IMG/VR virus record: IMGVR_UViG_3300009130_001466
Location: 32,001 to 96,000 of that record
Direction: 5' to 3' (one strand)
Source: a virus
DNA: 64,000 bases
Shown here: positions 1-64,000 of the stretch, in pieces
How positions within the stretch are numbered: the first letter of the stretch is position 1
How the letters are laid out: each line of letters begins with the position of its first letter
Notes under the pieces: generated by a model
Told to the model about the DNA's origin: nothing
Databases searched by the model: none
What the model saw: the letters and a program-made list of their open reading frames with translations, nothing else
Position numbers and translations under genes: made by a program

Positions 1-74
1 ATAATAATCAAGATTATTTAAAGAAATTTCACTTATGGGGCCTTGAATTATTATTGAAATATCTTCTTTGCTTA

Positions 75-332
75 TCATTTTTTATACTTAAACCACACAC
101 CAAGCATGACTATGGCAGATAATAAACTTAAACCATAATTAATCAACCACCAAAAATCAAACCCGACTCTTAATATTGTATAGGAGATCGCTGATATGTA
201 ACCTACAATAGAAAGCACAAAGAGAGAAATGCTTACATCTTCTACTTTTTTTGTTCTTATACTTTTAATTATCTGTGGCCAGATGCACGTACTAAAACAA
301 ACTGTATAAACTAATCCTAAGAATTGTTCCAT
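75..332 (-). CDS. PQ-loop / SemiSWEET-like small membrane protein
   Basis: 85 aa, three hydrophobic helices, WPQIIKSIRTKKVEDVS PQ-loop motif. Confidence 0.75.
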   Translation of the reverse strand: MEQFLGLVYTVCFSTCIWPQIIKSIRTKKVEDVSISLFVLSIVGYISAISYTILRVGFDFWWLINYGLSLLSAIVMLGVWFKYKK

Positions 333-338
333 AAAGAT

Positions 339-530
339 CTATCTTAATAAATCTCTATGTGTTTTCCAGTCTGATCGGTGTTTTCTAACCCAAATCATTA
401 GCGCTCTGTCAAAACCTATATCTTGACCAGCTTTTTCTGACTCAATCCATTTGAGTTTGAGTATTTCTTCTCTCTCTGCCAAAAACTCTTGGTATAGTGT
501 AGAACCAGTGGCAAAGTGATCGTTCATCAA
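339..530 (-). CDS. DUF4032-like small protein
   Basis: LYQEFLAEREEILKLKWIESEKAGQDIGFDRALMIW resembles DUF4032 proteins (recalled). Confidence 0.65.
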   Translation of the reverse strand: MMNDHFATGSTLYQEFLAEREEILKLKWIESEKAGQDIGFDRALMIWVRKHRSDWKTHRDLLR

Positions 531-1417
531 TAATCTCCCTGAATTGTTTCTGCTTTAGAAAGTTCTGGATTAATTTCAAGAAGGGCGGCGTCTGACTCAA
601 GCTCTTCTGAGCCTTCTACTTTTTTGCCCGCTCTCCACTGTTTGCAGGACCAGTATCGCGCTTTATATTTTGGGCCTGGGTTTGTATCACATTGGTGGCG
701 AGCTCTGAATGATTTGCGACGCTCTGGATCATCTCTTTTTATCTCCATATTTGGATCGCCAAAAGTAACTTTTACTACATTGCCTTTATCGTTTTTTACA
801 TAAACGCCAAATTTCTTTTTAGATCCCTTGGGAAGTCTAAATGGTTTATTTAGAGTTTTCTTTTCTGCTTCTGTTTCACATTCCCAATCTTCCGATTCTG
901 AATATTCTAATATTTCTGTATCTGAGATTTTAGAAGCCAATAAATCTATTTTAGCTAGAGCTAGTTCTACTTTTGAATAATCATCAAATCCCGATTCGAT
1001 TGTAAGGTTTGAGATATCTTCTTCTGAAGCTTTAGCAACATCTTGATCGGCTTTGCGGTAGGAATCCTTAACTTTGCCCCCGCGCATCATTTTTAAAAAC
1101 ATATTTACACGAGCCATTGCCCAGCTACCTCTAGTTTGGCCAGGTCTGTGTGATGTAGAAAATGCTCCAGCTCCTCTACGGTAAATCTTCTTAAGCATAC
1201 CAAGGGTTACTTTCTTATTAGATTTTTCATTGTGCTCTTTGACTTTGTTCTTTAGTGAGGTTGTGACCTTTTCACTGAAAGTTATTGCCCCAGCAGCAGA
1301 GCCTGGTTCGTTTACAGAGGAACCCTTTTTATTTTCTTCTGGTTTTGCTGGTGTTTGTGCGGCGCTTTTGGGGCCTGGCCTGCCAGCTTTAAGCTTTTCT
1401 GAAAAATCTAATTCCAT
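527..1417 (-). CDS. Conserved basic viral hypothetical protein (two-domain)
   Basis: 296 aa; RRGAGAF..SWAMARV and FGDPNM..RRKSFRARH..ARYWSC motifs seen in aquatic viruses; AGTGTAA upstream. Confidence 0.7.
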   Translation of the reverse strand: MELDFSEKLKAGRPGPKSAAQTPAKPEENKKGSSVNEPGSAAGAITFSEKVTTSLKNKVKEHNEKSNKKVTLGMLKKIYRRGAGAFSTSHRPGQTRGSWAMARVNMFLKMMRGGKVKDSYRKADQDVAKASEEDISNLTIESGFDDYSKVELALAKIDLLASKISDTEILEYSESEDWECETEAEKKTLNKPFRLPKGSKKKFGVYVKNDKGNVVKVTFGDPNMEIKRDDPERRKSFRARHQCDTNPGPKYKARYWSCKQWRAGKKVEGSEELESDAALLEINPELSKAETIQGDY

Positions 1418-1447
1418 ATATATATGTTACACTTTTTTTAAAAAAAA

Positions 1448-1732
1448 TCAACCCCAAAAATTATATGCCAAAATACCAGCGGCGGCTGTTAGTAATCCGC
1501 TGACAAAAACCCACGTCAATTTATTAAAGCCGTTTACAAAAGCTCTTGTTTCTGCTGTGATTTTTTCCATTTCAATCATTCTGTTGTTCATGTCTTCTAT
1601 TTTCTTGAACAGAACGTCGGTTAAAGTCCCAAGTTGAATTAATTTTTCTTCAGCTCTGGCAATAGAAATAACCGCATCTGAAAGTTTGTCAACTTTTTGC
1701 TCTATTCTTAGTAGTCTATCCTCTTCTGGCAT
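1448..1732 (-). CDS. Coiled-coil protein with C-terminal TM helix (holin/hemolysin XhlA-like)
   Basis: N-terminal coiled coil plus hydrophobic C-terminus; AGTGTAA 8 nt upstream. Confidence 0.55.
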   Translation of the reverse strand: MPEEDRLLRIEQKVDKLSDAVISIARAEEKLIQLGTLTDVLFKKIEDMNNRMIEMEKITAETRAFVNGFNKLTWVFVSGLLTAAAGILAYNFWG

Positions 1733-1740
1733 GGTTTTGT

Positions 1741-1986
1741 TTACACTAAATCTCCAAATCTTTCTTGAGGAAATAAAATTTCTCTTTGTTCTTTTTTGTC
1801 TATATTATAGAACTCACACGCTTCAGATAAGGTATCAAAATATCTCCACCCATCAACTGGATAAGTGTATGTTTCCTTTAGGCTGATATCTAAAGTATAA
1901 TCTTTATGTTCTAAATGAGTGGCAAAAATCGTTACTGATCTTTTCGCTCCTACTTCCAGTTTATAAAATCCGTTTTCTTCTTCCAT
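1741..1986 (-). CDS. Hypothetical protein (possible fibre chaperone)
   Basis: YTYPVDGWRYF motif, directly after fibre-type genes. Confidence 0.55.
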   Translation of the reverse strand: MEEENGFYKLEVGAKRSVTIFATHLEHKDYTLDISLKETYTYPVDGWRYFDTLSEACEFYNIDKKEQREILFPQERFGDLV

Positions 1987-1987
1987 A

Positions 1988-3754
1988 TTACAAGTTTAGT
2001 GTCCAACCTTTATTTGTTGCTATAAGTTTATCAGCAGCTGTTAAATCCGCTGTAAAAGAATTATTTCTCAAATCTAGTGTTGCTGAATGAGTAATTGTAA
2101 CTAAGTGGTTAAAAATTTCAAGTATAGCATCTCTATTTAAGGGACAATATCGTAATGACACACTATACTTAAATCCAGTTTCATCAGTTGCTGCTCCAGG
2201 AAATTTAATATAGTTTATGTTTCTAGCGAGGCCGAACGTGTTGCTGTAATCCCCAGAATCATTTGCATACGAGAAATCAATGCCCTCAATGTATTGTAAG
2301 GAGGCAGCGTTATAAAAACATTGATAATATTCTCCATCACTTGGTCCAGCGTTCATTCCTACAAGTTTTACTGATGTTAAAGATTCGGACCCGAAAAATG
2401 TTCTATATAGTGAGCCAGTGTTGGTCAAATTATTGACATGTATCGGTGGAAGCTCTTTTAACGCTGCCATACCATTAAAAGAATCCCGCATATCAGTACA
2501 GTTCGTAAAATCCAAATGTGTATATTGCGAATCAAACCTTTCAATCTGGGTTGCCCCTTGAAACATATTTGACGCATTACTAGCCCGTGTAAATTGCCCT
2601 AAATAAGGAAATACTTTCAATGAATCGAAATTATAAAACACCTGACTCATATCAAAATTGCTGGTTCGTTCAATAGCGTCAAGCCCTCCTTGCTCTGTTA
2701 AAACTGAAAAATCATAACATTCTCTTAGATTACCAAACGTTCTATCAATTCCTTGACCATCCATTTTGCTAAGATCTACACCTTGCGGTATTGCTCTTAA
2801 ATCTAAGGCATTATAAAACATGTAATCAAGGCGAACACTGCCTGTATTCCGTACTCCAACGTATGGTATATATTTTATATTTCGACAATCAGCAAAAGTA
2901 AGATAGAAGGAGCTACAAGATGTAAGCATTCCGCTTCCAAACAAACCTTCTGGCATGTACCTAAGCGCATAGCAATAACGAAAAGTCTCTTGCATATTAC
3001 TTGGATTTTTAAACCAGTATCTATCATTGCTAGCAAAATCATCTGGTAAATATGTTAAGGAGTTGCAATCATAAAACGTCCTTACGTAAGATTCAGATCC
3101 AGCATTTCGAATATAAGGCACAAAAGGTATTGATCTTAAAGAACGACAGCCACAATAAAGTCTTTCTGGTTGCGTTAACCTATTACTTGAAGTGTTTCTG
3201 ATTTCAATTTGCTCGACCATTCTCATTGGACGACTATAATTAATCGTATGAGTCGTAGCATTCGAACTACTTACAAATAAATCTAAAATATTTGGACCAG
3301 CCCTATACGCCAAAGTAGCATTGGTGATGTACGGACCGTCTATATCAAAATTAATCTGTCCAAGACTACCTCCAAAAACCACTCCATCACCTAAAGTAAC
3401 TTCGAACACTGCTTGTCTGTATCCTCTGAATTCTGTACTAGCTGGCAAATCGTCATAATCATATATGTGAGTAACAGTAACATTAGAACCAACAGTTTCA
3501 ACATTACCATCACCCCAATCTACGGTGTATGGAGAACTATCATCAGTATCTAAATTGAAAGTTACATAATTTTGTGCAGCTCTTTCATTAGGAAATACCG
3601 CGACCAAGCCAATAATCTTTTCTGGCACGCCGTCTGGCACATTTAAATCAAGCCATTCGGTAGGTCGAGACCATTGATCATTTACATCGTATTTTGCATC
3701 GGCTGGCAAAAGATTTGGAACGTTGCCTGGAGATAAACTAGGTAAAAAACTCAT
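1988..3754 (-). CDS. Virion/receptor-binding protein with BspA/DUF285-like leucine-rich repeats
   Basis: VDWGDG motif, repeated F..C..L..IP / MF..A units. Confidence 0.65.
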   Translation of the reverse strand: MSFLPSLSPGNVPNLLPADAKYDVNDQWSRPTEWLDLNVPDGVPEKIIGLVAVFPNERAAQNYVTFNLDTDDSSPYTVDWGDGNVETVGSNVTVTHIYDYDDLPASTEFRGYRQAVFEVTLGDGVVFGGSLGQINFDIDGPYITNATLAYRAGPNILDLFVSSSNATTHTINYSRPMRMVEQIEIRNTSSNRLTQPERLYCGCRSLRSIPFVPYIRNAGSESYVRTFYDCNSLTYLPDDFASNDRYWFKNPSNMQETFRYCYALRYMPEGLFGSGMLTSCSSFYLTFADCRNIKYIPYVGVRNTGSVRLDYMFYNALDLRAIPQGVDLSKMDGQGIDRTFGNLRECYDFSVLTEQGGLDAIERTSNFDMSQVFYNFDSLKVFPYLGQFTRASNASNMFQGATQIERFDSQYTHLDFTNCTDMRDSFNGMAALKELPPIHVNNLTNTGSLYRTFFGSESLTSVKLVGMNAGPSDGEYYQCFYNAASLQYIEGIDFSYANDSGDYSNTFGLARNINYIKFPGAATDETGFKYSVSLRYCPLNRDAILEIFNHLVTITHSATLDLRNNSFTADLTAADKLIATNKGWTLNL

Positions 3755-5679
3755 ACTACGTTACCTCCTAAAAATGCGTATTCTGGTGATTTGAAAATGA
3801 CTTGGGCTTGGCCATAAATACCAGCTATTTGATTTGCGGAATTAAAAGAGTTGAAGCCAGATATCCCAGCCCCAGTTGCAAAAACAACACTGTTGGATGT
3901 TTCAGCAATAAATGTTGTTGTATGTCCAGAAACTTGAGCTGGTATAGTTACTGTCATTGGGGCTGAATTTTGAAGAAGTACTGTGGCTCCTCTATGTGTA
4001 GACCCCATGGTAAAACTACCAGTCTCTGTAACAAATGAATTTTCTGATAGAGATATTTTGCCGAAGGATTTAGTGCCACTTATTGTTTGGTCTCCAGTTG
4101 TGTAGACGACATTTTCAACTGTTCCGCCGCCTCCGCCTCCGCCTTCGCCTATTAAAAGAACACCAGTTCCATTTACTGTTGGGCGACTACTAAATGATGA
4201 ATCACCAGATACCGAAAGATCTTGATTTATTGTAAAGTTGTAATTAGCATCAACGTTTCCGTTATTTCTAATACTGACTGCTTCTATTGATGCGCAATAC
4301 AGTCCAAGGTCAGAGTTTCGTGTTGAACCTTGTTCCATTCCCTTTGTACTGCCTCGCTGTCCTCTGATACCAACACTATAACCAGCTCTTAAGTGACCTG
4401 AATCTAAATATAAGTCATTTGCCCCAAATCTAAATTGTGTGTTATTATTTTTGTTTTTAATAACACCGTTTTCTTGGAGCATTAAATCACCGCTAACTTC
4501 TAACTTTTCAGTAGGTGATGATGTACCTATACCAACATTGCCATTTCCATCAAATCTAACTTTTTCAGAAACTGTACCATTATTAGTGGTAAAAAAAGAT
4601 AAGCCATAATCATTAGAGCCTTCGCCTTCATGTCTAATTATAGTTCTTTTGGATAAACTTCCATCTGTAACCATTTCAAGACCTGGGCCTGCATTATCAT
4701 TTGTCCCTATCAAAGAAACTCTTGCACCAAATTGAACACCGTTGTCATGAAGTTTTATAGATCGATCGTAAGAATATGCAGGTGTTGATCCAATTTGAAG
4801 ATTACCTCCAGACAAGATTGCACCGCCAGAAACATGAAGTGGGGCTTGTGGTGATGATGTACCTATGCCAATATTGCCAGAAGTTGTAAGATTATTAACT
4901 ACCGCATCTTCTCCAGAAACCAAAAATAATCCAGTCTCAGAGTTTTGAACATAAGAAGATAGATCGACGCCAGTGATGAAGCCGCTTGGGTTAGAAGAAA
5001 CGTAAAACGCTCCCGTTTCGGAGTCTTGAACGTAGCTAGATAGATCGACGCCAGTAATATAACCACTTGGGTTAGAGGCGGCATAAAATTGTCCAGTTTG
5101 AGACTCAGATATAAAAGAACCCGTTTCTGATTTTAACGCAAAAGATCCAGTACTATTTACTATTTCTGTTATCTCTGAATCGTTTGATGAAATTTGGCCC
5201 TGCAAATATCCGCTTACGCCAGTTACAAATTCTTCGGTTGTGTAGGCGGATAAATCTACTCCAGTTATGTAGCCGCTTGGATTTGAAGACGCATAAAATG
5301 CGCCAGTTTCAGATTTTTCTACGTAATCTGACAGGTCTACTCCAGTTATGTAGCCACTGGGGTTTGATTTTGGATAAAATGAATTAGTGGCTAATGTATT
5401 GTAATCGCCAGTTGCAGTGATTATTTTTGAATTTATCTGATTTTCAGTTAAGAAGTCAGATATTTCAGGGGGTCTAACAACGTCTCCCGTGGCATAATTA
5501 CTATAATTGCCCGTTATTGTTATTGGGTCGCCAGAGCTTACTATAACTGTAGCTGAATCGCCGCTAAAAGCTGTAACATCAATAAATTGATCACCAGATA
5601 TAGAAATTAACCCAGTTTGAGGTTGGGTTAAAATAATTGACGTAGAATCTTCTCCAGAAACTGTTGCAGATATGCTCAT
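3751..5679 (-). CDS. Tail fibre protein
   Basis: 4x FYxxSNPSG(Y/F)ITGVDLS repeats, GN(I/V)GIGTSSP x2, GDQTISGTKSF. Confidence 0.75.
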   Translation of the reverse strand: MSISATVSGEDSTSIILTQPQTGLISISGDQFIDVTAFSGDSATVIVSSGDPITITGNYSNYATGDVVRPPEISDFLTENQINSKIITATGDYNTLATNSFYPKSNPSGYITGVDLSDYVEKSETGAFYASSNPSGYITGVDLSAYTTEEFVTGVSGYLQGQISSNDSEITEIVNSTGSFALKSETGSFISESQTGQFYAASNPSGYITGVDLSSYVQDSETGAFYVSSNPSGFITGVDLSSYVQNSETGLFLVSGEDAVVNNLTTSGNIGIGTSSPQAPLHVSGGAILSGGNLQIGSTPAYSYDRSIKLHDNGVQFGARVSLIGTNDNAGPGLEMVTDGSLSKRTIIRHEGEGSNDYGLSFFTTNNGTVSEKVRFDGNGNVGIGTSSPTEKLEVSGDLMLQENGVIKNKNNNTQFRFGANDLYLDSGHLRAGYSVGIRGQRGSTKGMEQGSTRNSDLGLYCASIEAVSIRNNGNVDANYNFTINQDLSVSGDSSFSSRPTVNGTGVLLIGEGGGGGGGTVENVVYTTGDQTISGTKSFGKISLSENSFVTETGSFTMGSTHRGATVLLQNSAPMTVTIPAQVSGHTTTFIAETSNSVVFATGAGISGFNSFNSANQIAGIYGQAQVIFKSPEYAFLGGNVV

Positions 5680-6014
5680 GCTGTTTCATTTTCGACGATA
5701 GTGACGGAGCCTTTTAACAATTTTTCTGAAGTGCCATCGTTTTTATCAATAAATAAATCGTAAGAACTTGGGGCTGTAGAAAGATTAGATGTTTGTGTTT
5801 TAGATAAAGATAATGTAGCTATACCATCTGTAGCTATACCAACAACCGTTGTCGTAAAATCTTCCTGCAAGGAATTTGAAGAATCAATTCTAATTTGAGA
5901 GTGAAGAGAAGCGTTTGAAAGATCATACGCACTTCCATCTGCATTTTTAATAGTTAGGGTAATTGAAAATGTCGCTCTTTTTTCGATTGTGATGTTATAT
6001 GTACCTGCAGCCAT
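5676..6014 (-). CDS. Baseplate/fibre-associated Ig-like protein
   Basis: YNITIEKRATF..YDL..KLLKGSVTI pattern typical of phage tail accessory proteins. Confidence 0.55.
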   Translation of the reverse strand: MAAGTYNITIEKRATFSITLTIKNADGSAYDLSNASLHSQIRIDSSNSLQEDFTTTVVGIATDGIATLSLSKTQTSNLSTAPSSYDLFIDKNDGTSEKLLKGSVTIVENETA

Positions 6015-6032
6015 ATAGCAATTTACACTTTT

Positions 6033-6770
6033 TTATAGCAGCATTCCTTCAAAAACACAGTGGACATGCATATTATTAGATGTAGAAGATACCACTTGAA
6101 ACATTACATCGCTGCCTCCAGGGATTGGAAGCGGCATATCTAATCCAATTACGCTTGGGGAAAAATTTGATAGGGCTACAATTTCTTGTGTTCTAAAAAC
6201 TGAATCTTTTAGCCTAACGATTAACTTTATTGTTAGATTGGCGTTTGTGTTTGCTGTTTTTGCGTCGCAAGAAAGATGGTAGGAAGATAAGTTGAATTGC
6301 TTATCAATGGGGACGGTGTAAATGGCTTGCATTGTTTGGTTGTGGCCATTTTCAATAATTCCCTTTACATTGCTTGCTACATCTGGAGTCCCGTCTGTAT
6401 TCGCTCCGCCTGTATATACAAAAATATTCCCAGCTATATCATTAGTATCGTCGTTAAAGACCCTGTTAATTCTTGACCATTTTCCGTCTAAAGTTATGCG
6501 GGTTTGACCCTGCATAACCACGGTCTCCTCCTTTTCTTTAAAATCTTCATCTAGTCCTTGAATTTTGATTGGGATAGTATCTAGTGCATTATTGCTAGAA
6601 ATATACATTGTTTCTCCAAGATTATTGGGAAAAACATAATCCCCAGAAACATCTGCATAACTCCAGATAGCTTCGTTTGAAGTGTTAGAATCTACATCAT
6701 CATGCGTACCAAATTTTCTAACAAATTTGCCAGTTTTTCTTTGTATATCTGCTAGGTGAAATGAAGACAT
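6033..6770 (-). CDS. Hypothetical virion protein
   Basis: 245-aa ORF with AGTGTAA 8 nt upstream. Confidence 0.6.
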   Translation of the reverse strand: MSSFHLADIQRKTGKFVRKFGTHDDVDSNTSNEAIWSYADVSGDYVFPNNLGETMYISSNNALDTIPIKIQGLDEDFKEKEETVVMQGQTRITLDGKWSRINRVFNDDTNDIAGNIFVYTGGANTDGTPDVASNVKGIIENGHNQTMQAIYTVPIDKQFNLSSYHLSCDAKTANTNANLTIKLIVRLKDSVFRTQEIVALSNFSPSVIGLDMPLPIPGGSDVMFQVVSSTSNNMHVHCVFEGMLL

Positions 6771-6784
6771 GTATTACTTTACAC

Positions 6785-8428
6785 TTAACCAGAGCAGGAT
6801 TGGCATTCTAATATATTTCTGCTTAATTCTTGGGCTGGATTTGCGCTTCTTTGATAATAAAGTGTTTTAACTCCAAGTTCCCAGGCTTCGATTAGTAATT
6901 CACTAACCTGTTTAGGTTTTACTTCTGGTGGAATCATTACATTTAATGATTGAGCTTGGTCAATGTATTTTTGGCGACTGGCTGCTTGAATAATAATATC
7001 TTTTTGAGATATTTCTCCGAATGTTTTAAATACAGCTTTTTCTTCGTTAGTTAAAAATTCTAAATGTTGTACTGATCCACCTTTAATCAAGATTGATTTC
7101 CAAATGGCGCTTGTATTTTTTTTATGTTTTTCTAATAACTGAGTTAAGTAAGGATTTTTGTAAGTAAAATTCCCTTTTGCGAGTTTTTTTACAAAATAAT
7201 TACTATTAAGAGGCTCAATAGAAGGAGAAACTTGACCTAAAATAAATGAAGATGAAGTTGTTGGAGCGACCGCAAGTGTTGTAACATTACGGCGGCCATA
7301 ACCTTTTAAGAGTTCTGGTTCACCCAGTAGCTCGGCCAATTGTTGTGTAGCTGAGTCTGCTCTTTCTCGAATAATTGACCAAATCTTATTGTTTTCTATT
7401 TGGGCCTGCAAACCCTCAAAGCCGATGTTTTTAGATTGTAGGTATGAGTGCCAGCCAAGCGCGCCCATTCCAAGGGCTCTTTGGTTTTTTGCAAACTTAT
7501 GAGGAGCTTCCATAAATTTGATGTTTTTTGTTTTTTGAACAAATTCTTCATTAACTGCATCAAGAAAATAAACTAATGTTTGAACTGCGTCAGTTTTTTC
7601 TATTTTGTCCCATTCTACTAAATTCAAAGACGACAAGACACAAACAAAAGATTCTTCCTCATTTGATTGTAGAGTAATTTCACTGCAAAGATTTGAAGAA
7701 TTTATTTTGTAATTTTTATCCTTATAAACTTGTGGTGCTTCGTTGTTTACGGTATCGCTGTACATAATATATGGATACCCAGTTTCAAAACGTTTTTTAA
7801 TTATTTTGCCCCAAATTTTACGTTTTTCTTTGTCTCCTTCAATTAACGATTTCATCCATTCATCGGTAATTGTTATACCAATACTCATATTTTGAATAGG
7901 GTGACCGTCCTCGCGAATCTGAAGAAATTCTTCAATGTCTGAATGCTCAACTGGTAAGTAGGCCGCAAAGCTCCCGCGACGAGCAGATCCTTGAGAAACT
8001 ACGTCAGCGACCTTGTCATAAAGTTCCATAAAGTGAACGGGGCCAGAAGACTGGCCACCAACACTAATATCAGCTCCTCTCGATCGAAGATCTCCAAAAA
8101 ACCCAGATGTTCCTCCTCCCATTTTAGACATGATTCCAACCTCTGCATTTTTTTCAAGGATTGACTCCATTGTGTCAGATACATGGGAATTAAAACAGCT
8201 AACTGGTAGGCCACGACTGTTTCCAAAATTAGTCCACACTGGAGTAGAAAGCGAATAAAAACCTTCGCTCATATATTTTTGGAATTTTTCAGAAAAGCCC
8301 TTAATGCCTAATATTTTTTCTGCATTATTGGCGATTTCAGCGATTCTATCTTCCGCATTTTGACCTTCTTTTAAGTAGCCTCTTGACAAAAAGAGGCGAG
8401 AATCTTCGTTTAACCATTTATAACTCAT
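6785..8428 (-). CDS. nrdA: Ribonucleotide reductase class I alpha subunit (no ATP cone)
   Basis: LPVSCF, GGGTSG, SNLCSEI, APTTSSS, GVKTLYY, C-terminal CQSC. Confidence 0.95.
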   Translation of the reverse strand: MSYKWLNEDSRLFLSRGYLKEGQNAEDRIAEIANNAEKILGIKGFSEKFQKYMSEGFYSLSTPVWTNFGNSRGLPVSCFNSHVSDTMESILEKNAEVGIMSKMGGGTSGFFGDLRSRGADISVGGQSSGPVHFMELYDKVADVVSQGSARRGSFAAYLPVEHSDIEEFLQIREDGHPIQNMSIGITITDEWMKSLIEGDKEKRKIWGKIIKKRFETGYPYIMYSDTVNNEAPQVYKDKNYKINSSNLCSEITLQSNEEESFVCVLSSLNLVEWDKIEKTDAVQTLVYFLDAVNEEFVQKTKNIKFMEAPHKFAKNQRALGMGALGWHSYLQSKNIGFEGLQAQIENNKIWSIIRERADSATQQLAELLGEPELLKGYGRRNVTTLAVAPTTSSSFILGQVSPSIEPLNSNYFVKKLAKGNFTYKNPYLTQLLEKHKKNTSAIWKSILIKGGSVQHLEFLTNEEKAVFKTFGEISQKDIIIQAASRQKYIDQAQSLNVMIPPEVKPKQVSELLIEAWELGVKTLYYQRSANPAQELSRNILECQSCSG

Positions 8429-8507
8429 TTTTATTTATAATCTTTGTGGATTTACCATACTAACAGGCACGGTTTAAATTGCAATCTTTTTTACAAAATG
8501 TTTGTAA

Positions 8508-9476
8508 TTAAAACAGATCGTCTTCATCGAAAGACTTGTTTGCTTTACTGTACTCTGTTGGGCGGGAATGAAAAAAGTCAGTAGACGAATTTCCTAATAC
8601 CTCCTCATCAAACCAAAGGGTTTTTTCCACCATTGCTTCTTCTACTTCAAAGATTTTCTTATACCCTATTTGTTGTAGGGATTCATTTATTCGGTTTTTT
8701 ACAAATTCTTTTAAAAGGGGAGCGTTAAGGTTTTCGTCTTCGATTCCATTGATCATCCAATCAATAATTTGGGATTCTGATTTAAAAGCCTCTTCAGCTT
8801 CATGTAATATTTTTTCCTCTAAATCTTTATCGAAAAGATCTGGGTATTCCTGACGTAAAACGTTAACGAGTTTAATGCCTACTTTTGCATGAATATCTTC
8901 TTCTTTTGCGGTGTAAGCGGTTTGTTGATTTGTGTCTTTCAATAAGTTCTTCTTGCCAAACCAGTTAACTACATAAAATTGAGAAAATAGAGATACGTTT
9001 TCTACAAAAAGAGTAAACAAAATCAAAGCGTAGATGAATTGTTTTTTGCTGTCTTTATAGTATCTATGTGTGTATTTTCTTAGATAGTTTACCCGACCTT
9101 CAATCCAATCAAGTTTTAAATTGTCTTCAAATACGTGCTGTAAACCAAGCACATCAATTAGTCGTTCGTAGGCTTTATTGTGAATAACTTCGATATTGGC
9201 CATAACATACCCCATGTCTCGAATAGATGGGTGCGGAAGGTTGTCTCCTAGTTTTGCCCAAAAAGTTTTAACAGCAATTTCAATCTGACCAATAGCAGAA
9301 AGTGTTCTAATAATGATCTCTCTTTCTTGCTCTGATAAGTTTACCTTATAGTCTTGGATGTCAGAGGAAAAATTGAACTCTTTATCTGTCCAATGCCCCT
9401 CCCACATAGCTCTAGCAAAAGTATCCGCCCACGGATACAGATCAGGTTTTCTTGAAATTTGTTCTTCGAATAACAT
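8508..9476 (-). CDS. nrdB: Ribonucleotide reductase beta subunit
   Basis: EVIHNKAY, ENVSLFSQF, EEDIH di-metal motifs; start moved to ATG 9476. Confidence 0.93.
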   Translation of the reverse strand: MLFEEQISRKPDLYPWADTFARAMWEGHWTDKEFNFSSDIQDYKVNLSEQEREIIIRTLSAIGQIEIAVKTFWAKLGDNLPHPSIRDMGYVMANIEVIHNKAYERLIDVLGLQHVFEDNLKLDWIEGRVNYLRKYTHRYYKDSKKQFIYALILFTLFVENVSLFSQFYVVNWFGKKNLLKDTNQQTAYTAKEEDIHAKVGIKLVNVLRQEYPDLFDKDLEEKILHEAEEAFKSESQIIDWMINGIEDENLNAPLLKEFVKNRINESLQQIGYKKIFEVEEAMVEKTLWFDEEVLGNSSTDFFHSRPTEYSKANKSFDEDDLF

Positions 9477-9733
9477 ACTCACCAATTTACACCAACCCAA
9501 ACTAAAGTCAACTATTTTTAACTAAATCGAAAAAAAAGATTTTTGCACTTGACTTTTTGTGTATTCGATGTAAAATAGAGTATGATTACGAATGAGCGGA
9601 CGAAGGACGCGAATGAGTAATTATATAATAAATATATTAAATATTTATAAGATACTTAATAAATATATATAAGAAATAAGACAAAATTTTTTTGTCTTGA
9701 CTTTTATTCATTTTTGAACAATAATGTTTGTAA

Positions 9734-10021
9734 ATGATTAAATTAGACACTTCCAAAGAGAGTTTTTATTTTTGCACAACAGCTGGTTGGTCAACTATTG
9801 TTCAGGCTGAAGACGAAAATAAAGCGGCAGGTAAAGCCATTTCCGAAGGAATTAACTTGCTTAAAGAAGAAGCAGAAGTTTCTCCATGTATTAGGGTTAA
9901 AAAAATTAAAGAAAAATTTGAAGATTCAGATGTTCTGATTAGAATAGATGGTGTATTCGCGGACATTGGGATGCATAAAGAATCTCGGTCAATGGTAGAA
10001 ATAATTAAAAATTTAAGATAA
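9734..10021 (+). CDS. Hypothetical protein
   Basis: 95-aa ORF after a TTGACT...AATAAT promoter-like sequence. Confidence 0.65.
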   Translation: MIKLDTSKESFYFCTTAGWSTIVQAEDENKAAGKAISEGINLLKEEAEVSPCIRVKKIKEKFEDSDVLIRIDGVFADIGMHKESRSMVEIIKNLR

Positions 10022-10608
10022 TGATAGGAATAGCAGGATTAGCCAGATCAGGTAAAGATACATTAGCGAAAAATCTATCCGAGATTATAAAAGAAGATCT
10101 TGGTATTGAGGTTAAGTTATATTCTTTTGCTTTGCCTATAAGATGTCAGGTGGGTAATTTGCTAGAAGATTATTACCATATATCACCATTCACAGAAGAT
10201 AGTGACGAAAAGCTTATAATTAGGCCACTATTAGTTGCTCACGGAGAGCAAATGAAGAAACAATGGGGTGAAGATTTTTGGCTAAAAGAACTGATGACTC
10301 AGATCGAAGAGGATAGATGTGGGGATAAAAAAATATTTCCCATCATTTCTGATGTTAGATTTGTTCCTGAAGCGGAAACAGTGAAAGCTAAAAATGGTCA
10401 AGTCGTCCATATATCCAAAATAGGAAACGCGCCTCCAAATGAAATTGAAGCAGAAAATGACCCATTGGTTCGCCAATGCTCTGACTTACAACACTCTTGG
10501 CCAGCTTACGACTTAGAAGAAATTCATCAATGCAAATATCACGCACAAATCTTGTGGCAAATGCTAAAACAAACCCAAGGAGATGAATGGAAGAAGATTT
10601 ACTGTTAA
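10021..10608 (+). CDS. Deoxynucleoside monophosphate kinase
   Basis: IGIAGLARSGKDT P-loop, FALPI, IISDVRF. Confidence 0.85.
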   Translation: MIGIAGLARSGKDTLAKNLSEIIKEDLGIEVKLYSFALPIRCQVGNLLEDYYHISPFTEDSDEKLIIRPLLVAHGEQMKKQWGEDFWLKELMTQIEEDRCGDKKIFPIISDVRFVPEAETVKAKNGQVVHISKIGNAPPNEIEAENDPLVRQCSDLQHSWPAYDLEEIHQCKYHAQILWQMLKQTQGDEWKKIYC

Positions 10609-11144
10609 TTAATAAAGTAAAAGAAAGCCAAGATGTAGAGAGCCTAAAAGAATTAATTAATAGGCATTCTGGAATTTACGTCGAAATGGTCAACAAGTAT
10701 TTACCAAATTCCTTTGAGGGGATAAATAAAGATGATGTTATGGATGATAAAGATTTTTCCATTTATGATGCCGCAATAAAATTTGACAAGAATAAAAATA
10801 CAAAGTTTAGTACGTATGTAGGAAATCTAACACGTTGGAAATGTTTGAATATTTATAACAAAAATATAAAATACCCCAAAATCTGCATAAACGATAATTT
10901 AGAAAAAAATGTATCCTGTGGGTCGGGCGTTAAATCAATTGAGGAGCAAGAAGATATAAAAAGAATTTTTTCGATTATACAAAATCATTCAGACAAAAGA
11001 GTTCGTACTATTTTTAAAATGCGCTACAAAAACGGGAAAAAGTTAACTCCTTGGAAAAAGATTGCGAAAAAGCTGAATCTATCAATTCAAGGATGCATTA
11101 ATATTCACAATAAATATTTAACAGAAATCAAGAGGTATGTCTAG
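10587..11144 (+). CDS. Phage sigma-70-like factor
   Basis: AAIKFDKNKNTKFSTYV (region 2) and C-terminal HTH WKKIAKKLNLSIQGC. Confidence 0.8.
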   Translation: MEEDLLLINKVKESQDVESLKELINRHSGIYVEMVNKYLPNSFEGINKDDVMDDKDFSIYDAAIKFDKNKNTKFSTYVGNLTRWKCLNIYNKNIKYPKICINDNLEKNVSCGSGVKSIEEQEDIKRIFSIIQNHSDKRVRTIFKMRYKNGKKLTPWKKIAKKLNLSIQGCINIHNKYLTEIKRYV

Positions 11145-11227
11145 GTAATCTAAAAAAAATCGAATAAAACACTTGACAAATAAATACAAGGATGTATAAA
11201 TATTCACAATAAACATTTAACAGAAAT
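11088..11227 (+). repeat. 41-bp direct repeat (11088-11128, 11187-11227)
   Basis: CAAGGATGyATwAATATTCACAATAAAyATTTAACAGAAAT, 3 mismatches. Confidence 0.85.
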
Positions 11228-11234
11228 AAAAAAT

Positions 11235-11624
11235 ATGTATAGCAAAACAGTACTAGTAGGAAATCTCGCAAGAGATCCAGAGTCACGCCAAGCAGGGGAA
11301 ACAAACGTTACCCGTCTTGTTGTAGCAGTTAACGATGCCTATTCTAAGGATAAGGTATCTTATGTAGACGTAGAAGCTTGGGGTAAGCTTGGCGAAATTT
11401 GCCAAAAGTATCTAAGCAAGGGCCGCCAGGCATTGGTTGATGGCCGTTTGGTTCAAGACACCTGGGAAAAGGATGGAAAGAAGAACTCTAAGCTTTACGT
11501 AAAAGCTGACAATGTCCAATTTCTTGGCAGCAAAGACAAAAATAGTTCACCTGATTCAGCATCCGCTCCAGCTGGCAATACAGCCCCCTCATCAACTGGA
11601 TCAGACGAAGACATTCCCTTCTAA
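11235..11624 (+). CDS. ssb: Single-stranded DNA-binding protein
   Basis: LVGNLARDPE, VDGRL, acidic DEDIPF tail. Confidence 0.95.
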   Translation: MYSKTVLVGNLARDPESRQAGETNVTRLVVAVNDAYSKDKVSYVDVEAWGKLGEICQKYLSKGRQALVDGRLVQDTWEKDGKKNSKLYVKADNVQFLGSKDKNSSPDSASAPAGNTAPSSTGSDEDIPF

Positions 11625-12715
11625 TGCAATTAATCGTAGAAGCTCCTATTAATTCACTGAGTTTCGGAAACGTAACTTACAACCTCTTGCGTCAATTTTG
11701 GCGCAAGGGCGTTGATGTTATTTGGTATCCACTATCAGGTAACGCAAGCTTTGAATCTTTTGGCGATAAATTAGATAAAGATTTTGGCAAGTGGTTGCAA
11801 GATTCAGCCGCTAACGCAAATAAGAAAATTAATCAAGACATCCCTTCTTTTAAACTTTGGCACCTAAACGGTTCTCAATCTAGGATTGGTAGCAAGCAGT
11901 TTTTGTATTCATTTTACGAACTCGACAAACCTACAGAAGAGGAGATTAATTTGGCAAAGTTCCAAAACAAGGTTTGGTTTTCAAGTAATCATGCCGCAAA
12001 CCTTTTTAAGCAAGAGGGTGTGGACGCTGGCGTTATTCCTGTTGGTTTTGATGAAGATTTTCACAAAACAAATAAGCAGTATTTAAACCCAGATGTGGTT
12101 CATTTTGGACTAATGGGTAAATTTGAAAAACGAAAGCACACAGAAAAGATTATTAAGCTTTGGCTTTCTAAATATGGAAACAATAATAAATATCAACTAA
12201 GCGTTCTTGTTACAAACCCATTCTTTAAAGAAGAAGAAAACAAAAATCTTCTTGCAAACTGTCTGGAAGGTAAACGGTATACAAATATTAACTTTTTACC
12301 CTATTTAAAAACAAATACAGAAGTTAATGATTTCCTAAATGCAATTGACATCGACCTCACTGGTCTAAGCGGTGCAGAAGGTTGGAATTTGCCAGCCTTT
12401 AATGCGAGTTGTCTTGGAAAGTGGTCTATTGTTCTGAATGCTACATCCCATAAAGATTGGGCAACAAGTGCCAACTCTATTTTAGTTGAACCAAATGGGA
12501 TCGAACCCTGCTATGATGACAAATTTTTTCAAGAAGGGTCTGCCTTCAATCAGGGCAACATCTTTACTTGGGATAGTGACGTAGTGTCGCAGGCGATGGA
12601 TAATGCTGTCTCTAAAAAGGGACAAATTAACACAGAAGGAGAGAAGCTAAAACAAGAATTTTCTTATAGTCGTTCTGCAGACCGCTTACTTAAAGGGATT
12701 AAGGAATCTGTATAA
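11624..12715 (+). CDS. Glycosyltransferase (GT-B/GT4-like)
   Basis: GKFEKRK, EGWNLPAF motifs. Confidence 0.8.
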   Translation: MQLIVEAPINSLSFGNVTYNLLRQFWRKGVDVIWYPLSGNASFESFGDKLDKDFGKWLQDSAANANKKINQDIPSFKLWHLNGSQSRIGSKQFLYSFYELDKPTEEEINLAKFQNKVWFSSNHAANLFKQEGVDAGVIPVGFDEDFHKTNKQYLNPDVVHFGLMGKFEKRKHTEKIIKLWLSKYGNNNKYQLSVLVTNPFFKEEENKNLLANCLEGKRYTNINFLPYLKTNTEVNDFLNAIDIDLTGLSGAEGWNLPAFNASCLGKWSIVLNATSHKDWATSANSILVEPNGIEPCYDDKFFQEGSAFNQGNIFTWDSDVVSQAMDNAVSKKGQINTEGEKLKQEFSYSRSADRLLKGIKESV

Positions 12716-12747
12716 AATTGGCACAGGCATTGCAAAGATAAAAGCCT

Positions 12748-13113
12748 ATGTATACAAAATTAATAGATCAAATTGAAAACGCCTTCTATGAAGGCTTTAC
12801 TGACAAGTCTTTTCGTAAACACGGCAAGGGTTATGTTGGGCCATTAGAAATTAAAGACGAAGAGGATTTTTATATCGTTAAAAAGGTTATTGTTGGATTT
12901 AGTTCTGACGAAATTACTGCGAATGTCCGTAAAAGTATCTTAAAGGTTTTCGTTAATGATGAAAAACAAAAACCAATTGATATTGTCAATTTAAGAATTG
13001 ATACCGACTATATTGACGCTTCCAAAATTTCATCTAAATTAAAAAACGGAATTATGGAAATCAAACTCCCAAAATCTGAAAATTCTAAAACAGTTCAAAT
13101 CTCTGTAGATTAA
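12748..13113 (+). CDS. Small heat-shock protein (Hsp20)
   Basis: IDASKISSKLKNGIMEIKLPK..IS V alpha-crystallin C-terminus. Confidence 0.8.
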   Translation: MYTKLIDQIENAFYEGFTDKSFRKHGKGYVGPLEIKDEEDFYIVKKVIVGFSSDEITANVRKSILKVFVNDEKQKPIDIVNLRIDTDYIDASKISSKLKNGIMEIKLPKSENSKTVQISVD

Positions 13114-13118
13114 ACAAG

Positions 13119-13150
13119 AGCCCCCGATTGAAAAAGTCGGGGGCTTTTTT
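13119..13150 (+). terminator. Intrinsic terminator
   Basis: AGCCCCCGA/TCGGGGGCT stem followed by T-run. Confidence 0.8.
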
Positions 13151-13160
13151 ATAATCAGTT

Positions 13161-13574
13161 ATGCCGTTATATTTATACGAAAATGTAGAAACTGGAGAGA
13201 TCTCAGAGATCCTTCAGAGTATGAACGATGTCCACGAGTACCACGGTAAGGATGGATTAGAGCAAGGGCTTTGGAGGCGCGTTTACGTCAATCCTACGCT
13301 ATCTTTTGACACCAAGATGGATGCGTTTGACTCAAAATCTTTCGTTGCATCCACAGTCAACAAAAATGACACATATGGAGACCTTCAAAATAGAGCGGCA
13401 GAAGCATCAGAAATTAGAGCTGGAAAGAATGGGGGCATAGATCCAGTAAAGGAGAAATACTACAAAGACTATAATAAAAAAACGAATGGCAAGCTCCACC
13501 CTCAAGAACAAAAAGAAAAATTCAAAAAGGCTATAGAAAAAGCAGAAAAAAAAGGCTTAAACGTAGAGCTTTAA
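13161..13574 (+). CDS. FmdB-like hypothetical protein (lacking the Cys ligands)
   Basis: MPLYLYEN..TGE..EILQSM N-terminus. Confidence 0.55.
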   Translation: MPLYLYENVETGEISEILQSMNDVHEYHGKDGLEQGLWRRVYVNPTLSFDTKMDAFDSKSFVASTVNKNDTYGDLQNRAAEASEIRAGKNGGIDPVKEKYYKDYNKKTNGKLHPQEQKEKFKKAIEKAEKKGLNVEL

Positions 13575-13590
13575 TATTAATATAAAAAAT

Positions 13591-13740
13591 ATGAAAATAA
13601 TATTAGAAGAAAAAGACTTTAATTATATTTACAGCATTTTAATGTCCCTGCCAATAAGAGAACTTGAAAAAGTTCAAGAAATTTTGAAAGCACTGGAATC
13701 AAAAAAAGATTCTAAAGATCAACCTGTAGAAGAATCTTAA
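13591..13740 (+). CDS. Small hypothetical protein (49 aa)
   Basis: ATG..TAA ORF filling the gap to the convergent fibre gene. Confidence 0.5.
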   Translation: MKIILEEKDFNYIYSILMSLPIRELEKVQEILKALESKKDSKDQPVEES

Positions 13741-13743
13741 AAT

Positions 13744-16700
13744 TTATACAGCGGAGGTATTTATTTCTCTCCAATTTGATCCATTGTGAATATACATATT
13801 GTCGCCACTATACATAATCTGGCCACCTACGCCTGGGGTACTTGCGCCAGTCCATAAAGGCACATTCATATAAGTTCCTTGGTCAAAATCTAAGAAAAGG
13901 GTGTCTTCTCCCTTGGATTGTGTTTGGGTTATTTTACTGTCTTTTATTACGGACCCAGCTATATGCTGAGAATCTATATTATCTCCAAAAACAAAAGTGT
14001 TTTGCCCGCTTGATTCTATATCTTCTCCAAAGAAAGTAGATTTGTTTGAATTTTGTACATTTATTCGATCTCCGTATATAAAAACATTACTAGAACTCTT
14101 AACATTATTATTAAAGCCCTTAATTGATAAATTTGAAACAAAACCGCCAACGCCCGACAGTGTATTTCCGTACCCTAAAATATCACAATGCCTAAAGTCA
14201 ACAAAAGTACTAGTGTCACCAAATTTAACAAAAGTAATATCTTCCCCAAGAATCCTTGAATGCTCTACTCGCACCCTTCCAGTTAAATTAATATTGGAGC
14301 CCAAAATATCTGAGTAATCTAAATCATGATCTATGTTAATATTATTCCCTTGAATTTTGGAATCGGCTGCATTGCTTATATCGCTTTGGATTAAATTAAA
14401 AACAGAACAGCGATTAATGCCACTCAACTCTGAATCGTTAACATAGTTTAAATTAGACGACAATATGGATCTTGCATTAGAATTTATTAAATTATTTGCG
14501 GAAGAACTCGATAATCCAAGAACATTACAGTTACCAAGATTCGATATTGATGAATCGGTTACGCTAGATAAGTTTGAAGCGTAAATATTTTTGATTTCTG
14601 AGTAGAATGCACCAGAAACCGTAGATTCGTCGTGGTTGAAACAAAAAACGTCTAGAGAAGCCCTGAAAATATTATCGGATGAATTCTGACTACTTCGAGT
14701 AAAATTATGACCACCAATAACGAACAAATTAGAACAAAAATCAAGTTTATTCTTTTTCCCAAATATATAATTTGAATCTTCTCGTGTATTCTGAGTGTTG
14801 AATGCCGCCCCAGTAATACTATTTTGCTCGCCTATAATAAGTGAGTAGACTGAAGGTTCTTCACCTACAATTTCGTTTTCGTCTCCAAAAATTAAATTAT
14901 TACGACCAGACAAAGTATTTTCAGCACCATTTATAATCGTACTTTTCCGACCATAAATAGTATTATTTAGCCCATTTAAAATTGTAGAGTAGGTGTTGTT
15001 AAGGACGTCTGTTGCATCTAACTCCGATACTTCAGTTAATATTTTATTTCTGTTTCCATTTAAAATGGTTGAATTGGCGCTTTTGATTCTTTCCCCGCTT
15101 TGTGATATTTCGTTTCCGATACCATTGAAGATTGAAGAATAATGCGCCGCTTTAACTAAAGATCCAAGACTGTTGGAAATATTACAAAATATTGGATAAT
15201 TATCCGAATCTTGAAAGCTGCTAACATTAGGGCCCCTATAGCCGCTTTCTATGCTTGAATTCATAGAATTGCTTATTGATAGAAGTTGTCCATGTGTGCT
15301 GCACCTAACTGAAGAAAAAATGGAAGAGAGACTTTCCCAAGTCTGCCTTCTGTCATTAAAATCACGAAGTAAATCGCTTTCTTCCATACCGCTTAATTCT
15401 GGTATTACAAAATCGTGTCCAAAATTAAAAGTATTTCTAAAACCGAATTCGCCATACAGGGAATGGGTCACTGCATGTATATCATTTCTTTTCCCATTTA
15501 ATATAAAACCGCCTATTCCGTCTACACTATTCTCTTCTCCTCCGAATATATGAGAATGTTTGTTTTGCACAGCTTCCAAATTTGAGCCGTTAGCGAAGAC
15601 GCCCTCTATAACGAATCTCTCACCAGCCTTGTTTGAACCTATTACATTGTTTTCTCCATTAATTATCGTGTTGTAATTTTTATAGTCTCTGTTGAAATAG
15701 TAGAATCCTTTATCTAAATTTTCTGAAGACGACCCAGTTAAAAAACTCAAATTAATTGTATTACCTGTGCCGCCAAATATGTAAGAATTGTGCCCAGAAG
15801 CTTTATTGTTTATGCCCGCTACTATTGAGTTCGCTCCAGCTAACTCATTTCCAGATCCATTTAAAATAGTAGAAAAATCAGACTGAACTTTATTTTCGAT
15901 TCCATTCAGAATAGACGCATAAACAGGGGCATCAAAAACCTTTTGTTCAAACCAATAACCTGAAATTCTCTCAAAACCATCTGTGGCCGACCAAGTATAC
16001 CAAGGTTGAGGATGAATATCGCTTTCATAAATTTCGCTATACAGCAGGTCTTGAAATGGAAACTTAGTAAACTGAGCGGCAAAACCCACTTCTCTGATAA
16101 TTCCAGTGTCTGCGGTTGTAAAACTAATTGTCACGTCGGTATTTGTATCGATCGTAGAACCATCTGGAGTTAAAATAACTCCATTATCTGACTCAATAAT
16201 AGAATTTCCAGTTCCACCAGCAATAAATGAATCACTAGAGTCAATAATATTATTACCTCGGCCAGCCGTTATAGAACATCTTTCAGAATCTTCCACAACG
16301 TTTATTCTGCCAGCAGAAATGCAAGAATCTAAAGAATCTTTGACATCATTGTTTCTTCCCGCAAGAATTGCTACACCAGTTCCAGTTAAATTATTATCCT
16401 GTCCACCAAAAAGGGTAGCATAAAGACCTGATGCGGTGTTATTTTGCCCGCCAACTAAAATAGTCTCGTCACCAAATACATCATTATTTGAACCCCCAAC
16501 TAATACGCTTCTGTCTCCACTTATTGAATTATTATTGCCACCTACAAGGGAAGACTCAGTTCCAATAATATAATTAGATCTACCTCCCACTAAAGAGGAA
16601 TGAGTTGAGTTTTGTATTTTGTTTGTTTTCCCTCCGAGTAAAACAGAAGAAGTGGAACCAGTTATAGTATTATCATCTCCTACTCCAACTAAAGATCCAG

Positions 16701-19011
16701 TTGATGACGCTATTACATTCGTCGAGCCAGCGGCAATGGAAGATTGGTTAGAGTTTTGTAGTAAATTTCCAGTTCCCGCTCCAACCGAGGAGTCTTGAGA
16801 ATTTATTAAAGTATTACTTGATCCCGCTGTAACCGAGGAGTCTTGAGAATTTGTAAACGTATTATCTTTGCCCGCACCAACGTGGGACCTTTGAGAATTT
16901 TGCATAAAATTCCCAGTTCCCGCTCCGATTGAAGAATCGTCCGAAAGTTTTATGGAGTTTTCTCTACCAGCGACGACCGTGGAAGCCACGCCGCTCACCT
17001 TATTATTTTCGCCAGCGAAAAGCGTGACAAATTTTCCAGAAGCGGTATTGGACTCGCCGCCCATCAAAACGATTCCGTCGCCCACTAACTGATTTCCGCT
17101 ACCCCCGACAAGAACGCTCTTATCTCCGTGAAGGGTATTATTGCTACCTCCGAGCAGAGAAGAGGAAGAGCCAGATACTACATTTTCTATCCCGCCGAGC
17201 AAGGAAGAGTAGCTTCCAGTTCTCAATTCATTATCTCTGCCGCCTAAGATAGAAGCGGAAGAAGTGTTTTCTCCGACCAGATTGTTTCTGCCGCCGAGTA
17301 TCGAAGAGTTGTTTCCGATAGCTTGATTTAAGAAACCCCCTCCAAGAATGGAGTCCTCTCCGCTCACAATATTTTGAAGCCCCGCCAATATCGCTGCGTT
17401 TTCGACATAAACCTTGTTGCGGTTTCCTCCACCGATGAAAGAAGAATTTCCGCTTATGTAATTTTCGTCGCCAGCGGCAATGGAAGATCGGTTAGAGTTT
17501 TGAATGTAGTTTCCAGTTCCAGCGGCAATCGAAGAATCGCTTGAGCCGCTAATTTTATTAAAACCGCCCCCTACAATTGCAGAATTAGCAGAACCACTCA
17601 GTTTATTTTGATTGCCAGCCCCCAGGAAAGATTCATTTGAACTTATAATTCTATTTCCAGTTCCAGCAGAACTTGAAGAATTATTAGACCCTGATAAAAC
17701 ATTTTCTTCGCCAGCTAAAATAGAAGACCCAGTTGAATCAGTCAAAGAATGGCTATCACCAGCACCTATCCACGAACTACTAGAATTTAAAACATTATTT
17801 CCAGAGCCAGCTCCTATGAAAGAACTGGGAGAGTTAGAGAATATATTTTCAGACCCAGCACCTATGAAAGAATTATCCGACGTATTTAAATGATTTTGGG
17901 TTCCAGCCCCCAGTAAACTATCACTTGAACCAGAAATTATATTAGATAGCCCCGCACCTAAAGTTGATCTTGGTGAATTTTTTACTAAATTCAAATTACC
18001 ACCGACAAGAATAGCATTATCCGAAACTAAATTGTTTCCACTTCCTCCAACTATAACACTTTTTTGCCCAGAAATGTTGTTGTTTGATCCACCTACAAGA
18101 GAACTTAAAGATCCACTTATTTCGTTGTTTTCTCCGCCAAGAAGAGAAGAGTGGGTTGAATTTTTTACAATATTTTCCTTGCCTCCAACTATTGTAGAAT
18201 AATTTCCCGTTTTTATTTCATTATTATCTCCGCCTAAAATAGCAGATTTCTGACCGTCTATAGAATTTATATGACCACCAGCAATTACAGAACCTTCGCC
18301 AGTAATTGTGTTATTTGTACCCGCTATTATCCCACCTAAATTAGAATTTACTTGATTCCCATTGCCTCCAGCAATTGCAGATCGATCAGAATTTACTATA
18401 TTATTTTGTCCAGCACCTATGAAAGATTTATTGCCAGAAATTTGGTTTTGGCTGCCAGCCGATATAGAGGATTGATTACCTATCAAATCATTTCCAAGTC
18501 CACCATTTACAGTAGATGAATTTCCAGTAATATGATTTCCAGCACCAGCGCCGATAAAAGAAAAGTTCCCACTTAGAGAGTTATGAGTGCCAGCGGAGAT
18601 AAACGAGTCATCCCCTATTAAAGAATTATATGTGCCAACACCAATGGCGGAATAATCCCCACTTAGAAAATTATTATTGCCAGCTAATATAACAGAATAA
18701 TTCCCACTTAAAGTATTTACGTTTCCAGCAAATATAACAGATCCTTGCGAATTTTGAGCCATTTGAAGCTGACCCTCCCCCAAACCAGAAAGCGAATTAT
18801 TTTTATAAACAAGCTCTAAACCTTGATAAGTTGGTATAGAATTGAAATTCTTAACTCCAGATATGTTCTGATCGCCAGTTTTTAATACTATTTTGTTTCC
18901 ATCCCAATCTATATCAGATCCATCTCCATTTGTGACTATCGCAGTGTTTGGATCTGAATTCAGTATATAGATATAACTAGAATCTATTCTTTTTCCGTAA
19001 AGGTCTGCCAT
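13744..19011 (-). CDS. Giant Gly/Asn/Ser-rich beta-solenoid tail fibre/adhesin
   Basis: Dozens of S-x-I-x-(A/G)G-x-x-N repeats; ATG 19011 is 8 nt after TGTGTAA. Confidence 0.8.
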   Translation of the reverse strand: MADLYGKRIDSSYIYILNSDPNTAIVTNGDGSDIDWDGNKIVLKTGDQNISGVKNFNSIPTYQGLELVYKNNSLSGLGEGQLQMAQNSQGSVIFAGNVNTLSGNYSVILAGNNNFLSGDYSAIGVGTYNSLIGDDSFISAGTHNSLSGNFSFIGAGAGNHITGNSSTVNGGLGNDLIGNQSSISAGSQNQISGNKSFIGAGQNNIVNSDRSAIAGGNGNQVNSNLGGIIAGTNNTITGEGSVIAGGHINSIDGQKSAILGGDNNEIKTGNYSTIVGGKENIVKNSTHSSLLGGENNEISGSLSSLVGGSNNNISGQKSVIVGGSGNNLVSDNAILVGGNLNLVKNSPRSTLGAGLSNIISGSSDSLLGAGTQNHLNTSDNSFIGAGSENIFSNSPSSFIGAGSGNNVLNSSSSWIGAGDSHSLTDSTGSSILAGEENVLSGSNNSSSSAGTGNRIISSNESFLGAGNQNKLSGSANSAIVGGGFNKISGSSDSSIAAGTGNYIQNSNRSSIAAGDENYISGNSSFIGGGNRNKVYVENAAILAGLQNIVSGEDSILGGGFLNQAIGNNSSILGGRNNLVGENTSSASILGGRDNELRTGSYSSLLGGIENVVSGSSSSLLGGSNNTLHGDKSVLVGGSGNQLVGDGIVLMGGESNTASGKFVTLFAGENNKVSGVASTVVAGRENSIKLSDDSSIGAGTGNFMQNSQRSHVGAGKDNTFTNSQDSSVTAGSSNTLINSQDSSVGAGTGNLLQNSNQSSIAAGSTNVIASSTGSLVGVGDDNTITGSTSSVLLGGKTNKIQNSTHSSLVGGRSNYIIGTESSLVGGNNNSISGDRSVLVGGSNNDVFGDETILVGGQNNTASGLYATLFGGQDNNLTGTGVAILAGRNNDVKDSLDSCISAGRINVVEDSERCSITAGRGNNIIDSSDSFIAGGTGNSIIESDNGVILTPDGSTIDTNTDVTISFTTADTGIIREVGFAAQFTKFPFQDLLYSEIYESDIHPQPWYTWSATDGFERISGYWFEQKVFDAPVYASILNGIENKVQSDFSTILNGSGNELAGANSIVAGINNKASGHNSYIFGGTGNTINLSFLTGSSSENLDKGFYYFNRDYKNYNTIINGENNVIGSNKAGERFVIEGVFANGSNLEAVQNKHSHIFGGEENSVDGIGGFILNGKRNDIHAVTHSLYGEFGFRNTFNFGHDFVIPELSGMEESDLLRDFNDRRQTWESLSSIFSSVRCSTHGQLLSISNSMNSSIESGYRGPNVSSFQDSDNYPIFCNISNSLGSLVKAAHYSSIFNGIGNEISQSGERIKSANSTILNGNRNKILTEVSELDATDVLNNTYSTILNGLNNTIYGRKSTIINGAENTLSGRNNLIFGDENEIVGEEPSVYSLIIGEQNSITGAAFNTQNTREDSNYIFGKKNKLDFCSNLFVIGGHNFTRSSQNSSDNIFRASLDVFCFNHDESTVSGAFYSEIKNIYASNLSSVTDSSISNLGNCNVLGLSSSSANNLINSNARSILSSNLNYVNDSELSGINRCSVFNLIQSDISNAADSKIQGNNINIDHDLDYSDILGSNINLTGRVRVEHSRILGEDITFVKFGDTSTFVDFRHCDILGYGNTLSGVGGFVSNLSIKGFNNNVKSSSNVFIYGDRINVQNSNKSTFFGEDIESSGQNTFVFGDNIDSQHIAGSVIKDSKITQTQSKGEDTLFLDFDQGTYMNVPLWTGASTPGVGGQIMYSGDNMYIHNGSNWREINTSAV

Positions 19012-19019
19012 AATCTTAT

Positions 19020-20144
19020 TTACACAAAACTGTTCCAAATAAAGTCATTATGACTGAAAATAGTTCCGTTGTTCTTATTCCAAAGGTAAACAGAGGCGCC
19101 AGTTAATATATTTATATTATTTGCGCCAAAAATTAAATTTGCATCTTCTGATAATTCTGATGAAATAGAGTTACTGAAGTTTTTGGACTGTAAACTTGCT
19201 CCAGAAATATTGACCATGAAGTTTTTGCCATTTATCTTGCCACCACTTATGCTTATATAATAAGTTTCTGAATTTTTTAAAAAATTTAATAAAGAATGAT
19301 CGGTTTCTATGTCTGAAACTTTATTTTTTAAAGAAATTTTTCCTAAAAACGGAGGAGTCGCCACCCTTCCCATTGGAAAATATTTATCTATAGAATTTAT
19401 TCTTTTTCTGTTAAAATCGAGATTTATGTCGAAAGATTGAATATTATCTGGCTTAATCAAGAAAGAATCTTCTGTTCCTATCCCGCTTATTTTTACATAA
19501 GTATTGTATCCAGCAGTCCACTCTCCCATAAAGTTGGACTCAATTAATTCATCGTATATGCCAGTAAACACAAAATTACCAACTGGTTGTTGATCTCCAG
19601 TTAAATTAACAGATGGAGACTTGCCACTGCTTAATAAATACTGCCCATCGCTACCACTATATTCTTGCGCAATTATATTACTTCCGATGTATGAATAGTC
19701 ACTGGTTAAAATACCACCAACTTTTTGATTTATTTTTACAGAGTCAAGAAAACAATTTCCTATTGAAAGCGAACTCTCATATTGACTAAGAACAGTTCTT
19801 TCTTCGTCTCTACCAACAATAGAATAAAAGTTTTTCCCCCGATTTAAATCTTCACGAAGTTGCCCTCCAGTAAAAACATCTTCAAACAATGTTTCAAAAT
19901 TTTCAAGTATAGATAAGTTTACATTGACATCTGGGGCTTGATTTGAATAAATAAAATTTTTCTTTTTTGATCCCACTGAACCCTTACTACTAACTAAATT
20001 AGATCCAAAATCAAAATCAAAACTTTGCACCCCTGGCAAGAAGAACATACCGCTTCCGTTATTCATTTCTTGCTGATGAAACTCATCCTCGCTATAAAAC
20101 AAGCAAACATCCGCGTATCTATTTACAAATCTAGACGCACTCAT
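19020..20144 (-). CDS. Tail tube-like minor tail protein
   Basis: Shares VQSFDF and IQSF.I...FNR..I..I...FP..R blocks with the major tail protein. Confidence 0.6.
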   Translation of the reverse strand: MSASRFVNRYADVCLFYSEDEFHQQEMNNGSGMFFLPGVQSFDFDFGSNLVSSKGSVGSKKKNFIYSNQAPDVNVNLSILENFETLFEDVFTGGQLREDLNRGKNFYSIVGRDEERTVLSQYESSLSIGNCFLDSVKINQKVGGILTSDYSYIGSNIIAQEYSGSDGQYLLSSGKSPSVNLTGDQQPVGNFVFTGIYDELIESNFMGEWTAGYNTYVKISGIGTEDSFLIKPDNIQSFDINLDFNRKRINSIDKYFPMGRVATPPFLGKISLKNKVSDIETDHSLLNFLKNSETYYISISGGKINGKNFMVNISGASLQSKNFSNSISSELSEDANLIFGANNINILTGASVYLWNKNNGTIFSHNDFIWNSFV

Positions 20145-21181
20145 TAAACCCTCCCAAAATCAAAAATATTAAAATTAAAAGAAAAAGAAGAGTTTAGATT
20201 TTGACCCAAAGAAATTGACTGGGAGTTAGAAGATAATCTTGCTCCAGATATCTGAAACTCTTGAGTCTCTGAATTTCCATTTTCAAAACTTAAATTCACT
20301 ACATAAGAATCGTTTGTCTCTAGAAAATCTTTTAGATTAGACTGGGACCCGCTTAAGTTAAATTCTGAAGATATAAAAGATGCAGAAAGTGACCCCTCCG
20401 TAGTATGTATGAACTTTCTTTTTATTGGGTATTTCTTTCCGATTGAAAATATTTTTTTTCTATTAAATGGCATAGATAAGGAAAAATCTTGAATCATGTC
20501 AGCTTTAATTAAAAATATATTTTCTGAGTTAACTCCAGATATCGACAAATTGGTTTTATAAGCTGGGAAAATATCATCTTGAAGATTTGTCTGAGCATTA
20601 AGTAGGCCTTGAACATTCGGAAGGGTTGTTGTAATGATTTGTGATTGATCTCCAGTTAAATTAACAGCTGGGTTATTTATCTCATTTGAGACTATGGTTT
20701 GAGCATTGATATTACTACAAGAATAAGTGTATTTTGATGTTAAAAACTGATTAATAGATTGCGTTAAAGTGAAATTTTCAAGGAAAGCATTGCCAAAATT
20801 TATGGTTTCATCTGCATCAGAAAAGTCTGAGTAATATTTTTTTTTACCTATCAGAAAATAAAAACTAGCATCTTGATCTAAGTCTTCTAAAACGGCATTG
20901 CCGCTAAAAAATCCAGAGAACATATCTTCAAATGTCTCAAAAATGTTAACATCTAAATTTACATCAACGTCATATCTATTTACGCTTTTTGAATAGAATT
21001 TATCACCAAGCGTTAGTATATCTTCGGTTTTTGTATTAAAATCAAATGAAAAATCCTGCACCAACGGGACTAGTTTTATAGATGATGCGTCATTAGACCC
21101 GCTTAAAAATGATCCAGCGCCACCCTTCAACAAACAAACATTTTCATATGTTATTGTTGGTCTATTTATATTAGTTGTCAT
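20144..21181 (-). CDS. Tail tube-like minor tail protein
   Basis: Paralog of the neighbour (VQDFSFDF, PAVNLTGDQ, IQDFSLSMPFNR). Confidence 0.6.
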   Translation of the reverse strand: MTTNINRPTITYENVCLLKGGAGSFLSGSNDASSIKLVPLVQDFSFDFNTKTEDILTLGDKFYSKSVNRYDVDVNLDVNIFETFEDMFSGFFSGNAVLEDLDQDASFYFLIGKKKYYSDFSDADETINFGNAFLENFTLTQSINQFLTSKYTYSCSNINAQTIVSNEINNPAVNLTGDQSQIITTTLPNVQGLLNAQTNLQDDIFPAYKTNLSISGVNSENIFLIKADMIQDFSLSMPFNRKKIFSIGKKYPIKRKFIHTTEGSLSASFISSEFNLSGSQSNLKDFLETNDSYVVNLSFENGNSETQEFQISGARLSSNSQSISLGQNLNSSFSFNFNIFDFGRV

Positions 21182-22214
21182 AATAATAATTATCAAACAT
21201 TGCGTCGGATTTAAATTTAATTACTTCATCTAAATTTAATGTAATGTCGTTACAATCTTTATAAACAAATTTATGTTGCAGAGAATTACAAACAAAAAAC
21301 TTTCTTTGGTTGTATAATTGAGGCAAGTTTAATTCAAAAGGTTTGTAATCTTCGTGTTTTTCTATAAAATGAATTATTGATCTAGTTTCTTTATTGCTCC
21401 TGTTTTTTAGTGTTAGGGTTAGCCCTTTTATTAATCCAGCATTTGCATCTGTTTTCGCAAAAGAAGAAAAAGAATCTTTTAATTTTACAATTTCAGATTT
21501 TTTGTCTGTAGAAATGGAAACGTTATCGTCCAAATCATAAAAAAATGATCTAGTCCATTTTGAGGCGGTTCCAGTTGGACTATTTGAAGTATTTGATGTA
21601 TGATCGCCGCTACAATAATAAAATCTTTCAATCCTATTGGCCGCTGTATCGAAATTGCTATGCCCTCCAGTATTGTATTGTGGAAAATAAATAACATCAA
21701 ATTTTTCATAATCACTTGAAGACGACCATCCAGTTTGAAAATTTCCAGTATTTAAATACGAAGATGTTGCCCAGTTCAAAAAAGAAGAATATCCATTTTT
21801 TGAAACAACCAAATCTATATCAAAAAGTCCGTCATGAAACCTAAAGTCGTAATTTTCTACATAAAGTTCATTTATTCTTTGATACACATCTCCAGTCGGG
21901 AAAGCTAATTCAACATTATTTATATCAAGTTGATTAAAATCAAAAAACCCCAAACTATTTCTACTAACGCCCTCCAAAAAACTCAAAAAAGATTTAGCCT
22001 CCTCTTCTGTTTTGTTAGAGAATTTTAAATTAAATTTTATTTCTGTCCCGTTTAAACCTTTAGAGAATTTTTTATAATGGTTGTCTGCTGTATAAAAATG
22101 CACATTTTTATTTTCAAAAGACACGGTGGAGCCATATTCTGGGACAAACGAGTTAGCCTCGATAGTGCCCGTTACGTTATTGTCTCTATCGTAAGTTGCT
22201 AATACTTCGCTCAT
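21171..22214 (-). CDS. Minor tail (distal-tail-like) protein
   Basis: Directly after tape measure; two internally similar halves (L.F.N.TEEEA / L.LKNRSNKET). Confidence 0.6.
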   Translation of the reverse strand: MSEVLATYDRDNNVTGTIEANSFVPEYGSTVSFENKNVHFYTADNHYKKFSKGLNGTEIKFNLKFSNKTEEEAKSFLSFLEGVSRNSLGFFDFNQLDINNVELAFPTGDVYQRINELYVENYDFRFHDGLFDIDLVVSKNGYSSFLNWATSSYLNTGNFQTGWSSSSDYEKFDVIYFPQYNTGGHSNFDTAANRIERFYYCSGDHTSNTSNSPTGTASKWTRSFFYDLDDNVSISTDKKSEIVKLKDSFSSFAKTDANAGLIKGLTLTLKNRSNKETRSIIHFIEKHEDYKPFELNLPQLYNQRKFFVCNSLQHKFVYKDCNDITLNLDEVIKFKSDAMFDNYYYDN

Positions 22215-22216
22215 TT

Positions 22217-25200
22217 TTATGACTTATATAAATAGTTTAGAGTTCCCCCACTTCTAGACTCTTCTTGTATCACTGTCGTGACTGCCGATCTGATTCTAGA
22301 AGCAAACTCTCTTTGGTTCTCTGAAGAGCCCTGGCCGCCTTCTTGACTAACTTTGCCATCTTGTATATTGAAAGTAAAATCTGAGTTATTTGTTATTTCG
22401 CCTCCGCCAAGTGCATTACTTCCAGCCTCTGAAGCAACAGGAGAAACTGCTCCTCCATTTTGAAATCCTTGCATTGGGAGCATACCTTTATTTAGGCTAG
22501 ACAGAAAGTCGGTTCCATATTTATCTACCGCAGATTTCTTAACTACAAATTCTCCAGGGGTTAGCATAGCTGGTACTGTATCTGTTCCTCTACCAACTGA
22601 TCCGCCAGCATTAAAGAAACTGAATAAACTACCCAAGCCACCACTCAAACCACCGAGAAGGCTGCTAAATATTCCACCAATTCCGCTCCCTATTCCACCT
22701 AGTCCGCCGAGAAGGCTACTAAATATTCCGCCGCCACCTGCGCCACCACCAAATAAACCTACGAGACTGTCTTTTAGTCCACCAAATATTCCACCAAGTT
22801 TATCTTTTAAACCTCCGAATAAATCGCCAAATCCGCTTTTTATTTTACTGAAAAAGCCCTCCTGCCCTTCTCCTTCTTTTCCAGTTATACCCTCTAAAGC
22901 TTTTTCTGCTCCGCTAGTGGCTCCTCCACTTATGGCATTAGCTACATCTTGAACAAATAGTGGATTTGTTGGGCTGCTTCCTAGAGCGCCGCCACCTTTT
23001 TTACCTCCACCAAATAAGTCACCAAAAAACCCGCCAACTTTTGAGAAGAGTCCTCCGCCGCTAGCAGCTGCACCGCTAGCAGCTGCACCGCTAGCAGCTG
23101 CGCCGCCAGAAGCTGCGCCGCCAGCAGCGCCAGAAGCTCCCCCTCCGCCGAAAAGACCACCAATAGATGAAAATATATTTTTTTGACCACCGCCCCCAGC
23201 GCCGCCAAAAACTCCAGTTGGGCCTCCACTAAATAAAGTGTTTGTAAATTGATCTGCGGCTTGTTGTAGAAACGCATCCCTAATGAACCCTAAGAAATTT
23301 CTTCCAGCATCGGATAAAGCCTCATCTAAATCTTTGGCCCCGCTTACAGCATCTTTCATAGCGGAACCCAAATTATCACTAAATTGAAGTGGTATATTTT
23401 CACCAAGCTCATCTTTAAAAAAATCTATATCGTCTTTAACTTGTCCCAATCCTTTGCTAAATCCATCGGCAAATCCTTGCGGTTTATTAAGGTTATTTAT
23501 TTCTTGTTGTAATTTTATTTCTTCTAGCTTGTCGTCCAATACTCTTTGCTGAATTTCTGCCTTAGCTACAGCAAGGTCAAAATCGGTTTTGGCTTTTTTA
23601 GATAGCTCTATACCAGCCTCGGCAAGCCCCTCTTCAATTGAAAGTAAGCTAGCCCCTGCCTTAACCTGGCCCTCTATAAACTCTTTCTGCTTTTCAGAAA
23701 AAACACTGGCATCTGTGATTGATTTTACGTATTCTTCTGTGATTTTGAATTCTTCTTTAGCTCTTTCTATGAGAAATTCCCCCATAGCTATCTCATTTTC
23801 TAGACCCACTTTCCTTACTGTTGTTACAGCTTTAGCTAAATCAAGTTCTTTGCCTCTTATCGCGGATAAAGCTCCTTCTTGAAATATAGTCGCTCCTATT
23901 TCTCCAGGCTTCGTAGGCTCTAACTGCTTTGTTGTGTCAAATCCACCAGCCGCAAATCTTCCTTCGCCTATGCTTTCTTTAAAGCTTTTTTTTGCTGCAG
24001 ATCCAATTACCCCTTTCTCTCCAAAACCAGATGCAGCTATTAATGCTGCATCGGCGGCTTTTTTGGCGGCGGCATCAATCTGCTCAATAGCTTTGATCAT
24101 GTTTTCCGCAAACAAAACTGCATTAAACTCCTTCTCGACTGTAGTTCTTGTTGTCCCACGCCGTGGATTGAAAAATTCCTTCTCAACATCTGTGCTGCTC
24201 GCATCAATGATCTTTTGCAACTCGGTTGTGCTCCCAACTTTTGCCAAAGACGCACTCAATGTTTCTTTATCTTTTACTCCTCCAAAAAATCCTTTATTAA
24301 TTCCTTTTAATCCTTTTACTTGTTTTTCAAGTATATCACCTATATCTGCATCCGCTTCAACATTTAATTTTTTTGCAAGTTCAGCCTTTTCACTTGCTCT
24401 TTTTATCTCCGCAACGAAAGAAGACTTCAAAGCGGCGGAAGCTTCTATTGATCCAGCTGATAACTCTCCCAGATCAATATTTTTAAGTGATTCGTTTAGT
24501 TTTTCGAACCCTGTTTTTGTTTTTGTTAATTCTAGAACAAGCGGAGCCACCACTGCTCCCACAGCTACAGCAGTACCAATTCCAGGCAAAGCTCTACCAA
24601 CTCCAGCTATGCCTCTACCCAGGCCACCCCTAGCTCCCCTCAGTTTGCCCTCTGAACCCCTCATTATTCCACCTGTTCTCGGACTCCGAAAGGTAGCTAA
24701 CTCTGTTCCAAAACTAGACAACTTAGCCCCAACATTTTCAAGCGGCCCTTTCAATAAGCTTAATCCACTTAATAATGATGCGGCTAAACTCACCTCACTG
24801 ATAAACTTCCCAAGACCACTTTCGGCTCCACTAAAAGCAGAGCTTAAGAAAAATAAAGCAGTAGACGCTCCTAGTGCAGCATTCGAAAATTTATCTACAG
24901 ACTCTGTAGCTCCTGCCGTTCCTCTTTTTGCAAAATTAGGTATCCTGCCAGTTGGCTCATCTCTTGTATTAGTGACGGCAAGACCTTGTGGATTTTGAGA
25001 ATTGCGAAGCTTCCCGCTTTGATTTATTCTTATTTGATTGATTGGAAGGCCAGCAGCTTGCTCTCTTGCAACTGCTTCATCCAAAGCTCCACGAGCAAAA
25101 TTTGGGATATAACCTCCAGCACTTCTTCTGTTAAATTCTGCTGTAACGGCTTTTCTACTAGGTCCAGCAACTCTGCTTTTTTGTAGTTCCCCTAAACCAG

Positions 25201-27637
25201 TCTTGGAAACACCCTTGCCTCCAGCGCCAAATTTTTCCATCTTATTGGCCATACTGTTGTATATACGAGTATTACCAGAGATTTTAGCCTCTATAAATCT
25301 AGCCTGGTCAGAGATTCCAGGATATAATTTTGCTATATCGTTTCTGGCCGCACTACCAACAAAATCAAATGTAGCTGTTTGAGATAAATCATATTGCGGG
25401 CTTTTTAATATGGAGCTAATAGCGGCTTCATAAATTACACCAGCCAAAGACGATACAGATCCTCGGTTTCCCAGTTCGTTTATTTTCGTTGCGGCTGGTC
25501 TTCCTCCACTTATTTTTTTAGCTTCTAGATTAGCTAATCCTACACCAAATTTTCCGACAGATTTTACATAATCCTTCGTTTCTCTGCCTTTTATTTGCGC
25601 ATCATTATAGCCCAAAATTGGAAATTGATAACTTTTGCCAGTTTTTGATTTTCCTACAGCGAATTTGCCCAAATTTTTATCTGGAGTAATTAAAGCGAAT
25701 CTACGGTCTTGTATTGGAGCTGCTTGCCTCTTTGCAAAATTAGGAATAAATCCACTAGCCGCATTTATCTTTTTCGCCCCACTTGGAAGGCCCATCGACC
25801 TAACCATGTCTTGGTTAAATATAGCATCTCCGCCTCCAGCATAATTAGGAACAAAATATTCACTAGTGTTTGCGACCATTGTGCCACGTTTGCCGCCACC
25901 AAAAGCAAAATTAGGAATTGAAACAACTTTGGAGCTAGACGGGGCGCCACCAACACCACGAGAAACGTCACGAGCTTCGGCAGCAACATAACCATCAGAT
26001 GCTCTTCCTTTAGGGGTAACCCCTTTTGTCCCGCCACGCAGTCCAGCACCAAAAAGTCCAGGCGTTACAGTTGCAGCGGCTTTTTGAACCCTAGCGAGCG
26101 CGGCGGCTTGTTGGTTATAAATTTTTAGAAGTAATTGTTCTTGAGCTACCTTATTTCCTTCTAGGGCTAAAATCTCTCTTTGGATACTTTCATTTTGCAG
26201 CAGTGTCTGAAGGACGGACTGTTGAAGCGATTTTTGAGCCTCCGCAGCCTTGTTAATACCAAGCAGGCTTTTTAAGGAACTAGCTCCAAACTTTGCCAAG
26301 TCTACAAATAATTTTACAAATATAGCACTAATTAAAGCTAACCCTGGGCCAGTTAAAACGCCACCTATCCCCTTAACTATGCTTTGTGCGAATTTTGAAC
26401 CTATTGAATCTCCCTGCAATAAATCAGTAATCCCACTAACTACAGAAGAAAACACCTTTAAAATATCTTTCGCTGCATCAGTAAAACCCAATTCTCCAAC
26501 AACAGAAGAGAGTTTTTGCGCCCCAACTGTCAAATTATTTATCAATGCTTCTAGCGTATCATTTAATTGGGCGTTTTTTCTATCTAAGGCGCCAGCAGCT
26601 CCAGCGGAAACTTGAAGAGATTTTGCAAACTGACTTTGGCTAGAATTTAAATCTTCGACCAAACTAATTAAAATATCACGCTGGCGAACGCCAGCAACTT
26701 TTTGGATAATCTCTCCAGCCTCAACACTTTTTAAACCAAGCTTGTTGAGCTCTACTGCGAGTTCCTGAAAAAGAGGTATAGCGCTTCTTACATTACCTTC
26801 CACGTCTACAACATTTATTCCCAAGTCTTCAAGCGCGGCTAATGTATCAGTTCTGCCCAATCTAGCAAAAATGGTTTTAAAAGCATTACCAATAACAGCG
26901 CCGCCACGCTGAGTTCTTTCTTGCACGGTTGTAATGACACCTAAAAGCTCATCAAAAGATACGCCAGCTACACGAGCCGATGCGGAAGCTCGTTCAAGAC
27001 CGTTAATCAAATCCTCCGTAGACACAGCGAACTTTGTATCAACTTCGGCTAATTTATCCGCTATTTGAGCTACATTTAAACCAGCGCCTTCAAAACCCTT
27101 TATCGCTGCAGTCAAACCAGCTACAGCTTGTTGAGAATCAATACCAGCGACGCGAACTAATTTCAAAGAAGTTTCAACACGAGAAAGCGACTCTTCTACG
27201 CTTAAACCCTGACGAGCTAACTCTAAAGCGCCATCGGCCACCTGATCAAAAGATGTCGCTGTTTTTTGAGCTACAGCGAAAATACCATTACCAAATTGTT
27301 CTAATTCTTTTTGGGTCCCCCCTAAAATAGTATTAATTTTTGCAAAAGTAGCTTCTACTCTAATAGTGTTTTCTACTAGCGCCCCAAATGCTTGAGAAAG
27401 TTTATTAATAACAGCAACCGAAGCACCAAAAGCTAAAACACGAGCATTAGAAGCTTCTAATGATTTTTGGAATTCAGTGGCTTGCCCTGTTATTTTTCCA
27501 AGCGGGCGAGATAGCTTTTCAATGGATCGTGCCCCGCTTCCAAAATCAACTCCCTTAGCTTGAGTCTGTATTCTAGCTAAAGCCGCCTCAACCTTTCTTG
27601 TATTTGGTTCTAAATTTACTCCTACATTTACCGCCAT
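22217..27637 (-). CDS. Tail tape measure protein
   Basis: 1806 aa, TP901-type core (ELARQG, IGNAFKTIFARL), TDTVPAMLTPGEFVV near C-terminus. Confidence 0.92.
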   Translation of the reverse strand: MAVNVGVNLEPNTRKVEAALARIQTQAKGVDFGSGARSIEKLSRPLGKITGQATEFQKSLEASNARVLAFGASVAVINKLSQAFGALVENTIRVEATFAKINTILGGTQKELEQFGNGIFAVAQKTATSFDQVADGALELARQGLSVEESLSRVETSLKLVRVAGIDSQQAVAGLTAAIKGFEGAGLNVAQIADKLAEVDTKFAVSTEDLINGLERASASARVAGVSFDELLGVITTVQERTQRGGAVIGNAFKTIFARLGRTDTLAALEDLGINVVDVEGNVRSAIPLFQELAVELNKLGLKSVEAGEIIQKVAGVRQRDILISLVEDLNSSQSQFAKSLQVSAGAAGALDRKNAQLNDTLEALINNLTVGAQKLSSVVGELGFTDAAKDILKVFSSVVSGITDLLQGDSIGSKFAQSIVKGIGGVLTGPGLALISAIFVKLFVDLAKFGASSLKSLLGINKAAEAQKSLQQSVLQTLLQNESIQREILALEGNKVAQEQLLLKIYNQQAAALARVQKAAATVTPGLFGAGLRGGTKGVTPKGRASDGYVAAEARDVSRGVGGAPSSSKVVSIPNFAFGGGKRGTMVANTSEYFVPNYAGGGDAIFNQDMVRSMGLPSGAKKINAASGFIPNFAKRQAAPIQDRRFALITPDKNLGKFAVGKSKTGKSYQFPILGYNDAQIKGRETKDYVKSVGKFGVGLANLEAKKISGGRPAATKINELGNRGSVSSLAGVIYEAAISSILKSPQYDLSQTATFDFVGSAARNDIAKLYPGISDQARFIEAKISGNTRIYNSMANKMEKFGAGGKGVSKTGLGELQKSRVAGPSRKAVTAEFNRRSAGGYIPNFARGALDEAVAREQAAGLPINQIRINQSGKLRNSQNPQGLAVTNTRDEPTGRIPNFAKRGTAGATESVDKFSNAALGASTALFFLSSAFSGAESGLGKFISEVSLAASLLSGLSLLKGPLENVGAKLSSFGTELATFRSPRTGGIMRGSEGKLRGARGGLGRGIAGVGRALPGIGTAVAVGAVVAPLVLELTKTKTGFEKLNESLKNIDLGELSAGSIEASAALKSSFVAEIKRASEKAELAKKLNVEADADIGDILEKQVKGLKGINKGFFGGVKDKETLSASLAKVGSTTELQKIIDASSTDVEKEFFNPRRGTTRTTVEKEFNAVLFAENMIKAIEQIDAAAKKAADAALIAASGFGEKGVIGSAAKKSFKESIGEGRFAAGGFDTTKQLEPTKPGEIGATIFQEGALSAIRGKELDLAKAVTTVRKVGLENEIAMGEFLIERAKEEFKITEEYVKSITDASVFSEKQKEFIEGQVKAGASLLSIEEGLAEAGIELSKKAKTDFDLAVAKAEIQQRVLDDKLEEIKLQQEINNLNKPQGFADGFSKGLGQVKDDIDFFKDELGENIPLQFSDNLGSAMKDAVSGAKDLDEALSDAGRNFLGFIRDAFLQQAADQFTNTLFSGGPTGVFGGAGGGGQKNIFSSIGGLFGGGGASGAAGGAASGGAAASGAAASGAAASGGGLFSKVGGFFGDLFGGGKKGGGALGSSPTNPLFVQDVANAISGGATSGAEKALEGITGKEGEGQEGFFSKIKSGFGDLFGGLKDKLGGIFGGLKDSLVGLFGGGAGGGGIFSSLLGGLGGIGSGIGGIFSSLLGGLSGGLGSLFSFFNAGGSVGRGTDTVPAMLTPGEFVVKKSAVDKYGTDFLSSLNKGMLPMQGFQNGGAVSPVASEAGSNALGGGEITNNSDFTFNIQDGKVSQEGGQGSSENQREFASRIRSAVTTVIQEESRSGGTLNYLYKS

Positions 27638-27651
27638 ACAGAATATTACAC

Positions 27652-28626
27652 TTAAACTCCGTGCAACTTCATCATTTCTTGCATATTCAAAGATCCCCCT
27701 CTTTTCTTAACTTCTTCGCTTAAATTCACAGCCCGCTCATTGTCTGATTTTAAGCTTTCGAGATCCTCCTCATTGGCTCCAAAATAAGCTGAACCACCCT
27801 CCCCGTGCTGGGATTTTGTTTGAGTTCTTTCTGTTTTTTGGTTTTGGTGGAAATTTACCAATAATTCAGGGTCTTTAGCTACGTTTTCAGGTATTTCCTT
27901 GCTTGAGTTTTTAAAAATGTTTAAAAAATACCTCCCATAAGAAATCATCTTTAATTGGTATGCCGTTAAATTGACCAAGGGTTTTCCAAATAACCCCAAA
28001 ACATCTTCAGAAAATGGCAAATACATAGAAAAATAATCGCTCAATACTGCAACCGATATATTTTTATCATCAAATTTTTGAAAAAAATCTTTTTGCAGAC
28101 TGTATATTTCCATTTCTTTGTCTTTTTCATTTATATACAAGCTGTCAAATATTGGATCTTTAAAAGCCTTATCAAAAAATACAATTTTTTCTATGGTAGT
28201 TTTTTGAATTTGATTATTTACAAATTTTTCGCAAGTTAAACCCATTAAAGATTCCTTGTCTGAATTTATTTTGAACAACTTTTTATTCAACCTCTCAATT
28301 GTTTTTTGTAGATTTTTTATCTTTGAAGGCAATATTTGAGCTTTCATTGAATTTGAGTTCAATTCAATTTCATTTTTGTATCGCTTTATTTCTTCTTCTT
28401 CTTCGTGCCCCCACATCCCCTGAGAGTACAGTTCATCCATTGCCTCTTTTTCGGTCATAAGGCCTTTAGATTTTGCTTCCTTTAGAAAAATGGAAGATTT
28501 AGAAAGTATTTCTCTCTGCTCTTCCTGAAGCAGGTGTTTGAAGTACAGAATCCCTAAATCGCTATCTACAATAGAGACACCCTGCAGTACTTCAGATACT
28601 ATTTGTAAATTTTGATCATTGTTCAT
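27652..28626 (-). CDS. Probable tail assembly chaperone
   Basis: Position upstream of tape measure; helical/charged. Confidence 0.5.
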   Translation of the reverse strand: MNNDQNLQIVSEVLQGVSIVDSDLGILYFKHLLQEEQREILSKSSIFLKEAKSKGLMTEKEAMDELYSQGMWGHEEEEEIKRYKNEIELNSNSMKAQILPSKIKNLQKTIERLNKKLFKINSDKESLMGLTCEKFVNNQIQKTTIEKIVFFDKAFKDPIFDSLYINEKDKEMEIYSLQKDFFQKFDDKNISVAVLSDYFSMYLPFSEDVLGLFGKPLVNLTAYQLKMISYGRYFLNIFKNSSKEIPENVAKDPELLVNFHQNQKTERTQTKSQHGEGGSAYFGANEEDLESLKSDNERAVNLSEEVKKRGGSLNMQEMMKLHGV

Positions 28627-29353
28627 CTCCGTCGACGAACTTATCTATATTTTCTTTACTAGAATCTTGGGCATAAAACCAATAGCCAATTATTTTAGAT
28701 AATTTTGCGACAACCTCAAAATCAAACCCTTCTTCAAGTTCGTATTTTGTATAAAAATCTTCTAACTTTTCTTCGTAATCAAAACCATTAAACCAGTCTT
28801 TTAATTCCCCATCTTCGCCTTCAACCTTTGACAAATTAATCACATACCACAACAAAGTCTCTCTTTCAGCTTTTGCGTCGGCAGTATGTTGATAGACGGA
28901 TTGTATAGAACTTTCTAGATTTATCATATCTCTTCTAAGGGTAGAGATTTCAAGCTCTAATTCTTTTTGTCTTTCTTCTTTCTTTTTGTCTTTTGTGGCA
29001 ACTACTAGCTTATATTCGTTTTCTAAGTCGTTTAATTTTTTCAAAGACTTTAAAAGATCTTTTGACTCTTCTTCAGATAAAGCTCCGCCATTGTCTGCAT
29101 ACTTTTTAATAAGCATTGCCTTTGTAACAATACCCATTTTAATTGCTTTACTTAATTCAACGGAATAAAATACTTCGGCTTCATCAGCTAATCGGCGTGT
29201 CGGCTTTTTAACAACAAATTTGACTGGCGTCTTGACAGTTTTATTTTGAATAACTGTTTCTACCTCTCCAGTCTTCTTATTTTTTCTTTCTACCTCGATC
29301 TTTTTCTTCTCAGATTTATTAATCGTGAACTCGTAAATATTTTTCATAGCCAT
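28616..29353 (-). CDS. Probable tail assembly chaperone
   Basis: Position; coiled-coil. Confidence 0.5.
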   Translation of the reverse strand: MAMKNIYEFTINKSEKKKIEVERKNKKTGEVETVIQNKTVKTPVKFVVKKPTRRLADEAEVFYSVELSKAIKMGIVTKAMLIKKYADNGGALSEEESKDLLKSLKKLNDLENEYKLVVATKDKKKEERQKELELEISTLRRDMINLESSIQSVYQHTADAKAERETLLWYVINLSKVEGEDGELKDWFNGFDYEEKLEDFYTKYELEEGFDFEVVAKLSKIIGYWFYAQDSSKENIDKFVDGDEQ

Positions 29354-29643
29354 TATTTTTTAAAAGTAAATTCTACTGTTAAGTTTTCCAACTCACTATT
29401 ATAATCTCTTAAAACACAATTTCCAATATCTAGAATTTTTTTTCTATATATTTCGTAATGATCTTCATCAAAATAATCAGCCATCTCAATTAAGTCGTGA
29501 TGTTCTTCTGGTAAGTTGTCGTAAAGTTTGCCGAAATTTATTTCATGCACCCTCTGCATCTCTTCTAACGTTTGTAAAAAAGATTTAAATAAATAACGAA
29601 TGTGATGATCAGATCGATCATACAGAAATTCTTTTGCAATCAT
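29353..29643 (-). CDS. Hypothetical protein
   Basis: ORF from ATG 29643. Confidence 0.6.
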   Translation of the reverse strand: MIAKEFLYDRSDHHIRYLFKSFLQTLEEMQRVHEINFGKLYDNLPEEHHDLIEMADYFDEDHYEIYRKKILDIGNCVLRDYNSELENLTVEFTFKK

Positions 29644-29715
29644 AATAATCCTTATCCCCAATATACGTTACACTTTTTTAAGAGGCTGGTTCTATTTTCT
29701 AGTGTAATTATACAT

Positions 29716-30174
29716 ATGCCAAGCTCTTTAATTTCGGAATCTCAAAAAAACACAATCAAAACTATCATTGACGATATTCATGAAACCTTCGCTAGAAATA
29801 TTACTGTCTACGAAGAAGGAAGAAAAATATTAATTGCTGCTAGTTCTGAATACAATGGCATTTACGGCAAAACAAGTGGGGGAGAAACCTCTACCACTAA
29901 AACGGTTGTTAGCCATATAATAAAAGCAAGAATCAAATATATAAATTCAAGAGAGGAAAATTTAGCTGGCGCAGGCATAGGCTCCCAATTGGATATAAAT
30001 TTAATTGATGGCTCTGTAAGAATAACCGTAGATGAGGGCGGTTTTGAAATTTTAAAAGAAGCAAAGAGATGCGAATTTGAAGGTCGAAAATATACTATTG
30101 ACAGCAAAGGAAATCCAACTGGTATTTTTGGACCACAATATTATCATTTTTATCTATCGCCAATTGAAGAATAA
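29716..30174 (+). CDS. Probable head-tail joining protein
   Basis: ATG 8 nt after AGTGTAA; beta-rich, EFEGRKYTI. Confidence 0.55.
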   Translation: MPSSLISESQKNTIKTIIDDIHETFARNITVYEEGRKILIAASSEYNGIYGKTSGGETSTTKTVVSHIIKARIKYINSREENLAGAGIGSQLDINLIDGSVRITVDEGGFEILKEAKRCEFEGRKYTIDSKGNPTGIFGPQYYHFYLSPIEE

Positions 30175-30755
30175 TGGCTACTTTAAATTTGCAGTCAGAA
30201 ATAAATAAAAAACTGGCTCCTCAAGTTAGGCCAGAAATCAGAAAATTATTTCAAAGGTCTTTTCAGAAAAAAAAGAATGAAATGATAGCTGAATTTTTAA
30301 ATCACCCAGTGACTATAGAAATAAAAGGAGGTGTTAATTCTACAAACATCAGTGGAACATTAGGCGGAGGAAGCGGGAATTTGTTTTCTTTTATAGGTTT
30401 CGATTCCAACGACGATCCGATAGAGCCTATTTTAAGAATACTTGAACAAATATCATTTGACTACCTAAACACGTCAACAAAAAGGATAAATTACAGAATT
30501 AATCTACCATCGTCAAAAGAAATTTTCGCCGCGACCCCAATGCCGTGGGCTACTGGCCGTAGTTGGGCAAAAGGAATTGAGACTGGAATATCTGGACTTG
30601 GATTTTATTTAAGAAAAGAAACCTCTAACAGTAGATCTGGATTAGGTATTCAGTCCCCAAGAAAAGTTAGAAAAAAATCAAAATTTAAAAATATAAAATA
30701 TATATCTGATTTAATTAAAAGGTATGAAAAAGAATTTTCAAACCTGCAGATATAA
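30174..30755 (+). CDS. Probable neck/tail completion protein
   Basis: Basic protein in the neck cluster. Confidence 0.5.
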   Translation: MATLNLQSEINKKLAPQVRPEIRKLFQRSFQKKKNEMIAEFLNHPVTIEIKGGVNSTNISGTLGGGSGNLFSFIGFDSNDDPIEPILRILEQISFDYLNTSTKRINYRINLPSSKEIFAATPMPWATGRSWAKGIETGISGLGFYLRKETSNSRSGLGIQSPRKVRKKSKFKNIKYISDLIKRYEKEFSNLQI

Positions 30756-30770
30756 GTGTAAAATATCCTT

Positions 30771-31619
30771 ATGAAACCACAGTATCAACACGAACTCATG
30801 ACAAGTTTCATGCTTTGGTTCGATCACGAACTCCTTCAGAAAGGAGAGGCTTACTCTAACCAAACAGGCGCTTTTTATTATTCTAACGATACCAGACTGC
30901 CGAATGAGTACAAAGCTTATTCAAGCCCATATAAGCAATGGGTAAGCGATTCTTCAATAAACGGAGACACAAATCCAATAATACCATCATCTCTTATGGG
31001 TAGCGGCAGAAACGATGGAATTATATTTGATTTTGAAAACGGGAGAATCATTGAAACAGGCGGTAATTTTGGAATAAACAGCACTATTACTGGAAGCTTC
31101 GCCGTAAAAGATTTTAATGTTTATTTAACAAACGAAACTGAAGAAGATTTGATTCTAGAAAACAAATTTCAATTAAATAGCAGATACTCAAAAACAGAAA
31201 CTGGAGTTGAGCCATATGATCAAATGGCTCCAGCTATATTTTTAAATTGCGAATATATGAGGAATGAAGGTTTTGCCTTTGGCGGAGAAGAAAAAACAAC
31301 AAATATCGTTAAAGCGGTCGTTTTGGCCGAAAATTCTTATCAACTTGATGGAGCTTTATCTATATTTGCAGATTCCTCTAGGAAGATTATCTCCAAAATA
31401 CCATTTTCCAAACACCCCTCGACCGAGTATGGTGATATTAAAAACGGTTTGTATAATTATGCAAATTTGGCAAATACTTACCTAAACGCAAATCCTTACT
31501 ATATAGAAGATGTGACGGTTTCTAAATTTTCAGAAAAAAACCAAAGTATAATACCTGGAAATTTAAAAATTGGATTTATAGATTTTGAGGTTTCTACAAA
31601 TAGGTTTCCTCGTTCTTGA
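30771..31619 (+). CDS. Probable tail terminator/neck protein
   Basis: Directly before the major tail gene; AGTGTAA upstream. Confidence 0.5.
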   Translation: MKPQYQHELMTSFMLWFDHELLQKGEAYSNQTGAFYYSNDTRLPNEYKAYSSPYKQWVSDSSINGDTNPIIPSSLMGSGRNDGIIFDFENGRIIETGGNFGINSTITGSFAVKDFNVYLTNETEEDLILENKFQLNSRYSKTETGVEPYDQMAPAIFLNCEYMRNEGFAFGGEEKTTNIVKAVVLAENSYQLDGALSIFADSSRKIISKIPFSKHPSTEYGDIKNGLYNYANLANTYLNANPYYIEDVTVSKFSEKNQSIIPGNLKIGFIDFEVSTNRFPRS

Positions 31620-31668
31620 TTTCACATTTCACATTTTAAATTTTTAACTGTAAATATAGACACAAATT

Positions 31669-33093
31669 ATGAGCAGAAATAGAGTCATTTATCAATCAGA
31701 AGCCCTCTTCGCGAGTAAAGAGATCAACTCTACAAGCAAGCAGGACCACATGCAACTTCGCAGAGTTCAATCAGCGAATTATTCCTTTAACGTTTCTCGC
31801 ACTGACATCAATCAGTTCGGACAATTATCCAGAATCGATTCGTTGATCCTTGAAGCACCAACAGTATCTGCTGATGTTTCTTACTATCTCACGGATGGAT
31901 ACAACGAAGAAGCTTTGAATTTCTCGAACTCCAACCTTAATGTTGGTTTTGTTTCTGGACAAATCACTTCTTCCAGCGGTCAAAACCTTTATATTATGAC
32001 CAGCCCAGAGGGTAAAGACGCTAATTTTAGTGCTGGATCCTTTGGTTCTATCGGAATTGGTAACGCATTCGTTACGGATTATTCGCTTGAAGCTTCTGTT
32101 GGAGGGTTCCCTACAATCACAGTTTCTTTTGAGGGTTCTAATATCAATGCATCAACAGATGTAACTGGAACTGATGATGGATTTTCTGGCAACTTTACTG
32201 GTGCTGGTATCGATCCAATTTCAGGTACGCCAATCGCGAATCAAACTGCTGGCAACGGCATCGAAATTAGACCAGCAGACCCTGGCACTGACGAAGGAAC
32301 AGCTACAGCGCTGAGACCAGCAGATGTTATCTTTGATTTGTCTAATGCTAATAATGATACTATCGCAACGATCGATGGAACTGATGGCGCTCACGTTCAA
32401 AGTGTTTCTTTGAGTATCCCACTTAGCAGAAGCCCAATTGAAAGACTTGGTACTAGATTCCCATTTGCTAGAACCGTAGACTTCCCAATTACTCCAACTT
32501 TGTCTGTTTCCGCAATCGTCAATGAGACCGCGCAAAGATCTTTGACTGACATCATTGCAGAAGACAGCTTTATCCCTTCTGCACAGATTACAATCAAAGA
32601 CCCTGCTGGAGATAAATCTGCTATTTACAAACTCACAAATCTAAAGCTTGACTCTGAATCGTTTAGTTCTAGCGTAGGGCCTAACAAAACCGTAGACATG
32701 ACATTCAGTGTCTCTGTGGGTGGTCCAGACGACTTAGAAAACAACGTTTTCTTCTCTGGCAAGAATACCGATGAAAAATTTGCTCTTCAGCCTGTCGTGA
32801 TTAGTGATGGTGGCCTCACAGCAAGCGAAGCAGTTGTTATTAATGGAGTGAGCATCGCTTCTGGAGAATCTAAAACAGTTGGATATGTTCACGGGCAATC
32901 AAGTCGCACATTCGTTACTAGTTATACTGGTAGCGCAGACCTTGACTTAACCTCGATCGCTGGTGGAGCAATCACGGGCAATGCTGGAGCATTGGGTATC
33001 ACAGGCCTTAGTGGCCAAGCGACTTCTCTTGTGTTTTCTCCTGCTGACGCAAGTGCAAGCACTACAATCAGCGCCTCTGTAAGCTTGAGCTAA
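31669..33093 (+). CDS. Major tail (tube) protein
   Basis: MSRNRVIYQSEAL, RRVQSANYSF; high-expression codon style; followed by terminator. Confidence 0.75.
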   Translation: MSRNRVIYQSEALFASKEINSTSKQDHMQLRRVQSANYSFNVSRTDINQFGQLSRIDSLILEAPTVSADVSYYLTDGYNEEALNFSNSNLNVGFVSGQITSSSGQNLYIMTSPEGKDANFSAGSFGSIGIGNAFVTDYSLEASVGGFPTITVSFEGSNINASTDVTGTDDGFSGNFTGAGIDPISGTPIANQTAGNGIEIRPADPGTDEGTATALRPADVIFDLSNANNDTIATIDGTDGAHVQSVSLSIPLSRSPIERLGTRFPFARTVDFPITPTLSVSAIVNETAQRSLTDIIAEDSFIPSAQITIKDPAGDKSAIYKLTNLKLDSESFSSSVGPNKTVDMTFSVSVGGPDDLENNVFFSGKNTDEKFALQPVVISDGGLTASEAVVINGVSIASGESKTVGYVHGQSSRTFVTSYTGSADLDLTSIAGGAITGNAGALGITGLSGQATSLVFSPADASASTTISASVSLS

Positions 33094-33145
33094 TAAAACC
33101 TTAGGGTGGAGCTAACAGCTAAAAAGCCCTTCAACATTTAAAACT

Positions 33146-33174
33146 AACCCCGTCGAGTTCGACGGGGTTTTTTT
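33146..33174 (+). terminator. Intrinsic terminator
   Basis: AACCCCGTCGA/TCGACGGGGTT plus T-run. Confidence 0.8.
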
Positions 33175-33245
33175 ATGCCCATAAAAAAGCGCAACCCCCG
33201 CTATGCAGTGGTCACGCTATCAGAGACATGCTCTGGGGTAAATCA

Positions 33246-33707
33246 TTAAGCTTCGCCCGCTTGAGCGCTTGACTCAACTCCTCCTACTTGCCTTGGGCTA
33301 GCTTGGTAGCTATTATATCTAGAGACCAAATCCATAAGCTTCGCATTTGCGTCCTGAGCTAGGTTTTTATACACCTTGGACACTTCGTTCTTATTCACAA
33401 AAGTAATGGCGTTGTCGCCATCTCTAACGCTCAGAATGTTGCCATTTGTATCGTTGGCGATCCCACGAATCGTATTTCTTGTTTGCTTGGTATAATAATG
33501 GTACAAATACATCTCTTTTAAGATGCTTTGCTCTTCAAGATTTAATCCATCAACGCTGCCACTAACTCCAGAAAAACTGGTGTAGATTGTATTATTCAGT
33601 TGGCCAATATTGTTTTCAATCCACCCAGAAATAGATTCAACTGTCACTCCAGAAGAATCAAATTCATTAATGTAAATAGAGTTAGCTAAATCCCCAATAT
33701 TGCTCAT
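33246..33707 (-). CDS. Probable head completion/adaptor protein
   Basis: Downstream of capsid genes. Confidence 0.5.
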   Translation of the reverse strand: MSNIGDLANSIYINEFDSSGVTVESISGWIENNIGQLNNTIYTSFSGVSGSVDGLNLEEQSILKEMYLYHYYTKQTRNTIRGIANDTNGNILSVRDGDNAITFVNKNEVSKVYKNLAQDANAKLMDLVSRYNSYQASPRQVGGVESSAQAGEA

Positions 33708-33708
33708 A

Positions 33709-33966
33709 TTAATTTTTATCTAAAATATTTTTAATAACTTGAATCTTATTAAATTTCTCTACTAAAATATTTAATTCTTTACATATTGCCTCAAGCTGGT
33801 GCGGCTTTTTGTTCTTCAATTCTTCGTAAGAATACTTTGTTTTTTTGATGGATTTTTTGGTCGCTTTCTTGGCTGCTTTTTTCTTTGGAGCAGCGACTTC
33901 TTCAACTTCCTCTTTCCCGTTGGCGAGAGTCAGACCATCTAAAATATTTTCTGATTCGTTTTTCAT
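33709..33966 (-). CDS. Small Lys-rich protein with Rho-N/HeH-like C-terminus
   Basis: KKKAAKKATKK; EELKNKK..QLEAICKELNI. Confidence 0.55.
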   Translation of the reverse strand: MKNESENILDGLTLANGKEEVEEVAAPKKKAAKKATKKSIKKTKYSYEELKNKKPHQLEAICKELNILVEKFNKIQVIKNILDKN

Positions 33967-33987
33967 ACATTATATTACACTAAAAAA

Positions 33988-34650
33988 TTAACCTCTCTTA
34001 AGATATTCCTGCCTTAAGGCGGATATTAGTCTAGTCCTATCAAAACTAGGAGTAAAACCCAACTTCATTGCCATTTCTTGAAGTTCGGATAAGGTTTTTC
34101 TTTTAAGTTTTTGTTCAAAGTCTCGAACCGAATCGGACGCAAGCACCTTCGCTTTAGCCTCAGTCTTGCTCCCAGTCGAGCCCCAATTGCTCCCCCTCCA
34201 CTCGTGAAAAGCTTTAATTAGAGCTTCGTCCTGCATTTCTTCGTCCGCAAAAACCCTTGTTCCTGTTTTTTCTGCGAGTGTTGATTTTCTAACATGCCCC
34301 ATGGATTCTAGCTTTCTTTTAAAAACTTTGGGATTACTTGTACCAAATGGAGAAATGACATCTACACCCATTAACTTTTCTTTAGCTTCGATTGCGTCAA
34401 TTTCATCTCTTTGCTTACCATCTGCGTAGTTCAAGCTGTCTAAAGTCTTAGTCCCAACATCTTTCTGCATTTCCTCATTATTGGGTTCGTCGTTTTCAAC
34501 TGCGGTCGTAATATACCTCTCGTCTCTATTAATTGTTTCCTGGACTTTCTTCATGAACTGCTTCACCTCTTCTTCATTTGTTGGAATGGCTTCAGGCAAC
34601 TCTTCGTACTTGCCTCCCTCTTTATTGATTTTTTCTGATATATCATTCAT
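33988..34650 (-). CDS. Hypothetical protein (HeH/Rho-N-like C-terminus)
   Basis: True start ATG 34650; KTLSELQEMAMKLG. Confidence 0.6.
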   Translation of the reverse strand: MNDISEKINKEGGKYEELPEAIPTNEEEVKQFMKKVQETINRDERYITTAVENDEPNNEEMQKDVGTKTLDSLNYADGKQRDEIDAIEAKEKLMGVDVISPFGTSNPKVFKRKLESMGHVRKSTLAEKTGTRVFADEEMQDEALIKAFHEWRGSNWGSTGSKTEAKAKVLASDSVRDFEQKLKRKTLSELQEMAMKLGFTPSFDRTRLISALRQEYLKRG

Positions 34651-34685
34651 ATTAATATAATAAAACAAAAACCTGGATATTACAC

Positions 34686-34714
34686 AAAAAAAGCCGCCCC
34701 TTTCGGGACGGCTT
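34686..34714 (-). terminator. Terminator after major capsid gene
   Basis: AAGCCGTCCC-GAAA-GGGGCGGCTT plus T-run on minus strand. Confidence 0.8.
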
Positions 34715-34735
34715 AGTTTTAAGTGTTTTGTTCGA

Positions 34736-35827
34736 TTAAACGATGCAACCAACAAGAGCGCGGTCATCAAGAACGATACGACCCTCTTCAAGAGAACCGA
34801 AGTATCCGATCTTGCTTTGGCGAATGCTGTACTGGTCGTCAGCGATAAGGCTAAACTCACCACCGTTTTCAGCGTCAACAGCAACTGGACGAACCAATGC
34901 TTCGCGGCTACGATCGATACCAACAACAATCTGTTCACTAGCAGGAGTGAAAGAACCAGCGTAGCTGTTATCGAAAGTAGTGTTGAACTTCTGACCATCA
35001 CCGAACTCATTAAGTTCGATAACATTGATGCCGTAGAACTCAGGAGCGCCAGCAGCGTTATAAGCTTGTTCAGCGATAACGTCAGCAGTACGAACCGAAT
35101 CAGTACCAGCGCCAGCAGGAGCTACCTTGGTGTTGATTGGGTTATAAGCGATTGCGCGAAGCTCTTCAACGATTTCAGGAGAAACGATGATGTCTGTAAG
35201 GCCACGACCTTGACGAGCATCAGGAGTACCACCTGTGAACGAAGTGACGATTCTCTTTGAGCGAGTCATGAGAGCATTCAAGTCGGCAAGAGTAAAACGA
35301 TCCGCGGTGTCTGCACCAATAACGTGAGAAAGGCCGTTAGTAGAAGCAGAACCAAGTGCCTTCATAATAACGTTAGCAGAGATTGTATTTTGCTTAAGAA
35401 GAATTTCTTGTGCAACACGAGTCATTGTCTTAGCGACAACGTCCATGCGGCTCTTAGCAGCATAACGACGATCAAAGCTTACAGCCGAATCAAGGCTGTA
35501 TGTAGCGATCTTAAGCTCGGCAGATGTTGGAAGAACTTCCGAAGTTGGGAGGCCACCAGCACGGCTTTGGCTATAAACTTGTACGTAATCTTCATCAGAA
35601 ACGTCGAAGTATAGATCCAAAGGAATCGAAGGATTGTCATCAGCATTGTACTGAAGAGTGGTGAAGAGGTTAGACAAAGCAGGTGCATTGTTAATAACTT
35701 CAGCGAGGACAGGTCCGATGAACTCAGCAAGAGCAGTTTGAGCTTCGTAAGCAACATCACGGTTGCGAGAAGCCATTGCTTTTACCAGTTCGACTTGTTC
35801 GGGAGTATTTTTTAAAGTAATTTTCAT
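34736..35827 (-). CDS. Major capsid protein
   Basis: 363 aa after portal/protease/scaffold; strong codon bias; terminator follows. Confidence 0.8.
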   Translation of the reverse strand: MKITLKNTPEQVELVKAMASRNRDVAYEAQTALAEFIGPVLAEVINNAPALSNLFTTLQYNADDNPSIPLDLYFDVSDEDYVQVYSQSRAGGLPTSEVLPTSAELKIATYSLDSAVSFDRRYAAKSRMDVVAKTMTRVAQEILLKQNTISANVIMKALGSASTNGLSHVIGADTADRFTLADLNALMTRSKRIVTSFTGGTPDARQGRGLTDIIVSPEIVEELRAIAYNPINTKVAPAGAGTDSVRTADVIAEQAYNAAGAPEFYGINVIELNEFGDGQKFNTTFDNSYAGSFTPASEQIVVGIDRSREALVRPVAVDAENGGEFSLIADDQYSIRQSKIGYFGSLEEGRIVLDDRALVGCIV

Positions 35828-35847
35828 ATTATAAAGTTCCTTTCTTA

Positions 35848-36465
35848 TTAACCAAGTTTAACGATGACGTAGTCACCAGCGAACTGATCAGTAACAGTGT
35901 TAGAAGTACGCGAGCCAGTTCCAAGAACCATGCCAAGCGAATCGGCAGAACCTGCAGTAGCAGGACCAATTGTTCCGTCACCAGCAACTTCGAAACCGTC
36001 GCCAACTGTAAATACAGAAGCTGCGCCACCTTCGATAGCATTTGCACTCAAGGTAAAGATACCCTTAGTTGCAACTGGAACACTTTGACCAGGAAGAACA
36101 GCTTGAAGCTCTTCTTTCTTAGTTGTGTTATAAATAAGTTTTTCACCGTTCTCATCAGTTTGAGCTGTTTGATTCAGGGTCAATCCAAGAGGGATTTCAC
36201 CAGAAGCAGCAGCAGCAACTTCAAGAGGATTAGTGGGATACATGTCGCTACCGACGTGAGGGTAATCTGTCTTACCAAGATAGCTGTTAGAACCGTAAGT
36301 AATAACATCTTGGTCGAAGTTACCGTCAGTAACCTTTACGAAAACACCGTTTGAGCCCTTGCCGTCACCAGTGGTAGACGAAAGTACATCGGCGTTTTGC
36401 AGAGCGAAAATGTTAACAACATCTTGCTCGTCATACTGTCTGAATGGAAGTAATCTTAGTGCCAT
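35848..36465 (-). CDS. Capsid decoration/cement protein
   Basis: Between scaffold and MCP; VPVATKG..G.VLG pattern. Confidence 0.6.
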   Translation of the reverse strand: MALRLLPFRQYDEQDVVNIFALQNADVLSSTTGDGKGSNGVFVKVTDGNFDQDVITYGSNSYLGKTDYPHVGSDMYPTNPLEVAAAASGEIPLGLTLNQTAQTDENGEKLIYNTTKKEELQAVLPGQSVPVATKGIFTLSANAIEGGAASVFTVGDGFEVAGDGTIGPATAGSADSLGMVLGTGSRTSNTVTDQFAGDYVIVKLG

Positions 36466-36498
36466 AATTTTTTTTAGTTAAATTTAGTTTTTTTTATT

Positions 36499-38025
36499 TT
36501 ATCCAAGGATATTTTCGCGACTAAAAGCAGCAGCGAACTTATCCTTCAAAGTTTTTCCAGAAGCTTGGGCTTCGTTATTGTTGGGAATTTCTTCGTTGGT
36601 TTGCTCTGCATTTGCAAGAGCTTCTTCAACGTCGACTCCTTCTTCTGTTTCTTCTGCTTCTTCGGAAGCTTGAGAAGTAAGGCGTTTTTCGATTTCTGCA
36701 TCAACACGAGCTTTAACTTCTTCTTCGAATTTAGCTTTAGCTTCTTTATTTTTGGATGACCAAAAAACTTCAAGCTCGCTCTTAAACGAAGCGAAAGATT
36801 CTTCAGTGTCGTCAAGACCTTTAATCTTTTCGGCGATGAAAGCGCTGTCACTTTCTTCGAGGTCGTAAAGAGAATCGATTTCTTCCATGCGAGCGTTGAA
36901 ACGAGCGACTGCTTCTTCAGCAGTTTTTGCAGCTTCAAATTCAGCAATGCGTTGTTGAGCAGCCCCAAGCTCTTCCTTGATAGATTCTACGGAAGCTTGA
37001 AGCTCTTCTTTCGCAGAAGCGATTTCGGCCTTTTCTTGTTCCGCAGCCTCAAGAGAAGCCTTGTACTCATCATCTTTTTGTTTAATGGCGTCCGCAAAAG
37101 TTGCAGTCATTCCAGCGATGGCTTCTTCGGAGAATTTCTTCTCAGTAAGAGACGCCTTTATTTCTGATAGTAGAGTTTCTAAGTCCATGATTTTTGTATT
37201 GTTTACAGTATTTTTTAAATTTTGTGAAATTTTGTCAGATATTTTTTCTAAATGTGCTGATTGAGACTCATTAGATTCATCTGGAGTCTCTTCTCTTTCT
37301 TTGTACTCGTTGCTGATTACGCCTTTGACATTTGCAGCTGGCTTCATGGTGAAGCCAATGCCAAGCGGGTAAACGTTACCAGTAATCAATCGATAAACAG
37401 GTCGACCATCTTCAGTCGTTCCTTTGCCACCAAAAGCCCTCAACATTCCTTTCATTTCTGTGATTTGTTGTGGGTCAGAAATAATCTCTGCGTCTTTTAA
37501 ATTTTTGCTACCAACAGCGATCTTGTATTCGCTAAAACCAATTTCCCAACTTGCAGAAACAGTTTGGTGTGTTTTGCTTTTTGGATCAGTGCTTCTTCTT
37601 AAGGTTTCAAAAAACTCTTTATCTACAGTTTTGTAAACAACCGAACCCAAAGCAATATTAAAAGGGCTTTGTTCGTTTTCGTCTACATTAACCAAAATAG
37701 TGCTGTCAGAATAGTCACTAAATCCAGCATTTACAATATGTCCTACAATCTTTTTCTTATCGTGCTCTATATTTGTAGGTTTATGAACGAACTGCTGAAC
37801 AGAATCGATAGCAGTTTTTGTACTCATGCCATCTCCGTTTTTATTAAACTCATTGACGACTGCCGCATTAAAAGCCACACCCATCAAGTCAATATTTTTA
37901 TCTAAATCTACAGAGCTTGGAATTAGACTTCTTAAATTTTCTACGTTAGCTTTTGAAATATCAATACCGCCAATTTCCTGGCAGGCTGTAACCTCAAAAT
38001 CAAAGGTTGTTGTATACTTATGCAT
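36499..38025 (-). CDS. Prohead protease-scaffold fusion
   Basis: NKNGDG, PTNIEH, SASWE, PAA protease motifs, then an acidic coiled coil. Confidence 0.75.
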   Translation of the reverse strand: MHKYTTTFDFEVTACQEIGGIDISKANVENLRSLIPSSVDLDKNIDLMGVAFNAAVVNEFNKNGDGMSTKTAIDSVQQFVHKPTNIEHDKKKIVGHIVNAGFSDYSDSTILVNVDENEQSPFNIALGSVVYKTVDKEFFETLRRSTDPKSKTHQTVSASWEIGFSEYKIAVGSKNLKDAEIISDPQQITEMKGMLRAFGGKGTTEDGRPVYRLITGNVYPLGIGFTMKPAANVKGVISNEYKEREETPDESNESQSAHLEKISDKISQNLKNTVNNTKIMDLETLLSEIKASLTEKKFSEEAIAGMTATFADAIKQKDDEYKASLEAAEQEKAEIASAKEELQASVESIKEELGAAQQRIAEFEAAKTAEEAVARFNARMEEIDSLYDLEESDSAFIAEKIKGLDDTEESFASFKSELEVFWSSKNKEAKAKFEEEVKARVDAEIEKRLTSQASEEAEETEEGVDVEEALANAEQTNEEIPNNNEAQASGKTLKDKFAAAFSRENILG

Positions 38026-38491
38026 CTTTTTTAGGATTCTCATGGGTATATCCCATTTTTTTCATTTTGAGATGATCCTCATAAGTTTTCGCTTCATAGC
38101 TTTTGCCAGTTTTTGGATCATACATCATGTGTGGTTTGAAGTCTTTTTCTGCCGCTTCAGATTTAACATTCTTTCCTTCTTTTTTCATTTTTTCAAGGAT
38201 TGCTTTTTGCAAGGGCTTTGGAAGTTTCTTTTGGCTGTCTGTTAGTCCTGCTTCTCCCACCTCGTTCATCATAGCTCTCATCTTGTCATACTGCATTGAG
38301 CAGGCTGCGTATGTTTCTTTATCTCCCATTTCTGCTGTATCAATGAGAGCTTTATCATCCATAGCGCAAACACTCATGTATGATTTATACATAGCTTCCT
38401 CTATTTTACTATATTTTTTAGCAATCGAGATTTCTATATCTCCGTTAGAGCGATCTATATTCGCTACAAGTGGATTTTTAATTTCTTTCAT
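38018..38491 (-). CDS. Hypothetical protein
   Basis: 157-aa ORF, KPHMMYDPKTG motif. Confidence 0.6.
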   Translation of the reverse strand: MKEIKNPLVANIDRSNGDIEISIAKKYSKIEEAMYKSYMSVCAMDDKALIDTAEMGDKETYAACSMQYDKMRAMMNEVGEAGLTDSQKKLPKPLQKAILEKMKKEGKNVKSEAAEKDFKPHMMYDPKTGKSYEAKTYEDHLKMKKMGYTHENPKKDA

Positions 38492-40430
38492 TTGAGTGGT
38501 ATAAAATTGCTGATGGATAAAATTCTAATTTATGTGCATTTGAAACCTCAAAAACACCATCAAGCGTTCCTAATTTTTCAATCTCGGCAAAATTATTTAC
38601 ACAAGAAATCATAACTTCTTGCCAATTTTCTTTTTCCGAAGAGGAAACAACAGATTCGCAGAGCTTGCTTAACATTTTGCTCTGATCTTCATTTAAGGAT
38701 TCTACCCCAAGTTTTTCTAACATTTTTTCTTTTGCAATAGAATTCAATGCTTCGATTTCATAAATAGTTCCCTGAATACTTTCCCTAGAAAACTTATCCC
38801 CAGAACCTTCTGGGCGGCCAGGCATCGCCTTTGTTGGTTTTTCTCCTGACTGTTCTCCTTCTTCGGGTTCTATCATTGGCACACCACCAACAACTGGATT
38901 AAAATACCCCTTTTCTCTTTGTTCTACGAATTTTTCTTGAGCGCTCTCCAACTCTTCAGCGAGAGGAAATCTGCCAGTATGAAAAAGCGTCATACCTTGT
39001 TCTGCCGTCACAATACCAAGTTCCATAAGCCTGGTGGCTATGCGCATAAGTTGTGTTTCATCGCGGAGATCGATGTCCTTAAATTTAACAGTTGGGTATT
39101 GTCTGAATCCCAAATCTTTTGCAATACGACGAATTTCTGGTTGAAGAAAGTCATGAATAAAAGCTTCGCGAGCTTCTTTAAGTCTATCAAGAAAAACGCG
39201 AGCCTTAATTTGGGCGCCACTATACTTATCTTCATTAAGAATAATATTTTGTAAACCTTCTTTAATATCTTTATTGATTACTTCGTATTTTCCTGGACCA
39301 ACAACCTTGTTGATGTCTGGTATAATGAAATCCGCCTTAGTTGTATAGTCTGACACGAGAACGCGTCCAACAGATTCATTCTGAAAGAGCGTTTGCATAG
39401 CCTTAACATTATTTGCATTGATGCCTCCTTTATCTGGCTCCGCCCCCATGGTGATCATAAGAATTACATTTTCGACGGTTCTCATGATTGCTTGATCCAT
39501 TTTTTTCATTTCCATTTTTGCATTAATGTCCTCAAGAACAGGATAACCAAAAGGAATGGCAAATGGTTCATAATCTTGCTTTTTGTAGAAGCTGTATGCA
39601 AGCCTATTATTCTCTAGATTAATCTGAAGTCCGTCCTTAAAATATGATCCATCTTTAATGGCTTTCTGATCTTCTGGGTCTAGCGCCTCAAAAACTGCTT
39701 TATCGTAATCATTTTTAGGATTGGCGAGCCTTTCCATATCAAACTCGGAAAGAATTTTTGCGTAAGCTCCATCTTTTGTATTAAATACAGCACTACGCTT
39801 TGCCACAATCTCAAAGGGATTTAAAACAATGTATTTTAGCGGGAATTTATTTTCTTTGGGTGAACCCTCTACAATTTTAGAAAATTTCTTAAAATCATTA
39901 AGGTCAAATTTGCCATCTAATCTATAAAGAAAAATATTTCCACTTCTATAGTATTCTCTAAAATACTGATCCTTTAAATCCCACAGCTTTATTCTGTCGA
40001 AAAGTTTCATGAAGAAGTCCCTAGATGTCGCATTTCCGCCCTCAAGATAAACTTCAGCATTTGCAAATTCTGACATCATATCAATTGTATTTCTAAAAAT
40101 AGGAACATTAGCGTAAGCTTTTTGGCAAAGTTCAATTGCTTCTCTTACATTGATTCCATCAGACGATATCTCGTAAGGTAAAAGTCCAGCACGAATTTGA
40201 CTAAATTTATTAAGCGGGGCCGTAACAGAAGATCTATTTATTCTTGTGCTGGTATTAGACGATGAGAGGTTACTCACAGAACCAGACCGACTGTACGACC
40301 CCAGGGAAGTATGATAAGATTCGCCAGCAGTTGCTGGCTCAACAGCCTCTTGCGCTTGCGATACTTGCGGGGCAGCTTTTTGAAATTTATTCCAATAATC
40401 CGATTTTTTATTGTATTTTCTTTTGGACAT
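38478..40430 (-). CDS. Portal protein
   Basis: 650 aa directly after terminase; FREYYRSGN.F.YR. Confidence 0.75.
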   Translation of the reverse strand: MSKRKYNKKSDYWNKFQKAAPQVSQAQEAVEPATAGESYHTSLGSYSRSGSVSNLSSSNTSTRINRSSVTAPLNKFSQIRAGLLPYEISSDGINVREAIELCQKAYANVPIFRNTIDMMSEFANAEVYLEGGNATSRDFFMKLFDRIKLWDLKDQYFREYYRSGNIFLYRLDGKFDLNDFKKFSKIVEGSPKENKFPLKYIVLNPFEIVAKRSAVFNTKDGAYAKILSEFDMERLANPKNDYDKAVFEALDPEDQKAIKDGSYFKDGLQINLENNRLAYSFYKKQDYEPFAIPFGYPVLEDINAKMEMKKMDQAIMRTVENVILMITMGAEPDKGGINANNVKAMQTLFQNESVGRVLVSDYTTKADFIIPDINKVVGPGKYEVINKDIKEGLQNIILNEDKYSGAQIKARVFLDRLKEAREAFIHDFLQPEIRRIAKDLGFRQYPTVKFKDIDLRDETQLMRIATRLMELGIVTAEQGMTLFHTGRFPLAEELESAQEKFVEQREKGYFNPVVGGVPMIEPEEGEQSGEKPTKAMPGRPEGSGDKFSRESIQGTIYEIEALNSIAKEKMLEKLGVESLNEDQSKMLSKLCESVVSSSEKENWQEVMISCVNNFAEIEKLGTLDGVFEVSNAHKLEFYPSAILYHSNERN

Positions 40431-40480
40431 AACTTATTATAAAGTTGTTTACACTTTTTAAAAGTTACTTTTAAACTTTT

Positions 40481-42331
40481 TTAAATAAACATTGGAGTAA
40501 AACCCGAATGAGATTCTTCTGGTATATTGATCATATCGTAATAAATATTCATTCCCCAATTCCCCAAAACCAAAGCAGAGTAAGAGTCTTTTCTTGGTCT
40601 ATCTACACCCTTTTGCCTTTTAAGGTTACTTGGTAGGTCAAAGCTCTGAGTGCCTCCAGCCGAGCTAGTTACTTGGATTAAAGCGCATTCTGCTTTTGTT
40701 AAATCAATCATATCTTTCTGGTGCTCGATAAATTCAATCATTTTTGCGCCGTTATTTTTTTCGTCTTCATATTTAGAAAACTTTAATTCCTTTATTGGTA
40801 TTTTTTTAGCTTTTTGTATAGAATAATTGTCGTCCATAGCTGTTGCTGCAAAGTACAATTTCTTTCTATCGAAAGCTGTTTGTAACATTTCGTTACCATT
40901 TCTAATCCAAACCGATGTTGGTTTTCTTAAATAACAGATGGTTTTATTAGAAACATTATAGCTTCTTCTAGCTTCTTTGAGATCTTTAATGTAATCGTGA
41001 GGGTTGTCCAATCCTGCATCAAATACACCTATCTCCAGCTTGTCTCTTTTAAATAAATCACTCTCGTTGCATGAATTTATAAACTGGACACCGCCATTAT
41101 AGTCTCCCACGATCATAATAACATTAAAATGATCCATAAGATACTTAAAATAAGTCATGTGTTTCTTTAAGTTTGTCCCAGGCAGAGCATAACTATGTAC
41201 AATAACACCTTTCTTTTCTTCTGGTATTAACTTTATTAATTGTATAGCAAAATCATCAGAAGCTTCAGATTCAGACCACGATGGGTCAAAGGCTAGTATA
41301 TATTCCGAACCCTCTTCTCCAGCAACCTCAACCGCTGGAGATTCGCCATCCTCGATTGTGCATTCAGCCATCTTGCTAATCTTAAAATAACCAGCACTGT
41401 CATCGGTAAATTGAGCATTAAACTCTCTATCGATTTGAGACTGGCTCATAGTACCTCTTGCTTGAGAAATCAAATTTTCATCATATAAGGCTTTGGGCGC
41501 ACAATCATAACTAAACTGCATTATGCATCTCCTGCCTTCGTTTTTTGCTCCAGGATTAAAGACCATATTTTCGTATGCTTGATACATTTTGTATAGGTAT
41601 TCAAATTTATATGAAGCAGAAGATAAGCCAATCATTTTATTTGAAGGCCACTCTGTTCTTTCTTCTTCTGTCATTTTGCCAGCCTCAATCATGGCGTCTT
41701 CGGCGTCTTTAATTTTTTGCCTTTCCGTTGGGTTTTCAACAACGGCAAGGAACGGCATAATAACTTCGTTTAAAACCTTTTCTGGCATAAGTAGAAGCTC
41801 ATCAATAATGATTCGTTGAAAACGAAAACCACGAAGTTTTTCACCGTCACCAAGAGGTAAAGCAGTAATACGACTCTTGCCAATCTGCATAGACCATTCA
41901 TCGTTAGACTTACTTACCTTGCCTATACATTGTTTAAACAGCTCAGCTTTAGCGTCTTGCGATATATCTTCTATCTTACGGAAGATCATTTTAGACTGCC
42001 TAAATGATTTTGAAATGATCCCAATATGAACGCCTTGGTTCATCATTGCGTCCAGCAATGCGAAAATACCAGTCGAGAATGATTTCGACATACCACGAGA
42101 CCAGATGCCCAAAAAGTAATCATTCTCCATCATAGCTTTTACCGCCATGTGCTGAAACGGAAATAACTCTATACCAGTGAGCAATTCTGTCGTGAAGGTC
42201 ACATTTTCTTTGAGGAATTTATACAACCAGATTTTTGCTTGCGTATCCTCTAGATAACCCTCAAGATCCATAACTTGTTGATTGATCGGTTCTTTTTTTA
42301 AGCGTTTTTGATTCCCTATGTCCCAACTCAT
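40481..42331 (-). CDS. terL: Terminase large subunit
   Basis: LFPFQ, SRGMSKS Walker A, LRGFR..IIIDE Walker B, LAFDPS and RKDSYSAL nuclease motifs. Confidence 0.9.
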   Translation of the reverse strand: MSWDIGNQKRLKKEPINQQVMDLEGYLEDTQAKIWLYKFLKENVTFTTELLTGIELFPFQHMAVKAMMENDYFLGIWSRGMSKSFSTGIFALLDAMMNQGVHIGIISKSFRQSKMIFRKIEDISQDAKAELFKQCIGKVSKSNDEWSMQIGKSRITALPLGDGEKLRGFRFQRIIIDELLLMPEKVLNEVIMPFLAVVENPTERQKIKDAEDAMIEAGKMTEEERTEWPSNKMIGLSSASYKFEYLYKMYQAYENMVFNPGAKNEGRRCIMQFSYDCAPKALYDENLISQARGTMSQSQIDREFNAQFTDDSAGYFKISKMAECTIEDGESPAVEVAGEEGSEYILAFDPSWSESEASDDFAIQLIKLIPEEKKGVIVHSYALPGTNLKKHMTYFKYLMDHFNVIMIVGDYNGGVQFINSCNESDLFKRDKLEIGVFDAGLDNPHDYIKDLKEARRSYNVSNKTICYLRKPTSVWIRNGNEMLQTAFDRKKLYFAATAMDDNYSIQKAKKIPIKELKFSKYEDEKNNGAKMIEFIEHQKDMIDLTKAECALIQVTSSAGGTQSFDLPSNLKRQKGVDRPRKDSYSALVLGNWGMNIYYDMINIPEESHSGFTPMFI

Positions 42332-43245
42332 TTTTCTTCCTTATCTAAAAAATATTGCACGTCTACGTTCCACAACTTATTACCCAAAGAAAGTATTTTA
42401 GGTATTAATTCTTCACTATGTTTTCTGCTGTTTGTAAAAATAAATTGACAATGTCCAGCGAATTCGTGTTGAACAGAAATTAAATTAGAGAAGACCCAGC
42501 CCAGTTTTGGGGCCCGCCTTCCTTTAGTAAAGATAGCTTCTTTTTCTATGGCTTTAATTGATTTTTCTACAACAATATACATATAACTATCAAGCTCCAC
42601 ACATCTCTGCATTTCTCTTCTGAATCTATCTACTTGACCCCCAAACGTTGATAAAAAATCTCCAGCACTTTTTCTGTCTACAAATGTATTGGAAAAATCA
42701 TTTCCGCCCAGCGTATAATCTCCAAAATCTAATTTTAAAATTTGAGACTTAGGAAATTCTAATGGTTGTTGTTCTCTTGTGTCTACCAAAACCTCGACAT
42801 CTACATCTTGTTCAAATTCCTTTGGCATACCCTTGTAAAAAATTGGCTTAGCGCCCATAAGCTCGCAGGCTTTTGTGTATGTCCCAAAGTGTTTTTTGTA
42901 TAGATCTAAGTCAGGTAATTGCCTTTTAGTTAGTTCTAAATAAAATGGAGCATGAGTATATTTTTTTTGTTTTATCCTTCTTTTTGCCAACTCTAATATA
43001 TAATCCCTTACTTCTGAATCTGGCGCAGATAGACACCACTTTACAAGCTGCGATCGGTTGATAAAATCATTTTCGAAGTATTCATCTTTTTTCTTAAAGG
43101 GCAACGGGTTGCCATTTAACTTATTAAATCGCGGATAATGTTTCACATAGTAGTCAGCCACGTACATCTTATGCGCTTTAAGATGCGCATGAAGACTTTT
43201 CTCCGTTTCGAACTCAACCCCGCATTCTTTGCATTTATAAGACAT
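42328..43245 (-). CDS. C2H2 zinc finger + ERCC4/XPF-like nuclease
   Basis: CKEC..LHAHLKAH; VDTREQQP, GDY, VDRKS..DF. Confidence 0.75.
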   Translation of the reverse strand: MSYKCKECGVEFETEKSLHAHLKAHKMYVADYYVKHYPRFNKLNGNPLPFKKKDEYFENDFINRSQLVKWCLSAPDSEVRDYILELAKRRIKQKKYTHAPFYLELTKRQLPDLDLYKKHFGTYTKACELMGAKPIFYKGMPKEFEQDVDVEVLVDTREQQPLEFPKSQILKLDFGDYTLGGNDFSNTFVDRKSAGDFLSTFGGQVDRFRREMQRCVELDSYMYIVVEKSIKAIEKEAIFTKGRRAPKLGWVFSNLISVQHEFAGHCQFIFTNSRKHSEELIPKILSLGNKLWNVDVQYFLDKEEK

Positions 43246-44281
43246 CTTCAATACCAATCCCCAGGACTCTAGCTTTCCAGGCAGCCATGCCTTCTAAGCG
43301 CTCTGCCTCTTTCTTAATAACTTGCTTCTGCATATCTGCTATACGCACCATATTTTTTCTTTCCTCTTCTTCTTGAAATAATTGCACAATAGCCAAGAAG
43401 GACGCCGTATCCTTCTGCTTGCTGGCTAGTCTAGCTCCTCGGTCACCCTGAAGCTTTTTTGTGAGATTCTCAATTCGCGTTTCGCACTGATGGTACTCAG
43501 AGCTTTTAGCCTTTATAATCTCGGCTAGACGAACAGTCATTTCATCTTGGTCGTCTGCGCTTTCAAACATATCGTTTAGTTTCTGCAGGTGCCCAGTAAT
43601 CAATTCAAGATTAATAATCTCTTTGGCGACGTTCATGTATAGATTAAGTTCATCTGCCGTAAGATCTGGTTTGTCCCAAGTTAACCTAATAAATTCTTGC
43701 TCAAACAACTCCTTGTCTCTTGGGCTAGTATAGTTATTTACAATAGCTACGAATCGTGAATTGGACAAGTTGATTCTTAATTTGTCACAACAAGCGTGCT
43801 GGTTTCGCGACATCTTAGCTTCTTCTAGACCATATCCAGTTGAGTCGTTGATTTTTTTGATTATTCTAGAAATCGCCTGAGGAGCAATATAATTTCCAGC
43901 AGAATCCTGCCCTTTATCCTTTTCCTCTTCTTTATCTTGGTTGATTATCTCATTTACAGAGCGCCATTCTTTGGATAATCTGGTTATTTTAGTCTCAAAT
44001 ATAATATCAGCTATTTCTGAAGTATTTAATTTGTCTTTTTTTAATTCTTCGATTTTTTCTAACTGCTCTTCAGAAAAAGATATTTCTTTTATCTTTTCGC
44101 GTTTTGTTGTTTTTGCCTTTAGACCATTTTTGGCTAAAAATTTACTAACACTACGTCCTTCTTTTGATCTCCCATCAAGCTCGTCATCATTAAATACCTT
44201 TTTTGTAATGTTGATTATATTCGGATCGTCTTCGAACATATTTAGGATAAATTCTTTTTGATCGTCTGTTAATTGAATCAT
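43235..44281 (-). CDS. Hypothetical coiled-coil protein (possible terminase small subunit)
   Basis: 348 aa, HTH-like N-terminus, upstream of TerL. Confidence 0.5.
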   Translation of the reverse strand: MIQLTDDQKEFILNMFEDDPNIINITKKVFNDDELDGRSKEGRSVSKFLAKNGLKAKTTKREKIKEISFSEEQLEKIEELKKDKLNTSEIADIIFETKITRLSKEWRSVNEIINQDKEEEKDKGQDSAGNYIAPQAISRIIKKINDSTGYGLEEAKMSRNQHACCDKLRINLSNSRFVAIVNNYTSPRDKELFEQEFIRLTWDKPDLTADELNLYMNVAKEIINLELITGHLQKLNDMFESADDQDEMTVRLAEIIKAKSSEYHQCETRIENLTKKLQGDRGARLASKQKDTASFLAIVQLFQEEEERKNMVRIADMQKQVIKKEAERLEGMAAWKARVLGIGIEDVL

Positions 44282-44949
44282 ATAATATCCTTATTTTTAA
44301 TAATTTTCTTAGCTTTGTCTTGAAAAATTTTTTTCAAATTTTTGATTTGCTTATATCCCGCCGACCTCTTTTTTTCTGTTGTTTTGAAGCCTAAAAATTT
44401 TGCGACATCTTCTTCAGATTTGTTTTGAATAAAGAGCATCTTAAAAGCTGTAAACTGCCTTGGCGTAAGCTCTTCCTCGATTTCACTCGAAAGCTTGCGC
44501 GTCGCTAACTCTAGATCAAGAAATTCATCTTTTCTTTCATAAACCTCGTGAGTGTGATGCTCTATTGTAACGGCGAGCTTAATATCATAAGCAGCTTTTT
44601 TCTTTCGCTCCCAGTCTTTATATTCTGTGCAATGGTTATCCTGCATTCCGCTTTTTGTTTTACTGCAGCCATCTCCTCCAAGATTATACTTGCACCTCAA
44701 ACATGGTCTGGCATAATTGCCGTAATGATTTCGGAGCAAGTTTTTAAATTGATTCGATACAACTCTACTTAACCAAGGTTCGATTGGTTTCGATTGATTC
44801 CATAAATGCCACTTTTTATGTATATGACACATAATAGTTTGCTTGATGTCGTCGTAATCAATATAAGCTAAGGCATCTAAATCCCATTTTGATCTCTTAC
44901 GTTCTAAGGCTGTTTCTATTTCCTTGAGCTTGTCTTCGAAACTGTACAT
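44278..44949 (-). CDS. Second sigma-like factor with Cys-rich insertion
   Basis: PWLSRVVSNQFKNLLR (region 2), LTPRQ..F..SEEDVAKFLG (region 4). Confidence 0.7.
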   Translation of the reverse strand: MYSFEDKLKEIETALERKRSKWDLDALAYIDYDDIKQTIMCHIHKKWHLWNQSKPIEPWLSRVVSNQFKNLLRNHYGNYARPCLRCKYNLGGDGCSKTKSGMQDNHCTEYKDWERKKKAAYDIKLAVTIEHHTHEVYERKDEFLDLELATRKLSSEIEEELTPRQFTAFKMLFIQNKSEEDVAKFLGFKTTEKKRSAGYKQIKNLKKIFQDKAKKIIKNKDII

Positions 44950-45263
44950 TATAAATCATTAATGTCTCTAACTATTCTCCTCTTTCTGCTTAAGGGGCGT
45001 TTGCCAGCAAGAGAACCCATTGTTTGTTGCGCGTCTGCGCCAAAAGTATCGATTTCGTATTCAAGCTTTGTGATACGAGGTACAGATTCTGCATCTGTCT
45101 CATCTTCACTTAGAGCTTCAATTTTTTTCACTTTTCTGTTGATTGGTAAATCTTCGTTTGCATAAGATGAGCCAAACGGACTTCCACAATCAGAACAAAA
45201 CTTGGGCGGGCTGAATTTATATTCAACCTTCTTACCGCAATCTGTACAAAACTTAATAGCCAT
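44949..45263 (-). CDS. Zinc-ribbon protein
   Basis: FCTDCG..KFCSDCG. Confidence 0.75.
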   Translation of the reverse strand: MAIKFCTDCGKKVEYKFSPPKFCSDCGSPFGSSYANEDLPINRKVKKIEALSEDETDAESVPRITKLEYEIDTFGADAQQTMGSLAGKRPLSRKRRIVRDINDL

Positions 45264-45282
45264 AAATTATTATAAATTTATT

Positions 45283-45975
45283 TTAATTATTCTCAAGTTT
45301 AGATACGATAAATTTTACAATTTTACTTCTCTTTATGTCTTCTGTGGTGAATTGTTTGCATATGACTCCATTTTCCACAGAGTCTTCGTTGTCAAACGTT
45401 TTGAAAATTTCAGTAAAGCCACTATTATTAATATCGCTTTGCATAATGTCTCCGCATATAATTATTTTTGAATCCTCTCCTATTCTTGTTAAAACAGTCA
45501 CTAATTCACCATAAGAGAAGTTTTGAGCCTCATCAATTATTACAATTGTATCGTCCCAGTTCGCGCCCCTTACATAATTAACAGGTATGCAATCAAACAT
45601 ATTTTTTTCTCTTAAAATTTTAATGTCAGAAGTATCAAGCATTTCATCGAGCTTATCATAAAATGGACCCGCAAAAACTGCAAACTTTTCTTCTAAAGAC
45701 CCTGGCAGCGCACCCATGCTTCTCTGCGCGCTCTCAGCTATGCTTCTGATATATAGAATACCTTTTTCAAGGTTAGAGTCCATCATGACCTGTAAAGCCG
45801 AATATACAGCCATATAGGTCTTTGCGGTGCCAGCGGGACCAGATAAAAACAATAATTTTGAATCTGGGTCAAGTGCTGTTTTTAGAAAATCAATTTGATT
45901 TTCAGTAAATTTAAATTTACGCTCTTTGAATCTTAGTTTATGATTCAATTGTTTGAATTCAAGCTTGTTAGACAT
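45283..45975 (-). CDS. phoH: PhoH-family ATPase
   Basis: GPAGTAKT, YVRG, IIDEAQN, LTRIG, GDIMQSD. Confidence 0.92.
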   Translation of the reverse strand: MSNKLEFKQLNHKLRFKERKFKFTENQIDFLKTALDPDSKLLFLSGPAGTAKTYMAVYSALQVMMDSNLEKGILYIRSIAESAQRSMGALPGSLEEKFAVFAGPFYDKLDEMLDTSDIKILREKNMFDCIPVNYVRGANWDDTIVIIDEAQNFSYGELVTVLTRIGEDSKIIICGDIMQSDINNSGFTEIFKTFDNEDSVENGVICKQFTTEDIKRSKIVKFIVSKLENN

Positions 45976-45992
45976 TCAAAACTTATTACACT

Positions 45993-46874
45993 TTAAGATA
46001 TCTTTTTTACCGCCCAAGCGTGAATTCTTGGTCTTAAAGATTGGAATGCATTGTAAAAAAATAAAGAATCTGGCAAAGCTAAAGCGCTTGCATCTTTGTT
46101 CCAAACAAATCCTGTTGATGTATTATAGTGTAAATCTGGGTATTGATATTCTCCTATACCATTTATTATATTTTTTAAATTTTCTATACTTGGATCCTCT
46201 ATTCTATTATATAGCAAGCTGTTTCTAGAACCAGGCACAGAAGATATATCATACTGTGAGGCTTTAAAACTGATCAACTGATCGCTCTGTCCTTTATTTA
46301 AAACCTTATAGTTAAGACCCCAATAGGAGCAAAAATAATCTTCTTTATGTGGATATGCGAAGGTGGTAGAAGTTCCTGTTGTTCCTACTATATTAAAATT
46401 TCCTTGACTTTCAGTTATTTCTCTCTCCTCTAACTCTTGACCCTGGTAACTTGAAAAAAATTTATTATCACCTAGGGTGGAGCCGCCATAATCAGGGTGC
46501 GTCATTTTATTGTAGGCATAGGTACTAGTATTGTTTAAAAACGCATATCTAGATTGAGTACCAATAAAGCCGCTATTATTTGTAGATAATGGCAAAGAGT
46601 TTTGATCTTGCTCTTTAATTAATCCTAAATAAGTAAAAGTATCATTTGTTGTCCCGCCAGCGTCAATCGTGGTTGAGGTTGGAGTACCTTTATTTTCGTT
46701 TCCTACTCCTGTTTGCACAAAACTAACAAACATACCTATTTTTATTTCTTCCCAATCGCTACCAAATGTAAATGGGACTTGGTAAGCATAATTCGGTTCA
46801 ATAAGTAAGCTTTTGTCCGTGCCTCCCTGAAAAGCACTATCTATTGTTTTTTCGTATATAAATCCACCAGCCAT
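45993..46874 (-). CDS. Hypothetical virion protein
   Basis: AGTGTAA 8 nt upstream; beta-rich. Confidence 0.6.
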   Translation of the reverse strand: MAGGFIYEKTIDSAFQGGTDKSLLIEPNYAYQVPFTFGSDWEEIKIGMFVSFVQTGVGNENKGTPTSTTIDAGGTTNDTFTYLGLIKEQDQNSLPLSTNNSGFIGTQSRYAFLNNTSTYAYNKMTHPDYGGSTLGDNKFFSSYQGQELEEREITESQGNFNIVGTTGTSTTFAYPHKEDYFCSYWGLNYKVLNKGQSDQLISFKASQYDISSVPGSRNSLLYNRIEDPSIENLKNIINGIGEYQYPDLHYNTSTGFVWNKDASALALPDSLFFYNAFQSLRPRIHAWAVKKIS

Positions 46875-46891
46875 AATACTTATTACACTTT

Positions 46892-48202
46892 TTAAAATTG
46901 ATTTAAATCTTGATTTGTTTCTCCAGTGCTTATATTTTCGAAATCGACTTCGTTTTCGTAATAAATATCAATAAAACTTAATAATTCTTCATCTGTTTGT
47001 CCAGTATTTTCGTTTTCAAAATCAGTTTGACTTTCATAGTATGTGTCAATATGGGCTTTTATGTTTGCAGCATATGTACCTAGAATCTTAAGCTCAAAAT
47101 CTTCTCCAGTTTTTGGTTCTCTTGTTACTATTTCACGTAGCCATAAATTGAAATTAGTTTGACCTGCTTCTCTATCTTCAAAGTCAACTTGGTTTGCATA
47201 AAAAGTGCCATTTAATCTAAATAAAGCAGTATTAAGATTTTCTTCTAATTGGGATAAATGTTCTGCACAAGTATTGAATTCCGATGGGGTTGGTAGAGAG
47301 CCAGTTACTTTTTTAATTGTTGAATAGGCGCTGTACTCATTAGATAGTTGAACAACTTCTCCAGCTCTAGAATCTAATGTTTGATTTGTTAGTGCACTTT
47401 TTTCAAATTGAAAAGAATTTAATGCACAAGTACCCATCGAAAAATCTAAGTCATCTAAAGTTATGCCGCTAGATTTTATATCCTTTATTATTGATTGTAT
47501 TTCAGAAATTCTATTGATGCTTGATTCGTTTTCTTTTGGAGAAAAGATTATATCTATTTTTTTATTAAATTTATCTTCCTCAATTAACCCTGTGACATCT
47601 TCTACTTCTTGCTCCAGCATTTCTATATTAGCATTTATTTTATGAACTACTGGAGAAAATATATTGACATTTGAATAATTTATGCTGCCAATATTGTTTG
47701 TGGGTTTTACATCAAATGAAGCTTCATAATTTAAAGATTTTATAGCAGAATTTTTACCATCTAGATTAAGAGAAAAAATAGAAGGGGTCATATCTAACGC
47801 CTCGAAATCAGCAGAGGCTGTTAAAAGTTTTAAATTGGTAGTGGGTTTCATGTCTCCAAAAATTTGAAGTGTCACGTTTATTTCCCCAAAACCATTTGAA
47901 TCTAAATTCAAACCATAACTAGAAATAGCCGCATTAGTGAAATCTATTGCATTATTTTTGTATACAAATTGCCCAGATAAGTTAGTCGCCCCAGTTAATG
48001 ATTGCAGATAGTCCTTGCCATTATAAGGTTTAGAAAAACTACAAGTCGTTGTCGGCGGCTTATAAATTTTTCTGTTTATTCCTTTGTTTGCGAGTAGCTT
48101 TGTAGCCCCTTCCTGATTGGTCGATTGGAAAGATATGTTACTTATTCCAGTTAGTAATACATCTTGCAGTATTACATAGCTCTCTTCTGATCCATTAAAC
48201 AT
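46892..48202 (-). CDS. Tail tube-like protein with C-terminal DFE repeats
   Basis: Paralog of 48195-48983; 4x DFE...G.T repeats. Confidence 0.55.
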   Translation of the reverse strand: MFNGSEESYVILQDVLLTGISNISFQSTNQEGATKLLANKGINRKIYKPPTTTCSFSKPYNGKDYLQSLTGATNLSGQFVYKNNAIDFTNAAISSYGLNLDSNGFGEINVTLQIFGDMKPTTNLKLLTASADFEALDMTPSIFSLNLDGKNSAIKSLNYEASFDVKPTNNIGSINYSNVNIFSPVVHKINANIEMLEQEVEDVTGLIEEDKFNKKIDIIFSPKENESSINRISEIQSIIKDIKSSGITLDDLDFSMGTCALNSFQFEKSALTNQTLDSRAGEVVQLSNEYSAYSTIKKVTGSLPTPSEFNTCAEHLSQLEENLNTALFRLNGTFYANQVDFEDREAGQTNFNLWLREIVTREPKTGEDFELKILGTYAANIKAHIDTYYESQTDFENENTGQTDEELLSFIDIYYENEVDFENISTGETNQDLNQF

Positions 48203-48983
48203 TTAATTGCAATCCCTGATATTGTATTGAAAACTGAACCAAATCTCCAGCCGCAACACTAACTTCTTGGGAACTTATGCTTGCGTTTGGAATATTATAA
48301 GTATTTAAAACAGAGTTCCCTGTATCTCGTATATCAAATGTTATATTTCTGTTAAATGTTTCTGATTGAATTAACCCCGTAACATCTTCAAATTCTTGTT
48401 CGTCCATTAACATTTTGGCGGATGTGCTATATTTTATTGGAGATAATATTTTGGCGCTGGAAGATTTTATAGAATCTATTTCGTATGTAGGCTTTACATC
48501 AAAATTTACACTATATGAAAAATCTGTTAAAATTGAATTGCGCCCTTCAACATCCACTGAAACCGAATCTGGACCCAACTCCTCGAAAGAATAATCGCTC
48601 TGCGTGGCTGCAATATTTGTTGTTGGTTTAAAATCTCCAAATATTTTCATATCTATTGATATTTTCGGAGAACTGTTGGTATCTACAGATACGGAATATG
48701 AAGAAATAGTCGCCTCATTAAATTCTACGGCATTTGCGCCATATACAAATTGGCCAGAAAGATCGGTCATTCCTGTAAATTCTTGCAGTCTATCTCTTCC
48801 CAAATAAGGTTTTGAAATTTTGCATTGTATTGTGTGCCCTTTATTGATCTTTCTGGTTATTCCTCTTTCAGCAAGTAACACAACCGCATCTTCTTCAACA
48901 TTAGAAGTGAATGATATATCTGTGACACCAGTGATGGCATAACCTTGCATAATTACCTTTGTATCTTCCGAACCTACAAACAT
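48195..48983 (-). CDS. Tail tube-like protein
   Basis: ATG 48983 is 8 nt after AGTGTAA; paralog of the downstream gene. Confidence 0.55.
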   Translation of the reverse strand: MFVGSEDTKVIMQGYAITGVTDISFTSNVEEDAVVLLAERGITRKINKGHTIQCKISKPYLGRDRLQEFTGMTDLSGQFVYGANAVEFNEATISSYSVSVDTNSSPKISIDMKIFGDFKPTTNIAATQSDYSFEELGPDSVSVDVEGRNSILTDFSYSVNFDVKPTYEIDSIKSSSAKILSPIKYSTSAKMLMDEQEFEDVTGLIQSETFNRNITFDIRDTGNSVLNTYNIPNASISSQEVSVAAGDLVQFSIQYQGLQLNV

Positions 48984-49167
48984 AAATTCATTTACACTTT
49001 TTCTTTTTAAAATTTTTTTTCTTTTTTCTTTGTTTTTAAGTGTAACACTACTCGCCCCCATCTGCTTAATCGCGTGGTGTGTTTTTGCTATCGGTCGTAA
49101 CAAATTTAAGCCCCATTTTCTTGGTTCTCAAGATTATGGGGCTTTTTATGTGTAAAAGAATTAGTAC

Positions 49168-49530
49168 ATGAGCATAGAAAATATCCATCTTTTAGAAAAA
49201 GAAATACACCAAACATTTAATTGGGATAACGACACCATTAACTCCCTAACAAGTCGGATAGGCTCTCTTTTAGTTTTCTATCCAATCAGCGAATCTCAAA
49301 ACCTCCATATGTTTACGCATCTTTTACAAGAGTTAAACAGAAAATTAGACAAATTTGGATTTAGTGAAAATATTTCTAGGCCTGTAGATGCTGGGTTCAG
49401 ACCCTTGAATATCGAAGATTTTTTTGGTAATTCGCCTACTCCAGGTGCTAACGATTACCTAAAGCTAGAAGATAGTTCGTATCTATTCCAAGAAAATGCA
49501 TTCAAATTGATCCTAGAGCAGGATATTTAG
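49168..49530 (+). CDS. Hypothetical protein
   Basis: 120 aa, TGTGTAA upstream, LKLEDSSYLFQE. Confidence 0.6.
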   Translation: MSIENIHLLEKEIHQTFNWDNDTINSLTSRIGSLLVFYPISESQNLHMFTHLLQELNRKLDKFGFSENISRPVDAGFRPLNIEDFFGNSPTPGANDYLKLEDSSYLFQENAFKLILEQDI

Positions 49531-49640
49531 TGTAATATAACACGCAGATGCTTATAAAGACAACAGAAACGAATAATAGACCACAATCAAGTATTGGGGC
49601 TTTCGTTGTGTAGTTTTTTATAACTCTCCGAATCAACGTA

Positions 49641-49671
49641 GCCCCGACTTGTAAAAAAGTTGGGGTTTTTT
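49641..49671 (+). terminator. Intrinsic terminator
   Basis: AGCCCCGACTT/AAGTTGGGGTT plus T-run. Confidence 0.75.
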
Positions 49672-49681
49672 GTTTTTAGGG

Positions 49682-49730
49682 TTGACATTTTATTTTTTAT
49701 GTACATAGTGTTTGTTATTGATCTTTGATA
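49682..49730 (+). promoter_or_regulatory. tRNA-cluster promoter with boxA-like site
   Basis: TTGACA-16-CATAGT then GATCTTTGATA. Confidence 0.65.
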
Positions 49731-49751
49731 GTTTATTTTTTGAAATTTTTA

Positions 49752-49823
49752 TGTAGGGAGGTTAGGTAGCCAACGGAGTCTCATAAGCTTCGTGAGCAGG
49801 TTCAATTCCTGCCCCTGCAACCA
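49752..49823 (+). tRNA. tRNA-Met (CAT), atypical D arm
   Basis: TGTAGGG/CCCTGCA acceptor, CTCATAA loop, GGTTCAATTCC, CCA. Confidence 0.8.
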
Positions 49824-49828
49824 TTTAA

Positions 49829-49903
49829 GCCCCTATCGTCTAGCCAGGTCTAGGACACTTGGTTTTCATCCAAGCGACTGCGGTTCGAATCCGCATAGGG
49901 GTA
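49829..49903 (+). tRNA. tRNA-Glu (TTC)
   Basis: CTTGG-TTTTCAT-CCAAG arm, GGTTCGAATCC; no encoded CCA. Confidence 0.88.
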
Positions 49904-49907
49904 CTTA

Positions 49908-49983
49908 GGTCGCATAGTTTTAATTGGCAAAACAGCTGATTTGTAATCAGCCTTTCTCGGTTCAAATCCGAGTGTGACCTCCA
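49908..49983 (+). tRNA. tRNA-Thr (TGT)
   Basis: GCTGA-TTTGTAA-TCAGC arm, CCA. Confidence 0.88.
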
Positions 49984-49990
49984 TTTTTAT

Positions 49991-50065
<75 letters not shown>

Positions 50066-50124
50066 TTTTAACACACCCAGTGATCCTCTTCTTCATTGAA
50101 TGATCATAAAGGCTGGGTACATTT

Positions 50125-50321
50125 TACACAGGCGGTGTTGAAAGTAGAAACACTGCGTGGGCCAGCGTCCGAGGAAGGCGGAATATCGACTCGGTTAATT
50201 CTATGGCATTTTCGTGACCGTAACTGCAAAACGCGAAGCGCATAGAAGCATGGTGATCGATTGGTAATCGTAAGCCTAGTTCCACAAAGACCGTAATAGG
50301 AGTAACGACCTATCCTGTGTA
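50125..50321 (+). ncRNA. tRNA-like RNA with ~120-nt insert at the anticodon arm
   Basis: TACACAGG/CCTGTGTA closing stem, GGTGTT/AACACT D-like arm, ATAGG-AGTAACGA-CCTAT T-like arm. Confidence 0.55.
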
Positions 50322-50325
50322 TTAA

Positions 50326-50401
50326 GCACCTTTAGCTCAATCGGTAGAGCAGTTGACTTTTAATCAATTGGTTCTGGGTTCAAGTCCCAGAGGGTGTACC
50401 A
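50326..50401 (+). tRNA. tRNA-Lys (TTT)
   Basis: Canonical, CTTTTAA loop, CCA. Confidence 0.93.
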
Positions 50402-50408
50402 ATTTTAT

Positions 50409-50485
50409 TGGTTCGTGGTGAAGTGGCCTAACACAACTGGTTTTGATCCAGTCATTCGCAGGTTCAAATCCTGCCGAACCTACCA
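50409..50485 (+). tRNA. tRNA-Gln (TTG)
   Basis: ACTGG-TTTTGAT-CCAGT arm, CCA; 1:72 mismatch. Confidence 0.88.
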
Positions 50486-50487
50486 CC

Positions 50488-51070
50488 TTGACCCCTAATG
50501 CCTCTCATCTAAGTAGCCTTGATGATATGATGCACACTATAGGTAAAAAAAGCAGAGAACGTACCGCTCTGTCATAGGTCGTCAAATCGGTATCGTGAGG
50601 AGCAAACACGTTAACGTATCCAGCAGTGCAAGTGATGTAGGCTATTGCTCACTGCTGATCAATTTAATAGTTCTGATACTTTTCAAGAAGTATTGGGTAA
50701 TGATCCACCATTCCAAATAGGGGGAAACTAAAAAAGTAGTGTAGAACGTACTAGGATATGAGGCTTGTGGAATAGGCGTTGATTGAGCGGTATGCTGTTA
50801 GATCGATCATTTGTCATACAAGGTAACTTCTCTACGTCATCTATTGGGTTAACTATTATCAAAGTAGACCTGCCATGCCTCTGAATGACGAAATTCGGAC
50901 CTCAAGTGCCGTGAGAGTCGAAAGACTCCTATATCATTCAAGCATAATTTGGCGAAAAAGTATAAGAATCTGATCAAATCTTATATTGGTGTTTAGATTG
51001 AGTTTGTAATTTCTCTGCGACGGCGGGGGTTGATAATGAGGATAAGGACTGCGTAGCGGTCGACTCCCTC
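50488..51070 (+). ncRNA. Putative large structured ncRNA
   Basis: No ORF in track; nested long-range helices, GAGTC-GAAA-GACTC hairpin; between tRNAs. Confidence 0.6.
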
Positions 51071-51079
51071 ACACTTTTA

Positions 51080-51156
51080 GGGCCTGTAGCTTAATTGGTG
51101 AAAGCAGCGAACTCATAATTCGTTGAGTCTCGGTTCAAGTCCGAGCGGGCCCACCA
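51080..51156 (+). tRNA. tRNA with CAT anticodon (probably Ile2, possibly Met)
   Basis: GGGCCTG acceptor typical of Ile tRNAs, CTCATAA loop, CCA. Confidence 0.88.
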
Positions 51157-51162
51157 TTTTAT

Positions 51163-51234
51163 GTCGCAGTGTTTAAGGTAAACAAGTGGTCTCCAAAACC
51201 GCCAAAGGGGATTCGATTTCTCCCTGCGGCGCCA
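51163..51234 (+). tRNA. tRNA-Trp (CCA)
   Basis: GTGGT-CTCCAAA-ACCGC arm, G73, CCA. Confidence 0.82.
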
Positions 51235-51278
51235 TTTTTAGCTTGACTTTTATTTTTGGGGCAATAGTATACACACTC

Positions 51279-51818
51279 ATGGTAGAAGTTGAAGTTACAA
51301 AATTCATGCTTGATGAAGCAAATCAAAGAAATAAAAAATTCTATGAAATGTTCGGACATACAGGCACTCACAGATCAAACAAACACAGACAAAGAATAAC
51401 TGGTTATCTAGCCGAAGCAGCAATTAGCAACGCTTATGCAGATATAGTTTATGCGGAAGGTCATTCTGTTGATTTTGTTTTAAAAAACTCAGACACAATA
51501 GATTCCAAAGCTCAAGGGTGCAATGGCAAACCAATGTCTAATTATAGTGCCACCTTATATGAAGAGCAAAAAAATAGAGCCACCGATTACTATATTTTCA
51601 GTAGAGTCAAGAACGATTTTAGCGTTGTTTGGATATGCGGCATTATATCCAAAAAAAAGTTTTTCAAAATAGCTGACTTAAAGAAAGCTGGAACCAAAAC
51701 CAATAATTTCACTTATGATCAAAGTAGATATGAAATCGAATATAATCAATTAGCAGATATTGACACTTTTTTGAACTGGCACAAAAAAACAAACGCTCCG
51801 ATAGTTAAAGGGATATAA
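51279..51818 (+). CDS. PD-(D/E)xK-like endonuclease
   Basis: GYLAE..VDF..IDSKAQ motif; own TTGACT promoter; stop codon inside tRNA-Arg. Confidence 0.6.
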   Translation: MVEVEVTKFMLDEANQRNKKFYEMFGHTGTHRSNKHRQRITGYLAEAAISNAYADIVYAEGHSVDFVLKNSDTIDSKAQGCNGKPMSNYSATLYEEQKNRATDYYIFSRVKNDFSVVWICGIISKKKFFKIADLKKAGTKTNNFTYDQSRYEIEYNQLADIDTFLNWHKKTNAPIVKGI

Positions 51819-51869
51819 CCGCTGATTTCTAATCTGCTATTCCAGGTTCGAATCCTGGTCGGAGTACCA
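51795..51869 (+). tRNA. tRNA-Arg (TCT)
   Basis: GCTCCGA/TCGGAGT acceptor, TTTCTAA loop, GGTTCGAATCC, CCA. Confidence 0.85.
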
Positions 51870-52184
51870 ATTTTAAAAAAGAACTGCAAAACTGTATTTT
51901 GTTATGCGCTAATTGCCATAAGGAAGAACATGAAAGGCTTAGGCAAAAATAGGTCTCGTATTTTTTTGGTTTTTTCTATATGTGGTTCATAGCAGGTGCG
52001 CCGATTCTACCACAAAGGTAGGGGGGTACTTGCGCGAACGTTTCGCCGTTGTTTCAAATCGTGAAAATGTGTTTGGAGATTGAGGAAACTCTCCCCCCCG
52101 CTTGTTCTGTGTTTCTCTGGACACGTTTTTTTGACAATGGGGTAGGGTGTCTGTATAAAACTTTTATTTTTTTTCTATTAGGGG

Positions 52185-52212
52185 TTGACAACCGCAATGG
52201 ATTCCACATACT
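52185..52212 (+). promoter_or_regulatory. Early sigma70-like promoter (representative of >10 copies)
   Basis: TTGACA-16-CATACT, ATG 7 nt later. Confidence 0.75.
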
Positions 52213-52219
52213 GTAAGAC

Positions 52220-52399
52220 ATGATAAGCAATAAAGAAATCGACAACGTCATTGACCACCTCACGCAAGCGAGCTACAACACTCAGCGCAAGCTGTACCCT
52301 GAGATCAAAGCTAGTCGTTGGGGCAAAGTTTACGGCGAGGGCGTAGCAAAAAAACTTGAAAGTAATTTTCAAAAACACTTGACAATCGCACAAAAATAA
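52220..52399 (+). CDS. Small hypothetical protein (59 aa), paralog of 53924-54106
   Basis: VIDHLT..SY...RKL.PEI..SRWGK.YGE. Confidence 0.7.
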   Translation: MISNKEIDNVIDHLTQASYNTQRKLYPEIKASRWGKVYGEGVAKKLESNFQKHLTIAQK

Positions 52400-52413
52400 C
52401 CATACTATAAATC

Positions 52414-52599
52414 ATGAGTAAAATTGAATCAATAATTGAAGCTGAGTGCTACGATTGGAAGCCTTCCGATATTGAATGGTCTCTGCGAAAAGAAGATGTA
52501 CCAGAAATTGCAAGAAACATTAAGAAGCTTCTCATTGAAGAGATTAAAAACTACGCAGAACATATTGACGATGCGGTTCGATTTATAGACGATTTTTAG
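52414..52599 (+). CDS. Small hypothetical protein
   Basis: Own TTGACA/CATACT promoter. Confidence 0.65.
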   Translation: MSKIESIIEAECYDWKPSDIEWSLRKEDVPEIARNIKKLLIEEIKNYAEHIDDAVRFIDDF

Positions 52600-52638
52600 G
52601 GACTCTAATATCACACAAAAATAACCATACTATATAAC

Positions 52639-52797
52639 ATGAAAACTAAGATTACATACGAAGAATACGACATGATGTGGTTTGATCTCCGCGAAGGAAA
52701 GATCAGCGAAGAAGAATGGAGAGCGTTCTGCGATGAGCTTTTCGAGCAAGAGCTTGAGCGTAACAAGGGCGTAATGATTCGCCTAAAGAATCGTTAA
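52639..52797 (+). CDS. Small hypothetical protein (52 aa)
   Basis: ATG after CATACT; MKTKITYEEYDMMWF.. Confidence 0.65.
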   Translation: MKTKITYEEYDMMWFDLREGKISEEEWRAFCDELFEQELERNKGVMIRLKNR

Positions 52798-52859
52798 AAA
52801 AAATTAAAAAAAGTTTACGATAAGCTTGACATCACCCCTTGAATCCCTATTGTATACAT

Positions 52860-53069
52860 ATGATAACAAATAAAACATACACAGTCACCACAGTCGAATT
52901 CTCTAACACAGGCGAGATGCGCGAGCAAGTGCGCGACTTCCCTAAGTCTCGTGAGGGTCTCGCCGAAGCTTACGCTTTCGCTAATCCTTGCGACGAGTGG
53001 GCGATCTGGTTCGGCGACGAGCTGGTAGACGACAGCTGCTGCACCCCTGCTCACCTAGTGGTAGCGTAA
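52860..53069 (+). CDS. Small hypothetical protein
   Basis: TTGACA-16-TATTGT, ATG 6 nt later. Confidence 0.65.
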   Translation: MITNKTYTVTTVEFSNTGEMREQVRDFPKSREGLAEAYAFANPCDEWAIWFGDELVDDSCCTPAHLVVA

Positions 53070-53081
53070 CACCGAAGCCCC

Positions 53082-53158
53082 TAAGTCGCTGACAGTCAAC
53101 GACTTACGGGGCCGAGGCCGCCCCGCGCGCGTAAGTGCTTGATACTCAACGACTTACG
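53082..53158. repeat. Double-palindrome element copy 1
   Basis: Arm centres 53094/53144. Confidence 0.95.
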
Positions 53159-53237
53159 ACACGAAAAAAACTTTAAAAAACTTAAAAAAACTTTGCGATA
53201 AGCTTGACTTGCCACTTCTTTAACCTATACTGTAAGC

Positions 53238-53417
53238 ATGATTAAATATAACGAATTGCACGACCTCTCTTGCCAATACTGGGATGCTCTTGACCGCCAA
53301 GATTATGACTGGGCTGACTTCATCGACTCATGCCTTGAGCGTGAAGGCGTGGAGCGTCTTCCTCGCGAAGATTGCGAAGAGCCCATCCTTGACCTTTCTC
53401 CTCTCGAAGTAAACTAA
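53238..53417 (+). CDS. Small acidic protein (59 aa)
   Basis: TTGACT-16-TATACT, ATG 6 nt later; D/E rich. Confidence 0.65.
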   Translation: MIKYNELHDLSCQYWDALDRQDYDWADFIDSCLEREGVERLPREDCEEPILDLSPLEVN

Positions 53418-53421
53418 CCAA

Positions 53422-53757
53422 ATGACGATTATGACAAAAGCAATACTAGTAGACCCTTTTCTCCCCGCGATCTCAACTGTTGAGGTTGACGGGTTCGAAG
53501 ATATCCAACGCATGATCGATTGCCGCTGCTTTACTTGTGTGAGGTTTCCCGATGGCAAGCATGTCGCATACATTGACGACGAAGGATTAATCAATGGTAC
53601 GCAAAGAGGCGTTAGGTTTATCGACAAGATTTACCCCGATGCCTTAGCTGGTCGCGTTCTTATCCTTGCCGACGACGGGCAAGGTGGCGACGCTGACTGC
53701 GAGCTGACAGGCGCTGATATCCAAGCGATGATAAAAGGAATCGTGGAATTCGGATAA
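53422..53757 (+). CDS. DUF3846-like protein
   Basis: IQRMID..YIDDEGL..LAGRVLI pattern. Confidence 0.65.
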   Translation: MTIMTKAILVDPFLPAISTVEVDGFEDIQRMIDCRCFTCVRFPDGKHVAYIDDEGLINGTQRGVRFIDKIYPDALAGRVLILADDGQGGDADCELTGADIQAMIKGIVEFG

Positions 53758-53771
53758 AAAAGCTTGACACC

Positions 53772-53850
53772 CGTAAGTTGCTGATTATCAACGACTTACG
53801 GGCCCAGGGCCGCCCGCGCCGCGCAAGTGCTTGATAACCAAGGACTTGCG
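53772..53850. repeat. Double-palindrome element copy 2
   Basis: Arm centres 53786/53836. Confidence 0.95.
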
Positions 53851-53923
53851 TAATCTAAAATAAAAAACAAAAAAGTTTCCAAAACGCTTGACAACCACAC
53901 AAAATTTCCTATTCTATAAGATA

Positions 53924-54106
53924 ATGAAAGACACAAACAAATTAATCACCGAAGTAATCGACCACCTAACTTTTTCTAGCTATGCTCACAACCGCAAGCT
54001 AAATCCCGAAATCTCACCTTCTCGTTGGGGCAAGATCTACGGAGAAAAAGAAGTTGTTTTAATGGAAAAAACTTTCCAAAATACCTTGACAACCGCAAAA
54101 AAATAA
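53924..54106 (+). CDS. Small hypothetical protein, paralog of 52220-52399
   Basis: Shared SRWGK.YGE motif; own promoter. Confidence 0.7.
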   Translation: MKDTNKLITEVIDHLTFSSYAHNRKLNPEISPSRWGKIYGEKEVVLMEKTFQNTLTTAKK

Positions 54107-54120
54107 TCATACTGTATAAC

Positions 54121-54279
54121 ATGAACATTAGAAAAGAAATTAAAGTCTCATCAATTCTAACCGACGAAGTATTGCGTCAACAAAAAGAGTTAATCTCTAA
54201 AGGCTTTCAGCACGTCAATAACATTAAAAATGGTCGTCTTTCGGATGGTTACACAATGATTTTTGTTAAACAAGGGTAA
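54121..54279 (+). CDS. Small hypothetical protein
   Basis: TTGACA-16-CATACT, ATG 7 nt later. Confidence 0.6.
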   Translation: MNIRKEIKVSSILTDEVLRQQKELISKGFQHVNNIKNGRLSDGYTMIFVKQG

Positions 54280-54283
54280 TAAT

Positions 54284-54433
54284 ATGAAAATTTGGGAACT
54301 TTTAACTCTGGTGCTTTTTGGACTCATTCTTGGGTTGGCAATGTTTGTCGGGCTTAAGCTCGACGACAAAGCTCAACAAACGAAAGAAGCGACATGGGAA
54401 CGCTTCGAGGAAATCGACAACGCAATCAAATAA
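54284..54433 (+). CDS. Small membrane protein (49 aa)
   Basis: N-terminal hydrophobic helix. Confidence 0.55.
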   Translation: MKIWELLTLVLFGLILGLAMFVGLKLDDKAQQTKEATWERFEEIDNAIK

Positions 54434-54434
54434 A

Positions 54435-54572
54435 ATGAAAATAACTATTGACAAAACAACTGCAATTTGCTTGACAGTCGCGGCTTGCACTTACTTCATC
54501 GCAAATAAAATTAGCTGGTTTCAAAAAATGTTTGACACTGTCTCAGGGGTTGCGATAAACTCAATCATGTAA
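54435..54572 (+). CDS. Small hypothetical protein (45 aa)
   Basis: Stop TAA lies inside repeat copy 3. Confidence 0.5.
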   Translation: MKITIDKTTAICLTVAACTYFIANKISWFQKMFDTVSGVAINSIM

Positions 54573-54646
54573 GTGCTTGAATATCAACGACTTACGGGGC
54601 CAGGGCCGCCCGCGCCGCGCAAACCCTTGATAAACAACGACTTACG
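54569..54646. repeat. Double-palindrome element copy 3
   Basis: Arm centres 54582/54632. Confidence 0.95.
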
Positions 54647-54705
54647 CAACTAAAAAAAAGAAAAAGACTCTTGACAACCGCACAAAAATAACCATCATAC
54701 AAACT

Positions 54706-55038
54706 ATGAAACCACTAAGCAAAACACTGACAGAACTAGGGATTGCATTTAGCTTTCCTATTGAGATTAAAGACGCTAATGGCAAGCCGACTTACCGAGA
54801 GTACAGCGATGGCTACTGGTATAAGTTTGAGTATGATGACAATAATAAAATAACTTACTGCAAGAATAGTCATAACTACTCGTATAGGTGTCAGTATGAT
54901 GACAATGGCAACAGGAATTACTTCGAGGACAGCAATGGTCTCCGAGAAGGTGCGCCACGTCCAGCCAAATCAACTAATACCTGCGAAGGCAAGGTTGTCG
55001 AAGTGGACGGGATCAAATATAAATTAACAGCACTATGA
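54706..55038 (+). CDS. YD-like repeat protein
   Basis: EYDDNNK / QYDDNGN repeats; VVEVDGIKYKL tail. Confidence 0.7.
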   Translation: MKPLSKTLTELGIAFSFPIEIKDANGKPTYREYSDGYWYKFEYDDNNKITYCKNSHNYSYRCQYDDNGNRNYFEDSNGLREGAPRPAKSTNTCEGKVVEVDGIKYKLTAL

Positions 55039-55466
55039 AAAAATTAATCTTACTAACATTCGCCATCTGCGCATCAATAGCACAAGGCGCGACATTAACT
55101 GATTTAATTGTTGCTTTAGAAAAAGTGGAAAGCAATTGCAATCCTTCCGCTTATAACGAAAGCGAAAAAGCGTTAGGCTCTCTTCAGATTAGACCTATCA
55201 TGTTGGCTGATTATAATCGCATCTATGGCACGAATATAAAGCACAAGCAAATGTCAAACCGCTTGACTTCCCATAATATCGCAATCGGAATCTTTCGTCA
55301 CTATGAAAAGTATATCAAACGTAATGGCGAAAAGTTAAATGCAAAACATCTTGCCTTCGTTTGGAATGGAGGAGGATCAGCTTGGAAACGGGTTGCAAAT
55401 CCGAAAAGCGACAAAAAGCAAAAAAATCTAGAAATTTACTGGACAAAGGTCTCAAAGCATCTGTAA
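55035..55466 (+). CDS. Secreted lysozyme-like / transglycosylase-fold protein
   Basis: Signal peptide; LEKVES..P.A..ALGSLQI; WNGG; YWTKV. Confidence 0.75.
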   Translation: MKKLILLTFAICASIAQGATLTDLIVALEKVESNCNPSAYNESEKALGSLQIRPIMLADYNRIYGTNIKHKQMSNRLTSHNIAIGIFRHYEKYIKRNGEKLNAKHLAFVWNGGGSAWKRVANPKSDKKQKNLEIYWTKVSKHL

Positions 55467-55490
55467 GTTACTGGTATTCAACGACTTACG
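55463..55490. repeat. Single-arm element copy 4
   Basis: GTAAGTTACTGGTATTCAACGACTTACG. Confidence 0.9.
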
Positions 55491-55578
55491 CAACAAAAAA
55501 ACTTTAATCTTTTTTCAAAATCGCTTGACAGCCTAACCTTTTTTCTTATTCTTTTTTAAGCATTAACAACATCACTTT

Positions 55579-55773
55579 ATGATTGATAAACGAACAGAAA
55601 AACAAATCAAGAGGCTCTTCTCGGTGGTAGTAGACGACTCACTCATGGACGCTGACTTTGAATATGTCCAAGCAGCTATTGCTTGCGTTCGTAAAGAGTG
55701 TGATCAAGTTGAAGAATACATGAAGGAGATGGATAGACTTGCTGATGAAGATTCTATATCTAACACAATATGA
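55579..55773 (+). CDS. Small hypothetical protein
   Basis: Promoter upstream. Confidence 0.6.
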   Translation: MIDKRTEKQIKRLFSVVVDDSLMDADFEYVQAAIACVRKECDQVEEYMKEMDRLADEDSISNTI

Positions 55774-55862
55774 GACAATTCACCAACGGCGACACGGGCG
55801 AGGTCAAGACTATAGCTGAGGTCTTTGCCCTAATCCGCGAAGAGAGAGAAGGAGAGCCGTAA
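55770..55862 (+). CDS. 30-aa ORF (possibly truncated by the repeat)
   Basis: ATGA overlap with previous gene; stop inside repeat copy 5. Confidence 0.4.
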   Translation: MRQFTNGDTGEVKTIAEVFALIREEREGEP

Positions 55863-55936
55863 GTCTCTGACAGTCAACGACTTACGGGCCCAGGGCCGCG
55901 CCCGCCGCGCAAGTGCTTGATATACAACGACTTACG
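55858..55936. repeat. Double-palindrome element copy 5
   Basis: Arm centres 55872/55922. Confidence 0.95.
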
Positions 55937-56005
55937 CAACAAAAAAACTTTAATCTTTTTTCAAAATCGCTTGACAACCTCACCAAAATTCTTATTGTTT
56001 TAATT

Positions 56006-56188
56006 ATGACTACTACTGATTCCTTCTCTGATTCTTCTTTTGACCCTTGGGCTGACTTGTCCGAGGCCGAGTTCGCTGAGTTCGAAGCCGATATGTTGCG
56101 CGAGCAACAGGAGCGTGAAAGCGCCGAGGCGATGGCTCACGAAGCTCAGCTTGAGCGCGAGCTTATGGAAAGAGCCGACTTCCGCTAA
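56006..56188 (+). CDS. Small acidic helical protein
   Basis: ATG after TTGACA..TATTGT; E/D rich. Confidence 0.65.
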   Translation: MTTTDSFSDSSFDPWADLSEAEFAEFEADMLREQQERESAEAMAHEAQLERELMERADFR

Positions 56189-56195
56189 GGGGTTG

Positions 56196-56273
56196 CGCAA
56201 GCCCTTGACAGTCAACGACTTACGGGGCCGAGGCCGCCCCGCGCGCGTAAGTCCTTGATACTCAGCAACTTAC
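56196..56273. repeat. Double-palindrome element copy 6
   Basis: Arm centres 56210/56260. Confidence 0.95.
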
Positions 56274-56402
56274 AGAGGTTCCCGAAATTCATTTCGGGAA
56301 CATACATAACTGCTTGATCATTAGATATATACGCTATTTGTCTTGTATTTGCGTTCGATTTGCGTTCGATTTGATTTGGCGCTATTTTTTTTCAAAAAAG
56401 GG

Positions 56403-56454
56403 TTGACTAATGCCCAAAACAATACATAATGTAAAACATAATCGTTCTTTAACA
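56403..56454 (+). promoter_or_regulatory. Promoter plus boxA-like antitermination site
   Basis: TTGACT-16-CATAAT; CGTTCTTTAACA (cf. boxA TGCTCTTTAACA). Confidence 0.7.
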
Positions 56455-56465
56455 TTTTACAATTT

Positions 56466-56869
56466 AGACAAGCGAGTCCTAGAAGCTGGTAGATGAAATT
56501 GCTTTAGTAGGCTACCAAGGTTAAGCAAATCGTTTGTCTCTTATCTAACTCGAAGAAAGCCAGGTAAACAGCCGAGCATGGGGATCTGCTGGCAATGCGT
56601 CGAGGACAGCGTGGGGGTGCGTTGATAAGATTGATTAGTTAAACACCCTCAAGATTTAACCTCGCTTGGATGACGTCTGCCTTAGAAGGGCATCCCCAAG
56701 CCAACTGGATTCGCAAATAGCGAAGAGGGAGTTGCCACTGCTCTGAGGTTTTAACATTTTAAGCGGAGAATTTGAACGCTCGACCTAAACGCCTAAAGGG
56801 TTCACCCAAGCGGAAATGAGTCGAAAGACCGAGAGCGCCAACCAATTGAAACAGGTTATATCCGCACCA
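56466..56869 (+). ncRNA. Putative multi-domain structured ncRNA unit ending in ACCA
   Basis: No ORF in track; several closed helices; GCGGA/TCCGC-ACCA terminal module. Confidence 0.55.
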
Positions 56870-56954
56870 ATCTAAAAAAACTATTGACAAAGCTCAACTT
56901 TTGTGATTTAATATAATCTTAACAATCGAAAATCCAAAACGGAGAAAAGAAAAC

Positions 56955-57206
56955 ATGAAAAACCTAAAACTAAATCCAATCCAAAAAACTCGCCTTGCTA
57001 TTCGTCGCGCTTTCGCTAAGAATAATATGGCTCAAATCACCTACAAGAAAAAGTCTGATGAGACTGTTGGCTCTTATGTCATTGACATGAATTTCATTGA
57101 AGACTTGGGCGATATGTTCAACACCTATTCTTACGCCACTGGCGCGAAGCACAGCGGCATCCGCTCCTTCTATAAAAACCGAATCGAAAAAATTAAACTT
57201 GTGTAG
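56955..57206 (+). CDS. WYL-like (Sm/SH3-fold) small protein
   Basis: ITYKKK..GIRSFYKNRIEKIKL resembles the WYL RxFxxxRI motif. Confidence 0.55.
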   Translation: MKNLKLNPIQKTRLAIRRAFAKNNMAQITYKKKSDETVGSYVIDMNFIEDLGDMFNTYSYATGAKHSGIRSFYKNRIEKIKLV

Positions 57207-57217
57207 CGTGATTGGTT

Positions 57218-57337
57218 AACGTGTGTGTGCCGCCTCGTCTTGTGGTTAGGGCGAGGCGGCTTAAATTTCTTTTGTTGTAGTCGTGTGCAACGTGTGTGTG
57301 CCGTCTTACCTTTTGTGTATGGGGTAAGGCGGCTTTT
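57218..57337 (+). terminator. Tandem duplicated TG-tract + hairpin
   Basis: Two AACGTGTGTGTGCCG...GGCGGCTT units. Confidence 0.6.
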
Positions 57338-57359
57338 CGCTATATGGATCAAGAGTTCT

Positions 57360-57437
57360 GTAAGTCCTTGATGGTCAACGATTTACGCGGCGGGGGCCAG
57401 CGCAGACCCGCAAGTGCTTGATAATCAACAACTTACG
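57360..57437. repeat. Double-palindrome element copy 7
   Basis: Arm centres 57373/57423. Confidence 0.95.
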
Positions 57438-57507
57438 AATTCAAATAAATTTAAATAAATTTTTAAAAAGGGTTGACTCGTCGAATTAAATAATACATTA
57501 TACTAAT

Positions 57508-57798
57508 ATGAAAATGACAAAAACAACTACAGAAAACCTCACCCTTGAAAACTCATTCGGAACAATCCGCGAAGAAAATGGAGTCCAGATGAATATATCC
57601 GTGCATGTCCAGCCAAACAAAAATTATGGTTCGTTTGAAATGTATGACGAAGAAACTGGAGGTGAAGAATGGTATGCCGAAGGAGGTCTTTGGTTTGAGG
57701 GCAAGGAACTGGTTGACTACGATGGAGTTTTTGCTCTATCTCCGTCAATTATTCAAATCTTAGAAGACAAAGGTTATGATGCTTCTTATGCAAAGTAA
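57508..57798 (+). CDS. Acidic hypothetical protein
   Basis: GGLWFEGKELVDYDGVFAL motif; promoter upstream. Confidence 0.7.
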   Translation: MKMTKTTTENLTLENSFGTIREENGVQMNISVHVQPNKNYGSFEMYDEETGGEEWYAEGGLWFEGKELVDYDGVFALSPSIIQILEDKGYDASYAK

Positions 57799-57836
57799 TA
57801 CTTGACTAATCACAAAAAATAATACATCATATCAAC

Positions 57837-58178
57837 ATGAAGAAAATAACCTTATCACTACACCGCAGCGAAGATGAACCTTTTGTTCAGAAATGGGAGG
57901 TCGCTCGCAAATGTGTTTTTGCTGTTCGGCTGAACGTAGAGCATATCGAATATCCACATATTCCGTCAAAGCTTGCTGAGCTTTTGTTTCACGTTACTAA
58001 CGCGCCGACCGAGCTTATCACTAAAACACACGAAAAAATTCTTTTGGCTCTGTGGGAAAACTGCTCGGACAAGAGAACCTTTCACTCTACAAGTGTCGGA
58101 GATGTCGTTAAGATCTGTGATTGTAACGGACACCCAACAACTTTAATGTGCAAATCAGTTGGATGGGAGGAGCTATAA
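57837..58178 (+). CDS. Hypothetical protein
   Basis: HSTSVGDVV..C.SVGW motif (YodL-like end). Confidence 0.65.
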   Translation: MKKITLSLHRSEDEPFVQKWEVARKCVFAVRLNVEHIEYPHIPSKLAELLFHVTNAPTELITKTHEKILLALWENCSDKRTFHSTSVGDVVKICDCNGHPTTLMCKSVGWEEL

Positions 58179-58357
58179 TGACAATCGATCAAATAAATTC
58201 ATACTGCTACGAACATTACGAAGACGGCGGCGATATTGTAGTAGAGTGCATGGAAGATGAAGAGAAGCTCAAACGTTTTGAAACTTTGGAAGACCTCAGA
58301 CAATACATTGAGATACGCCAAGAGCATCGCCGAGAAATTGAATCAACCATTTGGTAA
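58178..58357 (+). CDS. Small acidic hypothetical protein
   Basis: TAATG coupling; HYEDGGD.VVEC. Confidence 0.65.
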   Translation: MTIDQINSYCYEHYEDGGDIVVECMEDEEKLKRFETLEDLRQYIEIRQEHRREIESTIW

Positions 58358-58358
58358 T

Positions 58359-58706
58359 ATGAAAGTAAGAGTATACAGAAACCTGCACAAAAAATGTTTT
58401 TCGGTTCAAGAGAAGACAGAAAAAGGCTGGCGAGTCAAACGCCACGCCACTTCTATCGTGCTTAAAAACGCCTCGTTTCGTGTTTCTGAAGCTGGACGCA
58501 AAAGAGTGTTAAAAGAAAAAAGAAAAAATGTTCACGCTTTTATAGAGGGCTATGAAATAAAAAACAGCACACAAAAACACAAGTGCGAAGTTTGTGTTAG
58601 CTACAATCCTTACAAGTGTGACCACTTTGAAACTAACTCCCACGATCCAGTTTTTTTTGCTCGACTCGCTCATGTTAATCTCTCAGGGTGCAAAATCCAT
58701 AAGTAG
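58359..58706 (+). CDS. Conserved phage hypothetical protein
   Basis: VYRNLHK..FSV, RKNVHAF, YNPYK; stop inside repeat copy 8. Confidence 0.75.
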   Translation: MKVRVYRNLHKKCFSVQEKTEKGWRVKRHATSIVLKNASFRVSEAGRKRVLKEKRKNVHAFIEGYEIKNSTQKHKCEVCVSYNPYKCDHFETNSHDPVFFARLAHVNLSGCKIHK

Positions 58707-58776
58707 TTGATATTCAACGACTTACGCGGCCGCGGCCGCCCCCGCGTCGTAAGTCCTTGATATTCAACGACTTACG
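58700..58776. repeat. Double-palindrome element copy 8
   Basis: Arm centres 58712/58762. Confidence 0.95.
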
Positions 58777-58924
58777 CAACTTTGACTGCTCTGGGGCTCA
58801 AGTTCCGTGCCAACTTTTTTTCTAATTATTTTTTTATTTTTTTGGTAAACGCTTGACACCACATTGATTTTCTCATATGATGTAATCTCACAATTAAATA
58901 ATAATACTATATAAAGTTAATACT

Positions 58925-59725
58925 ATGAACATCGAAAATACACACCCTGCAAATCAAGAACTCCTTCGCCTTAACGTGTGCGAATCAAAACAGTGCGACT
59001 TCTCTAAGGTTCAAGCTGTCTCTACTCCCGACGCTTCTGATCGTTGGACTCCTATCGCTCACGATGCTTTGGTTGGTCAATTCCGCGAGTCTATCGGCAA
59101 CACTGATCTTGAGATCGTGAATGAGCATCACGCGTTGCACCGCTATGGTCAACGCTACTTTGGCTTGTTCCAAGTCAAGGGCGTAGGTCGCAAGCATGGC
59201 GATGACGTTGGCACTGTTATGTGTCTTCGCAATTCTCACGATAAGGCTTTCCGCGCTGGCATCTCTGCTGGTGATGCGCCTTTCGTTTGCTCCAACTTGA
59301 TCTTCTCTAACGAGATCGTGCTTGGTCGCCGCCATACTACTCACATCATGCGCGACTTACCGCAAATCATTTCACGTGCGATTGGTCAACTTATGGAGTC
59401 TTGGATTACTACGGACAACCGCATTGACTCCTACAAGTCAACCGAGATTGATGATCGTGTGGCTCACGACTTAATCCTGCGCGGCTTTCAAGCTGGCGCG
59501 TGTGGCAAGACGCAAATTGCTGACATCTTCACACAGTGGCACAAGCCCGAACATGAGAACTTTGAGGGTCGCGACCTTTGGAGTCTTCAAAACGCCTTCA
59601 CGAACGTGTGGAGGGGCAACACGCTCAACACGGCGAACCGCTCAAGCTCGCTCTACTCCGTGCTTGACACCTTCGCGGCTCACGCCAAACCAGTTGAGGG
59701 CGAATTAGTTCTCAACGCTTCCTAA
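58925..59725 (+). CDS. DUF932/DUF945-like protein
   Basis: LRNSHDK....FVCSNL, RRHT, LWSLQNAFT. Confidence 0.75.
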   Translation: MNIENTHPANQELLRLNVCESKQCDFSKVQAVSTPDASDRWTPIAHDALVGQFRESIGNTDLEIVNEHHALHRYGQRYFGLFQVKGVGRKHGDDVGTVMCLRNSHDKAFRAGISAGDAPFVCSNLIFSNEIVLGRRHTTHIMRDLPQIISRAIGQLMESWITTDNRIDSYKSTEIDDRVAHDLILRGFQAGACGKTQIADIFTQWHKPEHENFEGRDLWSLQNAFTNVWRGNTLNTANRSSSLYSVLDTFAAHAKPVEGELVLNAS

Positions 59726-59733
59726 CGGCTCTC

Positions 59734-59765
59734 GCCTCACCCTTCGGGGTGGGGCTTTTCTTTTT
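59734..59765 (+). terminator. Intrinsic terminator (UUCG loop)
   Basis: GCCTCACCC-TTCG-GGGTGGGGC plus T-run. Confidence 0.8.
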
Positions 59766-59777
59766 CTGCTTGACATT

Positions 59778-59856
59778 CGTAAGTGCTTGATAATCAACGA
59801 CTTACGCGGCCGCGGCCGCCCCCGCGTCGCAAGTCCTTGGTATTCAACGACTTACG
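59778..59856. repeat. Double-palindrome element copy 9
   Basis: Arm centres 59792/59842. Confidence 0.95.
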
Positions 59857-59981
59857 CAACTTCTTTCACGCGCTGGTCGCTGAGCTTGTCAAGTCTTTTC
59901 TTTAGGTTTTTTTTGAAAAGTTTTTTTAATTTATTTTAAATATCGCTTGACTTGCGCGACAAATTCTCAGATAATGCTTTT

Positions 59982-60689
59982 ATGACTAAACTACTAAACA
60001 ACGGAAACTCGAAAACAATCAAAGGCGAAAAACTTGGATGGACTACTTTTGGTCTACACCTTGCGCCTTTTAACTTGGCTGGCAAAAATGTTTGCGCCCA
60101 TGCTTCGGCTGGATGCGCTGCTGCTTGTCTCAACACTGCTGGACGCGGCGCGATGTCGAATGTGCAAAAATCTCGCATTGCAAAAACACAAAAATTCTTT
60201 GCCGATAAAAATGCTTTCGTATGGCAACTTGCTAAAGAGATTAGCAACGCTGTTAAACTTTCCGCAAAAAAAGACATGAAGCCATGCTTTCGTCTCAATC
60301 TTACAAGCGATCTGCCTTGGGAAAACATAAAAGTTGAATCGCACGGAAAAAAGCTTTCGCTTATGGAGATGTATCCCGATGTGCAGTTTTACGATTATAC
60401 CAAGTCTTTTCCGCGTATGCAAAAATATCTAAAAGGTGAAATGCCAAGCAACTATCATCTTACCTTTTCGCGTAGTGAATGTAATGACAACTTAGTTGAC
60501 TTGGTTCTCAAGCTTGGCGGAAATGTCGCGGCAGTCTTTCGCAATGAGTTTCCTAAGTCTTGGAAGTCTGTGGAAGTTGTCAACGGTGACGAAACAGACT
60601 TGCGTTTTTTAGATGCGCAAAATAAAATTGTTGGACTTGTGCAAAAAGGACTTGCCAAGAAGGACGAAACAGGCTTTGTTATAGGCTAG
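59982..60689 (+). CDS. Phage Gp88-like protein (radical-SAM-like Cys motif)
   Basis: VCAHASAGCAAACL, FRLNLTSD, QFYDYTK, NYHLTFS, GDETDLRFLD. Confidence 0.75.
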   Translation: MTKLLNNGNSKTIKGEKLGWTTFGLHLAPFNLAGKNVCAHASAGCAAACLNTAGRGAMSNVQKSRIAKTQKFFADKNAFVWQLAKEISNAVKLSAKKDMKPCFRLNLTSDLPWENIKVESHGKKLSLMEMYPDVQFYDYTKSFPRMQKYLKGEMPSNYHLTFSRSECNDNLVDLVLKLGGNVAAVFRNEFPKSWKSVEVVNGDETDLRFLDAQNKIVGLVQKGLAKKDETGFVIG

Positions 60690-60741
60690 TAAATGATAAT
60701 AATTCTAACCCTCTTAATCTTCTTAATGATAACACTCAACC

Positions 60742-60948
60742 ATGAATCCTACTGAACGATATAATCTAATCAAAAAAATCTGTGAAAGCAAAAATCAAAT
60801 CAACTCGCACGGGCAACTGCCCACGACCGAAACCGACTTGCAAGACGAATTCTTACGCTTCCAAACTAGCGTCGAACCTCTTGCAACTAAACAAGACTCA
60901 AGGCTATGGCAAAAAAGTTTCTTCCAAAACTTAGTCTTCGGCAGTTAG
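60742..60948 (+). CDS. Small hypothetical protein
   Basis: 68-aa ORF. Confidence 0.5.
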   Translation: MNPTERYNLIKKICESKNQINSHGQLPTTETDLQDEFLRFQTSVEPLATKQDSRLWQKSFFQNLVFGS

Positions 60949-61050
60949 AAAAAACCGTTAGGAAAGGGTTAGGCTTAATGCCTTCCCGCCCCTTTCGCGA
61001 CCGCTCGAAATACAACCGCAAAAACAAACACAAAAAAACGTTAGACTAAA

Positions 61051-61227
61051 ATGAACTACAGTAAAAAATTCGGCTTCTATAATCCTAAAACTAAAATTGC
61101 TCAAGTGTATGACGGCTCCAAGCGCACTCCAACTAATACCGTTGTAAATGGTAAGGTTGGCTTTAGCATACCAAAAATTTTTGTCGGTAAATGCTCGCGA
61201 GCGCAGTTTGATAAACTGATCTCATAA
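61051..61227 (+). CDS. Small basic protein (58 aa)
   Basis: Stop TAA inside first arm of repeat copy 10. Confidence 0.55.
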   Translation: MNYSKKFGFYNPKTKIAQVYDGSKRTPTNTVVNGKVGFSIPKIFVGKCSRAQFDKLIS

Positions 61228-61345
61228 GCGCTTGAGCTTCAACGACTTAGGGATCGGCTAGAATTCCCTAAGTCGCTGGTAGTCAACGACTTACGCGGCG
61301 GGGGCCGCCCCCGCGTCGTAAGTGCTTGATATAGAACGACTTACG
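61225..61345. repeat. Triple-arm element copy 10
   Basis: Arm centres 61237/61281/61331. Confidence 0.93.
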
Positions 61346-61425
61346 CAACTTGCTCGCAGGAGACAGAGCGGGCTTTTTTTAAAAATAATAGTTGACAGAA
61401 CCATTTTTTTCGTTAGACTGTAGTC

Positions 61426-61620
61426 ATGATAATCAAAAAAGATGACCTCCTCCGCCCCACTCGCAACCACGCTCGCACCGTCAAGGTAATGTTTACCTAC
61501 TCTTGTGGGAAACTCGCCATGATCTACTGCCCTACTGTTGGGCGTGGCGATGTCAGGCACATCGACCTCTACGAAGGTTGGGCTATCGAGCGTGACGGGA
61601 ATCACGTCGGGACTGTGTAA
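61426..61620 (+). CDS. Small hypothetical protein
   Basis: TTGACA-16-TAGACT, ATG 6 nt later; stop inside repeat copy 11. Confidence 0.6.
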   Translation: MIIKKDDLLRPTRNHARTVKVMFTYSCGKLAMIYCPTVGRGDVRHIDLYEGWAIERDGNHVGTV

Positions 61621-61693
61621 GTCCTTGCTAGCCAACGACTTGTGGGGCGGGGGCCGCCCGCGACGCGCAACTCCTTGATATACAACAACTTAC
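61617..61693. repeat. Double-palindrome element copy 11
   Basis: Arm centres 61630/61680. Confidence 0.93.
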
Positions 61694-61837
61694 AAAACTT
61701 CAGTCTCAATATAGTCTCATTTAATTTTTTTGGTTTGGTATATTATTAAGTCTTTATTTGGTTTGGTATAGATTCCCACTCATATTTGGTATAATACAAA
61801 TTGTCAAGCTTATTTGGTTACTATATAATTCGGCACG

Positions 61838-61870
61838 AAAAAGCCGCCACTCCCGAAGGAATGACGGCTC
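61838..61870 (-). terminator. Terminator after RuvB-like gene
   Basis: AGCCGTCATTCC-TTCG-GGAGTGGCGGCT plus T-run on minus strand. Confidence 0.75.
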
Positions 61871-61893
61871 AACACACAACACGCTATGAAATA

Positions 61894-62826
61894 CTACATA
61901 TCTTTTAATATGTTTACACCTTTGCCGCTTATCTCACGCTGACCATTGATCTTCATTAGACCACGCTTGAGAAGATAGAGTTCTGCTTCTTTCTGGATTG
62001 CTGTGCGACTCATACCTGTAACGGCTGAGAGCATCTGAAGTGAGCAGTTGCCACGCTCCTTGAGGATGCTGAGAATCTCAAGCTCAATGTTGGACAACCC
62101 AAGAGGCTTGATACCCAAGGTGTGAGACATCTTCTCCCAATCCTTTTTGGAATAGTCCTTGTTATTCACAGACTCGCAGTAGAGCATGATCTCTTTGGAA
62201 CGCTTGACTGCTGAACGAGCGTTGCCCCTTGTAGTCTCAGCAATCTCTGTGAGAATCCCATCCTCAAACTCAATCTCGCCACAAACCAAATCAATAATTT
62301 CAGATAGCTCGTCAACTGTATAAGGCTTGAAGTCTACGATAGTGAGGCGATCCTTGAAGGGAGCAAACAACTTATCCATCTCAGTAGTAGCGAAGATGAA
62401 ATTTTGTTGGGCAAAATCAAAAGCAAAAATCTGTTCGCCATGATGATACTCTTTGAAGTTGCTCTTCTCTGTGTTGAATACAGTAAGGAAGGCGTTAACC
62501 AAATCCTTGGGAAGCATGTGCGCCTCGTCCAATAGGATGGTAATCTCGTTGTGCATCACAATGGGCAAGAAGATTTGCTCAAAGAAAGCATTAGCATTTT
62601 TAATAGTGGAGCAGTTGATCTCAAGGAATGGACGTTGACTGCCATCCTTGTTCTTGAGATTGGAAGCATACTCCTTAGCGAACTCAGTCTTACCCAAGCC
62701 CTTTGCCCCACTCAACATAAGAAATGGTGCGACTCCAGTAGAATTTTGTGCTTTAGCGTAAAAGGAAAGCTGACGCTTTACCTCGTCTTGACCGATTAGG
62801 TTTTTGAACATAGTTTTAGTAATCAT
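61894..62826 (-). CDS. ruvB: RuvB-like AAA+ ATPase
   Basis: IGQDEVK, GAKGLGKT, LLDEAH, ATTE, F.DRL, RGNAR, C-terminal winged helix (E.YLL..GL). Confidence 0.8.
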   Translation of the reverse strand: MITKTMFKNLIGQDEVKRQLSFYAKAQNSTGVAPFLMLSGAKGLGKTEFAKEYASNLKNKDGSQRPFLEINCSTIKNANAFFEQIFLPIVMHNEITILLDEAHMLPKDLVNAFLTVFNTEKSNFKEYHHGEQIFAFDFAQQNFIFATTEMDKLFAPFKDRLTIVDFKPYTVDELSEIIDLVCGEIEFEDGILTEIAETTRGNARSAVKRSKEIMLYCESVNNKDYSKKDWEKMSHTLGIKPLGLSNIELEILSILKERGNCSLQMLSAVTGMSRTAIQKEAELYLLKRGLMKINGQREISGKGVNILKDM

Positions 62827-62914
62827 AGGACTTTCAGTATGTGGATTTTTGTGGTTGTGTCAATCCTTTTGTGCAAAGTTTTTTAAAATTAGTTTCTCTG
62901 TGTTTCCCATGATA

Positions 62915-63169
62915 TTACTTATGTAGAGTGAATGAGATTTTTTGTTCGGCTTCTGGCTCTGGGGCTACTGTTGATACAGGAGCAGGTACAGTGTCCTCAA
63001 TTGATGCACCCATACGCTCAAGCCACACACGACTTACTGGAATACCTGTTGCTGAACCGCAAAACTTTTCTAGTTCGGTTAAGGTGATGTTGACGAAGGA
63101 AGTTGCACCCTTCTTGCGACCACTACCTGTCTTACGAGGAGTGCCATCTTTGTTTAATGTTTTTTTCAT
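62915..63169 (-). CDS. Small basic protein with AT-hook-like N-terminus
   Basis: GTPRKTGSGRKKG; TTGACA-16-CATACT promoter. Confidence 0.6.
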   Translation of the reverse strand: MKKTLNKDGTPRKTGSGRKKGATSFVNITLTELEKFCGSATGIPVSRVWLERMGASIEDTVPAPVSTVAPEPEAEQKISFTLHK

Positions 63170-63348
63170 GATGTAAACCAGTATGTCTTAATATTCCAAT
63201 ATGTCAAACATAATTTAAATAAATTTAAAAAAACTTAGGCAGGAATCATATTGGGATCGGGACACTATTCTAGAACTAGCTGATTCGTCTGTCGTTTAAT
63301 TTGTGCCGACCGAGCGACGCACAAAACCTAAGCTAAATTTTTGTTTGA

Positions 63349-63510
63349 TTACTTTTGCTGAAGAAATGGTTGCATGGCTCTAGCTTGCTCAATCATAGCC
63401 TCACCAAATTTTTCGTGCGATTCTGGGTCTTGCTCATTCAGTTCTTGCAACGCTCCCAGTAATCGAAAGGTTTTTTCTGTTAGGTTGTCGATGGGTGTTT
63501 TAGTTTCCAT
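63349..63510 (-). CDS. Small hypothetical protein (53 aa)
   Basis: TAATG-coupled to upstream gene. Confidence 0.55.
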   Translation of the reverse strand: METKTPIDNLTEKTFRLLGALQELNEQDPESHEKFGEAMIEQARAMQPFLQQK

Positions 63511-63758
63511 TATGTAAATTTATCGTGATGATGTTTTTTTAGTATATCTATTAAGATGTTTATTTTTTTGTTTTGTATTTTTATTTGCTCCTCCACAGAC
63601 TCAGTTAATCGTTCTTGTTTTTCTATGCGGTTTTCCAACTCTATAATATCAGAACCTAAGCAATAAAATGATGCGATTAAAAGACCTGCCAATATTCCCA
63701 CAACTATAATCGAAAAAGTTTTTGGCTTTGGTTTGTGGGGGTCAATATTTGGCTTCAT
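63510..63758 (-). CDS. TM + coiled-coil protein
   Basis: Hydrophobic helix then heptads. Confidence 0.6.
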   Translation of the reverse strand: MKPNIDPHKPKPKTFSIIVVGILAGLLIASFYCLGSDIIELENRIEKQERLTESVEEQIKIQNKKINILIDILKKHHHDKFT

Positions 63759-63760
63759 AA

Positions 63761-63976
63761 TTATTTGGCGACAGATTCTATATTGATACCATTATTCATG
63801 AGGTCTTGTTCAGTTGTAATGTCATGCCCCTCATCTTTAAATAATTTAAAAATATCTTCCATGCTTTCAAATTCGGCGGGTTCATTGTTATTCTCTACAT
63901 CCAGTAGATACTCTTTCCCATCTGGGAATTTGTCTCTCTGGCTTCCTTGTATATTTCTAAAGATTCTGAGTTTCAT
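63761..63976 (-). CDS. Small hypothetical protein
   Basis: 71-aa ORF with AGGAGG upstream. Confidence 0.6.
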   Translation of the reverse strand: MKLRIFRNIQGSQRDKFPDGKEYLLDVENNNEPAEFESMEDIFKLFKDEGHDITTEQDLMNNGINIESVAK

Positions 63977-64000
63977 TGTTTACTTTGCCTCCTTGCTAAA

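Follow-up and report, generated by a model that had tools for sequence, protein, structure and literature searches.

Few RNAs in biology are as poorly understood as the large structured phage RNAs encoded beside tRNA islands, such as GOLLD and ROOL; according to recent cryo-EM work, both reportedly build RNA-only cages. The tRNA cluster of phage T4 encodes the stable RNAs C and D (species 1 and 2, approximately 120–140 nt each), structured non-tRNA RNAs that are co-transcribed and processed with the tRNAs, and HDV-like theta ribozymes are small conserved folds located directly beside phage tRNA genes. GOLLD occurs in phages near tRNA islands, with a marine example beside tRNA-Met, and combines a universally conserved 3′ region with a variable 5′ region, tRNAs being sometimes found in the linker; ROOL is a multi-pseudoknotted RNA of ~580 nt that is likewise found in phages near tRNA islands (PMC12286853).

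The window analyzed here, a stretch of 64,000 nt, corresponds to bases 32001–96000 of a 112.8-kb IMG/VR virus record (CheckV completeness 83%). The source is an uncultured marine phage, the terminase of which (40481–42331) shares 25–29% identity with terminases from cultured phages; apart from this gene, PHROGs and Pfam searches with the neighboring ORFs were uninformative. A tRNA array on the plus strand runs in the order Met, Glu, Thr, Asn, a 260-nt gap, Lys, Gln, and a 594-nt stretch (50486–51079), followed by Met, a weak tRNA-like match, an ORF, and then Arg. The 594-nt stretch between tRNA-Gln and tRNA-Met contains no ORF of more than 44 aa, in agreement with the original prediction of an ORF-free region inside a phage tRNA operon. 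Judged from its consensus match, the promoter-like site at the head of the operon (Table 1) may mark the start of a transcript carrying the tRNAs together with the element, and the consensus scan detected no terminator-like sites on the plus strand within the array. Further features of the array were observed. The 260-nt gap between tRNA-Asn and tRNA-Lys (50066–50325) is a second tRNA-free, ORF-poor region without an Rfam match; a close counterpart is located 3′ of tRNA-Asn in loci L130 and L131 and a partial one in L003, and the gap probably encodes a further structured RNA module. Directly 3′ of tRNA-Met, positions 51163–51231 gave a weak RF00005 match (36.7 bits), where ARAGORN makes no call, and may represent a degenerate or unusual tRNA. 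Downstream of tRNA-Arg, the region 51870–53300 contains no ORF of 90 aa or more.

Comparison with ~90 related marine viral and metagenomic loci resolved 50486–51079 into four domains, M1, M2, M3, and M4 (Table 1), and homology detected by nhmmer with the window's element as query was mosaic and nested. Relatives were collected via neighboring proteins, via a 21-nt motif taken where conservation is highest (GGTTGATAANGAGGATAAGGA; searched in viral contigs, metagenomes, and 185,579 species genomes), and via a motif from the central part (M2), which was found on 8 viral contigs. The 21-nt motif was present on 30 viral contigs and in 99 metagenome stretches (80 of the 99 among the matches listed). 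The pattern scan of the 185,579 species genomes gave seven matches, six of which were chance occurrences in coding DNA; the sole true match was on an 11.7-kb contig of a Flavobacteriaceae metagenome-assembled genome, and the M4 model gave no match in 150 further genomes of Flavobacteriaceae. Blastn searches of cultured phages (50,697 records) with the whole element and with M4 yielded no match even at E ≤ 10, and megablast of the 11-kb neighborhood retrieved nothing but a tRNA-Lys match. An exact 30-mer scan of the viral contigs gave no match, and no divergent copies were found by running the M4 model over the loci reached through neighboring proteins.

After removal of duplicates, 89 related contexts were left, which fell into the classes M2+M3+M4 (19 contexts), M3+M4 (16), M3b+M4 (15), M1+M2+M3+M4 (13), M4 only (13, some of which end at contig ends), M2+M4 (11), and two rarer combinations with one context each. 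M4 anchors this nested series, which extends from M4 alone (~76 nt) to ~600 nt, the window carrying the fullest form. As M4 served as the search anchor for most loci, the series does not establish that M3 never occurs without M4; on the eight viral contigs with the M2 motif, M4 was also present downstream of it in all cases except one ending at the contig edge. From their constant order 5′ of M4 (at loci mostly found via M4), M2 and M3 are predicted to be accessory domains. At the level of alignments and predicted folds, the comparison shows a widespread modular family of structured RNAs in marine phages with M4 as the conserved core.

Additional variation was seen at individual loci. Further conserved inserts of 60–260 nt are located between M2 and M3 in L090, L094, L082, L131, and L130 (A3 columns ~2360–2640), and the spacer from M4 to the next tRNA-Met measures 70–150 nt in some relatives (L090, L094, L102, L111, L146, and L135); both may represent additional modules. 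A 231-aa ORF with an HNH motif lies inside the tRNA/ncRNA array of L130 (1249–1944, minus strand of the locus). Its Pfam HNH score of 20.1 bits is just below the cutoff; it likely encodes a homing endonuclease, which may in part account for how modules are shuffled.

GOLLD and ROOL are the closest analogues in kind. Like GOLLD, the present element is a large noncoding RNA of phages or prophages near tRNA islands, with a conserved 3′ core (here M4), variable 5′ domains, and tRNAs between parts (here M1 versus M2–M4); the tRNA-Met neighbor, the commonest one here, is a further parallel, and the likeness is one of layout, not of homology. Unlike GOLLD (>800 nt), the element in the window has a length of only 594 nt, shows no Rfam or M4-motif match, and belongs to a family that shrinks to a 76-nt M4-only form. 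Its length is near that of the 574-position ROOL model, and it shares with ROOL the occurrence in phages and at tRNA islands; however, it has no RF03087 match, and a modular nested series is not described for ROOL. The T4 RNAs C and D, likened here by description only, are single small molecules, whereas the present family is modular and reaches ~600 nt.

For the comparison with known RNA families, cmscan was run with all 4227 families of Rfam 15, at gathering score and then at E ≤ 10 on 2.4 kb with permissive filters. At gathering score, only tRNA matches were obtained, and 50486–51079 gave no match to any Rfam family, known ribozymes included, at E ≤ 10. Searched against the complete virus record, the ROOL model RF03087 remained without a match at E ≤ 10, a result that is weak alone since the control genomes were also without a match; the RNase P model RF00010 likewise gave none in the whole record at E ≤ 10, while control matches were obtained in 11 of 14 genomes. 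No match was found to RF01998 (group-II-D1D4-1). An RNase P-like RNA was rejected, as the short strings CCAAAUAGGGG and GAGCAAAC, which we take to be RNase P look-alikes, are within chance expectation. A tmRNA was dismissed because ARAGORN finds none and no tmRNA family appeared in cmscan, a group I or II intron because no intron family was matched at E ≤ 10 and the flanking tRNA genes are complete, and a tRNA or tRNA-like RNA because neither ARAGORN nor RF00005 gives a match inside 50486–51079. Neither the GOLLD env-38 construct nor the alignments supplementing PMC12286853 contain the M4 junction motif, and a literature search for the motif or for comparable new ornate phage RNAs retrieved nothing relevant. 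Fragments of the family may be listed among the 10,006 candidate viral RNAs that were catalogued from IMG/VR in 2023 (PMC10690425). The original prediction had left the RNA unassigned, as either a divergent member of a known family or a new class, and the absence of ROOL, GOLLD, RNase P, tmRNA, and group I/II matches bears out that caution. Because there is no Rfam match even at E ≤ 10, the new class is the better of the two options.

Table 1. Features of the tRNA array and of the element at 50486–51079 (window coordinates).
Feature	Position	Strand	Basis or remark
Terminator-like hairpin, upstream of promoter-like site	49640–49667		Consensus scan
Promoter-like site TTGACA-16-CATAGT, head of tRNA operon	49682–49709	+	Consensus scan
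tRNA-Gln(ttg), 5′ neighbor	50409–50485	+	ARAGORN; Rfam tRNA 58.6 bits
M1, self-contained fold	50486–50657	+	RNAalifold, 13 sequences
M1 helix GACC/GGUC	50490–93/50577–80		Both sides changed in L010 (GAUC/GAUC)
M1 helix CCU/AGG	50494–96/50541–43		CCA/UGG in L061
M1 helix CAUC/GAUG	50506–09/50529–32		UGAC/GUUA in L061 by manual realignment only
M1 helix GCAGAG/CUCUGU	50552–57/50567–72		
M1 helix CGUG/CACG	50594–97/50607–10		
M1 3′ hairpin CAGCAGUG/CACUGCUG	50621–28/50650–57		
M2, multi-branch fold	50665–50858	+	42 distinct sequences
M2 closing helix UAAUAGUU/AACUAUUA	50665–72/50851–58	+	
M3 (M3a + M3b)	50864–50999	+	
M3a helix GCCAUGC with GCAU and UGGC (domain 50864–50953)	50872–78 with 50942–45 and 50950–53	+	
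M3b, H-type pseudoknot	50955–50999	+	31 sequences
M3b hairpin UAUAAGA/UCUUAUA	50961–67/50979–85	+	
M3b pseudoknot helix, loop GAUC/GAUU	50972–75/50996–99	+	Directly 5′ of P1
M4, three-way junction, family-defining 3′ core	51000–51074	+	68 distinct sequences
M4 P1 GAGU/ACUC	51000–03/51063–66	+	
M4 H1	51012–51029	+	
M4 junction strand UUGAUAAUGAGGAUAAG	51030–51046	+	Near-invariant, 17 nt
M4 H2	51047–51061	+	
M4 candidate pseudoknot UGAGG/CCUCA	51037–41/51067–71	+	
U-rich tail UUUUA, 5′ leader of next tRNA here	51075–51079	+	After M4 in nearly all relatives
tRNA-Met(cat), 3′ neighbor, 5 nt past M4	51080–51156	+	ARAGORN, Rfam

The 3′ core M4 forms a three-way junction, in contrast to the four-way junction of the tRNA cloverleaf. 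In the alignment of 68 distinct sequences, 93.5% of cells were paired and both sides had changed in 10 pairs; the covariation score was reached by none of 500 shuffles, and slid partners gave 40–54% pairing. P1 follows the pattern GAGN/N′CUC, its fourth pair being U-A in 36, A-U in 18, and C-G in 14 of the 68 sequences with zero mismatches, and both the sequence and the length of H1 and H2 are free to vary, with pairing kept. Set against these variable stems are ~25 near-invariant unpaired nucleotides. The search motif included the junction strand UUGAUAANGAGGAUAAG. With most of UUGAUAANGAGGAUAAG left free in a relaxed pattern, 23 true M4 copies were recovered, of which 22 carried the exact junction strand and the remaining one differed by a single change; the near-invariance of the junction is therefore genuine. 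A possible pseudoknot joins UGAGG to CCUCA and would stack on P1. It is beyond the reach of a covariation test because the two strands are invariant, the sole variant (GUGG in L170) being uncompensated. Model R1 detected a single M4 copy in the window and in the genome (92.4 bits). One locus, L109 (308–593), was the only one seen with two M4 copies, which are ~200 nt apart, differ in H1 and H2, and flank a tRNA-Met.

Directly upstream, the hairpin and pseudoknot of M3b were 95% paired among 31 sequences, and 0 of 500 shuffles reached the covariation score. The pseudoknot helix itself was 99.2% paired, with both sides changed in three of its four pairs (AU22/GC9, CG16/UA15, and CG26/UA3), as exemplified by the variants GGUU/AACU, GACC/GGUC, and GAUC/GAUC. 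Since this covarying pseudoknot adjoins P1, M3b and M4 form one continuous fold. The M3a helix may represent the fold of its domain, as suggested by two compensated pairs in L061 (GCCGCGC...GCGUAAUUCGGC, compared with GCCAUGC...GCAUAAUUUGGC in the window).

M2 comprised 64 pairs, of which 98.8% of cells were paired among 42 distinct sequences, with both sides changed in 19 pairs. None of 500 shuffles reached its covariation score, and slid controls gave 32–46% pairing. The alignment contains ~80 invariant columns, and one loop carries an optional insert of ~40 nt. One hairpin of M2 (50830s; A2 columns 176–187) has a self-complementary tetraloop, CAUG or UAUA and in the window UAUG, with a covarying closing pair. 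This tetraloop could be a kissing contact or a plain tetraloop; the assignment as a kissing-loop palindrome was rejected, as a plain tetraloop hairpin reads equally well.

M1 was folded with RNAalifold into 36 pairs, 16 of which showed compensatory changes among 13 sequences; the CAUC/GAUG pairs of L061 score as broken in the automatic alignment. It is a separate neighboring module. In L130, L131, and L061, it is located upstream of tRNA-Asn, and at least two tRNA genes plus another conserved non-tRNA element separate it from M2–M4; an M1 motif scan of the viral contigs retrieved one contig only. An alternative module, M1′ (starting with CUUGUCCU...), replaces M1 beside M2 in L011 (6267–6365) and L009 (9358–9460) and beside M4 in L008 (9277–9400). 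M1 and M1′ are both present, at different places of the array, in L130, L131, and L061 (A3 columns ~1885–2000), where M1′ adjoins M2, as it also does in L009 and in L005, the latter on the same contig as L011. TTGACC at 50488 was rejected as a −35 box: it is the spacer, not the would-be −10 box, that is conserved, and GACC shows covariation with GGUC.

The local pairings of the original prediction reappeared within these domains: AATAGTT/AACTATT is the closing helix of M2, CAGCAGTG/CACTGCTG the 3′ hairpin of M1, and TATAAGA/TCTTATA the M3b hairpin, and all three covary. The predicted GAGTC-GAAA-GACTC hairpin (50915–28) is real as well; it hardly varies and sits in an optional insert at the tip of M3a that is absent from L146, L131, and L061. 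In the helices of M2, M3b, and M4, G-U pairs are frequent and non-standard cells very rare. Together with the tRNAs on the same strand, this identifies the folded molecule as RNA from the plus strand.

We consider it probable that 50486–51079 is a composite ncRNA locus of four independently folding domains, the released RNA of which acts in trans. From the arrangement of the operon, we infer that the tRNAs and the element would be co-transcribed in a plus-strand transcript, from which the flanking tRNAs would be excised by RNase P and the 3′ tRNA-processing enzymes. Excision would release a stable RNA consisting of M2–M3–M4, with or without M1. M3b would stack on M4 via the pseudoknot, the invariant M4 junction would serve as a functional pocket, and the released RNA would, during infection, serve in trans as a structured scaffold or binding RNA, much as GOLLD and ROOL would. 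At ~76 nt, the M4-only form falls short of the size needed for a GOLLD-like assembly.

The genomic context of M4 bears on its main rival, a cis-acting role of M4 toward the next gene, as a processing site, a 5′ stabilizer, or a put-like antiterminator that targets the polymerase during transcription, with the upstream domains as modulators. A tRNA gene follows M4 at a distance of 4–19 nt in 32 of 90 contexts (window included), representing at least nine anticodon types (Met 12, Arg 6, Lys 5, Phe 3, Asn 3, others 3), and at 21–200 nt in 17 of 90. Within 1.5 kb, a tRNA was found in 60 of 90 contexts, tRNA-Met being the commonest neighbor, and all neighboring tRNAs are on the same strand as the element; in minimal cases, M4 lies between two tRNAs at tRNA-like spacing. 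In 38 of 90 contexts, no tRNA is found within 200 nt and an ORF start is often located 10–30 nt past M4, the ORFs belonging to several unrelated families; this arrangement fits a cis-acting element no less than a trans-acting RNA. The lack of a terminator between M4 and the next gene and the conserved U-rich tail also agree with a role in cis. However, adjacency is weak evidence because phage genes are tightly packed, and a simple cis signal would not usually include an accessory domain as large and highly conserved as M2. Moreover, only two tRNA(-like) genes of the window lie between M4 and a second promoter-like site at 51243. A cis-acting role is possible, if rather unlikely.

As a tentative and somewhat doubtful alternative, M2–M3–M4 (~410 nt) would be a new class of functional phage RNA with its own activity and with the M4 junction as the active or binding site. 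Candidate roles are those of a ribozyme, an RNA that binds tRNAs or ribosomes, and an assembly made of RNA only. M4 alone would then be the minimal functional unit, behaving like a gene in tRNA arrays, to which the upstream domains would have been added stepwise as peripheral parts.

More specifically, M4 might be a new self-cleaving ribozyme that cuts the polycistronic tRNA/ncRNA transcript. This idea draws on the analogy of a small junction fold with variable stems and near-invariant unpaired nucleotides, which adjoins phage tRNAs as small ribozymes, such as the theta ribozymes, often do. It is nevertheless improbable: no known ribozyme family was matched at E ≤ 10, and by inspection the helix order is unlike those of hammerhead and HDV. 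The order P1, H1, junction, H2, P1′, and tail of M4 differs from the HDV double pseudoknot, and no HDV-family Rfam match was obtained. Furthermore, RNase P and the 3′ tRNA-processing enzymes already set the ends where tRNAs flank.

The original prediction had proposed one ~580-nt RNA clamped by three nested long-range helices. The complementary strings are present as predicted, as helix 1 (TGACCCC, 50489–95, with GGGGTTG, 51026–32; 7 pairs, 2 of them G-U), helix 2 (CTCATCTAA, 50504–12, with TTAGATTGAG, 50993–51002; 9 pairs, 1 bulge), and helix 3 (CTTGATGATAT, 50518–28, with ATATCATTCAAG, 50931–42; 11 pairs, 1 bulge). The MFE fold of the whole stretch (z-score −1.88) uses the outermost helix, which retains 6–7 of 7 pairs in all 13 full-length relatives; single-sequence folding energies were unremarkable (z −0.8 to −1.9). 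However, among 300 dinucleotide shuffles of the 594 nt (first 60 versus last 194 nt, G-U pairs and one bulge allowed), 44% gave a helix of at least 12 pairs and all 300 one of at least 9 pairs. The 13 full-length relatives showed no compensatory changes in any of the three helices. Helix 1 is uninformative because it is nearly invariant, its variants in L111 (C-A) and L061 (C-C) being uncompensated. Helix 2 drops to 6–7 of 9 pairs in L146 and L061, again uncompensated. Helix 3 requires 5 nt that are inserted in the window alone and retains 4–6 of 11 pairs in the other full-length relatives, L010 being without the 3′ strand. The 5′ strands pair locally in M1 (GACC/GGUC and CCU/AGG, both compensated), the 3′ strand of helix 1 is the 3′ strand of the covarying H1 of M4, and that of helix 2 comprises the M3b pseudoknot strand and P1; in addition, tRNA genes split M1 off in three relatives. 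Given the lack of compensation, the chance-level pairing, and the local partners, the nested-clamp model is not supported, and a single clamped RNA is very improbable. What stands of the proposal is a structured, conserved RNA region: covariation was found for the local domains M1, M2, M3b, and M4, and not for the three long-range helices.

That a highly divergent GOLLD or ROOL was missed by the Rfam models is scarcely probable, as the shared context, the conserved 3′/variable 5′ layout, and the ROOL-like length are outweighed by the missing Rfam match at E ≤ 10, the blank RF03087 search, and the absence of the M4 motif from GOLLD env-38. A DNA-level element (a recombination or homing site or a single-strand origin) would fit the mosaic distribution and the HNH-like ORF of one related array and can practically be discounted, as on the other strand the G-U pairs would become A-C mismatches, the orientation never departs from that of the tRNA genes, and multi-domain pseudoknotted folds are typical of RNA.

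The family described here, which has no Rfam model and no cultured-phage match, is a third, unrelated example of the genomic habit known from GOLLD and ROOL. Unlike these, it forms a natural deletion series, from the 76-nt core to ~600 nt, that points to the essential part and supplies small constructs for biochemistry. As the present case shows, the 'spacers' between phage tRNA genes can be occupied by several distinct genes for structured RNAs.

Follow-up and report, generated by a model that had tools for sequence, protein, structure and literature searches.

What are the palindromic elements that recur between the early genes of an uncultured phage of about 113 kb, and what might they do there? 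The phage (G000, an IMG/VR record of 112.8 kb) was analysed mainly through a window of 64,000 nucleotides, corresponding to positions 32,001 to 96,000 of the record, in which 11 such boundary elements partition the early-gene region into units.

Anatomy of the boundary elements

A fuzzy scan of the entire 112.8-kb record found 22 arms, all on the plus strand and all between window positions 53081 and 61693, which are grouped into nine doublets, one singlet (55463), and one triplet (61224/61268/61318). These results agree with the number of arms and elements, their common orientation, and their absence from the first 53 kb given in a preliminary description of the locus, although its start coordinate of 53082 is corrected here to 53081. 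No arms are present elsewhere in the window, and the only weak arm-like matches beyond the array lie at positions 35248 (seven mismatches) and 104399 (four mismatches, outside the window) of G000. The 12-mer TCAACGACTTAC, allowing at most two mismatches, has 35 matches compared to 4.5 expected, a number reached in none of 100 shuffles. The elements and the features around them are as follows (window coordinates).

53081–53157, plus strand: element 1, doublet (arms 53081–53107 and 53131–53157, GC linker of 23 bp), 11 bp past the stop of ORF 52860–53069; next promoter with its −35 at 53204
53773–53849, plus strand: element 2, doublet, arm 2 the most degenerate (four mismatches); downstream of the DUF3846 gene 53422–53757; promoter 53888
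54569–54645, plus strand: element 3, doublet, arm 1 holding the TAA stop of the upstream ORF; promoter 54671
55463–55489, plus strand: element 4, singlet, overlapping the stop of the SLT-domain gene 55035–55466; promoter 55525
55859–55935, plus strand: element 5, doublet, arm 1 holding a stop codon; promoter 55971
56197–56273, plus strand: element 6, doublet, followed by an ORF-free unit of 0.6 kb with its own promoter at 56403
57360–57436, plus strand: element 7, doublet, with two canonical terminators upstream (57229–57270 and 57300–57343); promoter 57473
58699–58775, plus strand: element 8, doublet, overlapping the stop of the L5-gp82-like gene 58359–58706; promoter 58853
59779–59855, plus strand: element 9, doublet, downstream of the DUF932 gene and a canonical terminator (59734–59765); promoter 59947
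61224–61344, plus strand: element 10, triplet (61224/61268/61318), its second pair 50 bp apart with a 7-bp GC hairpin as linker, followed by a hairpin and T-run at about 61352–61380 (read by eye); promoter 61392
61617–61693, plus strand: element 11, the last doublet, overlapping the stop of ORF 61426–61620 and converging with a minus-strand block
61894–62826, minus strand: clamp-loader-like gene, ending opposite element 11
49682–61829, plus strand: 17 promoter-like sites (TTGACA, 16/17 nt, yATnnT) with A-rich upstream tracts

Each arm is a palindrome of 27–29 bp, (C)GTAASTCGTTGA-TWA-TCAACGASTTAC(G), with one arm on each side of a stem-loop. All ten arm pairs with a GC linker are exactly 50 bp apart from start to start, as already described, and in the triplet the additional pair has a spacing of 44 bp and a linker that is not GC-rich. 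The stronger conservation of the right half-arm also holds, with 17 mismatches to the consensus over the 22 arms compared to 54 in the left half. At the position of the singlet, the relative L025 has a full doublet at the orthologous site, and in six of the 11 cases the upstream ORF ends at a stop codon within the element itself. The polarity shared by all 22 arms is not required by a symmetric dimer and may have been inherited via duplication. A CRISPR array is ruled out, in line with the preliminary description, by the gene-filled intervals of 0.3–1.4 kb and by 23-bp linkers that are GC-rich and mutually similar.

Linkers, terminators, and unit ends

The linkers have a GC content of 87%, compared to approximately 31%–45% in the surrounding genome region, and are strand-biased along the direction of transcription (first half, 288 G and 201 C; second half, 168 G and 315 C). 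In G000, the linker fold barely exceeds that of composition-matched shuffles (z −0.35), and a U-tail or T-run after the linker is found in none of the 11 elements, as had been stated before. A GC hairpin directly followed by a U-tract, as in intrinsic terminators, is thus not seen in G000 but is present in its relatives of the 58/60-bp lineages, whose linker is a canonical hairpin with a T-run (MFE z −3.0 and −1.8) that is always co-directional with the genes. In addition, the scan called the three canonical terminators that adjoin elements 7 and 9, and a fourth hairpin with a T-run can be read after the triplet, which suggests that the elements alone may terminate poorly.

The elements sit at the 3' ends of units, with the final one at a convergent junction. 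The 17 promoter-like sites serve the tRNA operon and the early cassettes, and since five equally good promoters (52185, 52379, 52826, 54086, and 57802) have no upstream element, it is the unit ends rather than the promoters that the elements track.

The arms are constrained as sequence

Stem pairing in a set of 148 arms (82.7%) is nearly the same as in shuffles (81.6%), revealing no covariation. Arm pairs 5/23 and 8/20 are unpaired in 43%–49% of these arms, and G-U and C-A combinations are about equally frequent in the arm stems. Furthermore, arm 2 of the 58-bp class lies downstream of the T-run, outside the transcript, and is conserved as well as arm 1. The lack of stem covariation indicates selection on the half-site sequence, as would be expected for a dimeric protein binding double-stranded DNA. 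This pattern points to arms that behave like protein-binding DNA sites, with one dimer per palindrome, and together with the single intergenic sites in bacterial chromosomes (see below) it supports the paired sites for a dimeric protein that were proposed earlier.

Alternatively, the elements could act at the RNA level, with the arms and linker folding into two or three hairpins or one stem of about 29 bp that would terminate transcription without a U-tract, be processed by RNase III, or stabilise the 3' end, comparable to the early RNase III sites of T7 or to REP hairpins. Their position at the 3' ends of units, their stable predicted folds (−26 to −57 kcal/mol, z down to −4.9), the G-then-C bias of the linkers along transcription, and the uniform polarity of the G000 arms are consistent with such a role. 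However, we consider it unlikely, given the absence of stem covariation, the frequently broken variable pairs, the lack of a preference for G-U over C-A, the arm beyond the terminator T-run, and the retention of the palindrome in bacterial DNA of all gene orientations, as described in the following section.

Distribution in phages and bacterial chromosomes

One pattern scan showed that the palindrome is kept in at least 78 multi-arm IMG/VR contigs of an uncultured clade of large phages. Each lineage keeps a constant doublet spacing (40–42, 48, 50–53, or 58 bp), and the arm consensus is identical across lineages with TerL proteins that are only about 64% identical. The preliminary description had placed the paired sites five helical turns apart; the 50-bp distance holds in G000, but this interpretation is weakened by the other lineages, and spacings of 48 and 58 bp do not share the helical phase of 42 and 52 bp, so that one same-face geometry does not fit them all. 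A conserved virus-only block encoding PhoH, a Zn-ribbon protein, a sigma-like protein, and a 348-aa protein adjoins the arrays in 25–37 loci. The clade is diverse and its contigs come from IMG samples that we take to be mostly aquatic, so its hosts probably vary; CRISPR-spacer matching against 151 Fibrobacteraceae genomes identified no host.

In bacteria, the palindrome occurs as a conserved single intergenic site in Fibrobacter, one Akkermansia, and one Pedosphaera. We found 52 palindrome loci in GTDB, compared to approximately 0.3 expected by our own calculation and about zero for reversed-pattern controls. In 21 Fibrobacter species the palindrome lies midway in one orthologous divergent intergenic region with diverging flanks, and overall the bacterial sites are found in intergenic DNA of every gene orientation, including these divergent promoter regions. 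The distribution is patchy: the motif was seen in 5 of the 81 Verrucomicrobiota and 19 of the 61 Fibrobacterota that were sampled.

Similarity to IHF sites and the candidate binder

The half-site (W)ATCAA-CGAS-TTAC fits the IHF consensus WATCAANNNNTTR, used here as quoted in published papers, and is mirrored about the IHF dyad. A strict match to WATCAANNNNTTR on at least one strand is present in 163 of 267 arms (13 of 22 in G000), and the centre base of the arm is W in 84%. The coincidence with the dyad depends in part on the kink positions that we assume for the IHF-H' crystal structure. Beyond the half-site, the arms differ from IHF sites in being paired and in their perfect symmetry, in which two consensus halves mirror each other and the A-tract half is missing; N4, unconstrained in E. 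coli IHF, is partly conserved here (CGAS); and the carriers of the motif are Fibrobacter and Verrucomicrobia instead of Proteobacteria, the likeness to IHF sites being one of sequence.

No HU/IHF (PF00216), HTH_3, or recombinase genes were found in the phages searched, and host-type genomes encode two to five HU/IHF genes each. As each half-site corresponds to the IHF consensus mirrored about the dyad, the HU/IHF family is the most probable source of the binder, and our best guess is a host HU/IHF-type protein, even if the patchy occurrence of the motif in bacteria is odd for a universal protein of this family. IHF sites upstream of lambda pL and Mu Pe stimulate those promoters, and arm 2 presumably lies in a similar position, its centre falling at about −52 to −95 relative to the next early promoter.

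The arms might instead be operators of a phage-encoded protein of an unrecognised family, acting as an early-gene shut-off repressor or a stoperator-like roadblock. A motif kept throughout a large and diverse phage clade, a lineage-specific spacing as expected if the sites co-evolve with a phage protein, and the virus-only gene block beside the arrays would fit this explanation. In contrast, no HTH, RHH, or other DNA-binding family was detected in the early and right-arm ORFs of G000 or in its relatives, and the identity of the consensus at the observed TerL divergence exceeds what is usual for fast-evolving early proteins. Moreover, the conserved sites in core Fibrobacter loci require a bacterial binder, and we regard a phage-encoded one as improbable.

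Cassette shuffling

When compared with G000, three relatives (G148, L025, and L087) show swapped, lost, and duplicated cassettes between flanks that remain collinear. G148 has the GP88 and DUF932 cassettes in exchanged order, and duplications are present in L025 and L087. These differences in cassette content, copy number, and order support the "shufflable accessory-gene array" of the preliminary description. Searches with positive controls found no Resolvase (PF00239) or Phage_integrase (PF00589) genes in G000 (83% complete), G148 (67%), or three fragments, and no inverted elements were seen. Since no recombinase was found, homologous recombination would account for the shuffling.

It is very unlikely that the arms are dedicated site-specific recombination sites mobilising the cassettes, similar to integron attC sites, pdif modules, or res/hix sites. 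The elements do lie at the borders of cassettes that relatives lose, duplicate, or reorder, and the 12-bp half-sites with spacings of 34 and 50–53 bp presumably resemble resolvase res subsites. Yet, besides the negative recombinase searches, the central spacer is an odd 3 bp, each locus has a single orientation without inverted segments, and the length of the repeated blocks, promoters included, suffices for homologous recombination, as shown for the promoter-early stem-loop (PeSL) cassettes of T4-type phages (PMC2839356). The recombination-site role suggested earlier thus finds no support, with no serine or tyrosine recombinase found in G000 or a 92-kb relative and no inverted elements seen, and nothing in our analysis points to the DNA-entry, segregation, or decoy roles also listed.

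Finally, the arms are hardly credible as bidirectional promoters for the phage ECF-like sigma factor (window 44278–44949), with GTAAC as −35 and CGAS as −10: the sigma-like gene is conserved beside the arrays, with weak Sigma70_r2 and r4_2 matches, and GTAAC and CGAC presumably resemble ECF −35 and −10 motifs, but the spacer is 14 nt compared to the usual 16–17, both halves are conserved with perfect symmetry, and bacterial genomes carry the sites without the virus-only gene block.

Proposed function of the elements

We propose, with a probability that we judge to be about even, that the elements are protein-bound boundary (insulator) cassettes of an early region transcribed by the host RNA polymerase and shuffled by homologous recombination. 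Read from 5' to 3', each cassette has a first palindromic site, a GC-rich stem-loop formed by a G-run and a following C-run, and another palindromic site, after which come an A-rich tract and a promoter of the sigma-70 type. The stem-loop may end or attenuate the upstream transcript, as in the tested PeSL stem-loops of T4-type phages, and each palindrome of 27–29 bp would be the double-stranded DNA site of one dimer of a protein with sequence specificity, for which the most probable origin is the host and the most probable family that of the HU/IHF DNA-bending proteins. Two sharply bent complexes 40–58 bp apart could lock the terminator into a compact nucleoprotein block, which would block read-through and, given the location of arm 2, affect the shape of the DNA preceding the next promoter. 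Homologous recombination between the repeated blocks of about 80–130 bp would then delete, duplicate, and reorder cassettes. In this model, the anatomy of the elements, the conservation of their sequence rather than structure, the sites in host-type genomes, the terminator of the 58-bp class, and the cassette shuffling are observed, and protein binding, the identity of the binder, and the insulating function are inferences. If correct, the model would introduce a protein into the concept of promoter/terminator cassettes, which explains how phage early regions can acquire or shed genes with their regulation left intact.

Another reading, which we put forward tentatively and consider rather doubtful, is that the palindrome is the site of an undescribed architectural protein (homodimeric and IHF-like, or of another family). 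A few dozen intergenic copies of the site would be in use in Fibrobacter and scattered Verrucomicrobia, and the uncultured clade of 100–300-kb phages would have co-opted two copies per early terminator as protein-locked insulators. Such cassettes would form a new regulatory type in phages, one relying on a DNA-bending protein of the host.

If the model is correct, the palindrome also offers a cis-element for finding a DNA-binding factor in some Verrucomicrobia and in Fibrobacter, an important rumen cellulose degrader that is genetically little studied. As a marker, the motif is sensitive for a large clade of phages without a cultured member, and the compact unit of 77 bp could find use as a part for transcriptional insulation.

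Comparison with known systems

Like the elements described here, the PeSL regulatory cassettes known from T4-type phages (Arbiol et al. 2010, PMC2839356; Comeau et al. 2014, PMC4122927) are repeated in intergenic regions among small ORFan early genes. The PeSL stem-loops consist, in the published description, of "polyG followed by polyC", and lacZ assays showed that they terminate transcription (PMC2839356). Both cassette types combine a polyG-then-polyC stem-loop with an AT-rich tract and a strong sigma-70-like promoter: G000 has 17 plus-strand sites with a sigma-70-like early promoter and an AT-rich upstream tract, its G-then-C stem-loops lie between the preceding ORF and the promoter, and its cassettes border indels, replacements, and rearrangements between relatives. 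Residence in the hyperplastic region of a T4-like myovirus, which would indicate common descent, does not apply to G000, which has a siphovirus-like layout with a tape-measure protein and a TerL at most 29% identical to that of any deposited phage. What is new relative to PeSL cassettes is the 27–29-bp palindrome on each side of the stem-loop, which is clade-wide, also present in bacterial chromosomes, and arranged in a fixed doublet geometry; terminator activity and mini-circles are features of PeSLs, whereas the likeness here is drawn from the DNA sequence. This PeSL-type architecture does not appear in the preliminary description, nor do the terminator-type linker, with its full U-tract in a sister lineage, and the palindrome in host-type genomes.

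The BIME/RIP elements of enterobacteria combine REP palindromes with an IHF site, BIME-1 having the order REP, IHF site, REP. We take them to resemble the phage elements as repeated, polar, extragenic composites of imperfect palindromes and an IHF-type site, often at unit ends. Compared to BIME-1, the phage elements presumably have the inverse layout (IHF-like site, GC hairpin, IHF-like site), tens rather than hundreds of copies, and a location in a phage. With regard to a RAYT link, Y1_Tnp was found only in G003, without a palindrome nearby, and not in G000, G004, G005, or G113.

The stoperators of cluster A mycobacteriophages (L5 gp71 sites) are similar in their many copies, their location in short intergenic gaps, and their single orientation relative to transcription. 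They are, however, asymmetric single sites of 13 bp bound by a temperate-phage repressor, in contrast to the paired symmetric 27-bp palindromes around a GC hairpin, and the HTH_3/repressor or integrase genes of a stoperator-type system were not found in the phages searched. Integron cassettes are likewise promoterless-looking small-gene units ending in a structured palindrome that can hold a stop codon, but here each unit has its own promoter and no integrase was found. Furthermore, attC sites conserve structure while their sequence varies, and the phage arms show the reverse, retaining the sequence without maintaining the pairing.

Paired palindromes at the ends of early-gene units

The palindromic feature is real; it is not random and is conserved widely. 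When the entire phage genome (G000) was scanned with mismatches tolerated, 22 arms were found, each a 27-bp palindrome, all in one orientation and all within positions 53081–61693 of the window. Grouped as nine doublets, one singlet, and one triplet, they stand at the ends of early-gene units, and all ten arm pairs with a GC-rich linker are spaced exactly 50 bp from arm start to arm start. The 12-mer of the 3' half is over-represented about eight-fold, a count reached by no shuffle, and the right half-arm is nearly invariant, with 17 mismatches in the 22 arms versus 54 in the left half. In six of the elements, the stop codon of the preceding ORF sits within the element itself. The preliminary description of the array, including its arm counts, spacing, and half-arm asymmetry, is thus correct. 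An ncRNA in the ORF-free unit at 56280–56880 (about 0.6 kb, promoter at 56403) is unsupported by our tests, since this stretch has no Rfam match and folds no better than shuffled sequences (z 0.21). The stretch 57158–57269, which overlaps both ORF 56955–57206 at its 3' end and the first canonical terminator, has a weak, sub-threshold Rfam match to the Bacteroides sRNA BTnc201 (31 bits versus a gathering score of 105); this is probably a hairpin similarity only.

The source record in IMG/VR, of which the window covers bases 32001–96000, is linear, 112.8 kb long, and 83% complete, and encodes a tape-measure protein, a large terminase (TerL), a ribonucleotide reductase, and eight tRNAs. The phage has no close deposited relative; megablast of the array against deposited phages gave no match, and no phage in the collection searched has a TerL more than 29% identical. 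Structural and regulatory genes on the minus strand run up to about 49.1 kb of the window. The plus-strand block at 49.7–61.7 kb contains tRNAs and about 26 small ORFs, is served by 17 near-identical predicted sigma-70-type promoters with A-rich upstream tracts, and converges with a minus-strand block at ~61.8 kb. Its few recognisable products (DUF3846, an SLT-domain protein, DUF932, L5-gp82-like, and GP88) are typical accessory early genes. Two minus-strand features were noted:

42328–45975, minus strand: conserved block beside TerL, encoding a PhoH-like ATPase, a 104-aa Zn-ribbon protein, a 223-aa sigma-like protein, a 348-aa virus-only protein, and an ERCC4 + C2H2 nuclease
61894–62826, minus strand: AAA+ protein (PHROGs DNA-polymerase clamp loader, 3e-15; modest RuvB_N and RuvB_C matches)

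The first of these directly adjoins palindrome arrays in 16–37 related contigs; the r2 and r4_2 matches of its sigma-like protein are weak. Judged by its matches, which are better for a clamp loader than for RuvB, the AAA+ protein does not support the idea that a Holliday-junction motor works on the palindromes. Between the convergent blocks, the gap at 61725–61830 contains three to four TTTGG(TTTGG)TATA-type motifs and one TTGTCA-17-TATAAT site, which may be promoters of another class, e.g. for the phage sigma-like protein. The right arm of the genome (positions 94001–112801 of G000, L231) encodes a spermidine synthase and an S-adenosylmethionine decarboxylase for polyamine synthesis, together with a cupin/JmjC protein, a macro domain, and DNA glycosylases.

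Linkers resemble terminators

Relatives were collected by scanning IMG/VR with a 16-base core, after which the retrieved loci were searched in a mismatch-tolerant way. Two or more arms are present in at least 78 contigs, often 6–18 at gene-sized intervals, and about 40 further loci have a single match only, which may be due to chance. Doublet spacings fall into classes of 40–42, 48, 50 (by far the commonest), 51–53, and 58–60 bp, with extra arms at 34 bp. Linkers have a GC content of 73–95% in most classes and 60–64% in the 53- and 58-bp classes, and those of a handful of pairs at 43–44 bp are AT-rich.

The linker of the 58/60-bp classes is a classic intrinsic terminator, GCGACCCC-TTCG-GGGGTCG-TTTTGG, which folds far better than shuffled sequences (z −3.0 and −1.8). 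These terminators always point with the genes (8/8 in L099 and 9/9 in L075, two related phage loci); an invertible-terminator switch is rejected because all linkers of a locus face one way. The 50-bp class, which includes G000, has a 23-bp linker with 87% GC whose length is kept while its sequence diverges. Its first half is G-rich and its second half C-rich in the direction of transcription, and it is barely more foldable than composition-matched shuffles (z −0.35). Because this linker matches the stem-loop of the promoter-early stem-loop (PeSL) cassettes of T4-type phages, we read it as a putative terminator or attenuator. Canonical hairpin and T-run terminators adjoin four G000 elements (three called by the scan, the fourth read by eye), so the elements alone may not be fully efficient as putative terminators.

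Arms are conserved as sequence rather than as hairpins

Across 267 non-redundant arms from many phages, oriented by their flanking genes, both halves are equally conserved, with the consensus GTAASTCGTTGA-TWA-TCAACGASTTAC, usually preceded by C and followed by G. The one-sided degeneracy of the G000 arms is lineage-specific (GTAAGT-SC-TTGA) and common to close relatives, and is most simply explained by inheritance through duplication. Watson-Crick pairing at each stem position of the 267 arms equals the expectation from independent columns, and G-U pairs are no commoner than C-A. In a set of 148 arms, 82.7% of cells are paired versus 81.6% after shuffling, and pairing fails at stem pair 5/23 in 43% of arms and at 8/20 in 49%. 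Arm 2 of the 58-bp class lies beyond the T-run of the terminator and is therefore mostly outside the transcript, but its conservation equals that of arm 1. The absence of covariation and the conservation of this second arm show that what is selected is each half-site's own sequence rather than a hairpin. Such a conservation pattern is what a dimeric protein binding double-stranded DNA would leave, in line with the earlier proposal of paired sites for a dimeric protein.

The palindrome also occurs in bacterial chromosomes

Scanning GTDB, one genome per species, with a 22-position palindrome returned 52 loci versus ~0.3 expected by chance (our estimate). About 35 of them are in Fibrobacter, where a single orthologous locus accounts for 21, each in a different species (L129–L178). 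There, the palindrome lies midway in a divergent intergenic region of ~420 bp, flanked by two genes, one for a giant (>2000-aa) Big_9/cadherin adhesin and one for a conserved 136-aa protein (76–96% conserved, no assigned family), and is kept while its flanks diverge. At up to three mismatches, two of three Fibrobacter genomes have ~10–14 sites each and the third has 2, with ~10 in one Pedosphaera and ~30 in one Akkermansia; reversed-pattern controls gave none in four of five genomes, and 2 and 5 matches in Pedosphaera. The distribution is patchy: among those sampled, 19 of 61 in Fibrobacterota and 5 of 81 in Verrucomicrobiota have the palindrome. From the conserved chromosomal sites we infer that a bacterial protein must read the palindrome, at least in Fibrobacter.

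The chromosomal sites lie between genes of all orientations, and their neighbours (e.g. dnaA, fabD, pilM, glycosyltransferases) are unrelated. An association with terminators is weak (14/116 within 60 bp versus a 5% random background). A position upstream of rRNA operons is rejected, those loci having no Rfam matches, and so is the REP/RAYT idea, with no strong link to RAYT transposases. Nor was any transcription factor gene enriched among the heterogeneous neighbours, as would be expected for autoregulation. In Akkermansia sp. G005 (L179–L198), each of the ~30 intergenic palindromes has a second palindrome, TACAGCATT-n4-AATGCTGTA, 4–10 bp away; the pair is a composite dispersed element and often adjoins glycosyltransferase or polysaccharide genes. 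In Pedosphaera sp. G004 (L219–L224), two arms 76 bp apart lie upstream of paralogous, highly repetitive genes, and these upstream regions also carry three GTTACgctt direct repeats. A host search by CRISPR spacers in 151 Fibrobacteraceae genomes yielded only tRNA similarity and short matches without repeat arrays, and blastn with one element only chance matches, including one without arms in Cellulophaga phage phi19:1.

Candidate binding proteins

No genes of the HU/IHF, HTH_3, resolvase, or integrase families were found in G000, its 92-kb relative G148, and three fragments, and 52 G000 ORFs, small or from the right arm, showed no DNA-binding family. Found most often next to the arrays are genes for PhoH, the Zn-ribbon protein, the sigma-like protein, and the 348-aa protein. 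As a binder common to phages and hosts, the Zn-ribbon and 348-aa proteins are set aside because both are virus-only families in the protein atlas, and the 136-aa neighbour because it is Fibrobacter-only. Phages whose TerL proteins share only ~64% identity have an identical arm consensus, and bacteria have the same one, which suits a host protein that evolves slowly better than an early protein of the phage.

In IHF-bound DNA, the two kinked steps lie 9 bp apart and enclose WATCAR, and the flanking TTR is clamped. The half-site (W)ATCAA-CGAS-TTAC equals the E. coli IHF consensus as quoted in papers, WATCAANNNNTTR. Strict matches to this consensus on at least one strand occur in 163 of the 267 arms, and 84% have A or T at the centre. 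The numbering of the H' co-crystal, which we take to be kinks at 28/29 and 37/38 and TTR at 43–45, places the IHF dyad on W. As W is also the centre of the palindrome, the arm would be a symmetrised IHF site, a resemblance and not a test. The host-type genomes have 2–5 HU/IHF-family genes each. Two Akkermansia sites have HU genes 2.6 and 3.8 kb away, a proximity too slight to serve as evidence. Both the partial fixation of N4 and the patchiness of the palindrome favour a protein more specific than generic HU.

A putative boundary module in a shuffled array

The elements track unit ends and not promoters: five promoters of the same quality lack one, and no cassette follows the last G000 element. 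The end of arm 2 is 4–19 bp before the next −35 in relatives, and in G000 arm 2 lies 40–61 bp before it in 7/10 cases (our measurements). An ECF-sigma promoter is dismissed, the spacer being too short and the site symmetric. An activator site tied to promoters is weakened by the five promoters without arms and by arm-promoter distances of 40–143 bp. The best reading is a putative boundary module, in which a terminator-type stem-loop would be locked between two protein-DNA complexes, limiting read-through between strongly transcribed units and shaping the DNA upstream of the next promoter. The element appears to work like a PeSL cassette and adds a pair of conserved palindromic putative protein sites, whose palindrome is also found in Fibrobacter and Verrucomicrobia chromosomes.

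The array had also been proposed to be shufflable, and the relatives agree in that cassette content, copies, and order differ between them. G148 is collinear with G000 (60–90% amino-acid identity over ~90 kb), but its array comprises five doublets and one singlet, many G000 cassettes are missing, and the GP88/61051 cassette precedes the DUF932 cassette instead of following it. The related locus L025, with 87–95% nucleotide identity to G000 in the PhoH and tRNA block, has a duplicated gene end plus element, lacks the gene at 54706–55038, and carries a doublet at the position of the G000 singlet. In L087, another related locus, the 53238 gene is duplicated and the 52860 cassette has elements on both sides. 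A dedicated recombination system is not supported, no recombinase having been found in G000, G148, and three fragments; given this and repeats of 80–130 bp, homologous recombination suffices. The same explanation is given for PeSLs, for which homologous recombination between repeats has been shown (PMC2839356).

A paralogous 59–60-aa gene (..IDHLT..SY..RKL.PEI..SRWGK.YGE..) is found at 52220–52399 and 53924–54106, and also in G148, L025, and L087. It recurs as the first gene after elements, with two to three copies per genome in relatives, and its 3' end encodes the next promoter, with CTTGACA within its codons.

Follow-up and report, generated by a model that had tools for sequence, protein, structure and literature searches.

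A repeated boundary element at the 3′ ends of early transcription units in an uncultured marine phage lineage and its probable part in module exchange

In one lineage of uncultured marine phages, early transcription units are bounded at their 3′ end by a double-palindrome element of about 80 nt, and the swapping and reordering of modules at its copies would most likely reflect ordinary recombination between these copies, and not an integron-like capture that truncates genes. Judged from comparative evidence, namely a handful of non-independent metagenomic contigs taken from IMG/VR, we consider it somewhat more probable than an even chance that this boundary repeat, by analogy with the promoter-early stem-loops (PeSLs) of T4-type myoviruses (Arbiol et al. 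2010, PMC2839356; Comeau et al. 2014, PMC4122927), serves as a substrate for homologous recombination at the 3′ ends of early units.

Anatomy and placement of the element

In the window (the whole stretch of 64,000 nt that was analysed), the arm profile detected 22 near-palindromic arms of 28 nt, organised as 10 doublets together with a single arm (55464) and an extra one (61225-61252) (Table 1), all of which (22/22) score better on the + strand and are confined to an 8.6-kb block (53080-61697), with none elsewhere in the 112.8-kb record. When up to two mismatches are allowed, matches to the arm motif number 29 in the window vs 0.93 expected. Each doublet is laid out as arm A, a GC-rich centre and arm B, with a period of 50 nt from arm to arm. 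Since these stretches of ~80 nt are near-identical, share a single orientation and recur every 0.3-1.5 kb, their copies may be expected to recombine. The elements lie 0-16 nt past the last stop codon (values of the gap from native stop to arm are 0, 3, 5, 8-12, 16 and 21 nt), and the next UP/TTGACA promoter is found 23-128 nt downstream, a promoter-like site following 10 of the 11 elements in the promoter scan. The marine phages that carry the element are apparently abundant.

The right half of the arm is much better conserved than the left half, which points to sequence-specific recognition by some factor and counts against the boundary-repeat reading. A 13-nt block, TCAACGACTTACG, is almost invariant across the 22 arms and keeps a fixed orientation relative to transcription, its palindromic partner being variable. 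The arm starts with G-TAA-GT and holds a TGA 8 nt further along, so that two frames meet a stop, the third being shut by arm B, located 50 nt on (2 mod 3). Flush or imprecise joins are therefore tolerated, since joining or a small deletion at the left edge would still end the protein within a few codons. Both arm frames are used as stops in relatives (TAA, n=9; TGA, n=7, among 55 doublets). The ORF list confirms that six upstream ORFs of the window end inside an arm (stops at 54572, 55466, 55862, 58706, 61227 and 61620), as the initial annotation had noticed; five of them use the TAA of GTAAGT, and the sixth (at E8) a TAG at arm positions 5-7 in a different frame. Such in-arm stops are probably a by-product of genes packed flush on the element.

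Table 1. Copies of the boundary element in the window, with the stops and boxes that adjoin them
Element	Coordinates	Strand	Associated features
E1, doublet	53080..53161	+	gene g9 stop 12 nt upstream
E2, doublet 53772-53853 with TTGACA box 53764-53769	53764..53853	+	
E3	54568..54649	+	TAA 54570-54572 is the stop of 45-aa g14
e4, single hybrid arm 55462-55491	55462..55555	+	TAA 55464-55466 is the SLT gene stop
E5, 55858-55939, with the flank and promoter copied after e4	55858..56001	+	TAA 55860-55862 stops g18
E6	56196..56277	+	arm B with TCAGCAACTTACAG signature
E7	57359..57440	+	two canonical terminators upstream (57229-57333)
E8	58698..58779	+	TAG 58704-58706 in arm A stops the L5-gp82-like gene
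E9, 59778-59859, with TTGACA box 59770-59775	59770..59859	+	
Extra arm 61223-61252 and doublet E10, 61267-61348	61223..61348	+	TAA 61225-61227 stops g28
E11, final element of the block	61616..61697	+	TAA 61618-61620 stops g29

Exchange of flanks, arms and cassettes among relatives

Note that the statistics are restricted to loci whose orientation was set by a protein match, since ORF density and promoters orient distant loci unreliably. The alternative left flanks expected by the initial annotation do occur: in six related phages, five different genes lie upstream of the element that precedes the DUF932 cassette, this element and its right flank remaining the same, and the left flank of E8 is different in L112, L193, L199 and L114. 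L114 and L193 carry the DUF932 and GP88 cassettes in the opposite order, and in L113 the g29 cassette sits elsewhere together with its arm A. In addition, single genes that lack a promoter (g50, gp82-like and g14-like) occur in some phages and not in others, filling exactly the interval from the last stop to the left edge of arm A, with no recognisable repeat at the left junction of these insertions, and arm A tends to accompany the upstream gene (e.g., g50, g29 and g9). For g18 and gp82, the frame and the stop change between relatives.

Comparison of individual copies locates the exchanges within the element itself. E1 is identical to its L006 counterpart except for the first 11 nt of arm A. 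Identity between E8 and its L112 counterpart amounts to 22/30 in arm A, 19/21 in the centre and 28/30 in arm B, and that between E6 and L113@6114 to 21/30, 13/21 and 27/30, respectively; the TCAGCAACTTACAG signature of E6 arm B remains with the downstream non-coding region in L113. The e4 copy, previously described as a collapsed doublet that shares its flank with E5, is indeed followed by a duplicate of the E5 right flank and promoter region (55465-55555 vs 55911-56001, 87% over 91 nt, with 27 nt identical), and its hybrid arm, which shares 27/30 positions with arm A of the doublet that follows the SLT gene in L113 and is joined to the E5-type right flank, indicates a recombinant product. The extra arm at E10 was likewise found, and the triple arm is kept in L112. 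Breakpoints thus fall in the left half of arm A, between arm A and the centre, between the centre and arm B and at the right edge, as well as at promoters and plain gene boundaries, so that the idea of repeated joining holds in that the elements are recurrent junctions, but the joins are not limited to the left edge. Between the window and L113, gene-boundary breakpoints without repeats were located at 54278, 55031 and 61059, others being at promoters. Ordinary phage mosaicism is active here too, several breakpoints lying where there is no element, and part of the recombination credited to the elements may be owed merely to their intergenic position.

The copies also evolve in concert. The E8 and E9 centres are identical in the window and their L113 orthologues differ, and the ACTTGCG form of the right half of arm A occurs in 6 of 7 L113 elements vs 1 of 10 in the window; such genome-specific signatures and identical centres in paralogous elements argue for exchange between copies.

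Contrary to the initial proposal, genes are not truncated at the arms. In L112, where the stop lies outside the arm, both the SLT-domain (lytic transglycosylase) protein and the 45-aa g14 protein keep their last residue, the former ending there also in the absence of a following element, and no part of the SLT and L5-gp82 Pfam domains is missing. Two -35 boxes, correctly noted as abutting arms, lie 2-3 nt before arm A of E2 and E9, and the promoter scan found no -10 for either. Their interpretation as recombination scars is contradicted by diverged relatives, in which the box at E2 is kept beside its arm (L006, L112 and L193), as is that at E9 (L112, L113, L114 and L193), which travels with the DUF932 module. 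Because they are conserved and move with modules, these boxes are old module parts and not fresh scars. A working promoter made of TTGACA and the arm was rejected, no acceptable -10 being located at 16-18 nt.

Taken as recombination between boundary repeats, these patterns suggest that the copies would recombine with one another and with the repeated promoters, presumably through general homologous or short-homology recombination, leading to cassette loss, gain or permutation, hybrid arms, arm triplets and the concerted evolution of copies.

Folding, partner proteins and competing explanations

The elements fold well, with z-scores of -0.7 to -5.5, and for 6 of 10 of them at most one of 200 shuffles does as well; a long imperfect hairpin can be formed. 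Covariation in 36 doublets, examined for a pair of arm hairpins and for one long hairpin, did not establish a hairpin: the level of within-arm pairing was matched by 53-57 of 500 shuffles, and the long hairpin displayed one covarying pair only, shuffles not being convincingly beaten. A count by hand of G-U vs A-C mismatches revealed no strand bias and therefore gives no support to an RNA-only reading. In addition, no T-tail follows the element, none was called a terminator by the scan, and the intrinsic-terminator pattern (GC-rich hairpin and U-tract) is lacking in the elements. Canonical terminators were found apart from them, at 57229, 57300 and 59734, that is beside E7 and E9, where the element is consequently not needed as a terminator. 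As a guess, the primary job of the element might be that of an RNA hairpin that insulates or attenuates the 3′ end of the early message or is processed there.

Searches in the record itself and in five related records (30-83% complete) found no IntI-type tyrosine recombinase (PF00589), no serine recombinase, integrase or resolvase and no RAYT/Y1 transposase (PF01797), and when a single-strand annealing protein was sought, the hits were limited to a PD-(D/E)XK nuclease, a DnaE-type polymerase, a primase and an RNase T-like exonuclease. Nucleotide comparison of the region with 50,697 phage records gave no match, the 514-aa ORF (36499-38043) has none in the protein search, and Rfam assigned no family to the element, its hits being tRNAs alone. 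With cultured phages, the terminase shares 29% identity at most, the best matches being Bacillus siphoviruses. An origin as host REP sequences was discarded, with 0 doublets in 185,579 prokaryote genomes, a collection in which one single element was present, in a phage-like contig of 38% GC. A MITE was rejected as well, given the lack of target-site duplications and of a clean empty site, the extra L112 element belonging to a replacement.

The integron-like capture initially proposed, in which the left edge of arm A (G|TAAG) is cut by a dedicated enzyme and fused to incoming DNA, much as attC is by the integron integrase, would account for the promoterless genes present or absent exactly up to that edge, for five stops being the TAA of the arm, for arm A going with the upstream gene and for an attC-like foldable hairpin. 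We consider it very unlikely, since none of the enzymes searched for was found in the six records, the variable gap between native stop and arm leaves no fixed joint, breakpoints also fall within the element and to its right, most cassettes have their own promoter, the arm ends (CGTAAGT/ACTTACG) differ from attC core sites, and neither target-site duplications nor clean empty sites accompany the insertions. A related proposal, that the doublet is a dedicated cassette-exchange signal at which a putative phage or host enzyme cuts and rejoins the hairpin-forming site, appears even more improbable; arm A would then be kept by the upstream gene and arm B by the downstream promoter, with promoterless genes added at the left edge, and, if true, a lytic phage would shuffle its genes in an integron-like manner with no recombinase of a known family.

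Passive elements, i.e., ordinary mosaicism (illegitimate recombination and selection for intact genes) whose joints are tolerated only there, would fit the breakpoints at repeat-free gene boundaries and promoters and the repeat-free left junctions of g50 and the gp82-like gene. This explanation is unlikely in view of the junctions that lie inside arms in the hybrid e4 and the triple arm of E10, the breakpoints inside the 80-nt element in three comparisons and the signs of exchange between paralogous copies. It is also rather unlikely that the arms are binding sites of a phage DNA-binding protein, acting as a roadblock or shut-off operator similar to stoperators, recombination and stop overlap being side effects. 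The near-invariant, singly oriented TCAACGACTTACG with its variable partner, the mismatches conserved at fixed stem positions, the weak covariation and the canonical terminators that adjoin E7 and E9 all speak for such docking. Nevertheless, no candidate binding protein was identified, all sites fall within a single block, their spacing from the next promoter is loose whereas the linkage to the preceding stop is tight, and compensatory changes keep the palindrome in E2 arm B and in several arms of L185, L161 and L143.

Relation to known systems and significance

As with PeSLs, the element is a repeated composite motif within a hyperplastic block of small ORFan genes, joins a sigma-70-type promoter that has an AT-rich region upstream to a G/C-rich stem-loop between genes, and bounds indels or replacements between close relatives. 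The homologous recombination between copies proposed for PeSLs (PMC2839356; PMC4122927) agrees with the hybrid arm and the permuted cassettes found here. In contrast, the element belongs to another phage lineage, not T4-like by its terminase, has no sequence homology to PeSLs, is a fixed and strongly conserved 80-nt double palindrome and keeps its position relative to the stop codon before it, not to promoter boxes. Note that terminator activity and mini-circles were demonstrated for PeSLs (PMC2839356; PMC4122927), whereas any function of the present element is putative.

With attC sites and gene cassettes the element shares imperfect palindromes at the 3′ ends of small genes, arrays in one orientation and a variable neighbouring gene content; yet the phage records lack an integrase, the core-site sequences are unlike attC, most cassettes carry their own promoter and are not read from a common one, and the join points vary, with no single fixed crossover point. 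REP, BIME and REPIN sequences are likewise extragenic palindromic doublets just past stop codons that can form long hairpins, but the present element is phage-only and not dispersed in a bacterial chromosome, has no RAYT/Y1 transposase partner, and its arms are direct repeats of near-palindromes around a GC-rich centre. The stoperators of cluster A mycobacteriophages are conserved asymmetric sites of ~13 nt, found in many copies in short intergenic spaces, in one orientation relative to transcription and often touching stop codons; they each stand alone, with neither a palindromic partner nor a doublet arrangement, and are distributed genome-wide and bound by a known repressor. The element resembles them by its asymmetric site of similar length, its many intergenic copies, its single orientation and its stop-codon contact, and differs in that its arms are palindromic, paired in doublets and gathered in one block, with no repressor identified.

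Altogether, recombination between boundary repeats would extend the idea behind PeSLs, namely that regulatory repeats double as recombination substrates through which accessory genes are shuffled as ready-to-express modules, and would widen its reach beyond T4-like coliphages and vibriophages, to uncultured marine phages of an unrelated lineage. A property absent from descriptions of PeSLs would be added, namely a boundary element which shuts all three frames and thereby makes imprecise joins harmless. The conserved 80-nt motif may in addition provide a handle for following cassette turnover in viromes.

Anatomy and placement of the repeated element

The ~80-nt element is composed of two arms, A and B, each a 28-nt near-palindrome, on either side of a GC-rich centre; copies with both arms are called doublets. 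With up to two mismatches, the arm motif occurs 29 times in the window against 0.93 expected, and a profile built from the arms recovered 22 arms, every one scoring higher on the + strand, all within a single block (see the table) and none in the rest of the 112.8-kb record. Ten doublets display an arm-to-arm period of exactly 50 nt and a GC-rich centre of 20 nt, and besides them there are the single arm e4 and an extra arm already noticed in the initial annotation. Small + strand genes make up the block, grouped into short transcription units that start with an AT-rich stretch and TTGACA, followed 16–17 nt on by a TAnnnT-type box. Of the 11 promoters downstream of elements, 9 have the ATG 7–9 nt past the -10 box, and internal genes show no visible Shine-Dalgarno motif ahead of them (both in window 52185-61430); the first genes of the units in this early block therefore look leaderless. 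Where no terminator intervenes, the last stop of a unit is 0–16 nt from the element, and the next -35 box is 23–128 nt beyond it; the element is more tightly linked to gene ends than to promoters. A T-tail is absent from the elements and the terminator scan calls none of them a terminator; canonical terminators adjoin E7 and E9.

Coordinates of the elements and neighbouring features (window positions unless a related locus, L plus number, is named)
Feature	Position	Description
Element block	53080-61697	all arms
Doublets E1, E2, E3, E5, E6, E7, E8, E9, E10, E11	53080, 53772, 54568, 55858, 56196, 57359, 58698, 59778, 61267, 61616	+ strand order
Single arm e4	55464	
Extra arm	61225	
TTGACA boxes directly before arm A	53764, 59770	no usable -10 partner found
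TAG stop	58704-58706	arm positions 5-7
ORF-free stretch	56403-56869	~450 nt between E6 and g21 cassette
Conserved part of ORF-free stretch	56651-56751	~100 nt, 81% conserved in L012
Tandem canonical terminators	57215-57335	two, 3' of gene g21
AT-rich spacer	61700-61890	after last element
Promoter match	61801-61829	11/12, in spacer
AAA+ gene	61894-62826	convergent; RuvB-like N and C domains
Doublet in MAG contig	L205 3990-4055	JAYQMT010000004.1, 210 kb
Nuclease genes	L206 7191-9525	genome 21190-23524

Folding of most of the ten doublets, into separate hairpins or into a single long one, is more stable than that of shuffled controls (z -0.7 to -5.5), and in six cases no more than one of 200 shuffles does as well. 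Across 36 distinct doublets from ten phage contigs, 81–82% of cells pair in either structure against ~33% with the partner slid, so the dyad symmetry is real. Covariation in these 36 doublets is weak: the value observed for the arm hairpins is reached by 53–57 of 500 shuffles, and the sole signal for the long hairpin is one pair (columns 30-56) with ten double changes. Compensated changes are found in individual arms (L185, L161, L143 and arm B of E2). As the right half of the arm, TCAACGACTTACG, is nearly invariant and the left half variable, with a mismatch retained at a fixed stem position, some sequence-specific reader of the arm is likely. A stoperator-like array of protein sites is a live alternative for the primary function of the element.

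Other features of the region deserve mention. The tandem terminators have the same GTGTGTGCCG lead-in before each and are kept in L113. The ORF-free stretch is entered from a promoter (TTGACT, 16 nt, CATAAT), gives no match in Rfam and is a candidate phage non-coding RNA. The AT-rich spacer carries repeated ATTTGGT(T)TGGTATA-type motifs and could represent iterons, an origin or a promoter cluster.

Stop codons and gene ends at the elements

The initial annotation proposed that genes are truncated at the arm. The six stops that it named there are real, five being the TAA of G-TAA-GT and the sixth, here corrected, a TAG in another frame; no gene is truncated at the elements. Indeed, in L112, where the SLT-domain (lytic transglycosylase) gene is followed by another gene without an element, the protein still ends at the same residue (..KVSK-H/N-L), the g14 protein has 45 aa in 3/3 phages, irrespective of a stop inside the arm or 9 nt ahead of it, and complete SLT and L5-gp82 domains are recognised by Pfam. 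Variation lies in the last few codons. As an example, the g18 stop in the window is the TAA of the arm, and with a 1-nt change in length g18 uses the arm's TGA in L112 and L113; for the gp82-like gene the stop is TAG (+4) in the window and TGA (+8) in L113, and in L193 it precedes the arm by 12 nt.

Arm A provides stops in two frames, and the third would be closed by the invariant TTGA of arm B because 50 = 2 mod 3; with the TAA and TGA of arm A and the TGA of arm B, all three frames are closed at most 61 nt from the left edge in all doublets of the block. Among 55 doublets in relatives, the upstream stop falls at the arm's TAA in 9, at its TGA (+8) in 7, at +11 in one, within 20 nt upstream in 10 and farther upstream in 19, with no upstream ORF called in 9. 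The use of both arm frames and the variable stop-arm gap match flush packing with a backstop, not a single fixed joint.

Junctions and probable exchange between copies

Before the DUF932 cassette, arm B and the right flank of the element are kept among relatives and the left gene differs: the window and L113 have the gp82-like gene there, L112 the g72 homologue, L193 a g27-like gene, L114 g42, and L199 an unrelated 93-aa gene whose TAA lies in the arm, so that the left flank is not invariant. On this point the proposal of the initial annotation, which invariant left flanks would have refuted, holds up. Right flanks of elements are also variable, and the element is absent from more distant DUF932-carrying phages. 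In addition, the DUF932/GP88 cassette order is reversed in L114 and L193, and in L113 the g29 cassette (promoter, gene and arm A) lies four cassettes further upstream. Accompanied by its own arm A, g50 stands after g9 in L006 and L112, and after g10 in L025.

Breakpoints were mapped in element pairs sharing one flank but not the other. E1 and L006 agree at 26/30 positions of arm A (four differences at its two ends), 21/21 of the centre and 30/30 of arm B, placing the break in the left half of arm A; for E8 and L112 (22/30, 19/21 and 28/30) it falls at the arm A/centre boundary, and for E6 and L113 at 6114 (21/30, 13/21 and 27/30) at the centre/arm B boundary. Further breaks between the window and L113 map to promoters and repeat-free gene boundaries. 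The flank reported as common to e4 and E5 was confirmed (87% over 91 nt, 27 nt identical); since e4 shares 27/30 positions with arm A of the complete doublet found after the SLT gene in L113 and is continued directly by the flank that lies to the right of an E5-type arm B, it is a recombinant of two arms. Moreover, the E8 and E9 centres are identical in the window and different from their L113 orthologues, and an ACTTGCG variant of the right half of arm A occurs in 6/7 L113 elements vs 1/10 in the window; paralogous copies thus evolve in concert.

The two TTGACA boxes were real as annotated, and they are poor evidence of a recent truncation, since TTGACA followed 2–3 nt on by arm A is conserved at the orthologous site of each: behind the DUF3846 gene (L006, L112, L193) and behind DUF932 (L112, L113, L114, L193). 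The sequence before the box has diverged in L114 and L193, where the DUF932 cassette stands in another order; in L114 the box is preceded by an A/T-rich tract, and the window has a terminator hairpin at that place. The box is an old, conserved 3' part of its two modules.

Lineage, enzymes and known systems

The window spans bases 32001-96000 of its source, an IMG/VR virus record (completeness estimate 83%), and codes for a terminase, ribonucleotide reductase, a tRNA cluster, two ~1,800-aa proteins, a DnaE-type polymerase and a primase. As terminase identity does not exceed 29% for any cultured phage and reaches 84–92% in more than 100 marine viral contigs, the phage belongs to a common, uncultured marine lineage. 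The doublet was found in none of 185,579 prokaryote genomes, and the single-arm pattern matched one contig, binned as a Cellvibrionales MAG (L205), where the match is a true doublet whose centre is shorter and whose right flank resembles that of E8. The surrounding 8 kb (35–41% GC) share two genes with the window phage and look like phage DNA, either a phage contig assigned to the wrong bin or a prophage-like insert; the match gives a weak hint as to the host.

As to the cassette capture evoked initially, nothing resembles integron capture, and searches of this record and of related records totalling ~370 kb gave no tyrosine recombinase, serine recombinase or Y1 transposase. Note that in L206 an RNase T-like exonuclease, an unannotated 233-aa ORF and a PD-(D/E)XK nuclease adjoin the primase and DnaE-type polymerase, a possible recombination module in which Pfam recognised no annealing protein. 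The element fails the defining tests of integrons, REP/REPIN and intrinsic terminators. The nearest described counterpart is the PeSL of T4-type phages, a repeated promoter and G/C-rich stem-loop motif in hyperplastic ORFan regions, proposed to drive modular shuffling via recombination between copies, and for which terminator activity, promoter activity and mini-circles were demonstrated experimentally (PMC2839356, PMC4122927). Our element behaves PeSL-like in every comparative test run, yet is not a PeSL homologue: the phage lineage differs, and the element, a double palindrome with a fixed 80-nt layout and conserved sequence, is tied to the stop codon, not to promoter boxes, and closes all three frames.

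Altogether, these sequence comparisons confirm what the initial annotation observed and partly support its interpretation: the elements are recurrent junctions, but genes are left intact and the joining itself is not fixed at the left arm edge, as breaks fall elsewhere in the element. The breakpoint spread, e4 and the concerted copies agree with general recombination between dispersed repeats.

Follow-up and report, generated by a model that had tools for sequence, protein, structure and literature searches.

A promoter-driven, boxA-led phage cassette of exchangeable, predicted non-coding RNA modules

Much less is known of the non-coding RNAs of phages than of their proteins, and a stretch of viral DNA in which a promoter and a boxA word are followed by ~500 nt free of open reading frames (ORFs) raises the question of what such a unit produces and whether its product could be RNA. 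The stretch lies in a 64,000-nt window (bases 32001–96000 of a 112.8-kb IMG/VR virus record), the genes of which include those for a tape-measure protein, a large terminase and a ribonucleotide reductase as well as eight or nine tRNA genes. The terminase is only ~25–29% identical to the terminase of Bacillus phages in a cultured-phage collection, and the phage therefore has no cultured relative; the same collection gave no DNA match to the cassette region. Metagenome sources include a Tara Oceans scaffold. A first-pass annotation had described the stretch as a non-coding cassette of several structured RNA domains, carried as cargo between copies of a repeat element.

Here, we describe the parts of this stretch (Table 1) and their counterparts on other phage contigs, which are referred to by handles such as L079. 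Judged from its sequence, the cassette is a promoter-driven, boxA-led, predicted non-coding unit composed of exchangeable modules. We consider it fairly probable that the stretch is transcribed early, as a unit that yields RNA rather than protein, and that these RNAs would most likely act in trans. In this reading it is predicted that the cassette is transcribed, that it depends on Nus factors, that its RNA is processed at the linkers and domain 4, and that the products work in trans.

Table 1. Positions of the cassette, its predicted RNA domains and the flanking elements in the window.
Feature	Position	Strand	Details
Double-palindrome repeat element, left boundary of slot	56196–56279	.	Family D2
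Sigma-70-type promoter of the RNA cassette	56403–56430	+	TTGACT −35 at 56403–56408, 16-nt spacer, CATAAT −10 at 56425–56430
boxA word	56444–56454	+	Exact match to GYTCTTTAANA
AU-rich linker, first copy of 12-nt direct repeat	56448–56459	+	
Domain 1 (putative)	56466–56540	+	10-bp closing stem (56466–56475/56530–56539) with two interleaved 6-bp helices (56487–56492/56512–56517 and 56499–56504/56523–56528)
Domain 2 (putative)	56539–56630	+	7-bp closing stem (56539–56545/56624–56630) with inner helices
Domain 3, conserved structured RNA	56658–56750	+	Covariation; P1 56658–56663/56745–56750; P2 56664–56669/56696–56701
Domain 3 hairpins	56675–56695 (variable); 56710–56714/56720–56724 (P3)	+	
Domain 3 alternative 3′ helices	56702–56706/56730–56734 or 56728–56732/56740–56744	+	
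AU-rich linker, second copy of 12-nt direct repeat	56750–56761	+	
Domain 4	56763–56869	+	Closing helix 56763–56767/56861–56865, then ACCA 56866–56869; branched central arm; T-arm-like hairpin
Own promoter of the 83-aa gene	56884–56912	+	−35 at 56884–56889, 17 nt, extended −10 ending at 56912; assigned by eye
Gene for 83-aa stand-alone WYL-like protein	56955–57206	+	
Two intrinsic-terminator-like hairpins ending the unit	57229–57333	+	
Double-palindrome repeat element, right boundary of slot	57359–57442	.	Family D2

In keeping with the first-pass annotation, which saw no ORF there, none longer than 44 codons, counted from stop to stop, occurs in any frame of either strand across 56440–56890, and no protein remnants were found in any frame. 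Its GC content lies above that of the AT-rich intergenic flanks. Taken as a whole, the region folds no better than shuffled sequences (minimum free energy (MFE) z = 0.03 and −0.42 for the two strands). Searches with Rfam returned only tRNAs at gathering score across the whole window, nothing but a terminator-like match (57158–57269) when 56200–57400 was searched at E up to 10, and nothing at the modules, domain 3 included, of eight homologous loci at E up to 1. ARAGORN called no tRNA or tmRNA in 56400–56900 at default or lowered thresholds and gave only noise at its loosest setting, and a search of the window for tmRNA yielded neither an RF00023 match nor an ARAGORN tmRNA call.

The promoter and the boxA-like word picked out by the first-pass annotation are both present and recur together as the leader of eight cassettes on seven phage contigs (the window, L172, L160, L126, L021, L121, and L079 twice). 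Both promoter hexamers are kept in all eight leaders, the boxA word matches GYTCTTTAANA exactly in the window and in the seven others, and the 17 nt around it are invariant in 8/8; the promoter spacers of L121 and of the second L079 copy are unrelated. In the window, the word begins about 10–13 nt past the −10 hexamer and ~7 nt past the predicted transcription start. GYTCTTTAANA is the functional gamma-proteobacterial boxA consensus derived by Baniulyte et al. (PMC5725501), and applying it here is an assumption, as it may not be the consensus of the host. The window contains two matches to it where 0.95 are expected, which by count alone is not significant, and the match in the cassette is the only promoter-proximal one in the 112.8-kb genome. 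Leader scans in IMG/VR recovered L021 and L079 as real homologues and L200 as a chance match, and E. coli genomes gave no match to the leader.

What this leader precedes varies from phage to phage. In L079, boxA leads domain 4 alone and, in addition, another module, and in L021 and L121 it leads domain 3 alone. Because the boxA-led cassettes of L079 are without domain 3, boxA is best understood to lead RNA cassettes in general and not to form one half of a site completed by domain 3. No lambda-type nut site was recognised: inspection by eye revealed no short boxB-like hairpin after boxA, and no N-like gene was recognised among the neighbouring genes. The second promoter-plus-boxA cassette of L079 (L079:1180–1400) lies directly behind the first, and its module has a canonical-looking T arm and is not called as a tRNA. 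The first-pass annotation had also placed a similar site ahead of the tRNA operon, a likeness that does not extend to the consensus, as that boxA-like word (49720–49730) differs from it at 2/11 positions. It follows the tRNA operon promoter within 49682–49730, and a similar variant stands ahead of domain 3 in L165.

The closing stem that had been assigned to domain 3 is present, and it belongs to a conserved, covarying structured RNA, for which we collected eight distinct full-length variants and two truncated ones. Homologues were fished with the repeat element, which led to L021, and with exact words taken from both L021 and the window, which led to the rest, and nhmmer separated real from chance matches; exact-word scans for domain 3 in IMG/VR gave mostly chance matches, with only L021 real. 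In the eight-sequence alignment, the structure comprises 27 pairs, 96.8% of the pair cells are standard pairs, and eight pairs have both sides changed in a compensatory manner. None of 500 shuffles reached the observed percentage paired, number of both-sided changes or covariation score, 24/500 reached the observed count of further pair types, and controls with slid partners were only 24–50% paired. Among the variants, P2 shows a G-C to A-U switch and two pairs of the P3 hairpin switch. In most variants the P3 loop is 3–11 nt long; in L084 and L121 it holds an extra nested hairpin. In L165, L126 and L160, the P2 arm has had its distal hairpin replaced outright.

Folded alone, 6/7 domain 3 variants adopt the same layout; none is more stable than its shuffles, and a 91-nt stretch covering most of the domain has a folding z of −1.25. 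The two alternative 3′ helices cannot be told apart by these data because both are invariant, and the invariance of the 3′ segment is partly an ascertainment artefact, since that exact 17-mer served as fishing bait. A covariance model of domain 3 found no further diverged copies in 64 sources, and its pattern had no match in 185,579 bacterial species genomes. Given the covariation, we conclude that domain 3 represents a genuine RNA family that Rfam lacks.

Domain 4 carries the mark of tRNA-like elements, a terminal helix (5 bp, or 7 bp if one mismatch is allowed) followed by NCCA, together with a hairpin of 4 bp that has a loop similar to a T loop; its folding energy gives z = −0.74. As a tRNA or tmRNA it was rejected, with no ARAGORN call and no Rfam tRNA or tmRNA match. 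The copy in L172 is identical, and the copy in L079, which lies directly behind the leader, has two changes in the T-arm-like hairpin that we read as compatible with the stem. These three known copies are near-identical and thus too alike to test the fold by covariation, and searching 64 sources with a covariance model of domain 4 brought up no additional diverged copies.

The AU-rich linker word, present in the window as a direct repeat, or a near copy of it precedes each module in L172, L160, L126, L021, L079 and L145. The L079 cassette corresponds to that of the window minus domains 1–3, with both linker copies kept, and L172 has an orphan −35 box fused to its linker ahead of domain 3. From the linker repeats, the layout of L079 and the fusion in L172, it follows that modules are swapped at short AU-rich words.

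Domains 1 and 2 are confined to the window. Where they sit, L172, L160 and L126 have inserts of a different, unrelated kind, and alignment of domains 1–2 with these inserts revealed no homology. No homologue of 56461–56650 appeared in any collection searched, and word scans with either domain gave no match or chance matches in coding DNA. The first-pass annotation had read domain 1 as a pseudoknot closed by a stem; the stem and the interleaved helices are there, but neither homologues nor folding energies back the pseudoknot. Domain 1 is the only domain to reach a folding energy of z = −2.2. In post hoc Monte Carlo tests, a stem of at least 10 bp arose in 72% of shuffles, and the complete layout of a stem with two interleaved 6-bp helices arose in 6/300 (2%). 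The closing stem claimed for domain 2 is likewise present, but its folding energy shows no signal against shuffles (z = −0.01), and it too is without a homologue. Covariation, which had been put forward as a check on the pairings, bears out domain 3 through the eight pairs changed on both sides but finds no homologue to draw on for domains 1–2. We regard domains 1–2 as an insertion specific to this phage, comprising putative and unproven domains.

The place that the cassette occupies is an early-type array of small cassettes, divided by an 84-nt double-palindrome element (family D2, 10 copies). The neighbouring 83-aa protein is encoded on six IMG/VR contigs, and the slot between the repeat element and its gene, 650 nt long, holds ordinary small protein genes in 4/6 of them (L002–L005); from position 56911 on, the DNA of one of these four relatives is 95% identical to that of the window. 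L172 has the cassette inserted between a slot protein gene and the WYL-like gene. Since relatives have protein genes in the same slot, the ORF-free stretch is exchangeable cargo and not a fixed feature of the lineage, in agreement with the first-pass view of cargo between repeat copies. A search of the phage's own genome found no second copy of the cassette.

Upstream of the cassette promoter lie a perfect palindrome with 10-bp arms (56281–56302) and a tandemly repeated 11-nt word (56349–56378). Both are present in L079, the tandem repeat is also found in L003, and the two may be regulator-binding sites. Other early promoters (family D6, 52371–56441) are followed by an ATG ~7 nt past the −10 hexamer, which points to leaderless genes; the promoter of the RNA cassette has ATA where these put ATG.

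The tRNA operon of the window contains ORF-free stretches as well (50066–50326, 50484–51080 and 51231–51795), which are conserved at 87–100% in L079, in L012 and in the L165 lineage and match no Rfam family; they are candidates for further stable RNAs. In the L165 lineage, domain 3 and a further module, module E, sit at the head of a 15-tRNA operon. The two copies of module E (92 nt; L172:4365–4456 and L165:3761–3852) are 100% identical and their flanks are unrelated, one being an early cassette and the other the tRNA operon, an identity that points to recent transfer or strong constraint. Relatives also carry a separate RNA of ~70 nt with its own promoter and T-run (L160:1829–1896, L079:4482–4551 and L145:4238–4307). 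It scores 54–56 bits, above the Rfam tmRNA gathering score, and consists of the tRNA-like domain only, without the tag-coding part; a regular-expression search did not find it in this genome.

Downstream of the cassette, the 83-aa protein had been labelled WYL-like. Its match to Pfam WYL (PF13280) covers the full model at 13.4 bits, under the cut-off of 21.8 (E = 0.078), and the top PDB matches of its AlphaFold2 model (pLDDT 77) are the WYL proteins CapW, BrxR, PafBC and DriD, with E from 1.2e-3. The structural matches speak for the label and the Pfam score falls short of it, and we consider the predicted assignment fair, but weak. The protein is a stand-alone WYL-like domain in the early region of a phage. 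In CapW and BrxR, the WYL domain senses signals that turn on defence systems, and by analogy a free WYL-like copy could, as a speculation, act as a sponge.

How might such a unit work? We propose that the host-type promoter would start a transcript at about 56437, the first 20 nt of which would bear the perfect boxA. NusB/NusE would bind this boxA and, together with NusA, NusG and SuhB, would convert RNA polymerase to a Rho-resistant form with better co-transcriptional folding, allowing ~0.5 kb of untranslated structured RNA to be made in full. This proposal draws on an analogy: in long untranslated leaders, boxA and the Nus factors keep Rho from terminating transcription, and they also help rRNA to fold (PMC4807359). 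Rho resistance of this kind is established for rRNA operons and long untranslated reporter leaders, and an untranslated transcript of 0.5 kb would need such protection. The transcript would be a chain of separately closed modules joined by the AU-rich linker word, and the comparison of phages shows that modules are gained, lost and swapped at these linkers. Probably the linkers double as endonuclease sites at which the modules are released, and domain 4, with its acceptor-like end and ACCA, is a possible RNase P substrate. The action of the RNAs, once they are released, would most probably be in trans and early in infection, as with the stable RNAs found beside phage tRNA genes.

A different, cis-acting role would make boxA and domain 3 a nut-like or put-like antitermination or regulatory site for downstream early genes, including the WYL-like gene. 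We judge this unlikely, although the arrangement of several relatives would suit it. Domain 3 starts 2–3 nt past boxA in L021 and L121 and 2 nt past the two-mismatch boxA-like word in L165, and it forms the 5′ UTR of an ORF without its own promoter in L021, L126 and L160. In the window, however, boxA and domain 3 are ~200 nt apart, boxA heads cassettes without domain 3 in L079, and L084 has domain 3 behind an ORF and without boxA. There is no terminator between the cassette and the 83-aa gene and there are two after it, which would suit a cis role, but the gene has its own promoter, which is kept in L002–L005, relatives without the cassette. The presence of WYL or WYL_2 genes downstream of domain 3 in the window, L021, L126 and L121 also fits a leader, and this linkage may be plain synteny.

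The layout of the stretch could also be taken as debris: much of it, above all domains 1–2, would be non-functional filler or a gene decayed in the course of cassette recombination, and the pairings would be due to chance. This strikes us as quite improbable, given that the leader, domain 3 and domain 4 are each conserved as a unit, that the stretch contains no protein remnants and exceeds its flanks in GC, and that the combined domain 1 layout is reached by so few shuffles. The points that it does account for are the MFE z-scores near 0, the ease with which shuffles form a long stem, the failure to find homologues of 56461–56650 in the collections searched, and the orphan promoter pieces at module joints in L172, which look like sloppy recombination. 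Translated short peptides or self-cleaving ribozymes, the latter suggested by the first-pass annotation, are hardly credible as products of the stretch. ORFs of 25–33 codons do exist, but they are without a Shine-Dalgarno sequence, and a coding reading of domain 3 was rejected because its frames are not conserved: a stop interrupts them in L165, and a 4-nt gap shifts them in L160. Ribozymes were ruled against by the Rfam covariance-model search that the annotation itself had called for, which found no family match at E up to 10 in the region or at E up to 1 in the eight homologous loci.

The reading that we prefer is thus an early unit whose RNA products would act in trans, and it carries a wider meaning. 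That protein-free cassettes have, as their standard leader, a boxA exactly of the host rRNA type suggests that phages borrow the Nus machinery for their own structured RNAs. RNA modules are traded between phages like genes, in the same slots as protein cassettes and also in tRNA operons, and domain 3 provides a concrete RNA family with covariation support. A more specific idea, to which we give little credence, is that the tRNA-like or folded RNA products of boxA-led cassettes, as interchangeable early accessory genes, decoy host factors such as tRNA-targeting or RNA-sensing defence nucleases, RNase P, CCA-end enzymes or Nus factors. If true, this would give phages an RNA-based branch of counter-defence or host takeover.

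The cassette shares features with several known systems. Like the leader of a bacterial rRNA operon, it has a strong host-type promoter and an exact boxA a few bases into a predicted untranslated structured transcript; in contrast to such leaders, it has no identified boxB or boxC, its cargo is not rRNA, and it is a phage-borne, shuffled cassette. The nut RNAs of lambda and the put RNAs of HK022 are likewise phage early leaders, and in the simplest relatives of our cassette boxA is similarly followed by a conserved folded RNA. However, domain 3 is a multi-helix junction of 90–110 nt as opposed to a 15-nt boxB hairpin or a two-hairpin put element, no N-like protein is identified here, and boxA also heads cassettes without domain 3. 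The closing helix of domain 4 followed by ACCA and its T-arm-like hairpin recall tRNAs and the tRNA-like domain of tmRNA, as which the separate 70-nt RNA of the relatives scores, whereas neither domain 3 nor domain 4 receives an ARAGORN or Rfam call as tRNA or tmRNA. GOLLD and ROOL are also phage-borne structured RNAs of unknown function that often lie beside tRNA genes; the modules described here differ in having no Rfam match, in their small size (75–110 nt) and in being independently exchangeable. Finally, the tRNA cluster of phage T4 encodes species 1 and species 2, small stable RNAs of unknown function that are co-located with phage tRNA genes, much as one lineage here has domain 3 and module E within an operon of 15 tRNAs. 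The likeness lies in the setting rather than in any shown sequence relation, and unlike the T4 species the RNAs described here also occur as free-standing early cassettes with a promoter and a boxA of their own.
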